A program made the position numbers and the translations under genes. DNA of 64,000 bases, from positions 14,012,001 through 14,076,000 of the forward strand of contig JANJGN010000035.1 in NCBI GenBank assembly GCA_026770705.1, given 5' to 3'. The notes under the pieces were generated by a model that worked only from the letters and a program-made list of their open reading frames with translations, was not told the origin of the DNA and searched no databases. The stretch comes from Isurus oxyrinchus. Taxonomy: Eukaryota. This document shows, piece by piece, positions 1 through 64,000 of this stretch; positions within the stretch are counted from its first letter, which is position 1, and each line of letters starts with the position of its first letter.

Positions 1-334
1 CAGAATTGTTCAAAGGGAAACTGTTTCATTTAATGCATTGTGTTGTGTAACAGCATCCATTCATAATGTTAAATAGTCATTCTTATAAAAGCAAATTTGA
101 TTTAACTTAAGGAGCGAGATTTTCCTGACAATATGATGGAATGTAAAGTTAAATAAACCGCCGGACACATTAACCATGCCGATAGATGTATTGAAAAGTA
201 CATTAAAAACAAAAGGGTTTGAGATTAACGGATGAATGACAAATTGAAAGTAGGAGGTCGCCAACGAAATAAGATATTGATGGATTGCTGGGTAAATTTG
301 GGGATAAAAATCGTTCATGGAACGTGGGCTAGGT

Positions 335-545
335 CAGCATATATTGTTCATGCCTAATTGTACGTGTTCAAAGTCAGCTATGGCGGCCAGAAGAGGTCAG
401 TAGATTGATTCCCTAACGATTTCGTGGTCATCAGCACGATTGCAGCTATAGTTTTGAATGTTAATGATTGAATTCGAATTCCAATTCAATTTGTGGGATT
501 CGAAACCATATCATGACGATAATTATTCTGTTACGCCATTCTTAC
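335..545 (-). mobile_element. Degenerate tRNA-derived SINE fragment (counterpart ~36085-36290)
   Basis: 'ttgaattcgaattcc...gggattcgaaacc' is the reverse complement of a B-box head; 'tttcgtggtcatcag' matches the body of the other SINE copies in the window. Confidence 0.6.
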
Positions 546-1924
546 TAAACAGGAAAATTAACAAAATGCCCCCAGAGCCTCCCCTTCTTCTGTCTTCAGA
601 TCACCATTGGAGAAGAATGTGTGTTTCAATGACAGGAAAGCATTACATTTAAATGTGCTTTGAAAGGGATAAATGTCAGGCCAAAAATAACATAATTGTG
701 GATGTGACGGTAACTCGCTTATAAATTTTCAACATGCAATACTGAGCTATATTATCATATAGAGCCAGGCTGGTTTGGAATTAACCGAAAAGTTGACATT
801 TTGCCATCTGTGAAAGTGCCTTGTTAATCACGAAGGGTACGTGGCCCGAATTCATGTGGATGTTTGACACTGCACTGGTCAGAGCAGTGGTGCTTAACTA
901 GCAGCCATATTAATTTACAAAGCAATCGAAGCGACGGTCCAGTGAGAGGGACGCTCCCTTACCCAACACCAACAAGAAGAGAAACCAAGTCAGCGGCTCA
1001 GTTGTAAACCAAAAAATCGGGTGCAGGTATGTTGCAGACACGTGTGGTAATGCTTTATTCTTACTTAGGTCACAGTTTCGAAGGATAATATTTTACTTTC
1101 AGGATATTCAAGGCAAATTCTTCAGGTCGATGTGTGTCGGGAGAGCAACAATTAACCTGTTATGTTGACTTCCCTTCTCCATTCCAAGGGAAGTCACATG
1201 TATAACATTTACATGGTCGACACACTGTCCGAAAACTAAATCTTCTCTTCATAGCCTGGCCTGTTTGAGTCCATTCTCTCGCCAGCTCCTCAGTGTGCGG
1301 GTGCCCGTAACTTATCTTTTCTGCAGAAAATGTGTCCATCTCCGTATATCTCACGGGTGAACCAGGAATGCCTGAGGGAAAAGATGACTATTAGGGACGC
1401 CGATAATGGGGTTAGGGATGGCAATAGCTGCTATAAGGCAATCGAGATTCTATGTGTCCTTATGATACCGAAAAAAATGTATTTGTCAGCAGTTTAACAG
1501 GTCCAAAGAATCAGCACGGAAAACAGGTTTTGGGAGACCGGATACCTTTTGAATCCCTTTTATTTTAGTCAGTATCCAGGCCGTTTTAGAGCAGATAGCC
1601 CCGGCTTGGATTATTTTTTTTTTTGTGTGGAACATATTGGAACATAAAGTCCTTATTGTTGCCTAGCACATAAGCAAACTTTTTATTTTTCATTTTTTCG
1701 TTGTAAATTGGTGATTGATTTGCAAAATGTCAGCCGTTTATTCCCGTGTTGCATCAGTTGCAAAAGGAAATCGGACTGTTTGTCGCTCAATTTGTTACAT
1801 TAAATAGAGCGATGTGAGGGGACCATTTATGAAATAAATAAAGGGAGGAAAGCCAATTTCAGGAAAATCTCTGCGTGCTCCACGAACAATAGGGGCTTGC
1901 CTCTCAGATTAATTTCAGCAACTG

Positions 1925-2355
1925 GTTATTATATTTACAGTTAACAGAATGCAGATTAAGGACACTATCTAATGCCAAATATATTGAAACGAAATTAGAT
2001 ATAAAAATTCCATCAGTGCAATTATTTTTCTATTTTCTATAATGGCCACTGCAACGTCAAATTAAATCACTATACCCCATTATAACTGTTTTATTATGAT
2101 TACTATTAGCATCATCATTATGGAACAAAGGAGGCAACTTCGACTCATTATTATAATCGCAGTTAACAGAGTACTGATTTAGGACAATATTTAATCCTGT
2201 ATAATGTCGAATTAAATTAGGCGCCAAGGTTCCATCCGTGCATATATTTGTGTTTTTTTTTCTAGAATGGACAGTGAAACGCCAAATTTAATAGCCATAC
2301 TCCTTACGATTGTGTGATTATGATTATTCTTGCCTTCATCATTATTACGCACAGA
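1925..2355 (+). repeat. Two-copy ~225-bp direct tandem duplication (also at ~37655-38085)
   Basis: 'cagttaacagaatgcagattaaggacactat...ttccatcagtgca...catcatcattat' repeated as 'cagttaacagagtactgatttaggacaatat...ttccatccgtgca...ttcatcattatt'. Confidence 0.85.
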
Positions 2356-3344
2356 AATAAATTTCTGTTAAAGTATTTACACGGGCCTGCATTCTTCGAA
2401 TAAATTGGACTGTCCTGGAAACTTTAGTTCTGTTGACAATTGCAGCAAAAATCTAATTGGAAATAGCAGATTCCTCCAATTTCAGGACGCTTGTCAGACA
2501 AGTGAAGAAAAAGTGGTTCGGACATGAATGAATAAAGAAAAGCTTTCGATTGACACTAAATCGATTCCTTCAGGAGGGAAAGGGAGTTCCCGTTGGAATT
2601 GCAATGTCTTGGGTTCTATTGCGCTCCGTTATCAAAACACACAAGACTGTGGTTCGCGAAAAAGTGACTGAAATTAACACAAACATTACCCACGTGACAT
2701 AAATGTTGGCTTCACAACGTTTGAACTTGGTTAACTGGTAAAAATTATATATATATTTATATATTTGCATTCGTCGCCATATCATTTATAATCTCAAAAC
2801 ATTCCGTGAGGAAACATATTATGCCAGAAGTATTATTGTTCAGCCGTTATTAAGTGAAATGCTCACAAATTAATCTCTGCGGAAATATTCCTTTTTCACT
2901 TAGGGTATATGCTGTTCCATAAAATAAAACATGGCTGAATCACGCAGCAATGAAACCGGGCCGACCGGTCACCATTTACACACAATCTGGTCCAGCGGAT
3001 GTCCCGGTGACTCACAAAGGCTGCCAGATTAATTCAATAACCGGAGAAGTAACCAGCCGAGAGATTGCGCTGGAACATCCAAAAGCTCTGGGTGTAAGAT
3101 TAAATCACTTTTTAAACTCTAATCTTAGTCAGCATATTCACATGGGTAAAAACTTTAACAGGTCGTGTTGCACAGTCAATATACAATGAGCAAAATGGTC
3201 CTCGCGTTTATCTGTAAGAACAGCATGAAATAGATGTTAACATTAGCTCCCTTCTTTCTCCACAGTAATAATGTGTTTATAATTTCAATAGAAATACAAT
3301 TCAACAAATGTGCAATTCTATTTCGAAACTTTGCTTTTTTAAGT

Positions 3345-3730
3345 CAATCTCGGGTTGTGGGCATTCTTGACAAGCTCTGTATTTGATATTCACTTAAAGT
3401 TCTCACCTTGACAACACTGTGTTGGTCTTTGGTTTCGATCTGCCACAGTCTCTGTGGCGATGATGCACCCAGAATGTTAGTGCGAAGTAGTGGAGGATTT
3501 TGAGCGAGTGAGGCTGAGGGAAGGATCACTTACTTACAAGTGAGAATGTTGTTTGATTTATATGGGCTTTTGGAGATGTTAACAGTCCTACAGTCTCCTC
3601 GCTGGTAGTTCTGGCGGGTTTGTTAGGTGCTGTCCAAAATGCTTCGATAGCTTCACAGATTTTATCCTCAAAAGAAGCCAACTGCATCCTACATTCCACG
3701 AGTGGTGGAGGGGTGATAGTTTGAACGGTC
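3345..3730 (-). mobile_element. LINE (CR1/L2 superclade) RT fragment; counterpart ~39048-39445
   Basis: Degenerate RT-type coding sequence on the minus strand; the copy B ORF reads 'IKYRASQGCPY' (PQG-like motif). Confidence 0.55.
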
Positions 3731-3784
3731 ACAAGTCTAAGTGTTAATGACTAACTCAGGATATTTTACAAGATTTATTTCCTG

Positions 3785-4815
3785 ACTCCCCCCTCTTCTT
3801 CCCCTCCTTACAATTCTTACCCTTTACTACCTCATTTCCCTCCCTCTACTGACAGACTCCTCTGCTCTCTACCCCTCTCTCTGTCAGTTCCTCTAGCTAC
3901 GTATCTCCCCAACATCCTCTTTATTCTCTCTCTCTTCTTGTTAATGAATAATTCATGATGTTTTCTGCGATTTTTTTCCCAAATCTCTTTTCGTTTTTCC
4001 TCCTCCTCCACTTATTTTTATTTCTTTCTCCCTCTACCCCCTTCTATTTCCTCTGTCGCGTCTCCCTTCTCTACAACCTCGCCTCCCATGTTCTCTTTCT
4101 CCCTGTCAATCAAATCCCCCACACAGCTCTCCCTTTCTCCTTCTCCATCCCCATCTACATATCGCCCACCCACCACTAGGTCCCGTGCTTTCTCTCTATC
4201 ATTCCCATCCATCCACAACCCATTCTGTCCACCTCTCCCTTTCTGCATCTCCATCCCTGCTACCCCTCCCTCTCCCTGCTCTCCCCCTCTCTTTCATTCG
4301 CCCTCCATCCCTATCTCTCTCTTCCAGATATTTCTCATATGCTCTCCCAGCTCTTTCTCTCTCTTTCCCTCTCTTGCTCAGTGTTTGTCTCTCTCTCTCC
4401 CTCTCTACCTCTGCATCTCTATCTCTCCCACTCACTGCCATCTCCCTGTCCCTCTCTCTGTCCCCCATTGCTCTCCACCATAATCCTTCCTGTCTTGCTC
4501 TCACTGTCTCCAGCTTTATCTCTGCCACACAGTGCCAACTCCTGCTGTCTTTCCCTCTCTCCCTCCTCCCCACACAAAGCCTTGCTGTCTCCCTATCTGT
4601 CTGTCCATCCATCACTATCTCTCCCACCCACAGCCAACTTCTGCTTTCTCTCTCTTTTTCTCCTACCGACCCTACCCCCGCTATCTCCTTCTCCCACTCT
4701 TTCCCTCCATCTCTATCTCTCCTACTAACGCCATATCCCACTGTCAGTCTATCTCTAGATCCCTCTTTGTCTCTATCTTTCTGTCTGTCTCCCTCGTTCT
4801 CTCTCTCCCTCTCAC
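3785..4815 (+). repeat. ~1-kb degenerate CT-rich polypyrimidine tract
   Basis: Almost purely C/T with (CT)n runs; source of the Ser/Leu/Pro ORFs on + and Arg/Glu/Gly ORFs on -. Confidence 0.9.
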
Positions 4816-7800
4816 TTGGAGTTATGTTTTGGCTGTGTGAACTCTGTGGTATTTGCTTTATTTTTAGGTCATTCAGATTATCTTGGGAACGTTGTCCATT
4901 CTCTACTGGATTATTCTGTATTGGACAACGATAGCACTGAGCCCAGTGCCCTTATCAAGAATATAAAGAACACATTGGTTGAGCGGAACATCGGTAAGTT
5001 TCAGGTCGAGGTGTGGAGCAGTTAATCTGAGTTGTAATCGGAGGGTTCGAATTGAACATGTTAGAATGTTGAATTGTATGCGTCCTTTCATGCACCACAG
5101 CATAACTGCTTGAATTTCAATGTCAGTCCGCCAGAAATTAACGCCAATATTTGGTTTGCACTTCTAGGATTTTGTTAATCCTCGTAGCTACTTTCAATCA
5201 CATGTGAATTTCTACTCTCGGTCAACTTATTAGGATATTGGCGATAGTTTTATTCCACAGACCAGAATGTACCACTTCCCACAAAACTGAACTGCAATTA
5301 ATTTGTGAACAGGATTTTCAGATATATTACTACCTCCTGTATTTCTGCTGCAATCTGCTTCAGTGTTAAATATGAACACACATTTCTATTCATCCACAGC
5401 ATCTCTAATGTGCCACGTGAAAATCGTTGATCTCATTTTCAGAGATAATTTGTTACCTCGCCAATACATTTCATTCATAACCTTACAACGATTCCTAAAT
5501 CGTCTTCTCCTCACTTTCTCGGGCTTGCAACTGGCTGGAAGATGTTGTGTTGCATGTTTTTAGATCTGGGATAAATGTCCCCTCACATGACAAACAGTGA
5601 GTTCCATATGTTACAGTCTCACCCGGATGCTCGTGCTGCGTTGCAACATGTTGCTGTGTTAAGTGAGTGATATTATCTCAAGTTGCTTCTTCCTTTTTGC
5701 TACTTTCATCTCTCGTCCACATTGCTCATTGCACCCATCACTTACCTAAGACAGAGCACTTGTATATATGACTCCCTATTCCTTCATCTAACCTTCACCA
5801 AATGCCAGCAAAAACCGTCACCCCAACACACATCAGTAGGAGACAACTCTGATCAAAGCAAGCGAATGATCAAGCAGAAGAAAATAAAAATATTCATAAT
5901 TTATGGCATTTGTTATCTTATAAACATGATCTACCAAGTGAAATGGATATTTTCACTTTTTGTTCCAGTTTATATTTTGTGGGAGCCTGTGGCACTTTCT
6001 GGGAAAGGAATGGAATGCATGCCTTGTGAGTATTTCAATATTGAAATTTGTTGAATCAAAAATTTTTAATTCCAGGGACTTTGCTTTAATGTTTATTTCT
6101 GTAACTAGCCAGTTTAGGGCGGATTCGAAAACGAAACTTCATGCCAAAGTGTACAGCCATCTGGTATCTCAGATGATGGGGTAGAACAGCTATTTGTCTT
6201 ATAGTGTAAAAGCAACAATAGCGAACTGGCAAACCGTGTTACATTTCTCCAATTTCGTATCACAAAAGGAACAGAGTCAAAATCAGAGATTCATTTTAAA
6301 TGTAGATTGAACCAGAGTTGGAATCCCTGCTCATAGTTCTGGACAGAAATGAATAAAGGCATCGGAGAAACTGATCCCAAGGCTGAAAGGGGATCTAATT
6401 TTTCCATTCAGGATTATTCCCCGAGTACATAAAGGGCCACATTTTGTGATATGTCTTGCAGACAAATCAAACTGTTTTTGTTTTGAAATAAAATAATTGC
6501 AATTCGTATTGATTGGAACTTCTATATCTTTGGCTGGGTGCACCAAATGTATTTTCGGCCAAGCATTCAATGGCTGTGTGTGAAACTTCATGGTGGACAG
6601 AATCGAAAATGAATTACTGCTATCTCTCAGAAGCTGTAGGCCTGTCTGGTTGCGAATTTGACCACTGTCTTTGTGCTTTCCTTGGATTTGTTCGTGTTGC
6701 ACGTCGACAACGTCATTTGGACAAAATTATGTGCTTTCGGAAGTGCAGAAGGTCGTTGTGCCTTGTCTGTGAGTACACAGTAAAATATTCACACACGATC
6801 GAATTACGCAAATCCACAAAGGCAGCTCCAGCATTTGTTTGCTTTATTTGTTATAGACTTATTGAGAATGGGCAGTACAGAAGGGGCTCACTCAGTGTTA
6901 CTGTCCCATACCAACCTCCTTTAACATGAATATAGCTTTGCAGGAAAAATAATTTGCGTTTGCCTATCACAATAAACTCAGGTCCTTCTTAGTAGTGTTA
7001 CCAGCCTCACACCCAGAAGAAAAATGGTGGCATAAGCCTGGGAAGCCAAAAACGTATTAAAAGAGATGGGCTTGAGGAGCACCTTAGGGAGCATGGCTGC
7101 TGAGCTGACTGGTGCAATATGGCAAATGGGCAGCTGTGTTTTGTTTGAAATGAAATTTAGGGAAGAATGAAATTGAGCAGGCGTGTCCTGAGAGAATTAG
7201 TATAGTTGAACCTCGAGACACCAGTTACTGATAAGAATTTTCATGTCCACCTACCTAGTTGCCACTTAAAAGCACACAGACAGAAATTGAACAGGTTAAG
7301 CACCCTAAGTCTGAAGTGCCAACGCCGCCACAACACCTCCTCACCCCTCCCCCTCTCCCCTCGTGGCATTTAACAGCCTTTGACTCGTGACAACCTCATA
7401 TTTATCGTTTTGTATTAACTGAATAAGTGGAAAATGAATTACCCTGCGCCTACCTGCTGAAATCTCTGTTTATTTGGAAATATCCCTCCTATATTCACCG
7501 CTCAGACTTCTGTTTTCTAGTTGAAAGGCCCCAGCCTACGCATCTGTTTGCATTGTCAAACACCTTCTTCGCAGTTCCAGAAACCAACTTGTTCGAACTA
7601 CGTTTTGGAGGTTAATTCATTCATGATTTTTTTATGAAGTAAACCGAATATATGGATGACTTTGGCATTGGTGTAAATAGACCACAGTTAGTCGCCTGAT
7701 GCTTTTAAAGGCCGTCCCATCTGCTGCTTGACTTTTTATTTATCCGCTATCCTGGCCACTCATTGCCAAAGGTACCCGCGAATATCCCGCCACCTGAGAT

Positions 7801-8384
7801 TATGAGATAGTACGAGGAAAAGAAAGCCCATACATTTAAACTTACATGGAGGTCTATTCGATGGCAACTGGCGAGAGCTGTCTCCAAACACAGCGTTGCT
7901 CAGTACAATGCTACATCCGATCTGTTTACTTACCCCATGAGTAAATAAATTCTCTGCCCAATACTCTATTTCAATTTTCTGTATGAATTGTGCTGTCACA
8001 GTGGGCACAAGTATCTTCGTATTCGGAGAACTTTCTGCTTATTATCGATTGCACTTAAAATGTTCTTGCCACCGATGTACAGGAATTTCCTTTCGAGCCC
8101 CGAGTCGTCCTCTCTATCCTCGTAGTGTTGGAGATATCCACATCAATCGCTGTTTCTACTTTCGTATGTGAGGCGCTGTGCAGCAATTCAAAGAAACAAG
8201 TCAATAATGTAAGTACGTACTTGGGAACAGTTAATATTCAGTGTTGATCTCAAGAGAAACAAGCGACTGGAATGTACGCTGCACCATTTCTGACCATTAG
8301 AAAGCGTCTTTCAGGGAGCGAAACAGTGTCTTATCAATAGCAGTCTGATTATGACTATCCTATAAATGTGTGTTTTCGTCAACA

Positions 8385-9100
8385 GCTCCAAAAATAAGAG
8401 GGATGTGGATGTCCAAGTGCATGAATCACAAAATGCTATTGTGCAGTGCAGCAAATAATTAGGAAAGCTAATATAATGTTATCATTTATTGTTAGAGGAA
8501 TTGAATACAGAAGTAGGGATATTACGCTTCAGTTGTACAGGCCACTGGTGGCGTTTTGTATCCAGAGCTGGTCCCCTTAGTTAAGTAAGATATAAAAGCT
8601 TCAGAAGTAATTCAAAGAATGTTTGCAAGACTAATACCATGAATGGCACGTTTGCTTATGAGGAAAGACTGGACAGTTTTGGCTTGTATACAATGGAATG
8701 TAGAAGTCTTATTTTAAACTTACTTTAAAAATATTAGAGTCTGAGATGTCTTGATAGAGTGTACATGGAGAGTATGTTCCCTCTTGCAGGGAATCTAGAA
8801 TTAGGGCCACTTCTTAAAATTAAGGGGTCAACCATTAGGACAGATCTAAGTGGCATTATTCCCCTCAGGGGGTGGAAAGCCTTTGGGACTCCATTCGTCA
8901 AAAGGTAGTGAAAGCAGTTTATTGAACATTTTTAAGGCAGAGGTAGATAATTCCTTGATTAACTGGGGAGTGAAAGGGTATCGGATGTCGGTGGGAATGT
9001 GGAGTTGGGGTTATATTCAAACCAGCCATGAAATTATTGAATGGTGCAGCAGGTTCGTGGGGCTGATTGGACGACTCCTGCTCCTTCTCTGTATGTCTGT
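8385..9100 (+). mobile_element. CR1 LINE 3' portion (counterpart ~43912-44640)
   Basis: Degenerate CR1 ORF2 C-terminus ('aaagctaatataatgttatcatttattgttagaggaattgaatac', 'tttaaggcagaggtagat') and a typical 3' UTR ending 'gactcctgctcc...tgtatg'. Confidence 0.85.
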
Positions 9101-9279
9101 ATAGTCAAATCCATGAAATGCAGTCGGAAGTGTTAACTTGGTATGGAAAAGTCTCCGTGACATGAATCTGTGGGTGGTTGTAGAGAATGCATGCTTTTCA
9201 GATGCCAGGGCGTTCCACAAGGCTCATTCTTAGATCAAATACACTTTCCTAACTTCTTTAAACGAACAAAAGGCTGGGC

Positions 9280-10385
9280 TAGGGAAAGACCATGATAAAG
9301 GTCGTGGCTGAAACACAATTTGCCATTTGGTGCATATTGGTGGCTGAGGTTGATGACTCAAGATTGCATAGACAGAATAGCGAAATAGGAAGAGGCATTA
9401 TAGATGGAACTGAATCCTTGTAAGTATTATGCTTGAAAAGGTGAATACGGCAGGACAATGTACCATTACTATTCCGAAAAGTGCATGTATATATATATAT
9501 ATATATATAGATAGATAGATATGTGATTTCATATATATATGTATATATATATATTCATAAAGACAAATATATAACTGGCTGAAATACTAAATTTTGAGAA
9601 ATTCCATTCCGATTGTAAATAAATCACGAGGATTTGACTGATTTACCTTGTTTTGCACCTAGGAAGCACCGGGGATCAGAGGGGTCTCTGTGTACATGCA
9701 CATAGATCCCTGAAGGCAGCAGCACAGGAAGATAAGCTGATTAAGAAGGCAAGTGGGATGCTTGCCGTTATTGGCCATGGCTTGGAGTTTAAGGGCAGGG
9801 GTGCTGAGTTGAAGCTGTATAAAACGTTAGTTAGGCCCCATCTGGATATCTGTGTGCAATTCTGGTCACCACACTGAAGAAATCATGTGATTGCAATGCA
9901 AAAGGTGCAGAGGAGAATCAATAGAGTATTGCCAGAGCTGGAGCATTTCAGCTATGAAGAGAGACTGGATAGGCTGATGTTATCTTCTTCCGAGCAGAGA
10001 AGGCTGAGGGGGGAGCTGATGGATACATATCAAATTGTGAGCGGAATAAATAGGGCAGATAGAAACGTTTCCCCTGAGCAAAAGTGTTAATAAACAGGGA
10101 GCATAGATTAAACGTAAGGGTCAGTGGGCTTCGACTAGGCCCTTTATTTCACCCAGAGGATGGGAGTACCTGGAACACTGCTTGAGAGGGGCATGCTACT
10201 GCTGTTGAGGCAGGAACCCACACAACATTGAAGAAGTGTTCAGATGAGCGTTTGAAATGCCATTGCACACAGTGATATGGGACAAGTGCTGGGAAATGGA
10301 ATTAGAATAATAAGTACTTGGTCATGGGCATGCACACGATTGGCCAAAGGAACGTTGTCTGTGCTATATGATTCAATGACTCTTT
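9280..10385 (+). mobile_element. CR1 LINE 3' portion, interrupted by a TA microsatellite (counterpart ~46285-47045)
   Basis: ORFs 9653 'KKASGMLAVIG...LYKTLVRPHLDICVQFWSPH' and 9887 'KVQRR...YEERLDRL...RRLRGEL' are canonical CR1 ORF2 C-terminal motifs; 3' end 'tgtgctatatgattcaatgactct'. Confidence 0.9.
9487..9553. repeat. (TA)n/(TAGA)n microsatellite
   Basis: Directly visible; absent from copy B. Confidence 0.95.
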
Positions 10386-12483
10386 TTATGCACTGCTTTG
10401 ACATCAATTCTGGTTTCATTCACAGCCGCCTAATGAGTTCACTCTCCTGGACATTGGCTCTAAAACGGCCATAATCTAGGGCCCAGATGTCGCAATGTGA
10501 TACCTCTTGTACTGCTCTATTCCATTGTTCATTAGCACAGCAGGAGGTTCAGTGGGAGCAAATCTGTCACCTACACGAACGAGTCGAGTCCATGACTGCA
10601 GTTGCCTTTATGTCCAGAATGCACGTTGCTGACTGAAGTTTAGGTGAGAAATAGAATAAAGAGACATGGGGGAACTGACCAACTGAATCTGAAAGGAAAG
10701 CAGGAGCTTATTCCTCCCTCCATTATTGTGCTGGCGCTTTGAAAGATTTCTACAATTAATCAGTGTTCCCATGATATTTTCCCATAAGCCCTCAAGTATT
10801 TCATAAATGCATATTTGGAAGCTAATATTGAACCTCCTTTCGCCAGTTTATCAAACCGTATATAAATGTTTTCCCACTTTCCCCTTCACTTTTATCCCAA
10901 GTCTACATACCGCTCCTCTCATCTTCTTATTCTCCCCTCCTCCACCTTGACATCTCAATAATCAGTGATATATTTCCAATAATACCTTTCTGCACTTCTA
11001 CATTTTCTCCCATGTAGCACTTAAATGCCTCCCCTCCGAGGTGCCCAGTGCGGCTGTATAGCCCCGAACCCGCTTGTCTTCACCTGTCATCATTGTTACC
11101 CACTCCTTTCTCAGACTCAGAGGCCCATCCTCGGCACGGCCTTTCATTGATTCTCGTGTTCAAATTCCCAAGTGTTGCACTTTTAAAACGAGGTTTGTTC
11201 GAAAAATACATCAAAACTCTGGCGAAGACCACTTGGCAGAAACTGCTTCGTACCAACCACACCCAGGGTACTTGAGATCAGGGGAAACCTCTCGTTAACC
11301 CCGCCCCTCCCACTCTTTCTTCACTTCACCCATCTGCCCACATTTTTCTATCAATTCCTTGCTCCGCACATGTTTCAAACTCCGGGCATCACTGTAAATG
11401 GATCTCCAACGTCATGAGGTCTTGGGGGGCGGTATGCTAATGAATATTATATTCCTCCTGACCTCTCTTTTCCCCTTTGGGTTGACCGGGTCTCCCTGGA
11501 ATCCAACGCTTAGCTTTCTTTCTCTTTTTGTCATTAAATACCGTGTTCATCAACAGATGCTTCAATTCTATACATAGGCAAAAATAAACCGGGACCTGTG
11601 CCATTCCTTTTCATGTGCTCCCACAATACGCCTGGTCGATCCTCAGCATGGGTGACAATTAGAGTTCATGGTTTACCAGCGTCTGTCAATCCAATTCAGG
11701 CTCCAAAATCCAATTGCTGTAGCGCCTTTTTCCGCATATCCCACCAAGGGCTTCATTCTAAACCAGCAGTGTTCTGAACAGCAGGCAGTCTGCAGCAGTC
11801 TCTTCCATTCACAAATCAGTGAAAACGAGTTACTGATAAACAGGGAAAAATCAAACCACAGGAAGGTCTGACCTGCCTTTCAGCCCATGTGCCACAGTGC
11901 TCCTGGTCGGTTAATGTTGTTCCTGGCCAACAGGCTCAAAGCATCAAATTGGTCTGCGAGAGCGAGCTGCCACGTGGAAGCATTCAATGATCAATATTGT
12001 TAAACACGCTGCTCAGTAAAGTGCTGGGAATGGGACAAAGTCGAGCCTTTTATTATACACATTGCCGTGTCCATTCTTCTTCTTATCAAAAAGCTTACAG
12101 TTTTCACAATTTAGTAATTTACTCAGAATTCCCTTTCATAATTTCAGGGAGACAGGAACAAACTTTTTCACAATCAAATAAAATTTTAATAACGGCATTG
12201 ATTTTCCACACACTAACATTAATGTCGTCCCGTGATTCACGTCGTCTTCAATATTCTGGAGGCCCAAATCATTAACGTGGTAGAAACAGTGGTTTTCACA
12301 TTTCACGTTGCTGTTAAGGAGCCAGTCGTTGGCTGGGAGCAAGACGAGATACTGGGAGGCAGTCGGACTAGCTTGTGTTGGCAATGATCTATTGAGGGCG
12401 AATTATGACTGGGGAAAATAAGGAGGCGAGGGATTTGTTGTGAGATCATGGAGAGCATGGGGTGGGGGATAAAATCTGATGAA

Positions 12484-12556
12484 GCTTGGGTAGTTTATTC
12501 GGTACAGTACACGAGATTGAGTCTGCGAGTTCACGGTTCGGGTGTTGCATTTCCCA
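12484..12556 (+). pseudogene. Highly decayed tRNA-Lys(UUU) pseudogene, module A, copy A
   Basis: GCTTGGGTAGTTTATTCGGTACAGTACACGAGATTGAGTCTGCGAGTTCACGGTTCGGGT aligns without gaps to vertebrate tRNA-Lys-TTT (GCCCGGATAGCTCAGTCGGTAGAGCATCAGACTTTTAATCTGAGGGTCCAGGGTTCAAGT) at roughly two-thirds identity; upstream flank homologous to that of 18861/54244. Confidence 0.7.
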
Positions 12557-12934
12557 CTACAATTGAGTAGGTGAAAGGCAATTCCTGCTGCATTCTCTTG
12601 GTCCTTCAACAAAAGCTGAGATTAAGACATGCCAGGCTGAAATAGTCTGCCACTAACAAACTGTTTAAACACCGGGGATATGTCGATCAGAATACCATTA
12701 CTTCTGCTACACTGAACAGAATGGGAGCCACAGTGTTCACATGTTACACTATATAAACATTCAGAGCGCAGAACCTCGCTAATTCATCTGTTCCTGCTGA
12801 CTCTCGGAGGTATATATAATTCTGGAGGATGCCTGTCTGAATAGCAGGGGCAGATGCAGCAGGTAGTGACCGTCTCAGCAGCTCCAATGATCAATGGGCC
12901 CGCAGTTTATTTCCTACCTGACTCACAATTTCCT

Positions 12935-13100
12935 GAATAGTCCTTATATACCTTGATTCTCACAGGCCCCTACCAATTATCGCTCTCAATCTTGAATACA
13001 CTTAGCCGGCACCTACTGTCCACCTGTATCCAGAATTCAAATGATTCACAGGCCTCTGTACACTCGGACAGCTTCCTTCAATCGAACGTCTAATTCACAT
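12935..13100 (-). mobile_element. Short CR1 3' fragment (counterpart ~49630-49790)
   Basis: 'tcaatcttgaatacactt...agaattcaaatgattcacaggcctctg' is the reverse complement of CR1 3' coding/UTR sequence. Confidence 0.55.
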
Positions 13101-13274
13101 TGTCATTGAGCAAATGTCCTTCCCTCTTCCTCCTCTCTTCCACCTCTCCTCCTTCAATACTGCTCCCATCTTCTTCCATCCCCTCCCTACCATCTTCCTC
13201 CTCCTGTCGCTTCAATTTCCCCCTCCCCCAGTTCATCCCACTCTTACTATACCGCCTCTCCTCTCTTTCTCCTC

Positions 13275-13830
13275 ACAGAGTCACAGAGTGCAGAAGAGGC
13301 CCTTTGACTAATTGAATCTGCACCGACACATGAGAAACCCATGACCTACCTACCTAATCCCATTTACCAGCAACTGCCCGATATCCTTGAATGTTATGAC
13401 ATGCCAAATGCTCATCCAGATACTTTTTAAAGGAATTGGGTCAATCTGCCTACTCCACCCTCCCAGGCAGCGCATTCCAGATCTTCACCACACTCTGGTT
13501 AAAAAAGGTTTTCCTCACATCCCCCCTAGAACTATTGCCCCTCACCTTGACCGTGTTTCCCCTTGTGACCAGCCCTTAGACAAAGTGGAAAAGCTGCTCA
13601 CTATCCAGGCTGTCCATGCCACTCATAACCTTGTACACCCTGATCAGGTCGCTCTTCAGTCTTCACTCCTCCGAGGAAAACAACTGAAGACTTTACAACA
13701 TCTCTTCAAAACTTAACTATATCATCCCAGGCAACATCTTGGTGAATCCCCATTCCACCATCTCCACTGCAATCACATTCTTCACTTAATGTGGCGACCA
13801 CAACTGCACACAGTTTTGGAAGAATAAAAT
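13275..13830 (-). mobile_element. CR1 LINE 3' end
   Basis: Starts with the tandem tail 'cacagagtcacagagtgcagaagaggccc'; ends in 'tgtggcgaccacaactgcacacagt' (reverse of ..CVQ.WSPH). Confidence 0.85.
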
Positions 13831-14369
13831 ACATTTACAGGACAATTAAGGGTTAAACGGTTAAAATCATAGTGGAATACTACAGCACTGTTCCCAATTT
13901 TGCTCCCGCAGGCACACCTGCAGCTGCCAGCTAATTGAGCAGGAAAGCAAGAAAGGAGTATCGTAAACAAGCTGCCTAGAATCCTTCATGCAAGGGTGGG
14001 ATGTCTGCCCCATCAAAAAGGGACAGAATCAAGCAATAGTCGTTTCTGCTTTAGCATATTCACCCCCTAGCACTATAGATAAGGTCAAGCAGGGTTATCT
14101 ATTCTCTGTCTTACATTTATCACCAGATGAGCTCCTCCTAAATTCCTGGGTAGTCATAATCTAGAATAGATCGATTGTATACTGCATGCTGTAAGCAATG
14201 ATTCTCATTGTAATTAATTATTGCAATTTAGACAGTTTTGTCACCTTCAGGCTCTTTGATGTGTACAACGTTTGCTATAACTATTTGTGTACTCTGATAC
14301 TTCTCCAGAGTGTCAGCTAGCTCCACTGTAAGCTGCTGGGCTCTCCGTGATATCACTTTTTAGTATAAG

Positions 14370-15070
14370 GCTTCCGAGACAAACCTCCTGGGTCTGAGTG
14401 TTCACTCCGATTTCTGCGACAACAGTACTCTAGCTGCGGCTACACCAAATTTTGATACAACTCCCAAAGGAACACTCTGCTTTTCTAACCTATGCCTCAA
14501 ATGATAAAGACCAGTGCCCCATAAGGCTTTTTCACGACCCAACTAACATGCCCCTCCGCCTTCATTGATCTATGGGCACCTACCCAAATGTGCCTTTGTT
14601 CCTCAGAACTTCTTAGCGTATGCCATTCTTTGAATACTTCCTTTGCAAGTTACTCCTTCCAAGGTGAACCAGCTCAGACTTTTGAAAGTTAATTTCTATC
14701 TGCCACTTACCTTGGTACCCGAGCATTGCGTCTATATCTTCCTCCAGCTCAAGACACTGAACATCAATGTGAACCAACTGGCCAATCTTTGTATCATCTG
14801 CAAACTTACCTAAATCTACCCTCCCCATAGCCATCTATGTCGCATATATCGATCAAGAGTTATAGGGGACCCAGTGCTGATACCTGAGATGCGTCACTGG
14901 ACACTCTCTGGCAGTCACTAAAGCATCATTCTGTCATCACACTCTGTCTCTTACAACTAAGCAAATTTTCAATCCACCTTATCAAATTGACCCGTACCCA
15001 TGTGGAATTGTCCTCTTTATAAATCTCCCATGCGGGACGTTTCAAAGGCTTTGCTGAAATACATATCAAA
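14370..15070 (-). mobile_element. CR1 LINE RT fragment
   Basis: ORF 14613-14834(-) 'GKFADDTKIG...KWQIEIN..K..LVHLGRSN' matches the CR1 RT catalytic region. Confidence 0.85.
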
Positions 15071-15399
15071 TACATCTCCAACCCTCCTACTCCCCCAGTC
15101 CCTTTCCCTTCTACCCCTCTTCGCCTCCCCGTCCAACACACCCAAACTCCACCCCTCTTGCTACCCCGCTCCCTCTCCACCCCACGATTCGTGTACCGAA
15201 ATCCAATGCTACAAAGCATGAAATTACTTTCAGATTCTTCGGCCCAACGTTAGGCACCTGGATCAGTTGGTTAAAGAGCCAGGAGTGCCGAGAACTGCCC
15301 TTCAATTTATCTCCTGTTGATTAGTTCCAACGTTCCAGCAAGGGGAAATGTATCAGTCGTTAAAGTGAAAGTGTTCACCTAATAGAAGTCTTCAAGACA

Positions 15400-15577
15400 G
15401 TGCGATCAGTACAGAGAAGTAAACAATCATTTGGCCCATTATAAAATCCAGCGTTCAAGGTGGACTACGGTGGTGCAAGAAAGCAACTGATCAGAACCCT
15501 CTCAAAAGCAACAAGTGTTGGGTAATAAATGCTGGTCGAGCCACTGAAACCAACATCCCGTGAGTGAATAAAAAAAA
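15400..15577 (+). mobile_element. LINE/SINE-shared 3' tail fragment (counterpart ~50270-50467)
   Basis: 'taataaatgctggtcgagccactgaaaccaacatcccgtgagtgaataaaaaaaa' matches the tail of the LINE at 34640-35482. Confidence 0.7.
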
Positions 15578-16004
15578 CGCTTAATATTCTTACTTATGTT
15601 CAGGTGTAAGGAGTTATATTGAACGAGAAGATTGTGGCGGGAACTGTGAGCCCCCGACAAGGAAGGACTGAATGATCAGTCTGGGTGCACACCCGGCAGG
15701 AAAATCTTGGGGGGAGCGATGATAAGTGGAGGCATTGTATTTCCAAATCGATTAACTGCCCTTTAATATGTCATTGCCACAACTTATTGAGTGACACCCA
15801 ATTAATCTTCTTGCTTTAAACGTCGGTGAAATCACAATTTCTCGCCACCAAGAACAATTGACTCTTTGTCTTGACCCAAAATGCACCCCACACCCCATTC
15901 GATTTGGAACTTTCCGCAGTCATTTCTTGATCTGTGTCGCTCCTGAAGGAACGTTAGCCTTCAAAACATTGAGGGCCCAGTGGAACATTCCGGGGTTTTG
16001 CTGG

Positions 16005-16325
16005 TCTTTTGGCACTGTGACTGAAAACCAATAATCCACCAACCCAGGGGAACCGGTTTCGTGTCTGGCTATAGTAGATGCTGCAGTTTCAACTCAATGA
16101 ATGGCAGGACTTAAAAATCTAACGATGTCATGAAGCCATTGTCACCATAACCCACCTGGTGCACTAATGCCCATTCAGGAAGCAAATCTGCTGTCTTCAC
16201 CTTTTCTGGCCTGCGTGGAGACCACGCCAACGATCGAAATATGGTTCACTCGTGAAAATGGCGCCTATAGAAGGGTGGGCTATAAATGCAAGCCTAGACA
16301 GTGACAGCCAACATCCCACAAACAG
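16005..16325 (+). mobile_element. Degenerate tRNA-derived SINE (counterpart ~50895-51200)
   Basis: Body 'acccacctggtgcactaatgcccattcaggaagcaaatctgctgtc' plus tail 'ataaatgcaagcctag..cagccaacatccca'; copy B retains the B-box 'gggtccgaatcccacc'. Confidence 0.75.
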
Positions 16326-16592
16326 ATATTTGTAACAGTTGCCAAGTTACACGCCACCACTGCGACATATCGAGCAGTTGGTCAGCGAGACGGCTGATAA
16401 ATGCAAACTTAAACTGGCCCTCACTTTCAGTTTTGAAATTGTCACATCTTGCGCAAATTTTCTTCCATTCAATCTTATTTTTTTCAGAATACATTTCTAG
16501 ACGGACTTTTTGATTTATCTTTTAAAAAAGTTTCCTGACTTGATTGGGCTAGATATTCCCATTCTTCAGGGCAGAGGAATCAGTTTCTCTGC

Positions 16593-17000
16593 TGTAATGA
16601 TGGGTGTGATTTTGTTTAAATGTTTTTTTGGAAATATGGTGATAGTCTGTACAGAAGGATGTGTGTGTGTTTGTGCTTGTGTTTGATCATGATTAATTAA
16701 ACTGGGGGAGTTTAGTAAAAACAACTTGACTGTGAAGATGGCGTGATAAATGGTGTTCGGTGCATGAATTTGTTATGACTGTCTGGATTTAAAAATGAAT
16801 AAGCTGGATTTAAAATTAGTTTAATGAGATAAGTGGAGACTTGGTTTTTCAGCTGCTGATTTTCAAAGGGAAGTTTAGAAGTGACAAGGAATTTTCAGAA
16901 CTTGCAACGGTTTCACAGGTAAAAAGGGCAAAATATATTAAATAATTTTGACCCAAATGAGAGACACTTGGAGAACATAGATTTTTATACTTTGAGAATT
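16593..17000 (+). mobile_element. Possible truncated LTR fragment (counterpart ~51961-52400)
   Basis: Begins TGTAATGA, with composition and style similar to the inverted solo LTR just downstream; no 3' terminus identified. Confidence 0.3.
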
Positions 17001-17226
17001 ACGATTTTCTGTTTGGTGGACCAGCACTTCAATCAACTAACTCACTGCGCTGACAGCACTGAGATAATTTTAAATCCAATCCTCTAAATTGCATCAGCGA
17101 ATTTTCCTACATGCATCACTTAGAATTGTTGACACATGGTGATGGCTTTCTAGCAGTGCGCATGATATGTCTTAGCAGTTAATAAAGCTGAGTTATTTAA
17201 AGGCCCAGCGGGAAACTTTAAACAAC

Positions 17227-17931
17227 TGTCACAACTTATATTTTATGTGGTATGTTTGAGAGGCTGCTCTAAGTAGAGGAATCGGAACATCAGTTTTTGA
17301 GAGATTTTTATATTAAACTGGGTGAACCATTTAATTAAGTTACAACAGATTAAACAATGATACATGGTTACAAATTACGGCTGTCATAACATTTAACAAA
17401 TTCCCAAACTAACCTCGATTAATGCAACAACAACCCATTGGCTTTGAGCAGACACCAGGCAAAGCATATTCAGCTTACATATTCAAAATGAGGTCTATTA
17501 CAATTTGGTTCCTTTGCAGGCACAGTGTAGGCTTACAGGTTTTGATGTTGATTTGCCGCTGCCCTGCAGACACAAAATTGTTGTCTGTTATAGCCAGCAC
17601 ATTGAATGTAAATTCTCATTGTATTACAAGTCCCCTTGAACGCCACGACGTCTAACATTAAATTCCCTTTCATAGCACCAATTTTATTAGAAATATAAAC
17701 ATATTGCTTGTTCTCTGCTAGCTAGATGCCATGTTTAACTCACCGTCTTCAATGCTATATGCAACAAAATGGAAATGTACTTTTCCTCTCTCATATCTCA
17801 AAACTAGTATACGCCAAAGCCCAAAGACGAGCTCGCTTTCAGCCAATTGAGTCACACTGACAGAATAACCATCTATTTAAAAATAATAATAATAATAGTT
17901 TCTAATAATATACATTAATAGCTTCATGACA
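17227..17931 (-). mobile_element. Solo LTR (~705 bp, Gypsy-like)
   Basis: Bounded by inverted termini TGTCA...TGACA in both copies (17227/17931; 52634/53317); possible eroded 4-bp TSD caac/taac. Orientation inferred. Confidence 0.6.
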
Positions 17932-18860
17932 TGAATGATTGGAATAAGCATTGGAGCTCACACACGAAAATTGATCAATTCACCGCCAACAGAGTGGATC
18001 ATGCACAGTTCCACCAATTGTATGCCATTCAAAATTGCAAACAGGTATATTTTTTCATGGCACATTCCTGGTTTGATAAAACCGTGCCCTGCTGCACCAG
18101 TTAACACCCCTTAATGCCCTGTCATCCGAAGTTATTTATTGCACTCGCTGTACGTGACTGCCTGACACTATGGTAATGAAAAGGCAAGGGAAGTGACAAT
18201 TAAAGTCATCTTCTATCGCCACAAATGACGCCTGATGTGCTGAGCATTTCGAACATTCCGCTTTTTTATTATATATTATATAGAGTTAAGAAGAAAGAGA
18301 GGAGATGAGATTGAAACACAAAATATTTTAAAAGGTTGGAGAGGATGCACTTCTTACACAAATTAGCTCGATGGAAATGTACGACACATTCCATAAAAGG
18401 AATATGGAGTTGGAATTTTGGCTACAGAAATTTATTTCATTTAAACCGAATCGGCATTCTTACTTTCAAAGTGGGTGATATCAAACATTCCCATCGCCAT
18501 GAGCAAATTACGTCATTGCATAAACTCCAAACCCATCCGCATCAATTTGGATCCTGGCACTGTCATCTCTACAACTCAATGCTTGCTCCTTAATTAACAT
18601 AATTTTCAACATATTCAGAATTCGGTGCAGAAACTCATGGTGGGTGTGTGAGAGTGGTCATGTCGTACGAGACTTTGAAATAGTGAGTAGTCACTGGTAG
18701 TGAGAGGATTGATGAAGCAAAGGCAAAGCGAGGGATTCGGAACGCTGGTGTTGGAAATCTTCTGCAGCGTGCGCATTTGTTTGTATTTGAACGACAAGCA
18801 AAAAAATGTAATGTCTGTTGTGAAACACTGAGTAGCGCTGTGTGAAAGCACCTAATCAAA

Positions 18861-18932
18861 GCCCAGATAGCTCAGTCTGCAGAGTATTAGCGATTTAATC
18901 TGATGGTCGGTGCGTTGACTGTGAGACTGAAG
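18861..18932 (+). pseudogene. tRNA-Lys(UUU) pseudogene, module B, copy A (A-box kept, B-box/T-arm lost)
   Basis: GCCCAGATAGCTCAGTCTGCAGAGTATTAGCGATTTAATCTGATGGTC matches 39 of the first 48 nt of vertebrate tRNA-Lys-TTT; anticodon TTT in place; no GTTCRA afterwards. Confidence 0.85.
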
Positions 18933-19014
18933 CCAGTCTGCAAGAGCCCAGAGCTAAAATGCGAATTTCCAAGGTGTGCTTTGCCAGGATTCTGTTAAAT
19001 CGATGTGTCTTCCC

Positions 19015-19100
19015 CTTTGAAGAACAGTCAAAGGGAGAAGAAAAGCTAACTCTGTTTCTCTCTACGTTAATGTGGCCAGTTCTTCCAGCGTTTTCGTTGA
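19015..19100 (+). mobile_element. Penelope-like element terminal remnant (counterpart ~54445-54520)
   Basis: 'tgaagaacagtca...gaaaagctaactctgtttctctct...ttcttccagcgttttc' resembles a PLE pLTR end with an eroded CUGANGA..GAAA core. Confidence 0.5.
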
Positions 19101-20254
19101 CAATACTTGCCTCACCGTTTGTGTAGATGAAAGTCAGATTAAATGGGGGATATGTAGTTATTACACACGTAATTCTGTAGGTTATATGTCTGTGCATACA
19201 ATGGTCCTTGTAGGAAAGCCACAGCCTATGGCACTGGGTCACAGAACACTGCGGTGACAGCCTCCCTTCAAGGAAGGCCCAAACTCCACCACCTCCATTC
19301 ACCGCGCACCTCAGGTATCAATCAGCAATGCATGCCTCCTAAGTCCAGCTGGCCACGCTCGCCGACACTAGCCTTCCAGCAACCCCCTCACAGATATGGA
19401 GGGTCCAGATGAACTCGGACTCACTGTTCGTCACATAGCAGGTCCAGACTATTCAGTTCGCCACCTATCTCTGAGCATTCTTAATTCTTCCAAATGTTCC
19501 TCGAACTTCAGCAGCTGGTATTACGCCTCACCTTCACAATTTACATAGCAGTCCATCCTCATGGCCCTCTTTTCCTTTGGCGGAAGCGGGAACAATCCAT
19601 GTTTGTGATTTCAAAATTGAAAAAAATAGCGGTGAAATTACCAGACTGCTGTTGCAATATCTTCGCACTCTTTCTATCTACCATCTGACTGTACATTTTT
19701 AAACCTTGCTTATGGCAAATGTAATTTGGATGCAATTAGATGTTCCTAATTTTGATCACTGTCATATCTTGGATGTGCATTTTAAATTTCAGACCCAGTA
19801 GCCCATTCCTTTATTAAATAAGGGCTTGTTCACTGTAGAACAGGGCAGTATGAGATGAATAGCATTGATCCACTTGACAGGAAGGAGAGTGATGCCAAGC
19901 CAAGAACTCTTTAAGTCAGTTTCTCCTCAGAATATTAAATAACAAGAGCTGTTATCATGCAAACTCGATCAATTTTTTTAGCATTTGACAGGGAATCTAA
20001 TCTAAATTTATATCTGTTAAAATGATGTTATTTTATATTTTCTGGATGCACCCGTTGCTAGGAATTGAGAATTTCCCTGTTGCACTGAGAGAGGGGTTTC
20101 ATTTGACATCGAATATCCCCTCCCTCACACCACCCCTCCACTCCCCCTTCTTGCATTAAATGATGACAATGAATTTTGGATGCTCAGCAACAGGGCTGCT
20201 CTGAGTTCTTGTTGTGTTTTGGTTCCCCAGTGTTGGCTGTAATCATACATTAAT

Positions 20255-20378
20255 CTTGGAAGGATATGGGCTCTTCAACAGGCAGGAAGTGGAGTTAAGG
20301 CAACAATTAGATCAGCCATGAATGGCGAGCAGGCTGTGTGGGCCAAATGTCCTTACCCATGATCCTATTGCTTAAGCT
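20255..20378 (+). mobile_element. CR1 3' UTR fragment
   Basis: 'aggatatggg...ggcaggaagtggagttaagg...gatcagccatgaatggcgagcaggct..gggccaaatg...cctattgctt'. Confidence 0.7.
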
Positions 20379-20689
20379 TCTGTTGCCACAAGACAGCAAT
20401 CTTTTTGTCACTGAGCTATTAAGCCCTAGACACATGCTGAATTTCTGATGACATATTAGAATTTAATGCCCAACGTTGGATAATGAATTCTCTTGTCTCT
20501 GCTGTCTTTTACAAAAGTACAAGTTTTGAGCAGGTCCTCAGAGACATTGCAAAACATCCCAAAAGTTTCTGATGTTCTTTTCCAAAAAGATAAGTTTCTG
20601 ACGTGAATGAAGATAATTAATTCGAACCAAAGAGATGAGTTTGATGCGGCTCTGAAATGCAAGGGTAGAAATTTATGCCTATCTCATTT

Positions 20690-21990
20690 TTAACAACTCT
20701 AGCACCTCCGACCCTCTCCATAACTGTATAATCCTCCAGCTCCTACAACCCACACAGCGTCTGTAGCCTCATTTAACGTCGTTGCCCGATTGTACACACT
20801 CCCAACCCCAACCTTTGTACAATTTTCAAGCCTGTACGAACAAACATTTCGCCAAACCTCTCCCAAATGTTGAAAACCTTCCTATCTCTGTAAAGTACCT
20901 CAGCTACAAAAAAAATCATATGACTTTAACCTCCTCCAGCTACTACAACCATCCCTACCACTTTAAAATTTGTAAGCCCTTCATATCTCTTGAAACCTAT
21001 TCGGGCCCTAAAACATTGCCTTTTAACTTATAGTCATTTAGCCTCTACAATAATTCCGATCTCTATGAGATCTTCCACACATTAATACCCTCCTTGTCTC
21101 TGTAACCTCATTGAGCACATAAAAGGCACTGCATCAGTGAACTGTTTTGCAAATGCTACAGCTCTCCCAATGCCTGTTACTTTTTCTAGCCCTACAACAG
21201 GTCCTGTCTCTGTAACCTCCTCCATTCCATAAGATAACCAATGATCTCTTTATCCTCCACCAGTCACTACATCTATCCAACTGCCTTAAACCTTAAGCTG
21301 CCAGAACAATATTCTGTAACACGGCATCGCCCTCCAGCAACTACCTCCCCTTCTATCGCTGTAAACTCCTGCAGCCCCATAACTATTAATATATCTGCAA
21401 AATCCCTACAGTGCCTATAACCCTCCCTATCTAACTTACCCCCTCCATCTCCTGCAACCCTTCATATCACTGTAACATCCTACTGCTCGTACAGCGCCCA
21501 AATGTCTATAGCGTCCTCCAACCCATACATTTTCCCATCTCGGTAATCAGCTCTAAACCCTGCAATCCTCCCTATCTCTGCAACGATCTCAAACCCGCAC
21601 AACACCCCTATCTCTGCAACCTCCTTCAGTCCCCACAAACATTCCTAACTGTAAAATCCCTACAACATTCTGTAAATCTGCAACCCCCTGAAAACCCTAC
21701 CGATCTCTTTTTTTTTGTGTAAATTCCTCTAGCTTCTGCAATGCTCCCTATTTCTATAACATCCTCCAGCCCCTGCAACAACCAATAACTCTGTATCCTG
21801 CTTGAACCATTACAAACCTCCCAAATTCCGTAAAATTATCAAGTCAATACAACCCGCCCTATCTCTGTAACCTCCTCTACACTCCATAATCATTCTTCTC
21901 TCTGTAGCCTCCGCCAATCCTAAAAAATACAAACACACCGCCCCCCACCCTCGCACCACACTATCCCTATAACCTCCCTCAACCCCAAAA
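20690..21990 (+). repeat. Degenerate 37-bp satellite (~35 units), consensus CCCTCCCTATCTCTGTAACCTCCTCCAGCCCCTACAA
   Basis: Recurrent 'ccctatctctgtaacctcctccagcc..tacaa' at ~37-nt spacing. Confidence 0.9.
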
Positions 21991-22244
21991 TTCATTAGAG
22001 CTTTGCTTTTACTCAACGGATTATATTTACAACTTGGAAGCAATGTTTCCCATTATACAAGAGTAAATTCATTCATAAAAAAAATAATTCAATATTGGTA
22101 TCTTATTTGTGGCGTATTATATTTCGTGAAAGGCAAGGTTAAATTATTTTGTTTATGTATTTCACAATTCCTACATCAAGGCATACAATCTCACAAAACA
22201 CAACATGATAGGAAGGAACATTTTTCCCCAAATATTTTGCTTGG

Positions 22245-23355
22245 AAGATACGCAGTAGTTTATATGGCGCAATGCTTCAGGGTTTATTTTACTAGACTTC
22301 AATCCAGGTACTCTATACCTAATAGAGTAGGTATTATATTACAGGATTCATAATCCAATGTACAGTTGGATAGGGGTTATATTATTAAGCAAATATTCAA
22401 GGGTACACTAGTTTAAGGTTTATGTTACCGGACTAATAATCCAGGGCACAGTAATTTAGGGGTTATGTAACTGGACTATTAACCAGGGTACAGGAGTTTA
22501 GGTTTTATGTTGCTGACGTAATAACCCAGGGGAAAATAGTGTGAAGGTTCTGTCAGTGGACTGATAGCCCACAGGATAGGAGTACAGGGGTTATGCCATT
22601 GGACTAATTATCTAGTTTGCAGGATTGTAGGGCCTATGTTATAGAGCTAATAATCTAAAGTGCAGTATTGTAGGGATTTATGCTGCTGGAATTATAGTCC
22701 ATGGTAGATTAGCGTAGAGGTTATGTTACTTGACCAATAATCCAGGATAGAGTTGTTTGGATATTAGGCTACTGGGCAAATTATTCATGGTACAGTAATA
22801 TTTGGGTTATGTCACTGTCTAATAATCCAGGATACAGTAGTGTAGAAGTTATTGTGTTGGTCTTCAAATCGAGTTTACAGTACTATTAGTTTTGTCTTAC
22901 TGCAATAACAATCCAGGGTACAGCATTGTAGGCGTTGTGTTGCTGTACTAATAATCAATGGCAAAGTCGTTTAAGGATTATGCTATTGGGCTAATAATCC
23001 AGGCTATATTAGTGTAGGGATTCTTTTGCTGGATTAATAGCACAGGAACTGTAGTATTGGGGTTATGTTACTGGAAATATAATCAATTTTACTGCAGTGC
23101 AAGATTATGTTACTGGATTAATAATTCGGTGTACAACAGTGTAGGGAACATTTTTACTGGACTAATAAACCAGTCTGTAGTACTGTACGGATTATTTTAT
23201 TAGACATGTAGCATATACTACAGTGGTATAGTCACTATATTACACGATTTATAATCCAGGGCACAATAGTGTATGTGTGTTACATTACTGACGACATTGG
23301 AAGTTTCAATAGTGTACTGGGTGTGTTTTTGCATTAAAAATCCAGGGTACCGTGT
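22245..23355 (+). repeat. Degenerate 43-bp satellite (~26 units), consensus CAGTAGTGTAGGGGTTATGTTACTGGACTAATAATCCAGGGTA
   Basis: e.g. 22401 'gggtacactagtttaaggtttatgttaccggactaataatcca' (43 nt) followed by near-copies; resembles the SINE tRNA head. Confidence 0.9.
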
Positions 23356-23360
23356 TTAGG

Positions 23361-23640
23361 TTTTTTTTTGCTGCTTTGCGGGATGGGGGCGTCCCTGTTT
23401 TGTAAACATTTATTGGCCCTCGCTTGTTGCCCTTGAGATGGTAGTGGTGAGTCGCATTGTTGAACCGCTGCAGTTCCTGCAGTCTAGGTTCACCCACGTT
23501 GCCGTTAGAGATGGAGCTGCAGATTTGTGATGCAACAAGAGTGACGGAACTGTGATGTATTTCCCAGTCAGGACGATGAGTAGTTGGTGGGGTTTTGAAG
23601 GTGATGGTGTTTCTTGCAATCGCTTCCATTTAAAGCACTT
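23361..23640 (-). mobile_element. LINE 3' tail (same family as 34640-35482), copy-A specific
   Basis: T-run then 'gcgggatgggggcgtc...catttattggccc...cccttgagatggtagtggtgag...ttgaaccgctgcagt'. Confidence 0.8.
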
Positions 23641-24154
23641 GTCATTATTCATCGAGGACGCTACACTCTCTATAGAATTAACATAAAATAACCTGAATCA
23701 ACGTGAAAATTATTTACTTATTCATGTTAAACACTTATCAAGACACTTGTGTTCTAAGTGTCCACTATGTTGAAAGCAGATTGAATAATCCGTTGTTAAA
23801 AGTAACTCGATGGGCAGTGTTCCTTCCGTTTGCAAAACAGAAGACAGATTTACAGGCAAATGGATTCATTCTCTAATCCAAATTTACAAACGCAAAGGCA
23901 CATCAAGCATGGAGTGTCAGCAAAACCTGACGTGACATACCAACCTGATGAGACATAAAAGTATTTAGCAGTTAAACTAGAGACGCCAGGTCAGTCGAAG
24001 CAAAAAAAATAAATAATCGATTATATCTTTTGAACAGAGGTACAATAGTTGAAACTTTGTCCCTGCGTTCAAAATGTAAAATGCGCTGGAGCACAACTCG
24101 GCTCAAGTACAACTTGGCATTTCAGTGCAGAAAGGTCAATACGGAAAATCCTCG

Positions 24155-24478
24155 TCAACATCTAAGCTGGGCATTGAGAAGTACAGGCCATGGGCGAACG
24201 TGGGTGCCGTCTGCACGAATGTCTGCCCCTATTCCGCTAGCCCTGGCATCCCTGGAGAAGGAGCATGCGCTGTCTGCCAACTCTATGGAGGCCTTCCAGG
24301 CTCGGTTGGGCACCGCGAGGACTGGGGTGTTTTATTTAACCTGTTAATCATATTTTGTTTTAATATTTATAAAGTGCTTTTAAACTTTGTCTTTGTTTCT
24401 TCAGTTCCAATTTATGTGGCTAGCCTTTAACGATGTCGCTAATTTGGTTAATTTAGTTTATTTGGTTGACTCAAAAGT
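24155..24478 (+). mobile_element. Tx1/L1-clade LINE 3' end (5'-truncated)
   Basis: Frameshifted translation gives 'KLGIEKYRPWA..GAV...CLPLFR...ASLEKEHALSANSMEAFQAR', resembling the recalled Tx1 ORF2 C-terminus (..AI.RSRQ....DCLPLFRGY.RARVSLE.EHAVS..TLEAF.ERW), followed by a T-rich 3' UTR. Confidence 0.7.
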
Positions 24479-24507
24479 GTTACAGGGAACAAAAAATGGT
24501 TTGAAGT

Positions 24508-24676
24508 ATTTTGTAGGACAGAATTTGAGTGTTGCTGAAAAAAGAGACATGTCAAAACTTTGCCTTTTGCACTCATCAGGACAGTTGGTTGCCTTGCAAA
24601 GTGATCTGATGAGTGCAAGATGAAAGGTTCAACGTGCCTTTTCTTTTGGCAAAAGTCAAGTTGTTACTTACAAATT
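24508..24676. mobile_element. ~170-bp fold-back of two inverted Penelope-type minimal hammerhead remnants
   Basis: Arms 24508-24579 and 24606-24676 are reverse complements (perfect 13-bp core TTGCACTCATCAG/CTGATGAGTGCAA); + arm has CTGATGA(24606-12)-gtgcaagat-GAAA(24622-25). Confidence 0.75.
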
Positions 24677-24954
24677 AGGATGTGAAATGCATTGAATACA
24701 TTTGCCTGACCATATGCAATAATCAGAGAAAATATCTGAATATGCATTGAGCTGCCCTTAAAACAATTTGGTGTACTTTCTAATTTGAGCTCCACCTTGA
24801 AGTGCATGGTACCTGAAAACCTGTGGTACACAAGTGGCAGATCTGCATTCGAAGGGGAGGTTGGGCGTTCAGGAATGGGCTGTTAATGCCATAGAGATCA
24901 GCATGTGCCAAGGTCCAAGTGAAAATTTCTCCATATTGGAAGTCAACCAGGTTG

Positions 24955-25212
24955 TTGTGTGTCTGGTGTTACATGTAAATCAGAAGTTGTAAGGACGGTA
25001 GATTTCCCTCCCTAAGCGACATCACTGAACCAGATTGGTTTTCACAACAATGGACAATGGTTTCTTGGTAATAATTAGACATTTTTTATATTCAATATTT
25101 TTACTTATTTGAAATTTCAACACCTGCCATGGAGGGATTCAAACGTGCTTCCCCAGAGTTTTACACGGCCTCTGGAATATCAGTCCCGTGGAAAAAACAT
25201 TATGTAACCGCC
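24955..25212 (-). mobile_element. tRNA-derived SINE
   Basis: 'taaggacggtagatttccctccctaag..catcactgaaccagattggtttt...ccatggagggattcaaac...ctctggaatatcagtcc' is the reverse complement of the SINE body and head. Confidence 0.85.
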
Positions 25213-26419
25213 TTATTTGATCGATATTTAGAAAGGAGATACACCACGTTGTGATCTGAATCGCGAATCTCTGGTTGAAGAAGAGATTTTAAAGAAAAAG
25301 TGATAGAGCAAATCATGGGGCCAGTGTCTTTTCACTCAAGTGGCTTTGTCCTAACACAGAACGTCACTGAGAGAGTCCTTCACAGTCAAGTCACAGAACT
25401 TTGTGTCAGCTAACAACATCTTTGGTGAACGTGAACAGCGAGCAGCCAATTCATGTCGTATTTTATCAATCAACTCCTGCCACCTCTCCTCGATGCTGGC
25501 AGGTAAGCGAGGCAAATCCATTTCTTAACATTAAAGTGCTATCAACAAAGTTATTCACGTTACAATTTAACCAGCATCCACCAGAGGACACATTTGTGGC
25601 AGTTATGAATCTAGACAGAGTAAATGGATCATATCCATAAATGTTAATTGCACTCTCTGTGATGTCCAATTTTCACCAGCTTTCAGCTGAGGAAGAACAG
25701 ACTCGTCTCCCTGGATCCTGACAAAAATGCTGTACAAGTACGAGTCTCATTAGTTTAATTGCTCACTGTGCGCACGTTGCAAAGGATAATAGCTGAACAT
25801 ATTACAATTTGTAATGTGCTGCCGTGTCCTTTTCCCTCACCGTCTAACACCCTCCCTGAACACATTTCCTTCTCCCACTGAACTAAGGCACATTTGGCCG
25901 AAATATAGATTTGCTCAGTCGTCAATGTACGTCTCCCCCTTCCGTTATCAAGCCATCTCCTTCCCCTTCTGCAGTGAGGCCGCTTGAAAACCGAGATGGG
26001 CTACTCTCATACAGTTAATTCGATGGGTTTCACTTGCAAGGCGCTGGTTCGTGCAAACCCAAGCAAGACATGGCAAGTCGGACATGGTGTAATACGGGGG
26101 CGGGGGTGGGGGACGTAGCCTCATTCATCCTCCCGGCCTCAGCATCCTCAACCTTCCATGTATAGCTGTACTTTACCACAACACGGTCTTGCCCAGCCCC
26201 GGCAGCCCTGCTTACACAAGGCCTCGGCAGCGAAATTAAGCGCCATCCAGTTCAGTCTCCCGCCACCCGACACACAAACATAAACTTCAGAAACAGTCCC
26301 AAAACCCCATGAAATATGCGAAATCGACGGGCAGTTCAAAACACGTGTCACCACAGTCTCCAAGTACTGCACATTCATGCACAATGGGCAGCCAGGTCCC
26401 ACAGCAATAAGGTTTTCTG

Positions 26420-27960
26420 CAAACTCTCTCCATAGAAACAGTATACTCAGTTTTCTTTATCAGCCAGTGTCCAAAGTCTTATGTTTCCACACCATAATCC
26501 TCCTGGAAAATTCCTGACTATTCGCTTAATGCAATTCTATCCCTTTGCAGAAACCTTGTATCTTCCTCACACCTTTGTTTCCTGGCTATCTTCGTATAAT
26601 CAGAATAATTATTTACATGACAGCTTCATGGAGGTCATTGACATAGATCCTGCAGAACTGAATATCTAGCACTGAACCTGGCAGCCTATCTCTTGTGTCA
26701 TTTTGCCACCATGTAAATGACCCATTTATTACGATTCTGTTTTCTCACAGTTGGACTATACTCAATCCATGTTAACACCATGAGCTCTTTTCTTCTATAG
26801 TTCCTTTCAGTTGGTAACTTAATGGAAATCTTTTTACCAGGCAAATGCACGGCATTAGCACATTTCCCTTTATCCAGCATGTTTGTTATATCGTAAAAGT
26901 CCTTCAATAAACTTCTCAAACATGATTGTCCCTTCACCAATCCATATTGACTCTGCCGGGTTTTGATATAATTTTTGCATATGTCCTGCTAGTACCTGCA
27001 TAATAATGTGCGCTAGCATTTACCCCATCAGAGATAATTGCTTAACTTTCCCTTTGTTTCCTGCTTTCAGTCTCCTTTTTTATTTTTAATAGTGTCAGTA
27101 TTTTTGCGTCTTTCCAAATCCCTGGGACATGTGTAAATGTTAGTCGATTCTGGAAGTTTGCAACATATTGAACCACTGTCTCAGCAGACAAACTCTGAAA
27201 GACCGCAGAATATAAATTATCACTTACAGTGAAACTTCAAGCCTTAAGTTACATCAGTTTTCTTAGTAAAATTTCCTCTATTTATATTGATATATTTAAA
27301 TTCCTCCCTCTCTCCTTCCGCTTGCTCGCTTCTATTTCTTGGGATGGTTTGTATGTCTACCGTCGTGAAGACAGAAACCAAATATTGTTTTAGTCTCTGC
27401 CATTTCCCGTCCTTAACACTCCAGTCTCACGCTCTGCACTGCCAGCGCTCAACAACGCTGCTCTTTTCTGCTTATATGTACTTGCAGGCGCTTCCACTGC
27501 CTGTTTTATATTAGTATTAGTTGTTGTTTCATCCTCCTTTGAAATGGTGGTCAAGTGCCTTTTCTGAATGCAATGCAAAAAGCACCGAAATGTCTAATTT
27601 TTTCACCATTGTTCATGTTTTATATTTCTCGCTGTTTTTTTAATCTCATAACCCGATTTCTACCTTGTAATTTGTATCAATTGCTGCTTAACTTTCAAGA
27701 CCTCTCGTCTACCATTAATTCTTGCAGCATCTTACATTTATTTTTAATTTCAGTGAGATGTCTTCCATAATCTACTGCCTTACCCATTGAAAGCGAATCC
27801 CTCTCGAAGAGACTTTCTTCCTCAGTGCAACATTTTCTTGCTCAAAGTTGTGATATATCACTTTAAATGGCGGCCAATCCTTCTCTAAAGATTACATGTT
27901 GACTATAGTCACATTAGACAACGTTATTTTCATGAACTAGTCTAGAATTCGCCTTTGCTT
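26420..27960 (-). mobile_element. CR1 LINE RT fragment
   Basis: ORF 26698-26940(-) 'VKGQSCLRSLLKDFYDITNMLDKG..NAVHL' ~ CR1 'GF.KGRSCLTNLLEFFEDVT..LD.G..VDVVYL'. Confidence 0.8.
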
Positions 27961-28900
27961 AAGTTTAGGGCACGAATTCCAGGCACACCTTGCGCACCAC
28001 ATATTTTTCTGCTGGGAAACTGCAGAGTGAGAGAGGGAAAACTATCCCGCCCCATATCCTAACTAAAACTTGTAAAAAAAAAATTGCATCGTGCCTAAGC
28101 ATTGTACCCTACATAAAGAAAATAACAAGTGTTCAATGTGTTCTCATCACTCTGATTCTGACAGCAGACTGCAGTTTTCGTCTTGATGTTTGCTGCTCAT
28201 AGCAATGACTCATATTTATTCTGGGGGAATAACGTTGAAAATGCACCTGTACAGCTATATTTTTCCAACTAATGTATATGACCGCAAGAGACAACCAATT
28301 TTGCTCAGTTGCTTCTTGTTTTCACATTCGCCCCTCTACCTATGATGTGTTAACTGGGCAATCTCGGATTACATACTAATCGGCAATGCGTGCCTGACAC
28401 AACGACTTCTGCCAAAAACAAACTTTACCTGGGTTACACCTTTGTATTGCAATACTTTCCGCACGTTCTCAAAGGCAACCATAACCACAGCCAGTTATTT
28501 TAGAAAGCTGCACATCTTTCATTCCAGAGAGTGAAGATGAGAACAGCTTGTAAGATATTGAACATCCTCCTACCCCCATCCTCTCTCCCTCAGATTCATG
28601 AAATTATTTGCCAAACAAAATCCAGATTGCAAAGTCCACAACTCGAAGGTAGCAGCCAGTTGAGACAGCACAGAAGCAGACTTTTTGTTCTGTTGACACT
28701 ATGCCCGCATTTACTTCACAGTCATTTTTTATAAATTAACGGCACAAAATAAACGCGCCTTGGCTGTATCTGTGCTAGGATATTGATAAGCCGAACTCCG
28801 GCAGGAGTTACAAAGGCATTCGACCAGTCGGCGGATGGATTCACCGCGCGATTATAAAAGTTGACATCGATGAATCATCTTCTGTTACAGATCATTATGG

Positions 28901-28950
28901 GCCCAGACACATAACCAGGTATAACATAATCTCCAGAGTTCAAGCTGACC
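28901..28950 (+). pseudogene. Possible internally deleted tRNA-Lys remnant
   Basis: GCCCAGACACATAACCAGGTATAACAT (17/27 to the tRNA 5' half) + TAATCT + CCAGAGTTCAAG (11/12 to the T-arm); needs two deletions; weak match to the module's upstream motif at ~28813. Confidence 0.35.
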
Positions 28951-29382
28951 GTTTCGCCTCCACGAGTAGCATCGCAGGCTTGGGAATAACAGGTCTAGAC
29001 TGTGTGTTTACATAGGATTCATAGTCGTGGCAACAATTTGTTGTTTGGTGAAGAATGTGATTATTCAGACACGCTAATTTAATCACTGATTAGTAACAAG
29101 TTGTCCTCCATTCATAATCTCTAGGAAGGAAATTCAAATCCCCCCATTCCTGGTTGGGGACTTGGATTTCTGCCTGGGCAAAGTTAGGAAAAGAAACAGC
29201 CTTGTATGGGCTAAGGCTAGTGCAAATCGCAAGGCGGCTACCACTGTTGTTCGACTCACTGCTATGCAATTACCTTCTGCCTCACTAAACCACTCCGTGA
29301 ATATTGGTTCTGCATACACTCTCCTCCCGTCATCTGGCACCAGTTAAGATTTTGGAATTAGAGTCAGAGCCCTAACAATAAA

Positions 29383-32350
29383 AGTATAAGAAGATAAGAA
29401 GTGGGAGTAGTATTTGGCAATTCTGCTGCTCGAACCTGACCCGCCATTAAATACGATCATGGCTGTTCTCATTTCGGCCTCAACTTTATTTTCCTGCCCT
29501 CTCTCCACAACCTTTCTGCCCCTTACCATTTTAAGATCTGACATTTTTCTGCTTAAATTTATTCAGCGTCCGGGCAATGACTGAACTCTGAGGTCGTGAA
29601 TTCCTTAGGGTCACGAACCGTTGAGAAAGGTAACTCATCCTCATCTCCATTTAAAATTCATACCCCTCAGCCTCAACATTTTGGCCTTTTGTTCTAGAAT
29701 TCCCCACAAGGGGAAACATCTGATCCATGTCGACTTTTTATACCCCTTTTGGCATCATATGCACCTCAATTAGATATCCTGTCATCCTACAATATCCAGC
29801 CAGGATAGCCCTAAACTGCTCAATCTTTTCTCATAAGACAAGACATATATCTCTGGAATCAATGTAGTGAATCTCCTCTGACCCGCCTCCCATGCAACTT
29901 CAGCCTTCCTCAAGTAAGTGGACCTAAACTGTGCACAGTGCTCCATGTTTCGTTTCACCAATGTGGTGCACAGTTACAATAACACTTCCCTAATTTTAAA
30001 CCTATTCTTTGAGCAATAAATGCTAATATTCTATTTGCCTTCTTTATTATATGCTGCACCTGCTTTCTAGCTATCAGCGATTCATGCACCAGGATACCCA
30101 GGTCCCTCTGCACTTAATTATTATGAAGTTTCTATTCATTTAAATAATAAGTCACCTTTTCATTCTTCCGACCAAAATGGATAACCTGACATTAATCCAC
30201 TTTAAAAACCAGCTGTCACATTTTAGCCCATTCAACTAAATTGCCCATATCCATCTGTAAATTTCATATTTCTTCATTTCAAATTACTTTCGCACCTATT
30301 TAGGTGTCAGCTGCATAGTTATCTTTGGTACCTTCTATTGGTGAACCCAAAGCATTGATATAGAGTGAAAATTGTTGGGTTACAAGGACCAAACCCTGTA
30401 CAGCCCTCCAGATCCAGTTTGCGATCCAGAAAAATGATGACTTTTCCCAGCTCTCTGCTTTCTCTTGGTTAGGCATTCGTTTATCCAAGCTAATATATTA
30501 CCCAAAATTCCAAGTAATTTAATATTGTGTATTACTAATTAATATGGCACCCTATCAAATGCCTTCTGGAAGTCCAGATATATGACGTCTACAGGATCTC
30601 AATTATCCGCGTTGCTTGTAAAGTCTTCAAGGAACAGTAGCAAATTAGTCGATCATGAATTACTCTTCATCAAACCATGCTGACTCGAATGGATTGCATG
30701 TTAAATTTCCAAATGCCCCATTACTAATTCCTTATCATGGATTCCAACAATTTCCCAACAGTCAGTAAGCTAACTGGTGTATAGATTCCGACAATCTGTC
30801 TCCCCCATTTTTTGAATAAGGGCTAGATATTTAATTGTTTCCAATCCACCAGAACCTTTTCAGAATCCAGTGATTTTTAAAATGTTATACCTAATGCATT
30901 CACGATTTCCACTGCCACATCCTTTAATACCCTGGGATGTAGACCATCAGGTCTTAGGGACCTTCCTATTTTAATACGAATCATTTCCTCGGCCCTTTTT
31001 TGCAGTGCTGGTGATTGTTCTAATTTCCTACTTGTCTATTCTCTGTTGACTGCTCTTTCTATTCTGATGGTTCTGAAGTCCTCCAATGTGAAAACTAAAG
31101 CAAATTTTGAGTAAGCGTCTTTGCCATTTCTGCATTCCCCACTATTAACTCCCCAGTCTCATTCTCCAAGGGACCAAATTCACTTTTTTTTCTACTCTTC
31201 CCCTTTATATACTTGTAGAAGCTTTTGCTATCAGTTTTACACTTGGCCCAAGTTTTCTTTCATACATTACCTTTGCTCTTTTTATTTCTTTTCAGTAATG
31301 CTTTGTTGATGCTCAAATATATCCGTCTATTCCAGACTGCCACTGAACTTTGCAATTTGATATACTTTGGTTTTGCAATTATGTTAGATGTAAAGTCCTT
31401 GCTTCACTGTGGATGTGTTTTTAGACCTCCGTCCTTTCCTTGCCAAATCCTTTACATCCATGCTTCGTTGGACATGTTGGTCCTCTCTTTCATCTTTACT
31501 GGAACTTTTTGGTCCAGAAGTCTCACTATGTCCTTTTGAATGAGGCTGCCATAGATCAGACGTAGAATTTCCCACAAGCAGCTACTCGCAGTTCACTTTG
31601 GCCAGATCATTTCATGTCATATTCTAACCGGCCTTCCCACAATTCAGGGGATTTTCCTCTGGTCCGTAATTGTCCTTTTCCATAATTACTTAAAATCTTA
31701 AAGAGTTATTGTCACTATCTCCGAAATGCTCCCGCATTGAAACTTCTACCACATTCCTGCCTTCATTCCTAAGATTAGATCGAGCATCCAATCCTACTGT
31801 TGTAGGAGATTCTACTGCTGGCTGAAAAAACTCTCCTGGATGCACTTTGAGCATTCGGCCCTCACTAAGCTTTTTCACACTACGACTATTCCAGTTAAAA
31901 TTGGGTAATTTGAATTCCCTTACTACTATTACCCTATTATTTATACACTTCTCTGAGATGTGCCTATATACCTGCTCCTCTATCTCACACACACACTTTT
32001 GAGCCCTATACGCACTCCGAGGAAAGTGATTGACACTATTCCGCTTTTAAGATCTGCTCCTATGATCACATTTGACGCACCTTTTAAATTACCATCCCTC
32101 TTTACTGCAATAATTGAGCCCTTGGTCAATAATGCAAAGCAGCTATCCCTTGACATCCACCCCCCGCTCTCCCCCACCTCCGACCTTCATACCTGAAGAT
32201 TCTATGACCTGGAATATTGAGCTGCCAGTCCTGCACTTCCCCGAAGCATGTTTCTGTAATAACAACAATATCATATTCCCATATCTTAATAAATGCCCTT
32301 AATTCTTCTACTTTACTTGTAAGACTCCTGGCGTTAAAATAGATGCAATT
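29383..32350 (-). mobile_element. Long degenerate CR1 LINE (endonuclease to 3' UTR, possibly two fused fragments)
   Basis: 3' tail 'ataagaagataagaag'; ORFs(-) 30300 'QGLVL..FSLYINAL...YAADT', 31690 'IEEQVYRHISEKC.NNRVIVV.EF.LPNFNW', 31980 'ALLTKGSIIAVKRD' (APE domain). Confidence 0.9.
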
Positions 32351-32794
32351 CAGTGATGCATTACTCCTATGTGCTTTAAGTTATCTATGTTTTCTCTGTT
32401 TTCCAGTTTGACTTTGTTTCTCTTCTGTATTTGGCTGTGCATCAATCCCGAAGGAACCTCTCCTCTATACCCTATTGTCCGGCAAACCGCATCACAAGCA
32501 AATAATCTATTTTTTTTAAAAAAGAATAAATTAAGAGATAGCCCACTGAAATGAAAACTGCAAAACTGTAGATGAACTGCGTAATCCAAAAGTTCAGGGA
32601 TCATAATGAGTCTGCACAGTGGAAGTTCCCTACAGCCGCACCCGCACCCCGTCACAACCACTCCCATGTAGCCAGTGGAAATAACACTTCGCTGCCCTCG
32701 CCCACCACCCCCCAACACAGATGGCAGAGTGATATCTCCCCTAACTAATATTACAGTGCAATGTCTTGGGATCTGGCATAGAAGGACAGACACA

Positions 32795-33040
32795 CAAATT
32801 TTAATTTAAAGCCTCATGATCACCATGAAACAGCTGCCCATTTAATTAAAAAAAAACATTTGGTTTCCTACTCCCCTTTCGGGAAGTAAGTCTGATGTTC
32901 TTATCTCGTCTTGTGTACGTGTGCCTCCAGTTCCACTGCAATGGGTTAGACTCTTATGTGTCATATGAACATGGGATAAGTAGTACTTGGCAATAAATGC
33001 TGACCTTGGCAGCGGCACACACATCCCATGTGAGAATCTA
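32795..33040 (+). mobile_element. SINE body and tail (headless)
   Basis: 'tgatcaccatgaaac...tttcgggaagtaagtctg...ggcaataaatgctgaccttggcagcggcacacacatcccatg'. Confidence 0.75.
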
Positions 33041-33224
33041 AAAAGAACATTGGTGTTCAGAAAAAAAATCCTGTAAAGGTTACGACAGTTGTGAGTAAAT
33101 ATCATTTGATTTTCAAACACAGAACATTAAAACTTAACTTTCTGTTGTTTGCAATGGTTGAAATCAATTTTGTAAAGTGATATTTATTCGTGGTTTTTTC
33201 GAGAGTATTTTTTTAACAACTTTC

Positions 33225-33842
33225 AAACCCAGACCCGACACTCTCCCCTTCCTAACACCCATAAGCAAAAGCGCCCAACACAATCCACCCCCTATAGGCT
33301 GCCTCGCTAACCATCCAATATACACCAAAGCCCTACTATCGACGCGCCCCGCCCACCACAAACCGCCAGCCACACCAGCCTCCTTGACCCCAAAGCACCA
33401 ACTGCCCCTCAGGCGCCTCACCCCGATGCCCTCCTCTATATCCCTCCAACCTACCAAATCAACCTCACATGCCTTCACCTACTCCGATCTTCCTGCCCCA
33501 ACCCTCCAACAATCTTGCATCATCCCTGCACACCGCACACACCAATAACCCTACGCCCACCCCACCTCATCCCGTCCAACTTACCACCACCATCCAAAAA
33601 GCATGCCCACCCACATCACGCCCACCTACTTCTCCTTGCTCTGCAACAACACCACTTCACTCACCCGACCTCCAAGTCCCTCATCCCGACACCCCAAACC
33701 ATCAACAGCGCCTCATAGAGCCCACCCCAACCCCTCGTTCCTACCATCCCCAGCCACCAACATCCCCTCACCCACCACACCCCCAAACCCAACACTACAC
33801 CCTCCTCCATGCAACATTGTTCATCTCCCCCACGCTCGCAGC
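33225..33842 (+). repeat. C/A-rich low-complexity tract (G-rich on minus strand)
   Basis: Dense CCC runs separated by A/T; source of the Pro/Thr/His-rich spurious ORFs. Confidence 0.8.
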
Positions 33843-33854
33843 CACGATGCTAAC

Positions 33855-33990
33855 TGGGAGACACAAGATAAAAGCAAAATGTTGCTGATGCTGGAAACCT
33901 GAAATAAAAAGAAAAATGCTTGAGAAACTCATCTGTGGAGAGAGAAACAGAGTTGGCATATCGAGTCAGTTTGACCTCTCTTCGAGATTC
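33855..33990 (-). mobile_element. Penelope-like element terminal remnant
   Basis: 'aaaagcaaaatgttgctgatgctggaaacctgaaataaaaagaaaaatgct...catctgtggagagagaaacagagtt...tcgagtc...gacctctcttc'. Confidence 0.7.
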
Positions 33991-34639
33991 CACTGTGTAT
34001 AGGTCAGTCATCTCTCCAATCCAGGCTATTCTTTGTTGGCCTCCTATTGAACAGCCAATTTCCTTTAGTGAGATGGACAGATTATTGCTGGGCCAAGGGG
34101 GTAAGTTTCACACCGGGCATATGGGTATACTGCCAGTTGCGGAATGGCCTGCCCATTGAAAATCGCACTCTGCATGACCTGCCAGTGACCCGTGCACCTG
34201 CTATTTGTGTACAGGGGTCTCTTCGATATCGTCCGCTGAAAAGTGCATTGTGTTTCAATGTTAATCTCCGGCTTGCATCTGTCAGACACATCTGATTAAA
34301 GGTTGCAGCACCTCCCCTGACTGCTGAAATATGCTATCGAGTTTATTCTACCAAGTGTAATCCAACTCTCACCCTTTGTGTGTTTGTTGTTCAGTATTTT
34401 CTGTGCTGAACTTCCACGCTGAGACTCGGAGCTGTTCCTCAATACTCCAGCAGCGGGTATAGACTGAATCTTGGGGAAAGTCCTCAGATATGTTTTTTGC
34501 ATGAAATGCACTATTGGAACTGCCACCCGAACCCCCCACCACACCACCACCACCACCATCACCACAATGGAAAGTTGTTTAATACGTCCAAAACAGTTGG
34601 TTCACTCAGTCAACTGCTGAATGCATTTTATCTTATCCA

Positions 34640-35482
34640 CACGAGAGAAGCAGTCCATGCCCAAATGCAACAAGGCCTGGAAAATACCCATGCTTGAGAT
34701 TACAACTGGCAAATAATATTCGCGTCACTTTACTGTCACACAATGACGATCTGCAACATGAGAGAGACCAACCATTGCACCTTTACATTGAATGGCATGA
34801 CAATCACTGAATGCCCCTCTTTCAACATCCTGGGGGTAACCATTGAACCCAAACTGAACTCGATTAGACATATAATTATTGTGGTTAGAAGTGCAGGTTA
34901 GAGGCTAGACATCCTGTGGCAAGTAACTCACCACCTAACTCACAAAAGCCTGTCCATCATCTACAAGGAGAGTGATGGAATACTCCTCACTTGGCTGAAT
35001 GAGTGCAGCTCCAATGGCAAATAAGACTTTTGACACCAACCAGGTCAAATCTATCCTCTTGATTAGCACACCATCCATAAACATTCATTCTATCCACCAC
35101 GGACACACGCTGATAGCAATGTGCACCGTCCAGAAGAGGTACTGAAGGAATTCCCTGAAGCTCCTTAGGCAGCAACCTCCAAGCCCACAACGGCAACTAT
35201 ATAGACGAAGAAATGCAGCAGATAGATGGGAAAAACACCACATGGAAGTGCTGCTCGAAGTGACTCAAAATCCTGACCTGGAAATGTATCAGCGATTCCA
35301 TCACTGTTGCTGGTTAAAAATCCCAGAACTCCTTTCCTAACAACAATGCGGGTGCTCCTGCACCACTTGGGGTGCAGTGGTTCAAGGGGGCAAGTCACCA
35401 ACCACCTTCTCAAGGGATAAGTAGGGATGGGCAATAGACGCTGGCACAACCAGCGAAGACCACAGCCCGTGAATGAATTAAT
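34640..35482 (+). mobile_element. LINE 3' portion (CR1/L2 superclade; family sharing its tail with the SINE)
   Basis: 'atgcaacaaggcctggaaaatacccatgcttgag..caactggcaa' ~ MQQDL.NI.AW..KWQ; 'aacatcctgggggtaaccattga' (ILGVTI); tail 'agggatgggcaatagacgctggc..ccagcgaagaccac..ccgtgaatgaat'. Confidence 0.85.
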
Positions 35483-38400
35483 GTAAAGTGTGAATAAATT
35501 TTCCTAACCCTGGTTTCTCGATGATTGGAGTGTGTCACGTCCAAATTGAATTTATCCACATGTTTGATGCTGATCTTTGGCTTGTAACACAGATGCGTGG
35601 ATTTATTTGCACCATCATCTGTGTCTGATACACAAAGAAAGGGACCACAACCAGTCTTTTTTTTTCTTAAAGTACTGATTCATCAACTTGCGTGTAACAT
35701 AATATAACATTACAACAATATCTTCCGTTGGCGGTTTACAAGCAACATAATCCAAAGTTATAGAGGGAAACGATCTCATTTATTTCAATGTGTTCCATAA
35801 CAGCATTCATGCATAATATAACATACTCATTCTTATTAAAGCAAATATAATTTCACTTAAGGAGAGAGATTTCCATGAGAATCTGATGGAAAGTAAGGTT
35901 AAATAAACGTCGGGACACATTAACCTTGTGGGTAGATGTACTGGAATGTACATTCACATCAAAGGAGCTGGAATTATTGGGCAAATGTCAAATTGAAAGC
36001 AGCAGGTGAAAAAGGAAATAAGATAATGATCGATTTGAGGGCATTTTTGGAAAAAACGAAATCATTCATGGAACCTGGATCCTTTGACCTGTTGAAAGGA
36101 TATGTGAGAGTCACCCATGGCAGCCAGAAAAGGTAAATGGATTTGTTCACTAACGGTTTCGTGGTCCTCAGCTCATTGGCAGCTATAATTTTTACTTTTA
36201 ATGTTTGAATTCGATTTCCAATTCAATGACTCGCTTTTTGCGGGATTCTAAACCATATCACTACGATATTTATTCTGGTACTCCATTCCTACAACCCAGG
36301 AACAATAATACAATGCCGCCAGTGCCTGCCCTTCTTCTGTCTTAAGACCACTATTGGAGAAGAATGTTTGTTTCAGCGACAGGAAAACATTACATTTCAA
36401 TCTTCAATGAAAGGGATAAAAATCAGGCCAATATTAACATCATTGTGTATGTGGCAGTAACTCGCTTAGAAAGTCACAAATTGCAATACTGAGCTATATT
36501 AACATCTAGAGCGGGGGTCGATTACAGTTAAATGAAAATTTACATGTTGAATTCTGTGAAAGTGCCTTGTTACTCGCGAAGGGGACGGGAAACGTGTTCC
36601 TGTGGACGTTCGACACTGCACTGGTCACAGCAGAGGTACGTCACCAACTCCCCTGTTAGGTTGCAATGCAGTCTACGCAAAAGTCCAGTAAGAGCAAAGC
36701 TCCCATACCCATCATCAGCAAGGAGAGAAACCAATTCGGGGACTTAGATGTAAATCGAAAATCCGGGTGCAGGTAAGTTACAGAGACATGTCTTATTGCT
36801 TTATTATTCCTTCGGTCACAATTTCATCAGATAATATTTTATTTCCAGGATACACCAAGCAAATACTTCAGGCCAATGTGTGTAGCGACAACAACATTTA
36901 CCCCCTTAAGTTTACTTCCCTAAATTACATGTATTATTCTTTTATCATCGACACACTGTCTGAAATGTAAATCATCACTTCACAGCCTGGTGTTTACTGT
37001 CTCTATTTTCTCACCAGCTCCTCAGTGTGCGGGTGACAAAACTATATTTTATGGCGCAGGTGAGTCCTCCTTGGTATATTCATGGGAGAACTGCTAAAGC
37101 CTGAGGGAATTGATGCTCTGAAAGGCGCACCTGTAATTGGGTTTTGGTATGGCAATAGGCGCTAGAAGGCGATAGATGCTTCGAGTGTCCTTATGATACT
37201 GAAAAGAGGATGGATATATAAGCGCTTTGAAAGGTCCAAGCAATCAGAACAGAACACATGTTATGGGAGAGCGTACTCCTTCTGAAACCCCCTTACTATA
37301 TTCAGTATCCAGACCGCTTTAGAGCTGGTAGCCACAGCTTGGAATTTTTGTGCCTACATATTTGAACAGGAAACCCGTATTGCAACACAGCAGATATCCA
37401 ACACATTTATATTTCTGTTTGTCATTGTTAGGTCTTCTTTGCACAAACGGCAACATTTTATTTTATACCTTTAATGCTTGTGACATACATTGCACAAGGG
37501 AATCATGCAGCTTATTACGCAATTTCTTACATAAAGGAGAGCGAAGTGAGGGGATGATTTATGATACAAATTAAGAGAGGAGGCTATTTGCAGGGAAATA
37601 TCTGTGTGATCGATGAAGAGTAGGAACATGACCAGTCAGACTATTTCCAGCAACGATTGTTATAATTGCCGTTAAAAGAATTCAGATTTAGACACTATTT
37701 TTTGCTGAACATTTTCAAACGAAATTAGACTTCAAGATTCCATCAGTGCAATTGATTGTCTATTGTTTCTGCACTGGACAGTGCAATGTCAAATTGAATA
37801 ACTATTAACCTCTAAAATTGTTTTATTATGATTTCTGTTGACATCATCATTATGAAACACAGGAGGCCAATTCAACTCATTATTATATCTCAGTTAACAG
37901 AATAAGATTAAGTAAACTATCTTGCCTTGTATAATTTCCGACGAAATTAGGCGCCAAAGTTCCATCCGTGCAATTATTTGTGTTTGTTCTACATTGGACA
38001 AGGCAACGTCAAATTGAATATCCATACTCCTTAAGATTGTATTATTATTATTTCTATTGCCATCACCATAATTATGCAAAGGATGCATCTTCCTGTTGAA
38101 TATTTAAACCGGACTGCATTGGTAGAATAATTTGGACTGTCTTGAAGACTTCAGTTCTGTCGTTAATTGCAGCAACAAAACTAATTGTTGAGAACAGATG
38201 CCACCAATTTGAAGGCGCATGTGAGACAAGTGAAGAAAAAGCACTTCGGAAATGAATACATTTAAAAAAGTTAATTATTGACACCAAATCGATTCCTCCA
38301 GCAGGGACAGGCAGTTTCCTTTGGAGGCGTAGTGTTTAGGGTTCAATTGAACTGAGCTATCAAATCCCTGATCATGTGTTTCGCTAAAATGTGATTGAAA

Positions 38401-39509
38401 GAAGCACACATTACCAACATAACATAAATGTCTGATTCACGATTTTCGAACTTGGTTAATGGTACAATTTATCATTAGGCTTTCTGTGCCATATTTTTTC
38501 TAATCTCACAAAATTCCGTTAGCAACATGTGATGTTATAGGGAATATTGCTCAGTCGTTTTTAAGCGAAATGTTCACAAGCTTATCTCTGTGGAACTCTC
38601 CTTTATTCACTAAGGGAAAATTGCTGAACAACAAATTGAAATATGGCTGAATCACTGAGCAATGAACGAGGTCCCACCATTCAGCATATACACAACGAAT
38701 CCGGTAAAGCACAAGACCCTGTGAGTTACCATCGCTCCAAATTCATTCAGAAGCTAGTGAATTAAGCAGCTGAGGGATACAAGTGGGACTGCTGAAAGCT
38801 CTCGGTGTAAGATTAAATATTTTTTAAAACATCTGAATTATACCTATTCAGGTAGGTTAAAATTTTAGCTGTTATTTTTACATGGTCAGTATACAATTAA
38901 CAGAATGGTGTTCATGGTTATCTGTTAGAACAGCATGAAATAGATGTTAACATTAGTTCGTTTTGCTCTCACAGTAATATTGCATACGTAATCTCAATAG
39001 GAATACAGTTCAACATATACATGATTCAACTTCGAAGTTTTTTTTTAGTCCGCCTCGGGATATGGGCATCCCTGAGAAGCTCTGTATTTAATTTCATTTA
39101 AAGATTCCCCCTTGACTACACTGAGTTGAGCTTCCATCTGGAACCACCACAGCTTCTGTTGCGATGATGGTCCCAGAATGTTAGAGTGGAAAGAGTGGAG
39201 GACTTTGAACAAATGAAGCTGAGGGAAGGAAATTTTATTTAAGAGTTTGGATTTTTTCTGATTTAGATGGGCTATTGGAGATGATCGCACTGCCACTGAC
39301 AGCGGCCACTTGCCCTTCTCGGCAGCAGAAGATGTGCATTTGTTACGCACTGCCCACAATGTATCGATGACTTACCAGAGCACTTCCTGTTGATGGAGCC
39401 GAATGCATTCTACCGTCCACCAGTGGTGGAGGAGTGAACATTTGAACTCCACACACTCTATGTGTAATGACCTAACTCATTATGTTTTATCAGATTCGTT
39501 CCCTGGTTG

Positions 39510-40470
39510 CTCAGCTTCTTTCTCCTTTTCCACATCTTCATCCACTCTCTCTATCTCCTCTCTCTGCCTCTCCCCCATCACCTGCCCCGCATCTCCCCCT
39601 CTCTCTGTCACTCTCTCTGCCTCTCCTTCTCTCCGATGCTCCTCCCCTCCCTTTATCTCTTTGTGTGTTAATGAATTAATTCAGGATGTTTTTTTTGCGA
39701 GCTGTTCTCTAATCTGTCTTATTTTCCTCTTTCCTCTTGCTGCACTTTATCTTATCTCTTTCCCAATCTCTCTCAACCTATCTCCTCTCTCGCACTCCCC
39801 TTCTCTCCAACCTATCACCCACCCACGCTCTCTTTCTCTCCATCTATCACATCCTTCACCCAACTCTCTGCTACTCACTCTCACCCTCTACATCTCTATG
39901 TCTCCCACGCATTGCCATCTCCTGCTCTATCTCTGTTTATCTCAACCCGAACCCCTCGTCCTGATACATCCCTCCCTCGACCTCTGTCTTCCCATCCAAC
40001 CCACCCACTGTTGCCTTCCTCCCCCTCTCTCCATCTCTGTCTCTCCCACCTAATACATTCCCCTGCTGTCTCCAACTCTTTCAGTCTCACACCGCCAGCC
40101 ATCTCTCGCTCTTCCTCTATTTCTCTCTCTCTCTCTCTCCCTTCCTGCTTATCTGTCTCACTGTCTTTCCCCCTCAATCCCAATCTGTCCCGCCCACAGC
40201 CACCTCCCTCTTTCCCTATGTCCCTTTCTCCCTATCTCTCTATCTGTTTTTCTCTATCTCTGACTCCCTCCATCCATCCCCACCGCTCCTAAACAACAGC
40301 ACCTCCCGCCCTCTACCTCTTTCTCTTCTACCCGCCCTACCCCCGTTGCCTCCTTCTCTCTCTCAATCTCTCCATTTCTACCTCTCTCACCAACGCCATC
40401 ACCGACTGTTTACTTCCTCTCGCTCTTTGTTTGCCACTCTACTCTGTCTATTTCCCTCTCTCTCCCTTAA
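39510..40470 (+). repeat. Degenerate CT-rich polypyrimidine tract (copy B)
   Basis: Counterpart of 3785-4815. Confidence 0.9.
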
Positions 40471-43400
40471 ACGCCATTCTATTTTCTCTGAATGAATATG
40501 TTTTACTTTTGTGCACATTATAGTATTGCTAACTTTTCAGTCATTCAGCTATTCTTGGGAGTGCTGTCTATTCTCTATCGGATTATTCTGTATTGGACAA
40601 GAATAGCACCAAGCTCAGTACGCTTAGCAAGAATATGCAGAGCACATTGGATGAGAGGTCTTTCTGTGAGTTTCAGGTCAAGGTCTGGAGCAGTATTTGT
40701 GATTTAGAATTGGGGGACTCGAATTGAACGTATTCGGTGGTTGAATAATGTTTGTGCTTTCAGGCATCATAACATAACTGATTGAATTTCAATGCCAACC
40801 CTCCAGAAATTAACCCCACTTGCAATTCCAAGATTTTGCTGGTCCCTGTAGCTACTTTCAAGCAGAGGTGTATCTGTTCCACTCGGTCAACTTTCAAGGA
40901 TAATGGCGATCGCCTTATCCTACAGTCCAGCATGTGCTACCTTCCACATAACTGCTCTGAAATTAATTTGCAAGCTGCATTTTCAGATATAATGCAACCT
41001 TCCAGTATATCTGCTCCAGTCTCCTTCGGTGTTATCATTAACCATATTTTTTATTCATCCACCTTCTCTGAAACTGTGCTTCGGACGGGCTTTATCTAAA
41101 TCGCGTCTACAGTTGTCAGAGTGAGTATGTAGTCTCGCAATTAGATTTCAATGATTTTGTTACATTGAATCCTAATCGCTCTGCTCTTCATTGTCACGGG
41201 CATCCCACTGACTAGAAGATGGTCTGCTGCATCTCTTTAGATCCGGTCTCATTGTCCCTTCACATGAGAAGCAGTGAATTCCATATCTATCACAGTCTCA
41301 CCCAGACATTCATGCTGCGGTGAAATGTGTTTCTGTGTTAAGGGCATGATATCAGCTCGAATTGCTTATTGCCATTTGGAACATTCAGCTCTCGTCCAAA
41401 TTGCTTATTGCACCCTTACCTTACCATAGTTAGAAAAATTGTATATGTGGCTTCCTATCCCTTCTTCTAAACCTTTTCTAATGCCAGCAAATACCGACCC
41501 CCAAACTTACATTGGTGGCAAACAACTCAGGTCAAAGCTTAGTTAATAATCAAACAGAAAAGAAAAAAAAAGATTCATAGTTCTAAACAATTGTTACCAT
41601 TATAAACATGATCTATCGAATGAAATGGATATTTACACTTTTCGTTCCAGTTTATTTCTTGTCGGATCCTGTGGTTCATTTTAGGAAGTGAAACGAACAG
41701 ACGCCTTGTGTGTATATCCATATTGGAATTGGTCGAATTAAATTGTCTGAATTCAAGGGGTATTTTTTTAAGCTTTAATTCTGCAACTAGCCATTGAGAC
41801 TCAATTGAGACAACGTAGAATTGGATCCCAAGGCTGAAAGAGGATTCATTTTTTTTTCTGATTCAGTGATTTTTCGCGAGCAGGGAAACGGCAACTTTTT
41901 GTCAAATGCCAGGCACGCAGATAAAACTGACTTTTTTGAAGCAAAATAATTGCGATATGTATTGAATGGAAATTTTATATATTTGGCGGGGTGCACCAAA
42001 TGTATTATCGGCCAAGAATCCATTGGCTTTGTCTGAAATGTCACGATGGAACTGTATCAAAATAAATTACTCCTTTCTCTCAGAGGATAATGTCTGCTGG
42101 TGAATTTGACAAGTGTCTTTGTGGTGCTGGCGAATGCATTTCTGTTGCACAACGACATTGCCATTTGGCACAGCACAGAATTATGTGCTTTTGCAAGCTT
42201 TGGAGAGCATGGTGCCTTATCTGTGAGTACAGAGCATATTCTTTACACACGGCCAAATTATGTGCATCTGCAAAGCAACACCAGCACGTGCTGGCTTTAT
42301 TTCATGTAGGCTTGCTGAGAATCAGCATTACAGAAGGGGCTCGCTCCATGTTACTGTTCCACGCCAACATCCTTCCACCTCACCAACCGAATCGAGTGAA
42401 AGAAGAAAAACAATGTGGGTTTGCCTGAAACTCTTAACCTCGTGAAACGTCCTCAGCTGCTTCAAAGGAATGTTAGCAGCCAAACCTCACACCAAGACAC
42501 AGGGGTCGACATAACCGTAGGAAGCCAAAACGTGGTTAAAGAGATGGGCTTGTGGAGCACTTTAGAATGCATGGCGGCTGAGCAGACTGGCACAAGTTGT
42601 TACATGGGCAGCGGTGTTTTGTTTGACCTCAAATTTAGGGAAGATTGAAATCAAGCAAGTGGGCCAAGAGAGAACTTGAATAGTCGAGTCTTGAGACATC
42701 AGGCACTGATATGAGTTTTCCTGTCCAGCTAGCTAGTTGCCACTCAAAAGCATACAGAAAGAAATTGGACATACTAAGCACTCCAGGCTGAAAGATCCAC
42801 CGCCGCCATAATACCTCCCTCCCTCCCCACCCCCCCAACCAACCCCACCCCCCCCCCCACCCCCCCCCCAGCCTTCTATCCACGGGATATTTCGCAGCCT
42901 TTTAACGCATGACAAGCTCATATTTCTCCTGTTGAACTGACCCAATAAGTGGGAAATGCATTGCCCTGTATCTAACTGATGAAATCTCTAGTTTTAGAAA
43001 ATATCTCTCATATTTACCTCTGAGATTTCTGTTTTCTAGTGGAAAGTCGCACGCCTAATGCCCTTTATGCAATGTCAAATACCTTCTTCAGAATTCCAGA
43101 AACCAGCTTGGCTGATCTGCCTGTTGGAGGCAAATTCATTATTGATTTTTTTTTTTACGAAGCGTAATGAATATATGGATGATATCAGCGTTGGTGTATG
43201 TAGGTCACAGTCAGCCACGTGGTTGGTGTAAAGCCTGTCTTATTTGCTGCATCACCTTTGATTCATCTGCTCTGCTGACCACCCTTTTCCAACGTGACTG
43301 TCGAATATTCCTTCACCTGAGAGACTGAGACAATACTAGTAAAGCGACCCCCATATATTTAACTTTTCATGGAGTTCCATTAGATGGCAGAGAGAAAGAG

Positions 43401-44899
43401 AGCTTTCTTCCAGTACAGTTTTGCCACAGAAAAATGCCCAATCCCATCTCTTTACTTTCACCAGGTGTAACTATATTCTTCGTCCAATACTCTTGGATAA
43501 ATTAATTTGTAAATTGTTTTGTAAAATTTGACAGGAGAAACCTCTTATCCAGAAGTCATTTTTTTTTTTATTTTCGTTTCCATTTAATCTGTTCTTGTCA
43601 CTGATGCACAGCCATTGGAGCTCCTATTCGTCCCCTGTATCCTACTGCTGTTGGAGTTTCCCATATCACTTAATGTTTCCCTTTTTGTATGTGGGGTGCG
43701 GTGCAGAAATTCGAACTTACAAGCAAGTAATTTAAATAGTTATACGGGAACAATCAATATTTAGCGTTGCTCTGAAGAGACACAAGTGTTTTGATTCTCT
43801 GCAACACCTTTTCTGACCATTGCAAAGTGTCTTCCGGGGTGAAAACTGTGAGAATCAATTCGAACGTGATGATAACTAGTTGATATTTCGTGTGTATTAG
43901 TCAAGTTCTCTAAACTTCAGAGGGATCGGTGTGTCTTAGTGCATGAATTATAAATGCCTGGTGTGCACTTACAGCAAGTCATGAGGGAAGCTAATATAGC
44001 GTTAGCATTTATTGTGAGGGGAATTGAATAAAAAAGTGGAGAGATTATGCTTCAGTTGTACATGGCACTGCTAAGACCACATCTGGATTTTTGTGTACAG
44101 TGATTGTCCCCTTCGTTATGACAGATATAAAAGCATTAGAAGCAGCTCAGAGAATCTTTACAAGACCAGGAATGGGCGGGTCACCTGATGCGGATGGGTT
44201 GTACAGGGTAGGATTCTAGCTACTTGTATCCAATGGAATGTGAAAGAGAAAGTGATAACTTGATTGAAACATATATGAGCTTGAGGGTATTTCATTGTTT
44301 GAATGTGGGGAAGATGTTTTCTCTTGTGGGAGAATCTAGAACTAGGTGTCACTGTTTAAAATTCAGGGTTCGCCTACTTAGAACAGAAATGATTATTTTC
44401 CCTCGGGGGTGGTGAGCCTTTGGTACTCCTTCCTCAAAAGGAAGTGAAAGCAGGTACTTTGACTATTTTTAAGGCAGAGGTAGATATACTCTTGATTAAC
44501 AAGGCATCAAAAGGTCATCTGGTGGAGGCGGGAATGAGGGGTTAGTCATTACATCACATTAGCCATCATCTTATTAATTAGTGCAGAAAATCCTTGGGGC
44601 CGATTGGCCGGCTCCTGCACTTTGTTCAAGTGTTCCTATCGTCAAATCCATGAAAGCAATTGTGAAATGTATACTTGTTATGGAATGATCGCTGTGAAAT
44701 AAAGCAGTGGGTGGCGGTGGAGGTTGAATGCTTTTCAGAGGGAAAAGTGAATTGAGCAGAAGAGTGGTAGATGGATCTGAACGCCACTAGGTATTACATT
44801 TTGAACGGCAAATATGGTAGGACAATTTCCAATTACCATTCTGAAGGGCGCAGGTGGAAAGTACAGACTTCCTCTCCACACAGACCATCATATTTATAT

Positions 44900-45210
44900 T
44901 TTTATTCGTTCATGCGATGTGAGCTCCAATGTCTTTGGTCACGCATTTACGGGCCATGCTTGTTCAAGGGGTATTTAAGAGTCATCACAAGTAGGCCAGG
45001 TCAATTAAGGACGGCAGTTTACCTTCCATGAAGGGCAATATTGGACCAATTTCGGCATTAAGGTATACAGCATTAGTTTCACCGTCATCATTATTAGACT
45101 TTTAATTCCAGATTTATATGGAATCCAAACTTCACCATCTCCCGTGGAAAGTCTCGGTTCCCAGAGAATGACCCTTGGCCTCTGGAATACAGGTCAGTGC
45201 CAATAACTCT
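44900..45210 (-). mobile_element. tRNA-derived SINE, copy-B specific
   Basis: 'attcgttcatgcgatgtg...agtaggccaggtcaattaaggacggcag...ttttaattccagattt...ttcaccatctcccgtgg...cctctggaatacaggtcagtgccaataac'. Confidence 0.8.
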
Positions 45211-45491
45211 GAATGTAGTTATATAGTATGAAATCAACTGAATGTGCTTCAACTATATAAACAGCTAGTTCTGCATCAGCTGGAGTGTTGTGAACAATTC
45301 CTCACTCGATAATGTTCAAATAACTAATGGCGTTAAAACCACTACAGGATTGTTACACCGGGAATATACATCAGTTCTAAGGAGAGGTTAGCTTACAGCG
45401 AGGTCCCTTATAATTAGCACTAGAATGCTTTTGACTTGACTTAACAAATCTTTTTCAAGATGTAGGGAGGATTTGATAGGAGGTCGAGAAC

Positions 45492-45510
45492 GGCAGCGCC
45501 CTCTAGCGTC
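45492..45510 (-). promoter_or_regulatory. CTCF-binding motif match
   Basis: Minus strand reads ACGCTAGAGGGCGCTG vs core CC(A/G)C(C/T)AG(A/G)(G/T)GGC(A/G)CT; one mismatch; CpGs retained. Confidence 0.5.
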
Positions 45511-48500
45511 TGGGCGGATAGCCAACGAGCATGGATTAAACATCATTAGAATTAGCTTTAGGGGACATATGGCTAATTTATTTCTGAATGTGGGACGTTC
45601 TACCCGAAAAAAGTGAGTCTGGAAATAGCTTACATAAAAATTTTTAAAGGAGAATAGGACAGGTGTTTGATAATGAAAACTTGACAGGTTTACAGAGAAA
45701 AAAAAAGATGGCTTGGAGATGTGTGACACACAATCGCTGTGCTCCTTCAAGAGGACAGCACAAGGAGGATGGTTGGATGTGCTGTCGATGTAGAAGCTCG
45801 ACACGTACAGATACCAGCAGGTAGAGGGCAGTGGAATGCTTTCCTGTTAAGACCAGACTGAATGCCATTAGATCACGTCATGAGGGGGTAACGAGAGGTC
45901 TGATAGCCAGTTTTTTTTTTTGTGGGAGCTGCTCCGGCTGCACAGGACATTCAGATTTCCGCTCAGAATCCGACTCCAATCAGCTCACGCTCCAGACCCG
46001 GCAGGTTATGTAATTACTTATAATTGACTGTCTAGAACTGTTACTGTTGTTTTAATCAGATGAAAACTCAGTTACCATCAATATTTGGAAAATAAAATAG
46101 CCTTTTGTGCTTATCTGTGGAATGCGACCTTCAGGACTCAGGTTTTTGCAGAGCCTTCACTTGTTATTGAGTTACATTTATTTTCTGGCTCAGAGCGAGA
46201 CGGTTAAAACCACCCTACAGTGTTTGAAATATGTCTGAATGTGGTGTTCACTTCCCGAAAACACTGTAAGATATAGGTGACTTGCTGGCACATTGAAAAT
46301 ACAGAAGATCAGAAGTACATTGGTGTACATGTCAGCAGATCCCTGAAGGCAGCAGGACAGGTGGATGGGGGAGTTTCAAACGCTAATGTGTTTCTTGCAT
46401 TTATAGGCCGAGGCATAGATTATAAGAGCAGCGAAAATATGTTGGAGCTGTTTAAAATGATAGTTGGGCCCCATCTGGAGTGCTATGTGCAGTTTTATTC
46501 CCTAGAATAAAGGACTGATGTGAATGCACTGGCGAGTGTGGAGAGGAGATTCACAGGATGATGCCTGACCTGGAGCATTTCAGCCATGAAGAGAAGCTGG
46601 ATTCACTGGGGTTGTCTGCCTTAGAGCAGAAAAGGCTGGGGGCGGGGGGTGGGGGGGGAGGGGTGGTGGGGGGGGGGGGGGGGGGTTGGCGGCGGTGACC
46701 TGATGGAGGTATACAAAATTTTTACATGCATAGATTGGTTTGTTAGGAATGAACTTTTCCCATTCATGGACGCGTTAATCATTAGGGGGCGTAGGCTTAA
46801 GGTAAGGGTCAGGAGGTTTAGAGTAGATTGGAGGCTTTTTGCTTCACACTGAACTCACAGACTGATAGGGTGGTAGAGGCAATAACGCTGAGATCATTTA
46901 AGACCTATTTCGATATACGTTTGAAATGCAATTGCAAAAAGAGCTACGGGCCAGGGACTTGGAAATCGGATAAGAAAAGATCGGGGCTTGATGGCTGACA
47001 CATACATGAATGGCCAAAGGGCAACTTTCTGTGCCAGGTAACTCTAGGGCCAACGAAAGGTTTTGTGCACCATTTGGACGTCAATCCCGATTTCTTTCAC
47101 AGACGCCCAATGATTTCGCTCTTCAGGAGTTTGGGTCTCAAATGCCCATATCCCAGGGCCAAGTCTGTTGCAATGTGCTGCTACCAACGCTGCTCTAGTC
47201 CACTGTTCATTAGCACAGCAGGTGTTTCAGCATGAGCCAAACTACCACAATGGTGAATGTTTCCTACACAGGATGGCAGATGCTTTCAAGGTCCAAGAAC
47301 ACACGTTTCTGAGTGAAGCTAATTCAAAATGTTAAACAGAATAAAGTGACAGGGGAAACTGACCAACTGAACCTAAACGGACAGTGGGAGGCGATTCCTC
47401 CATTTTTTACTGTGCTGGCTCTTTGAAATATCTCTATAATTAATGAGTGTTCCCAATTTATTTACCAATCGCCCCTCAAATATTAAATCATTGCGCATTT
47501 GGAAGTTAAGATTGAGCATTCTTCCAACAGTTTTTCAAACCGTAGTTAAATGGGTGCCCACTGTTCGATTCCCTCTTAAATCAAGTGCACATCCTTCGCT
47601 TCTCCACTTTCATTCTCCCCTCCATAGCCTTGCCATCTCTCTAATTACAGATATATTAACAATAATGTATTTCTGTGCTCCTTCATTTACTCCCATTTAC
47701 AATTAACATGCCAATCTTTACATCTTCTGCCTAATGTCAGTATCTTGCTCTGCACCCGCTGTCTTCACCTCTCCTCATTGTTACCCAACTCTTTGCTCAC
47801 ACTCAAAGACCCATCCTCCACACAGCCTTATACTGATTCTCGTGTTCGTAATCTCACGTGTTACACTTTTAAAATGAGGCTTGTTAAGAAAATACATCAA
47901 ACCGGTTGGGAAGGCCACTTTGCAGAAACTGCTTCGTACCAACCACGCCCAGGATACATGGGAGCAGGTGGAAAACCTTGATTACTCCTTCCCCTCGCAG
48001 GTACTCACCCCATAACCTGTCTGCTCTCTTCTGTGTATCAGTTACACACCATGCCAGTGTTTGAATCTCCGATCTTCACCGGTAAGGGTTCTCCAACATC
48101 ATGAGGACATGGGGGGGGGGGGGGGGGGGATATGCTAATGAAGAACTTATTCCTATGGAACTGTCTTTTCCCCATTGAGAGGTCCACGCTGGGCTACAGC
48201 ATCATGAGTTCCTTTCTCTGTCTGTAACTAAAACCACCGTGTTCATCCACAAACACGTCAATTCTTCACAGGGTTAAAAATAAAGCTGCAACTTAGCCAT
48301 TTCTCTCTTGAGTAGTTTCCTTCCATGCTCTCCAAAAATGCGCCTCTCCCAAACCTGCCATGGGTGGTATATCCAGTTTGTGGTTTGAAAGCGCCTTTTC
48401 GTTCAATTGGGGACCTGAAAGCCAATCTCCACCGTTCCATTTCCCCATTTCACACCGAGTGTTTCACTGTGAAAAGCCAATGTTCTAACCAGGAGGCAAC

Positions 48501-49158
48501 CTGGTGCTTTATCTTCTATTCAGAAATCAGTGAAAACGAGGTACAGACAAACAGGAAAATAAATTCTCCAGCACATACTGAGATACGTTTCAGCCCATGT
48601 GCCAAAATGCTTTTGTGGGTTTAAACCTGTCTCTGACCTAAGGGCCCAAGGAGGAACTTTAGGCTGCGAGGGCGAGCTCCAACAGGAAATATTGAATGAT
48701 TAACATTGCTGAATGCAAGGCTCAGGAAAACGTGGGGAAGGGCACAATGTCGAACCTATTAATGGACACAGTGTCCTGTCCAGTCTAATCATTGCCCAGA
48801 AGGTTACAGCTCTCAAAATGTAGGAAGTTATACGGAATTCCTTTTAATCTTTTCAGGGAGACAGGAACACACTTTCTCACAACAAAGTAACATCAAAAAA
48901 ATGACATCAAATTCCCATTCACTAACCTTATTGTCTTTCCGTGGTTCACATAGTGTCCAATAATCTAAAGCCCCAAAGCAGGAACGTGAGAGAAACAGTT
49001 GTTGTCACATCTCGTGCTGCTGTGATGTAGCCAGTCCTAGATTGGGAGCAAGACAAGATAAAGGAAATCAGTTGCACTGCGTGGGAGGGGAATCATGTGC
49101 CGAGGGAAGATTCCTTCTACACAATGTGATGGGGGATCTGTTGTGAGATCGCAGGGGT

Positions 49159-49231
49159 GGGAGAATAGGTTATTCAACACATTACCTGATATTGAATCTG
49201 AGAGTTCAGAGTTCGGGTGCTGGTTTTTCCA
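49159..49231 (+). pseudogene. Highly decayed tRNA-Lys(UUU) pseudogene, module A, copy B
   Basis: ATAGGTTATTCAACACATTACCTGATATTGAATCTGAGAGTTCAGAGTTCGGGT aligns without gaps to tRNA-Lys-TTT positions 7-60; positional counterpart of 12484. Confidence 0.65.
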
Positions 49232-52027
49232 CTGCCCATGATATGATGTAACACAATTCGTGCTGCATTCTCCTGCTATATCAACAAAAACCTATATTGA
49301 GATATACCATGCTGAAATAATCCGCCCATAACAAACAATTTAAGAACAAGAGAAACCTCAAACTAAACACCATTGCTGTTTCTGCACTCAACAAAATAGG
49401 AGCCACACTATTATCATTTTAGTCTATTTAAACGCACAGGACATGGAACATCCCTGGTTCCTTTGTTCCTGCTGACTCTTGGATGTCGATATAATTCTGG
49501 AGGATGCAACAACTCATGCCCGGCAGAATGAGAGTCGCAGGTGGAGCAGGTAATGACCGTATCGGCTGCTAAATTGCTCAGTGAATCCACAGTTCATTTC
49601 CTACCTGACTCACATATTACTGAATTTTCCACATATCCCTTGATTCTGTCAGGATCATGAGAAATTGTTGGCCTTGATCTCGAATATACTGAGCTGGCAG
49701 GTACCAGCCTCCGGTTTTCAAAATTCAAAAGATTCACAGGCACATGTGCGCTCAGATAGCCACCTTCAATCAAGATTCCCATTGACGTTGTCATCGAGCA
49801 CAATTCCTCCCCTCTTCCAACCCTCCCCAACCCTATAACCCCCTCCCCTGCACCTCTAAAATTTCACCTTCCCCATTTCCCCATACCTTTCTTCGACGTC
49901 CACCCACTCCCCCCACCTCTTCTCGCCTCCTGCTACCCCTCCACCCCTCACCACTTCCTTTCACACTGTCCCCTCCCTCCCTCAGCCCACTTCCACTCCT
50001 CCTCACTACCTGCATGTGCCTTGCATCCCCTCTCTCCCTCCACCCCCCCTCCCACAATCGTTGCAGCGAAATTCATGGATACAATGAATGATTTTAGATT
50101 CAGAAGCTCTAGCCCACGCCAACGCCCGTGGCTCAGTTACTTACTGAACAAGGTCCGTCAGCTGGAGATGCTATGTGCTGCCTCTCAACTTATCAACAAA
50201 TGATCGGTTGCAAGGTCACAGAAACGGGGAAAGTATCTGCAGTTGATGTGTGAATATCCACCCGATTGAAACCTTCGAGACTGTGTGGTCAGAACAGGGA
50301 AAGAGAAACTGAAAGTGGTCCAGGAAATTTTCTCTGTGCTGAATGTACCTGGTGGGCTGCAGCGGTTCAAGAAAGCAGCTCACCACCACCACCTCAACGG
50401 CAATTGGGAATGAGCAATAAATGCTGACCAAGGCAGCGAAGCCCTCATCCCCTGAATGAATAATAAATGCTTAAGTGTTCTCCATATACATGTCTAATGA
50501 GTCATACTGAACTACCAGCTGGTGGCGGGAACGGAAACTGCACCCCCTCAGGATTAAGAACTGAATAATCAATTTGAATGCCGACCCGTCAGGAAAGGCG
50601 CTGGGATGGGGGTGGGAGGGTATGATAAGGAATGAAGGTCTTCTATTTTCAAATCGATTGACTGCCCTACAATATGTCACTGCCACAACTTAGAAAGTGT
50701 GATCCAATTCGGCTTCTTGATTTCAAGGAGGGTGACATCAGAATTTCCCGCCTCCAAGAAAAAATCATGAAGTTATCATCACCAGAATTGGACCCGTCGT
50801 TGCTTTGTAACTTCACACTGACATTTCGGCTACTGCATTTCGCTCCTGAAATAACATCAGACTTGAAAGCATTGAGGGCCCAATGCCTTACTTCAGAGAG
50901 GCAGTGAGCTCATGTTTTTGTTTCTCAGCTGGTATTTTTGTGACACGGGTCCGAATCCCACCATCATAGATGGTGGAATTTCAAATTCAATAAAAATCTG
51001 GAATTTAAAATCTAATGATGATCATGAAACCTTTGCCAAAAACACTTATCTGATTCACTGATTCCCTTTAGGGAAGAAAGTCTGCTGTCCGCATTTGTTA
51101 CCGCCTACATTTGACTCCAGGCCCACAATGACCCCTGAAAAAATGGGCTGTAAATACTGACATAACCAGTGACAGCTAACATCCAAGGAACACATGTTAA
51201 AAACGTTTGTTTCATCAAACGCTGCCACTCTGGCTTTATTGATTAATTGTTGCAGCCAGAATACTTATGAAAGAGAACAATCGGTAGTGAATGGGGCTGT
51301 TTGTGTCGAAAATGTTCTGTAGCGGGCGGATTTATAAGGCTCAGTATGGACAGCACTACTCAATTGAAAGTATTCTGTGAACAGCTTTGAACTGTCTGCC
51401 TGCAAGGAACATATTGAAATGTCTGTAATGTCAATAATTGTGTTAAAGCAACTCGTGATCGATGTGGAAAACTGCAATTTGGTCTCACTTTTTCTAATGG
51501 CAAATTTGAACTGGTTTGCAATTTTCTTTAAGATATCTAATGAACTAAATGTAACTAACAAAGCAGTTTATAAAACAAAAATTATATAAAGACTATATCT
51601 ATTTTAAGACATTGAAGTTCGCTGTGTGAGAGTGCATATTCGAAACCTGTAGACTTCAGATGACAGAGCATCAAAATTGAATCAGATGGTCCAGAATGAA
51701 TGTCCCTGTTTGGGCGCTCTGTGTTTAAAACTGTCCTCAGATGAGGAAGGCATTTGTAATGAGCCTTCTGGCAGAACTCAATTGATCTTGATTGCCTTTC
51801 AGTTTCGAGATTACCTTGCAGCAAATTTATTTGCTTCAGTAATGTTCTTGCACATTTCCAGCAAGGCAGTTTATTGTTGAAAAAAGAACGGTTTCCTGAC
51901 TTGGCTCTTGATTTGCAGATAAATTCCCATTGTTCGAGCGAGGGGAAATTGTTTCTCTGTTGTGATGATGAGTGTTATTTTGTTTAAATGTTTTTTTGCA
52001 AATATGGTGGCATTATGTATAAAAGGC

Positions 52028-52071
52028 TGTGTGTGTGTTTGTGTGTGTGTGTGTCTGTGTGTGTGGGTGTG
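52028..52071. repeat. Imperfect (TG)n microsatellite
   Basis: Directly visible; shorter version at ~16660 in copy A. Confidence 0.9.
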
Positions 52072-52633
52072 ACTTCATGATCAATTAAACTGGAGTAGCT
52101 TTATACAGACATCTTGCCCGCTAGGACTGAGGGATAAAAGTATCAAGGAGTTAACTTCATGCATAAGTAATGAGAGACTCTGGTGAACTTGGATTTAAAA
52201 TTAAAAGGTTGAATTTAAGATATACTACATTTGATAAGTAGAGTCTTGCTTATTCAGCTACTGATTTTCAAAGGGAAGTTGAGAAGTGACAGGGAACTTT
52301 TAGGACTTGCAAAGTTTTCACATGAAAAATAATGGAAGTTGTACTCAATCATTTTGACCCCACTAAGAGGCATGAGGTGGTTGTAGATTTTAATATTGGG
52401 AGAATACGGCTTTCCTGTTTTCAAGACAGGCACTTCAAACAACTAAGTCACGGCATCAACAATAACGAGATACTTAAAAATACAATCTTGTCATTTGCAC
52501 CATTGGACTTTACTACAGGGATCAATTGGAGTTGTTGAAACACGGTGAGGACTTTCTAACACTGCGAGTGTTATGACCCAGCAATAAATGCAGCTGAATT
52601 ATTAAAAATCCCAGTGGGAAAAAGATAATAAGA

Positions 52634-53317
52634 TGTCATAACTTATATTTTTATGTGTTATGCTTGAGAGCCAACTCTGAATACAGTAATCTTTCTCGAT
52701 AGGTTATGCTATTACACCTAATGAAACATCATAATAAGTTACAACATATTTAAGCACCTACACATGGCAACAAATTAACACAATAACTTTTAAAACAAAT
52801 CTTAGGGTAATCTCCATTATGGCAACAGCTACCCATAGACTTCGATGAAAAACTAGGCAAAGCATTTTCACCTGACAAATCTAAAATGAGGTTTATACAC
52901 TTTGATCCCTCTGCAGACACAAGCTTAGGCTAACAGGCTTTGCTCTTACATTGCCTCTGCCCTTCACACACAAAACTGTTGCCTGTTGTAGCAAGCACAT
53001 CTCATTGAAAGTAAATTCCCATAGCATCACCTGCCCCTTGAACTCCACCTGATGTAACAATAAAATCCGTTGCAGAGTTCCAGTTCTGTTAGTATTATAA
53101 ATATAAAGCCTGGCCTCTGCTAACTAGGTGCATATTTCACTCCCATTCTGGAATGCTCTTTTGAACAAAACACAAATGTCTCATACTCTTTTATAGCTGA
53201 TAACAGGTATGGATCAACACATTCATGCTAGCTGGCTTTAAGCCAATTGAGATATACCCACAGCCTGTCACTGTACTGAAAGAAAATCCAATAATATACA
53301 TAAAGAGCTTCATGACA
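52634..53317 (-). mobile_element. Solo LTR (copy B)
   Basis: TGTCATAACTTATA...GCTTCATGACA; counterpart of 17227-17931. Confidence 0.6.
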
Positions 53318-54243
53318 TAACTGATGGAAATCAGCTTTCGAGACCACACATGAAGACCATTGAATTCAGCGAATCCAGGAAAGAACATGCACATTGCTGC
53401 GAAATGGATACCTTTCGAAATCACTCACGTGTATCATTTTTAAAAGCATAATTAAGTATTGAGGAAAACACGGCCTGCTGCACCAGTTCACACCCCTCAA
53501 CGCCCAGTCACTAGGTGACATATTGTACACAACATGTGCGTGCCACCTAGACACTCGGCAATTATTGGCCTGATAGGCGACACATAAAATCACCTTCGCT
53601 GGCCAAAAATGACACCCGATGCGCTGGGCAGTCTGATAATTTCTCTTTTATAATGTACTTTATATTGGGGAAAGAAGAATGAGAGAAGATTGAAAAACAT
53701 AAAATTTCCAAGCGTTTGAAAGGATGCACTTAAGAAAAAAACAACTCGTTTGGAAATACAAAACACAATCCCTAAATACAAATTGGAGTTGCACATTTGG
53801 CTGCAGGAAATTATGTCAGTTTCATCGGATCCGCATTTTCGCTTTAAAAATGGATGTCCTGAATCTTTCCTACCAGAACGAACAGACAAGATCGTTTTCT
53901 GAACCCTAAATTCATCACCATCAATTTGCAACCTCCCACTGTCATTCCTGCAACTCAATGTGGCTGCTTAATTTATATTATCTTCACATATTCAGGAACC
54001 AGTGCAGGAACGAGTGGGGTGGGAAGATTCGCCACGTTATACGACACTGCAAAAGAAAGAGTAGTTGGGAGGCGGTGAAAAGATTGATGAAGAAGAGCCA
54101 AAGTGAGGGAGTCGGCTAGCGGATGTTGGAGATTTCCTGTATAGGGTAGATTTGTTTGAAATGGAATGATAAATAAAAGAAAGAGAAAGTGCAATTCCTG
54201 CTGTGAGACATTTAAGAGCGCTTTGTGAAATCGAGCTCCCATT

Positions 54244-54316
54244 GCCCGGAGAGCACTGTCGGTATACCATGAAGCTTTTAATCTGAGGACCCCGGGTTCA
54301 ACTCCCTGCTTAGTTT
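54244..54316 (+). pseudogene. tRNA-Lys(UUU) pseudogene, module B, copy B (B-box kept, A-box and stems damaged)
   Basis: GCCCGGAGAGCACTGTCGGTATACCATGAAGCTTTTAATCTGAGGACCCCGGGTTCAACTCCCTG matches 53/65 of tRNA-Lys-TTT; anticodon loop CTTTTAA intact; U8, A14, D-stem and acceptor stem disrupted. Confidence 0.9.
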
Positions 54317-54331
54317 ATCACTGTTTCACAG

Positions 54332-54336
54332 TTTTT
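54332..54336 (+). terminator. Putative Pol III T5 terminator of the tRNA pseudogene
   Basis: TTTTT about 16 nt downstream of the tRNA 3' end. Confidence 0.45.
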
Positions 54337-55254
54337 CTTGTGAGCCTCAAGACTGTCTTAAAGGACGTTAAAGCTGACAGCAGTTCATTGTTATTGTCAC
54401 TCTATGCTTTGCACGATTTATGATAAATCTGTGAGTTTTCTTCACTGAAGAAGATTCACAGGTTCCTCGCTCCACAGATAAGTGCAGGAACGGCTGAGTT
54501 TTACCTGCATTTACTGATTTCGTTGTCTATGAGTTTTATTGTGGCTTGACTGGGTATGTAATTGAGAATCAGATTAATTTGAGGTTTAGTGTAGCTATTA
54601 CAGAAGTAATTCTGCATTTTCGACTCTTCTTGTGGTCAAAGATATTTAATTTAATTAGAGCAAATCCGTTTGAGACTTGGTGGTCTTATTCCCAGTGAAA
54701 TGAAAACCTGCATCTCAAAATTGCGATAATGCATTGTGACAGTGTTTTAATGTTTCCCTCTGGGATTTGAACAACTCAGCATATACCATGGGCTATGTCA
54801 TAATAATTGGTCAGGTTTTGGCCACCTATGAGACGATGAAAAGCAATTATTTCTCAGCGCATTTTCTTCCTGACCAGAACAGATCCAGAAATTGCTTCAG
54901 AGTCACGATCTTTAAAACTTGTCTCGGTTTTAATTGCTTCAGTGGGTTTCTCTCACTTTGAAAATGTTGTCAGACATTAGTGTTGTTTGCTGCTTTTAGA
55001 CTTGGCTCATAAGTGGCCGACATATCTCAATTGTGCATGCTCGGGGAAAGGAAGTTTGCTCGGTATTTAACCTTTACTACACTAAAAATACTCGATTGTT
55101 CCAATTACCATTCACGTGAGATCAATAGGAAGAAGCATTATGCTAATTGAGCTCGCTGTTAACCCATTGAAAAGCGGAGTTGTGCTGCTGAATCTGCAGT
55201 TATTTCACCCTGGCCAATACACTCATGTGCTGGTCTGATGTGTGTCTGTTAGAA

Positions 55255-55805
55255 TATCAGAAACAGTGGCAGAGTTAGCATCCATTGGCCTTCAAGGCTG
55301 TTTCAACGTTCAATATGGTCATGTCTCATCTTGTCCTTAAATGTCACCTTCCTGAGCTGTTCTGATGTTCCTTTGTTCTGAAAGGAAAGCGTTTAAAATC
55401 TAAATATTTACTGAACAGAATCAGCACAGTCCTCCTTTGTCTAGAATTCAAAATCAATAAAAAGCCCTTGCGTGAAGTGATTTTGATAGGTAAGTTGATG
55501 AAAGGCCAGTCACTGGGGACTGTTGCACTGGCGGACAGTTGGACAGAACAAGGCGTCCACCATTATCACCGAGACCAGGGAAATGTGTTTCTTCAAAGTG
55601 TTGTTAAGTTTCTGAATTCTAATGAGGGGAGAACAGCGCTTTTTCGCTTTTTATAATCGAGACTGATTTCGATATTTCTGAGCAAAGGCACATGAGGGAA
55701 TTTGAGGAAGGTGACATTGAGAAAGGAGTAAAATCATGACTCTTTTAAATGTTGGAGCAGTCCCGAAGGGCAGTCAATGCTCCTCCTGATCCTGTTTCTG
55801 AAGTT
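55255..55805. mobile_element. Two very degenerate CR1 3' fragments in opposite orientation (- ~55255-55480, + ~55555-55805)
   Basis: 'cattggccttcaaggctgtttcaacgttcaatatggtcatg' (reverse of 3' UTR); 'aatcatgactcttttaaatgttggagcag..cgaagggcagtcaatgctcctcctgatcctgtttc'. Confidence 0.55.
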
Positions 55806-56719
55806 CTAACATACACGGATCGAAGCAACAACAAGGACTTAATTGGCATTGGAATGCAAGGAGTGCAGATAGCCATTTTTAATCGGTTCATCGGGAATAT
55901 AATTTGCAAAGTGTGGGCTCCGATTGTCTGTAATTTCTTAAATTTAACAGCAGACTGATGGAGATGTGTTTGGTGTTAAAGTTGTGAAATCGGAAGTAAC
56001 TTATTCAGCCTGTGTTGTAGTGCAGATATGTCCAGCCCACTCAAGGCTTCAGTCACAAAAATATCTAGCTCTTTATTTACAAGAAACTGGATGAAATAAT
56101 TCAATGTCAGCACTACATTGACTCCCTTCTGCCGACACTTTAAAGGATGCCCCACTTGTGTATTTTGAGGCTGTAGGGAAATCCAGCATCAGTTGCTTAA
56201 AGTTCCTTGTTTCAAATGAGATAGACTATCGCCCAGATACTCAGAATAAAAAGCCACTGATTTACCGACTGTGCCAGTGTTTCGACCGCAACCACTGAAT
56301 TTTCTGAATGCTGGTCTCTTGGAACTGCGGATGCTGGTTGATTATGTGCAGGTCAGTGAGGGTATTTGCCGTGGTAAGATTTGAAGGGATTTGAAGACTG
56401 ATCAAGATGGTGCAATTGAGACAGTGGATGACTTCTGAAGCTATTGAATGTAGCATCAGTATTAAGGGCCAGAGAGGCTATTCCTGCTCACATTTCTGAC
56501 ATTCGTAGAGGCACTGAGCAGAGCAACGAGCGGGATGATGCTGAGGTAGGGTGGAAGGCATACAGATTGAGCAGCAGTTTTCCCCTTTGTAATCAATTAA
56601 TTCGCTGGACAGTTTACAAACAGTGGCCTCTGTTTTCTCTAGTATGTTACAATGAAAAGTTGACAGTCAAAGAGATCCATAGTGGTAAACAGGTTCAAAT
56701 TGGAAAAGCTATTTCAGTT

Positions 56720-57155
56720 TGCTAAAACATGGGGTTGATCATTTCAGAGCAGAGCATAGGAGAATTTATTTCTCTGTGAGGGTTCTGCAACTTTGTAACG
56801 CTCTGCCACAGAAGCCGTGGTTCAGTGAATATTATTAAGTTGCAGAGGAAGTTAGATTTTCTCTAAAATCAAACTCTGGGGATGCTGGAAATATGGAACA
56901 AACGCATGACATGCTGGTTAATCTCAGCAAGTTTAATCGTATCTGTGGAGAGAAAAATATTGTTACAGTTTCGAGTCCGTATCACTCTACTTTGGAGTAG
57001 TTGGAATACTGTTCTGAAGGGAATAAGAGGTTACGGGGCAGTTGAAAGGGTAGATGGGATTATGGAACACCAAACACAAACAGATCAGAACCATGATCTC
57101 ATTGAATGGAGGAAAATTAACGAACCGGCCTACATTTGCTCCTATTTCATATATC
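56720..57155 (+). mobile_element. CR1 3' end interrupted by a minus-strand Penelope-like end (~56878-56992)
   Basis: CR1 'ctctgccacagaagccgtgg...agattt' | 'gatgctggaaat...atctgtggagag...gtttcgagtccgtatcactct' | 'aagggaataagaggttacgggg...ccatgatctcattgaatgg'. Confidence 0.7.
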
Positions 57156-58249
57156 CTGAAGAATGGGCCAATATGTGCCAATAGATAGCCAAGTCTCAAT
57201 GTACTATTATCTGTCAGAAAGGCTCGCTGGAAATAATGAACACGAATCCAAAAAAGAATGAAAGCTATGTAGACTTGGCAAATATGAGTGATTCTTAATA
57301 CATTCCAAAACAGATTCCGTCTATTGCATTCAGAAAGCAAAATACTCGGCACCCACAACTTACGCTGCTGTGGCCCACGTGAGTAGAACACATGGAGCTA
57401 AACAAACAACCCCAAAAGTAGATTTGAAGCCAAAACAGCCAAATTTGTTTTCAATTTATTAGCGACGGATCAATATTTTAGTCCAGACACTGAGTTTCAT
57501 TGACTGTCAAAAGTTATCCCATCCTCACCATATATGGCATTTCATTTCAGGAAATTCGCCTCCACAGACCAATTTCATCACACGCAGACCGACTCTCTTC
57601 CCTTCAGAAATTTTCTTCCTGTCCAAATTCCTCTCTATTCCACACTGCTGTGTGATGTGACAAATGCTCTTTCCCATGTCTCCGCTATTGGACTCGTAAT
57701 CTGTTAAAGATCAACTTAATTGAAAGAACAAGAAGTTGCAGAAAGGCGTGGCCAAACTTTAGAAATTGACGAGTTATATTTTCAGGGTTGATAAAACCAT
57801 GTAAAGCGTTGTTTGCTTTGGAAAACAGCGATACCATTCAGCTTGAAAGCCACTCGGTGACACTGGAGCAAAACATGACATTTGGAGGCAGTTATGAGGT
57901 TTTATCAGAGCGAGATCTCCCTTCAGGCAGTGCACATTTTACGAAATTCCCCCATGTTTCCTGAACGAGTTTCGATCACACGGCCCTTGCTTGTGGGATT
58001 TTGGTCTCAGGTCACCCCACCACGTACTAATTCAATATAGCCCTTTACACCTGGTCATCAAGAAATGAACGAGCGCCAATCGTTATAAACATGAGGGGAC
58101 ACAGCCTTATTCTTGTGTTCTAAACCCACAAATCTGCAACATTGTAAATTTACAAGATGAGCCATGAAGCTACTTAAACTTGGAGTAGGAAGGAAAACTC
58201 ACAGATTCTACACATTGTATTCTTTACATGTATGGCTATGGTGCACTGG

Positions 58250-58560
58250 CTGGGTCAGCATTTCTTATGCAACCATAATGGCCTGTTGTGAAGGTGGTGG
58301 CAAGCGGCCTTCTTGTACTGCTGCCGTCCATGTGGTATAGTTAAAACCACAAACCAGTAGGGGAAAGAGTTGCAGGTCCTGGACCCAGAGACAGAGAAGG
58401 AACGTTCGCTACATTTCCAATTCAGAATGGTGAGTGATTGTAGAGGATCTTCTCGGTCGTGCTTTTCCCTTCTATTTGGGGCTCTTATCCTTCTGGGTGG
58501 TAGGGGTCGTGTTTCTGGAAAGTGCTGTCGAATCAGACGCCTGCCAGTGCCCCAATGTCG
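58250..58560 (-). mobile_element. LINE 3' tail (family of 34640-35482)
   Basis: 'ctgggtcagcattt...gaaggtggtggcaagcggccttcttgtactgctgccgtccatgtggt...gagttgcaggtcctggacccag'. Confidence 0.8.
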
Positions 58561-58829
58561 CTTATTCTGAGTGCCTGAATGCCAATTCACATAAACACCT
58601 CTCACTCATTCTCTCTCTCCCTCTACCACTGGCACCTGAGGTGACTATTTATTGCATTGTCCATTTCAATTTAAAATTTCCTAAATTTTAGCAGAGTGAC
58701 AAGTGATCTCATTGAAGCACATCACATTTTAAGGGGCTGACAGGGCATATTATTGAAGTATTCCCCCTCTGCCTGGGGATTCTAACTGTATCATCAGGGT
58801 GATAGGAAAGGAAGGAAAGGAGGACAGGT

Positions 58830-60875
58830 GGCAGTGTTGACTAAGGAGATCATTGCCGTGGTGGAAATGAAGGATGTTCCTGAGTTTTCAAGGGCTGAAT
58901 CTATTTAGCCAAATGTAAGAGATATAAGTGCACAATCACATTTTTCGGTGTAGCCTAATACTGGGAAGGATTTAGAAAACAATTTTGCAGTGAAATTATG
59001 GGGTTGATGAAACATTACATAGTTGTTATAATAGGCGGTGTAATTACCCAAACATATATTGAGATATAGTGGCATAAATGACAGAGAGAGGAAACAATTC
59101 CTAATATGTAGATGTAGTCGGTGTTGTTATCTATTGTGAAATGTTGCAAGTCCAAAGACAAATGATGCAATTCTCAGACTGTTTCTGGAAAATCAGGTGC
59201 TCCAACCTGATCAGCATCAGCAAGTAATCATTCAGGGGCAACGATTGTGGCCCCCCGTAAGGCTTAGATTGAGTATGGAAGGAGATAAAGGGCAATCGAA
59301 ATTAACAGTAAATCATTAGGGGAAATGCAACTGAATTGGAGTAAGAACAGATGTAGCCCAGATAAAGATGCCAAGTGGCAACTCAAGAGTGGTCTGCATT
59401 GAAAGATGAGATAATCATTTTACAATAAAAGCCCACTTCCACCAAAGTCAAAGGCATAAAAAATAAGCTAATAGTCCAAGAGAATGTGAAAGAGGTAGAT
59501 ATTGAAAAAAAAGTAGAAACAAAAAGTGTGCTTATGTCAGCAGTCAGGTTTATACATGACCAGGAATCAAGCTGAATTCAGAAGTTTCAAAGTGGAACTG
59601 AAAACACAAATACAAGAAGCAACAGCAAGCATGAGAAGAGACTATCAGCTAACATGAAAGGGAATCCAAAATCCCACTGTAGACATGTAGAGAGGAAAAG
59701 ATTGGTTAATGTAATAGTGTGGTCGATTTGGTGATATATACATGGAAAAAGCGCCACGGATAAAAGATATTCAAGAAATATTTAGCATTACTCTTTACCA
59801 AGGGAGAAGATGGTTCCAGGTATTGTGAATGATGGAGCATTTAATACAGTTGAAGCGAAAGTGTTTTACATTTTAAAAGAGGAGGCATTGAATAGCATGC
59901 CTCTACTTAACGCTCAAAATGAATAAAAAACAGCAGGATGAGTTGTTTTGATGAATAATGAAAGGAGTGAGAGAAGACATCGCGGACAGAGATCCTAAAT
60001 TTGAAAACTACCAGTAGTGCTGCCAGAGGATTGGGGAATATCAAATGCTCCTCATGTTCTTCAAAAACGGGCGCGTCGATCAACCGAGTATTATAGGCCA
60101 ATCAGTTTAAGCTCAGCTGCATAGAAGTTTTTATAAATGATAATTTGAAACAACGTGAAGGGTCACTTGAGCCAATGTGGGATATTTGAGGAAAACAACA
60201 GAGACTTATTAAGGACAAAACTTAATTGTTTAGAGACATTTTCTGACTGTTTTTGTAAAGTGACAGAGCTTTAACAAGTTGAGTAAAGTTAATGTAGTGC
60301 ACATGAACCAGAGGATTGCATTTTATAAAGTCGTGCACAATAGAATTGTGAGCAAAGATAGAGATCATGCAAAGAAAGGTCAACGTGTAACTAATATATG
60401 AAGATATGAAGTTGGCTGAGTGGAATGAAACAAAGAGTAGCAGTGAACCTTTATTGTTTTCTTGAGGAATGTTTACTTTGGAATTTCCTGGGCATGGATT
60501 CAGAAACACTTGGTCTTCCACAATATATGTTACAGACATAGACTTTTTTTATTCTGCGCCTAATTTCAAAATTTGCAGATGTTCCGTCAGTTGGAAAAAT
60601 GGTAAAACACGAGCAGAATAGAAAAGCACTTCAAGTTGACAGGTTGTCAAAAGGACCGGACAAGTGGGAGGTGAAAATTGGTTGAGGGAAAAGTGAAGTG
60701 TTTCATTTTGATCGAACGAACGTAGTGAAGCAATATAAAACAAATGATGCTTACCTGACTGGTTTGCAGGAATAGACGGACCTGGCTGTATATGTCCCTC
60801 GATCTAGATATGGAGGTGTAACTGAGACAGTGGGTAATAAAGCAAAAAGCATCCTGCGCTTTCATAGTAGGGCCA
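58830..60875 (+). mobile_element. Degenerate CR1 LINE (endonuclease to RT), 3'-truncated at the satellite
   Basis: 'ggtggcagtgttgactaaggag' (GVA.L.K), 'gagtattataggccaatcagtttaa' (NYRPISL), 'tcaaaatttgcagatg' (SKFAD), 'aaagcaaaaagcatcctgcgctttcat'. Confidence 0.85.
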
Positions 60876-60889
60876 TGGTGTTATCTTCA

Positions 60890-62280
60890 CTGTGACCTTT
60901 CCAGCCTCCACGTTCTCCTTTTATTTGTATACTTTTCCATCCACTATGACACTCCCTACCTCTGTAACATCCCCTGTCCCTAGAATCGTCCCTATCTCAG
61001 TACACTTCTCCAGCATCTTCCAACTCTCCGTTTCATTTGAACATCTTTCAGTTCCTAATAAACTCCCTACCTCGGTTACACGCAACACACTCCATATAAC
61101 ACCCTATGAGTAAATCCATAAAACTTTCCATCTATCTGCACCTATCATAAGCCCATATAAACAGGAGCCATCTCTGAAAGCTGACCAACTCAACACACTG
61201 CCTATCTCTTTAACATCCTTCAGCCCATTAAACCCTTTGTGCAACTCAACAAACAACTTAAACACCTTCGTTTCCCTGTTACCATCTCCTGCCCTTCAAC
61301 ACTTGCTATTTATTTAACCTCCTCGAGCCATAAAACAATTCATAACCCTGGAATCTCCTCCAGCCTCATCAACCCTCCCTATTTCTGTAACCGTCTCCAG
61401 CCCCTACTAACGTCGCTATCAATGTAACCTTCTCCAGCCCCTACAACGCTCCCCTCTCTCGGAACTTCCACCAGCACTAAAAATGTCCCGCTAACTGAAA
61501 ATTTCTGATGCCCCTACAACTCTCATTTATCCAGGAACCTCCTCTCACTTCTACGACTCTTCCCATGAATGTAACATCTCCAGCCTCATTACAATTTCTG
61601 TCTCTGTCATCTCCTCCAGCTCCTGCAATCCTTCTAACCCCGTAACCTACTTCAGGTCACGAAACACCGTTATCGCTTTAGCCTCCTGCAGACACCACAG
61701 TCGTCCCTATCTCTGTATTATCCTCCAATCCCACAATAATCCCTATTTCTGTATCCTTCTCTAGCTCCTACAACACGCTCCTTTTTAGTAACCACCTCCG
61801 ACTTCTATAACCACCCCAATCCCTGTCAACACCTTCAAATTCTACATCCCAATAAGTGTGTAAGTTCAAACAAACACTACTGTTCTCCCTATCTCTGTAA
61901 TCTCCTCCAGCCCCTGCAAAACTCTTAATCTCTGGAAACTGCTCTAGCTCTTGCAAATTCCCCTATCTGCTCTGCCTTCTCCAGCGCCAACAAACCTCTC
62001 TAACTCGGAAACCTTCTGTAGTGACTACAAACTTCCCCTCTCTGCAGCCTTCTCCAACCCATACATCCGCCTTTATATCTGGAGCCTCCTCCAGCTCGTA
62101 CAACGAATACAATCTCTGTAACCACCTCCAACCCCTACAGCCCTCCCTATTTCTGTAAGCTTCTCCGGACCCTACAAACCTACCTATCTCTGCAACATCC
62201 TCCAGCCTCTACAACCCTTACTAATACTGCACCTCCTCTTGCCCCTACTACACTCCAAACTCTGTAACCTACTTGAACAC
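60890..62280 (+). repeat. Degenerate 37-bp satellite (copy B, ~37 units)
   Basis: e.g. 62141 'ccctccctatttctgtaagcttctccggaccctacaa' then 'acctacctatctctgcaacatcctccagcctctacaa'. Confidence 0.9.
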
Positions 62281-62549
62281 TGTCAATCATTCCACTATTC
62301 TTTTACTGGCCACTTACGCAGCGCAACTTGTCTCTAACATTTTCTATATTACGACAAAAAGTAGATTATTAAAGAAATCATTCAGTATTGCAATTTTATT
62401 TCGGCATGTTATAAGTTGTGAAATGCAAGTTTTGTTCTACACGTGTTGTGCAATTACTCCCTGGAGACATAAATTCATACAAAAAACAAAATCACTGGAA
62501 GGAGTATTTTTTTTTATTAATTAGAGTGCACTGTGTCCAGTTGTAAAGA

Positions 62550-62835
62550 ATGGCACAGTGGTTTAGTGGTTGTGTTACTGGGCAAATATTTCAGGGTAGA
62601 GCAGTGTTGAGTTTATTTACTTGACTAACAATCCAGTATACAGTAACGTAGATGTTATGATACAGAACTAATAATCCAGGGAACAGGAGGGAATGTGTCA
62701 CTTGGCTTATTATCCAGGGTGCAGTAGTTTCGATAATGTTACTGGACTAATATACCAGGTTACAGTAGTGTCAGTGTTATGCTAGTGGACTGGTAATACA
62801 TGGAACAACAGTGTAGGGGCTATGTTACTGCAATA
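62550..62835 (+). repeat. 43-bp SINE-head satellite (copy B, ~6-7 units)
   Basis: Begins 'ggcacagtggtttagtggttgtgttactggg', then units 'agtgtagggg.tatgttactggactaataatccaggg'. Confidence 0.85.
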
Positions 62836-63221
62836 ATTGTTTTTAACTCTGATTAAATAATTAGTAGTTAAATGTAACATGATAAAGTGTGTTTCTTGTG
62901 CTTGCCAAGCAGAACACTGTTATCCATGCAAATAGATTCATTCTGTTATTTAAATTCCAAATGCTATGACGCACAGGCATGCAGATTCAGTAACACCTGA
63001 CATGACAAAAGACAATCATCTCGCAACCTGATTAGACATAACGTACTTATTAGTTAAGCTATGCCAAATGCTCAGTCGAAGCAGAAAAAAATAATTTTGA
63101 ACAGAAGTACAACATATGAGGTTTTGTCCCTGCATTCAGTCTCTGGGCAGCGCTGGAGCACAATTTGCGTCAAGCACAATTTGTTTTTTCAGTGTAGAAA
63201 CATCAACAGAGAAAACCCTCA

Positions 63222-63530
63222 TCTACAGCCCATGATGACCTTCAATAAATCCAGGCAGCGGGTGATCGAGTGTGTCGTCTGGTCCGACTGTCTGTGCATT
63301 TTTGCAGCTACGTTCGCAGCCGGCATCCCTGGAGTGGGAGCTTGCGGTCTCTCCCGCCACAGTCCACGCCTTTCTTGCTCAGTAGGCAACGTGGGAACTA
63401 CTGTGTTTTATTGACACTGTTAAACACATTCAGATTTAATGTTTGTAAATTTCCTCGAAATTCTGTCTTGATTTTCCCTTTAAGAGACTGCCCTTTACTT
63501 TGTCAATTTAGTTTATGTTATCAGAAGATT
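63222..63530 (+). mobile_element. Tx1/L1-clade LINE 3' end (copy B)
   Basis: ORF 63061 'MMTFNKSRQRVIECVVWSDCLCIF' followed after a frameshift by 'SLEWELAVS'. Confidence 0.7.
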
Positions 63531-63575
63531 TACACAGAACTGAAAACAAAACGTAAAATAATTGTCACTTCAGTC

Positions 63576-63744
63576 ATTTAGTAGGACAGAATTTGAGTGC
63601 TGCTGAAATAAGAGACATGTCGAAGATTTTCACCTTGTACTCATCACGCCGGTTGGTAGCCTTGCGAAGTGACCTGATGAGTCCAAATGACATGTTTCAA
63701 CATGTCTCTTTTTTTCATCAACATTCAAAAGGTTATCTACAATT
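63576..63744. mobile_element. Inverted hammerhead-remnant fold-back (copy B)
   Basis: 'ttgagtgctgctgaaataagagacatgtcgaa...tactcatca' / 'ctgatgagt...ttcaacatgtctctttttttcatcaacattcaa'. Confidence 0.75.
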
Positions 63745-64000
63745 TCGGACGTGAATGCCACTGAAATATTTGAGGTGACTATACCCAATAATCAGAGAGC
63801 ATTTCTGAATGCCCATGGTGATGCACTGATAGAATTTGGTGTGCATTTAACTTGTGCTCCACGTTAATCGTATTGTATTAGAAAGGCTGTGATGCACACC
63901 TAGCAGGTCTGTTCTGGAAGGGAAGGTTGGGCGTCCAGGAACGGACTGTTAATTCCATAGGGATAAGAATTCACCGACGCCCAACCTGACAATTTTCCCA

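Follow-up and report, generated by a model that had tools for sequence, protein, structure and literature searches.

The four sites noted earlier in the window, the whole 64,000-nucleotide stretch of contig C35 from Isurus oxyrinchus analysed here, are dead copies of a tRNA-Lys(UUU) gene. We consider it highly probable that they are pseudogenes in a dead, megabase-long Lys(UUU) tandem array. Repeated unequal crossing-over likely produced the array, which then probably decayed neutrally, since its tRNA is supplied by other arrays on contig C35. The array spans C35:13.38-14.35 Mb, where a cassette-bearing unit is repeated about 24 times. The cassette consists of five modules, A+ B+ C+ D- E-, with an internal inversion, and occupies 6-11 kb of a 31-52-kb unit. 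It is represented by 95 modules (A 21, B 14, C 20, D 20, E 20) in 26 clusters of constant order and strand. The units lie head to tail, keep the order of the cassette and have flanks in common, as expected for a tandem multi-tRNA unit. The hierarchy of small module and then macro-unit proposed in the earlier note is borne out by this structure, amended by the five modules, the internal inversion and an additional level of four interleaved unit clades. Its unit length of about 36 kb fits the pair in the window (36.7 kb) but not the array-wide range. The features of the window are given in Table 1.

Table 1. Features of the two macro-units in the window.
Feature	Position	Strand	Remarks
macro-unit 1	1..35750	+	clade R; boundary arbitrary; modules A and C only
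module A upstream flank	12060..12483	+	homologous to C, E and far-B flanks
tRNA-Lys(UUU) remnant type A	12484..12558	+	44/73 matches; likely degenerate before unit amplification
unit-1-specific high-copy repeat insertion(s)	13150..15150
module B far-upstream flank relic	16313..16403	+	B gene itself not found in unit 1
module C upstream flank	18440..18860	+	about 2 kb homology to flanks of intact genes at C35:17.0 Mb
tRNA-Lys(UUU) remnant type C	18861..18912	+	50/73 matches; 3' ~20 nt deleted
deletion junction, loss of modules D and E from unit 1	19080..19213
macro-unit 2	35764..64000	+	clade S; continues beyond window end; full A-B-C-D-E cassette; 68-72% identity to unit 1
tRNA-Lys remnant type A	49159..49231	+	42/73 matches
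tRNA-Lys remnant type B	51645..51716	+	51/73 matches; absent from the earlier list
tRNA-Lys remnant type C	54244..54316	+	55/73 matches; TTT anticodon retained
facing inverted segment pair, homologous to D upstream flank	55184..55870		55184-55453 +, 55588-55870 -; near cassette inversion axis
tRNA-Lys remnant type D	56232..56283	-	3' part deleted; gene alone weak (9.6 bits), located via flank (341 bits)
tRNA-Lys remnant type E	57408..57480	-	alone not significant (score 32.5, ~99th percentile of random); located via flank (236 bits)

With an intact gene from locus L005 as nhmmer query against a 1.06-Mb target, the remnants at 18861 and 54244 reach 21.4 bits (E 2e-4) and 33.5 bits (E 2e-8), and those at 12484 and 49159 reach 10.8 and 10.7 bits (E about 0.6), respectively. 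Global alignment scores for 12484, 18861, 49159 and 54244 are 52.5, 68, 53 and 92, against a chance maximum of 51 among 1000 random 100-mers of the window. The A sites at 12484 and 49159 are marginal alone, since both scores lie near chance; their signal is common to 21 positional homologues. Homology to a functional Lys-TTT gene exceeds chance clearly for B, C and D, and only collectively for A and E. Taken together, nhmmer, global alignment and positional homologues confirm the four tRNA-Lys(UUU) remnants, and the array is of a single isotype, as had been claimed. The remnants are neither four in number nor all on the + strand, since there are others at 51645 on the + strand and at about 56283 and 57480 on the - strand. 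The 3' deletion at 18861 is common to a copy at C35:13736056. That decay has made the genes invisible to standard tRNA scans also holds: ARAGORN finds 0 tRNA genes in the window and a single one over the full 1.06 Mb, and an Rfam search at E<=10 matched none of the remnant sites.

If the remnants were fortuitous resemblances to a tRNA or products of misassembly, the weakness of the individual A and E sites would be accounted for. This explanation is refuted for B, C and D and is extremely improbable overall, as A and E have at least 20 positional homologues each and there are intact sister genes with the same flanks. A and E are supported by flank homology and by column majorities that match the functional gene at 49/73 and 48/73 bases. 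An artefact is contradicted by units that are about 70% alike and by short-read contigs from two organisms that independently cover the sites.

The modules also share their upstream sequence. Similarity between A and C extends to about -425 and lies above shuffles, in agreement with the roughly 400 bp or more reported before. The shared motifs at 12356, 18730 and 54105 do lie 128, 131 and 139 nt before 12484, 18861 and 54244, and the tgtga(g/a)a motif is located at -45 (12439) and -42 (18819). In a flank-only test, for which the last 25 nt before the gene were left out, a C-flank profile at >=15 bits detected 18/21 A flanks and 0/21 each of shuffled and reversed sequences. It further detected 19/20 E and 10/14 far-B flanks, 0/20 D flanks and 0 shuffles. 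The tgtga motif was considered as a common promoter element of Lys genes and rejected. It is inherited flank, because 30 intact genes located away from the sister locus gave no match to the A-E flank profiles.

The genome search scored the best candidates only, which makes confinement to C35 a lower-bound result. Among these candidates, all matches of the A module (17/17), of the unit body (29/29 and 39/39) and of those covering the C flank are on C35; for the D flank, this applies to 40/40 of the matches listed. Given that the flank shared by A, B, C and E exceeds shuffles and matches only C35 among the candidates scored, we conclude that the modules arose by DNA-level duplication and not by retroposition. 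The competing possibility named in the earlier note, a flank belonging to a TE dispersed genome-wide, does not agree with these matches. One RNA-type copy of the C gene is present on another contig, C2, to which a C-type transcript was likely retrocopied. This copy speaks for modules derived from a SINE with a tRNA-Lys part or from another dispersed mobile element, a reading that is largely refuted and that we regard as very improbable. The shared part lies upstream of the tRNA, outside the Pol III transcript; flank matches are on C35 only, among the candidates scored, with order and strand fixed; and the C column majority is the exact functional gene. Read depth over gene plus flank is near single copy (23-91), whereas true repeats have depths from the thousands up to the hundreds of thousands. 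A shared body downstream of a tRNA head, dispersed and at high copy number as in tRNA-derived SINEs, was not found.

Having traced the modules to DNA-level duplication, we turn to the units. Unit trees resolve four clades with 100% support that are interleaved along contig C35. The interleaving fits block duplication, and the expansion likely proceeded by unequal crossing-over. Across the array, units are 66-85% identical to each other, compared to about 94% for the orthologous unit of a second organism, which argues against homogenisation of the units. This orthologous unit is also dead and shows 141 differences in 2336 bases across 17665-20000, against 28-37% between units. The proposal that the array was inflated by TEs applies to the 2-kb insertion at 13150-15150, which is specific to unit 1, but most of the inter-gene spacer is common to the sister locus with intact genes.

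The macro-unit might instead owe its amplification to another gene or element within the 30-kb body, such as a decayed protein gene, a lncRNA or a structural satellite-like unit, with the tRNA cassette as passenger. The small share of the cassette in the unit would agree with this, as would the likely earlier death of A and E, the lack of retained constraint in C and D, and the tandem ART genes and GPCR pseudogenes that flank the array. We nevertheless consider it unlikely. The deviation is flat over the unit (mean 0.174, SD 0.023, 1790 windows), with no exon-like peak and no clear 3-base period. ART and GPCR queries have no real match inside the array, and the unit body has no matches beyond array and sister among the best candidates scored. 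At the Pfam cut-off, 0/125 and 0/13 reading frames of the window gave a match. A gene that had died as early as the tRNAs would go unnoticed in each of these analyses. A scan for conservation and 3-base periodicity, together with Pfam on stop-free frames, revealed no hidden protein gene in the window. Also for a tRNA-Lys(UUU) array, the tRNAs may have been passengers when a 40-kb unit with two or three live genes was amplified.

Functional paralogues persist on contig C35, with intact genes at 13.28-13.33, 14.7-16.96 and 16.99-17.10 Mb. An intact tRNA-Lys-TTT with the same flank, for which the earlier note proposed to search, was found in a sister unit at C35:16.97-17.10 Mb, 2.7 Mb away. It contains perfect C and D genes, with four genes matching at 73/73 bases. 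The Lys arrays at 14.7-16.96 Mb have flanks unrelated to the dead array. Exact matches to the 5'-26mer fall at C35:14.74-17.10 Mb in 47/55 cases and inside the dead array in none, among the best candidates scored. The best gene copy of the array retains 63/73 bases, and 0/51 matches in the array reach 55 bits, compared to 4 to 10 such genes in each neighbouring region examined. The array is presumably no present source of tRNA. At the sister locus, purifying selection is indicated by perfect genes amid 17-20% diverged flanks. The body/flank divergence of 0.71 (C) and 0.54 (D) is itself not significant, with 89/517 and 216/634 flank windows being equally low. Rfam over the sister region gave tRNA only (18 matches) and no other ncRNA, and Pfam on its stop-free frames gave only reverse transcriptase fragments of inserted retroelements (4/86).

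The array gene bodies are without purifying selection and have diverged as fast as their flanks, with pairwise body/flank divergence, CpG columns left out, of 1.03 (A), 0.92 (B), 1.02 (C), 1.30 (D) and 1.03 (E). Column majorities, which are biased by clade sizes and are not ancestral states, differ from the functional gene at 24 (A), 25 (E), 0 (C) and 1 (D) positions. At the start of amplification, C and D were likely still intact and A and E likely already dead. Divergence in the inner 5' flank of the dead copies is in excess 2.1-fold for D, 1.5-fold for C and 1.6-fold for A, and is not raised for B and E; for the sister C genes the excess is 2.3-fold. As a marker of activity, this hypermutation gave a mixed result and is not clean, because it is also raised in A, which was likely dead before amplification. 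Three-point shared distances for C/D over 73 sites are 0.148/0.038 in clade Q and 0.064/0.167 in clade S, which is only suggestive of reciprocal retention of C and D among unit clades. RNA-labelled contigs match high-copy repeat bins only and are not evidence on expression. A tentative and rather doubtful extension is that the array preserves a fossil trace of past transcription. C and D would still have been transcribed by Pol III without selection after amplification, leaving a mutagenesis scar in the 15 upstream bases, which for D falls mostly on early branches. The clades would have kept C or D reciprocally, until the megabase domain was silenced as a whole and younger arrays along the chromosome took over the supply of Lys(UUU). 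If true, dead tRNA arrays could be used for dating the last gene activity.

For the dead tandem array, we propose the following history. Local duplication of the gene-plus-flank module with partial inversion would have produced A+ B+ C+ D- E-; the homology is observed, and the order of events is our reconstruction. Judging from the column majorities, A and E would have decayed first while C and D were intact. Together with about 30 kb of adjacent non-coding sequence, the cassette would then have given four unit types and, by presumed crossing-over, the mixed blocks of about 24 units seen today. Constraint was lost in all copies, as body divergence equals flank divergence, and homogenisation would have ceased. 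In the sister unit, purifying selection appears to have maintained C and D, and the cassette alone was re-amplified.

The closest known system is the Ser-Tyr-Tyr array on Arabidopsis chromosome 1, described by Kane, Freeling, and Lyons 2010 (PMC2886086) as 81 genes in 27 triplets under concerted evolution, many of them functional. There, too, a cassette formed first and was then amplified as the basal unit, for which unequal crossing-over is proposed, and the units carry putative pseudogenes. In contrast to its two isotypes, the C35 array has a single isoacceptor and units of 31-52 kb that differ from each other by about 30%; they are not homogenised, and none of their genes is still intact. 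Similar to the tRNA turnover in primates and flies, as outlined by Velandia-Huerto et al. 2016 (PMC4981973), it combines tandem duplication, escape from concerted evolution and pseudogenisation, with gain balanced by loss. Unlike the single loci or small clusters presented there, a whole 1-Mb array is dead and its flanks still permit a phylogeny of modules and units. According to the available part of the Squalomix survey (bioRxiv 10.1101/2025.06.08.657570), elasmobranch tRNA loci are clustered by the hundreds on one chromosome, which resembles the grouping on C35. Histone genes accompany the largest cluster of that survey; among the best 150 of 2496 histone candidates, 0 are on C35. That part of the survey describes no single-isotype fossil array, and such remnants would be missed because tRNAscan scores under 50 are discarded. 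According to Thornlow et al. 2018 (PMC6130373), active tRNA genes have excess divergence in the 20 upstream bases. The upstream excess in sister C (2.3-fold) and dead C and D (1.5-2.1-fold) is similar, but here it sits in dead copies and also in A (1.6-fold). Within the open literature, leaving aside subscription papers and bioRxiv supplements, we found no dead single-isoacceptor tRNA macro-array and no paper on this locus.

The process is the birth-and-death of a tandem tRNA array, which is already known, and the C35 array is an unusually complete example that alters no textbook mechanism. tRNA gene turnover is normally deduced from counts because live paralogues are identical. Here, the order of duplication and death is directly readable from 95 dead modules whose flanks can be aligned, a sister unit that is still alive and the dead orthologue of a second organism. 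Mutation rates could also be measured on the array, as its roughly 1 Mb of sequence is age-matched and apparently neutral. A near-4-Mb region of contig C35 is dominated by one isoacceptor, and standard scans detect its living part only.

For the four tRNA-Lys remnants proposed in the earlier note, all on the + strand, the quoted upstream motifs and their distances to the tRNA starts are present in the window as claimed. Against an intact Lys-TTT gene from the fetched genome piece L005, 18861 and 54244 score significantly, and 12484 and 49159 are marginal one by one. In global alignment, all four score above every one of 1000 random 100-mers, 12484 and 49159 barely so. The four sites stand, but the list is incomplete, and two of the further remnants lie on the - strand. 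Standard scans indeed miss the remnants: ARAGORN finds 0 tRNAs in the window, and Rfam (E up to 10) reports 0 of the 4 sites. The two copies of the large unit in the window share 68–72% identity at an offset of 35.4–36.7 kb. Of the cassette's five gene-plus-flank modules (A–E), unit 1 has retained just A and C; C has lost its 3' end, D and E are deleted, and the B gene was looked for in this unit and not found.

Features in the window and in fetched genome pieces (L); scores are against the intact Lys-TTT gene
Feature	Position	Strand	Unit	Bit score	Matches
tRNA-Lys remnant	12484	+		10.8	44/73
tRNA-Lys remnant	18861	+		21.4	50/73
tRNA-Lys remnant	49159	+		10.7	42/73
tRNA-Lys remnant	54244	+		33.5	55/73
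Extra tRNA-Lys remnant	51645	+	second		
Extra tRNA-Lys remnant	about 56283	-	second		
Extra tRNA-Lys remnant	about 57480	-	second		
Private 2-kb repeat insertion	13150–15150		1		
Repeat insertion	29250–31250				
Degenerate minisatellites, 37- and 43-base	21150–23125, 61190–62840				
ART frame	L190:9034–9945	-			
ART frame	L196:559–1320	-			
Rhodopsin-family GPCR frame	L180:4349–4963				

The window spans C35:14012001–14076000. From the 4.98-Gb genome we fetched 1.06 Mb surrounding it and 0.2 Mb at 16.96–17.16 Mb of the same contig (C35). Type-specific profiles detect 95 modules (A 21, B 14, C 20, D 20, E 20) at 13.38–14.35 Mb, in 26 clusters of the order A+ B+ C+ D- E-, spaced mostly 31–52 kb apart. 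We count about 24 units, since two clusters 11 kb apart resemble a cassette that was split and two clusters consist of one module each. The array has decayed as proposed, with 0 of 51 hits of at least 15 bits reaching 55 bits, and the fetched regions flanking it on both sides hold 4 to 10 genes of at least 55 bits each. ARAGORN reports one gene in the 1.06 Mb. C35:14.74–17.10 Mb holds 47 of the 55 exact genome-wide matches to the gene's 5' 26-mer; a 38-mer has 167 genome matches at up to one mismatch, none in the array among the 100 matches listed. Two unit segments were used for trees (21 and 17 rows, limited to copies that span at least 85% of the segment). These give four fully supported unit clades, interleaved along the contig as recurring blocks, which is a further level of repetition. 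The insertion at 29250–31250, common to only ~8 other units, marks one branch of the unit tree. The units also carry degenerate minisatellites.

Once the tRNA and the 25 bases next to it are removed, the C-flank profile reaches 15 bits in 18/21 A flanks, 19/20 E flanks, 10/14 far-upstream B segments and 0/20 D flanks, compared with 2/300 random array segments and none of the shuffled and reversed controls. The A–C similarity extends to about -425. From these scores we infer that a single module gave rise to A, B, C and E, the last in inverted orientation. The D flank is distinct and recurs downstream of A and C. An element dispersed genome-wide would be the alternative source of the shared flank. 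Genome matches lie exclusively on C35 for the A module (17/17), the C flank, the D flank (among the 40 matches listed) and the unit body (29/29 and 39/39), all counts being lower bounds. Read depth of gene-plus-flank bins is near single copy and that of true repeats very high, and a SINE origin is rejected on both grounds. Of 30 intact Lys genes from elsewhere, among them those of the 14.7–15.7 Mb arrays, the flank profiles match none; they do match modules at 13.27–13.36 and 14.36–14.44 Mb, some with near-intact genes.

The column majority differs from the intact gene at 0 of 73 positions for C, 1 (a gap) for D, 6 for B, 24 for A and 25 for E. Read as the state at unit amplification, this makes an intact gene likely for C and D and an already dead one likely for A and E. 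Gene bodies have evolved without constraint since, as body-to-far-flank ratios of pairwise divergence are 1.03 (A), 0.92 (B), 1.02 (C), 1.30 (D) and 1.03 (E) with CpG columns removed. The window's dead unit 1 is also present in a second organism, where 17665–20000, a span that includes the C remnant and the D–E deletion, shows 141 differences. Set against the 28–37% between units, this would give the array about five times the age of the split between the two organisms, on uncorrected, uncalibrated distances.

The proposed inflation by transposable elements holds in part. Unit 1 has a private insertion, and high-copy repeats occur in about half the 667-base bins of 20001–40000; the spacer between modules, however, is mostly colinear with the sister locus, so the cassette was stretched little after its death. 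The unit might instead have been amplified for something else, with the tRNA cassette as passenger. Deviation along the unit is flat without an exon-like peak, 0/125 and 0/13 window reading frames reach the Pfam cut-off, and neighbouring ART and GPCR proteins have no match in the array interior. As a gene that died early would slip past all these tests, we regard a passenger cassette as improbable rather than negligible. Right of the array lie tandem NAD:arginine ADP-ribosyltransferase (Pfam ART) frames, with a broken copy at C35:14.493 Mb; the GPCR frame and related broken copies at 13.298, 13.341, 14.427 and 17.147 Mb flank the tRNA region.

The cassette has a living relative. The sister unit (16.97–17.10 Mb) has its upstream 20 kb in single copy and its B–C–D part re-amplified. 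Here the intact tRNA-Lys-TTT with the same flank is found, in four genes at 73/73; Rfam gives 18 tRNA matches over 150 kb. Sister C flanks diverge by 16–22% from the array majority. The sister unit (L052–L054, 16.97–16.99 Mb) deviates from this majority by only 0.11–0.16, compared with 0.165–0.18 for array units (leave-one-out), with the gap greatest at G/C sites; mutation may be faster in the dead array. Upstream of the live D genes, a stretch of about 200 bases (L061:7600–7800) deviates from the array majority by only 3–4%, against ~11% nearby, a possible constrained element; an inverted pair of it lies between C and D, and it recurs downstream of modules at 13.28–13.36 Mb. Three recent 14-kb duplicates of the sister locus have young reverse-transcriptase elements (L061:3571–6330, L062–L064), open up to 920 aa, at the same spot between C and D. 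ARAGORN assigns a TTA (ochre) anticodon to Lys-derived genes at L058:8963–9037 and C35:14.793 Mb. Younger Lys-TTT arrays with unrelated flanks (14.65–14.82, 15.27–15.37 and 16.92–16.96 Mb; L208–L227, L235–L245) have a period of about 4–4.5 kb, combine decayed with intact copies, include some Val-TAC and Met genes, and vary strongly at -15..-1 among otherwise near-identical copies; 14.65–14.82 Mb holds 112 Lys hits in 170 kb.

Sister C genes show 2.3-fold more divergence in their 20 upstream bases than in the far flank (0/623 windows as high), an excess that Thornlow et al. (PMC6130373) link to activity. Among the dead array copies, the ratio over -15..-1 is raised in D (2.11, p<0.0002), A (1.59, p 0.001) and C (1.53, p 0.012), and stands at 1.30 in E (p 0.07) and 0.92 in B, in columns that are not tree-independent; the raised value of A runs counter to a simple activity reading. 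On another contig (G000:C2:57263432–57273826; L228–L229), nine tRNA-Lys genes, 91–94% identical to sister C, match it from -3 to ~118 bases downstream of the gene, end in a T run and lie within concatenated copies of a short tRNA-like repeat. Their likely origin is a single read-through Pol III transcript (pre-tRNA) that was retrocopied and then tandemly duplicated, seeding a new array. This is indirect evidence for germ-line transcription of the sister C gene, now or in the past.

We found no description of such a locus in the literature searched. A concertedly evolving array was rejected. The Arabidopsis Ser-Tyr-Tyr array (PMC2886086) is alike in that the cassette formed first and the unit was amplified after, and large tRNA clusters are reported in this lineage (bioRxiv 2025.06.08.657570). 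The array fits tRNA birth-and-death as outlined in PMC4981973 and would be a further example of this known process, set apart by its size, its restriction to a single isoacceptor, its nested levels and the death of every copy next to a living sister.
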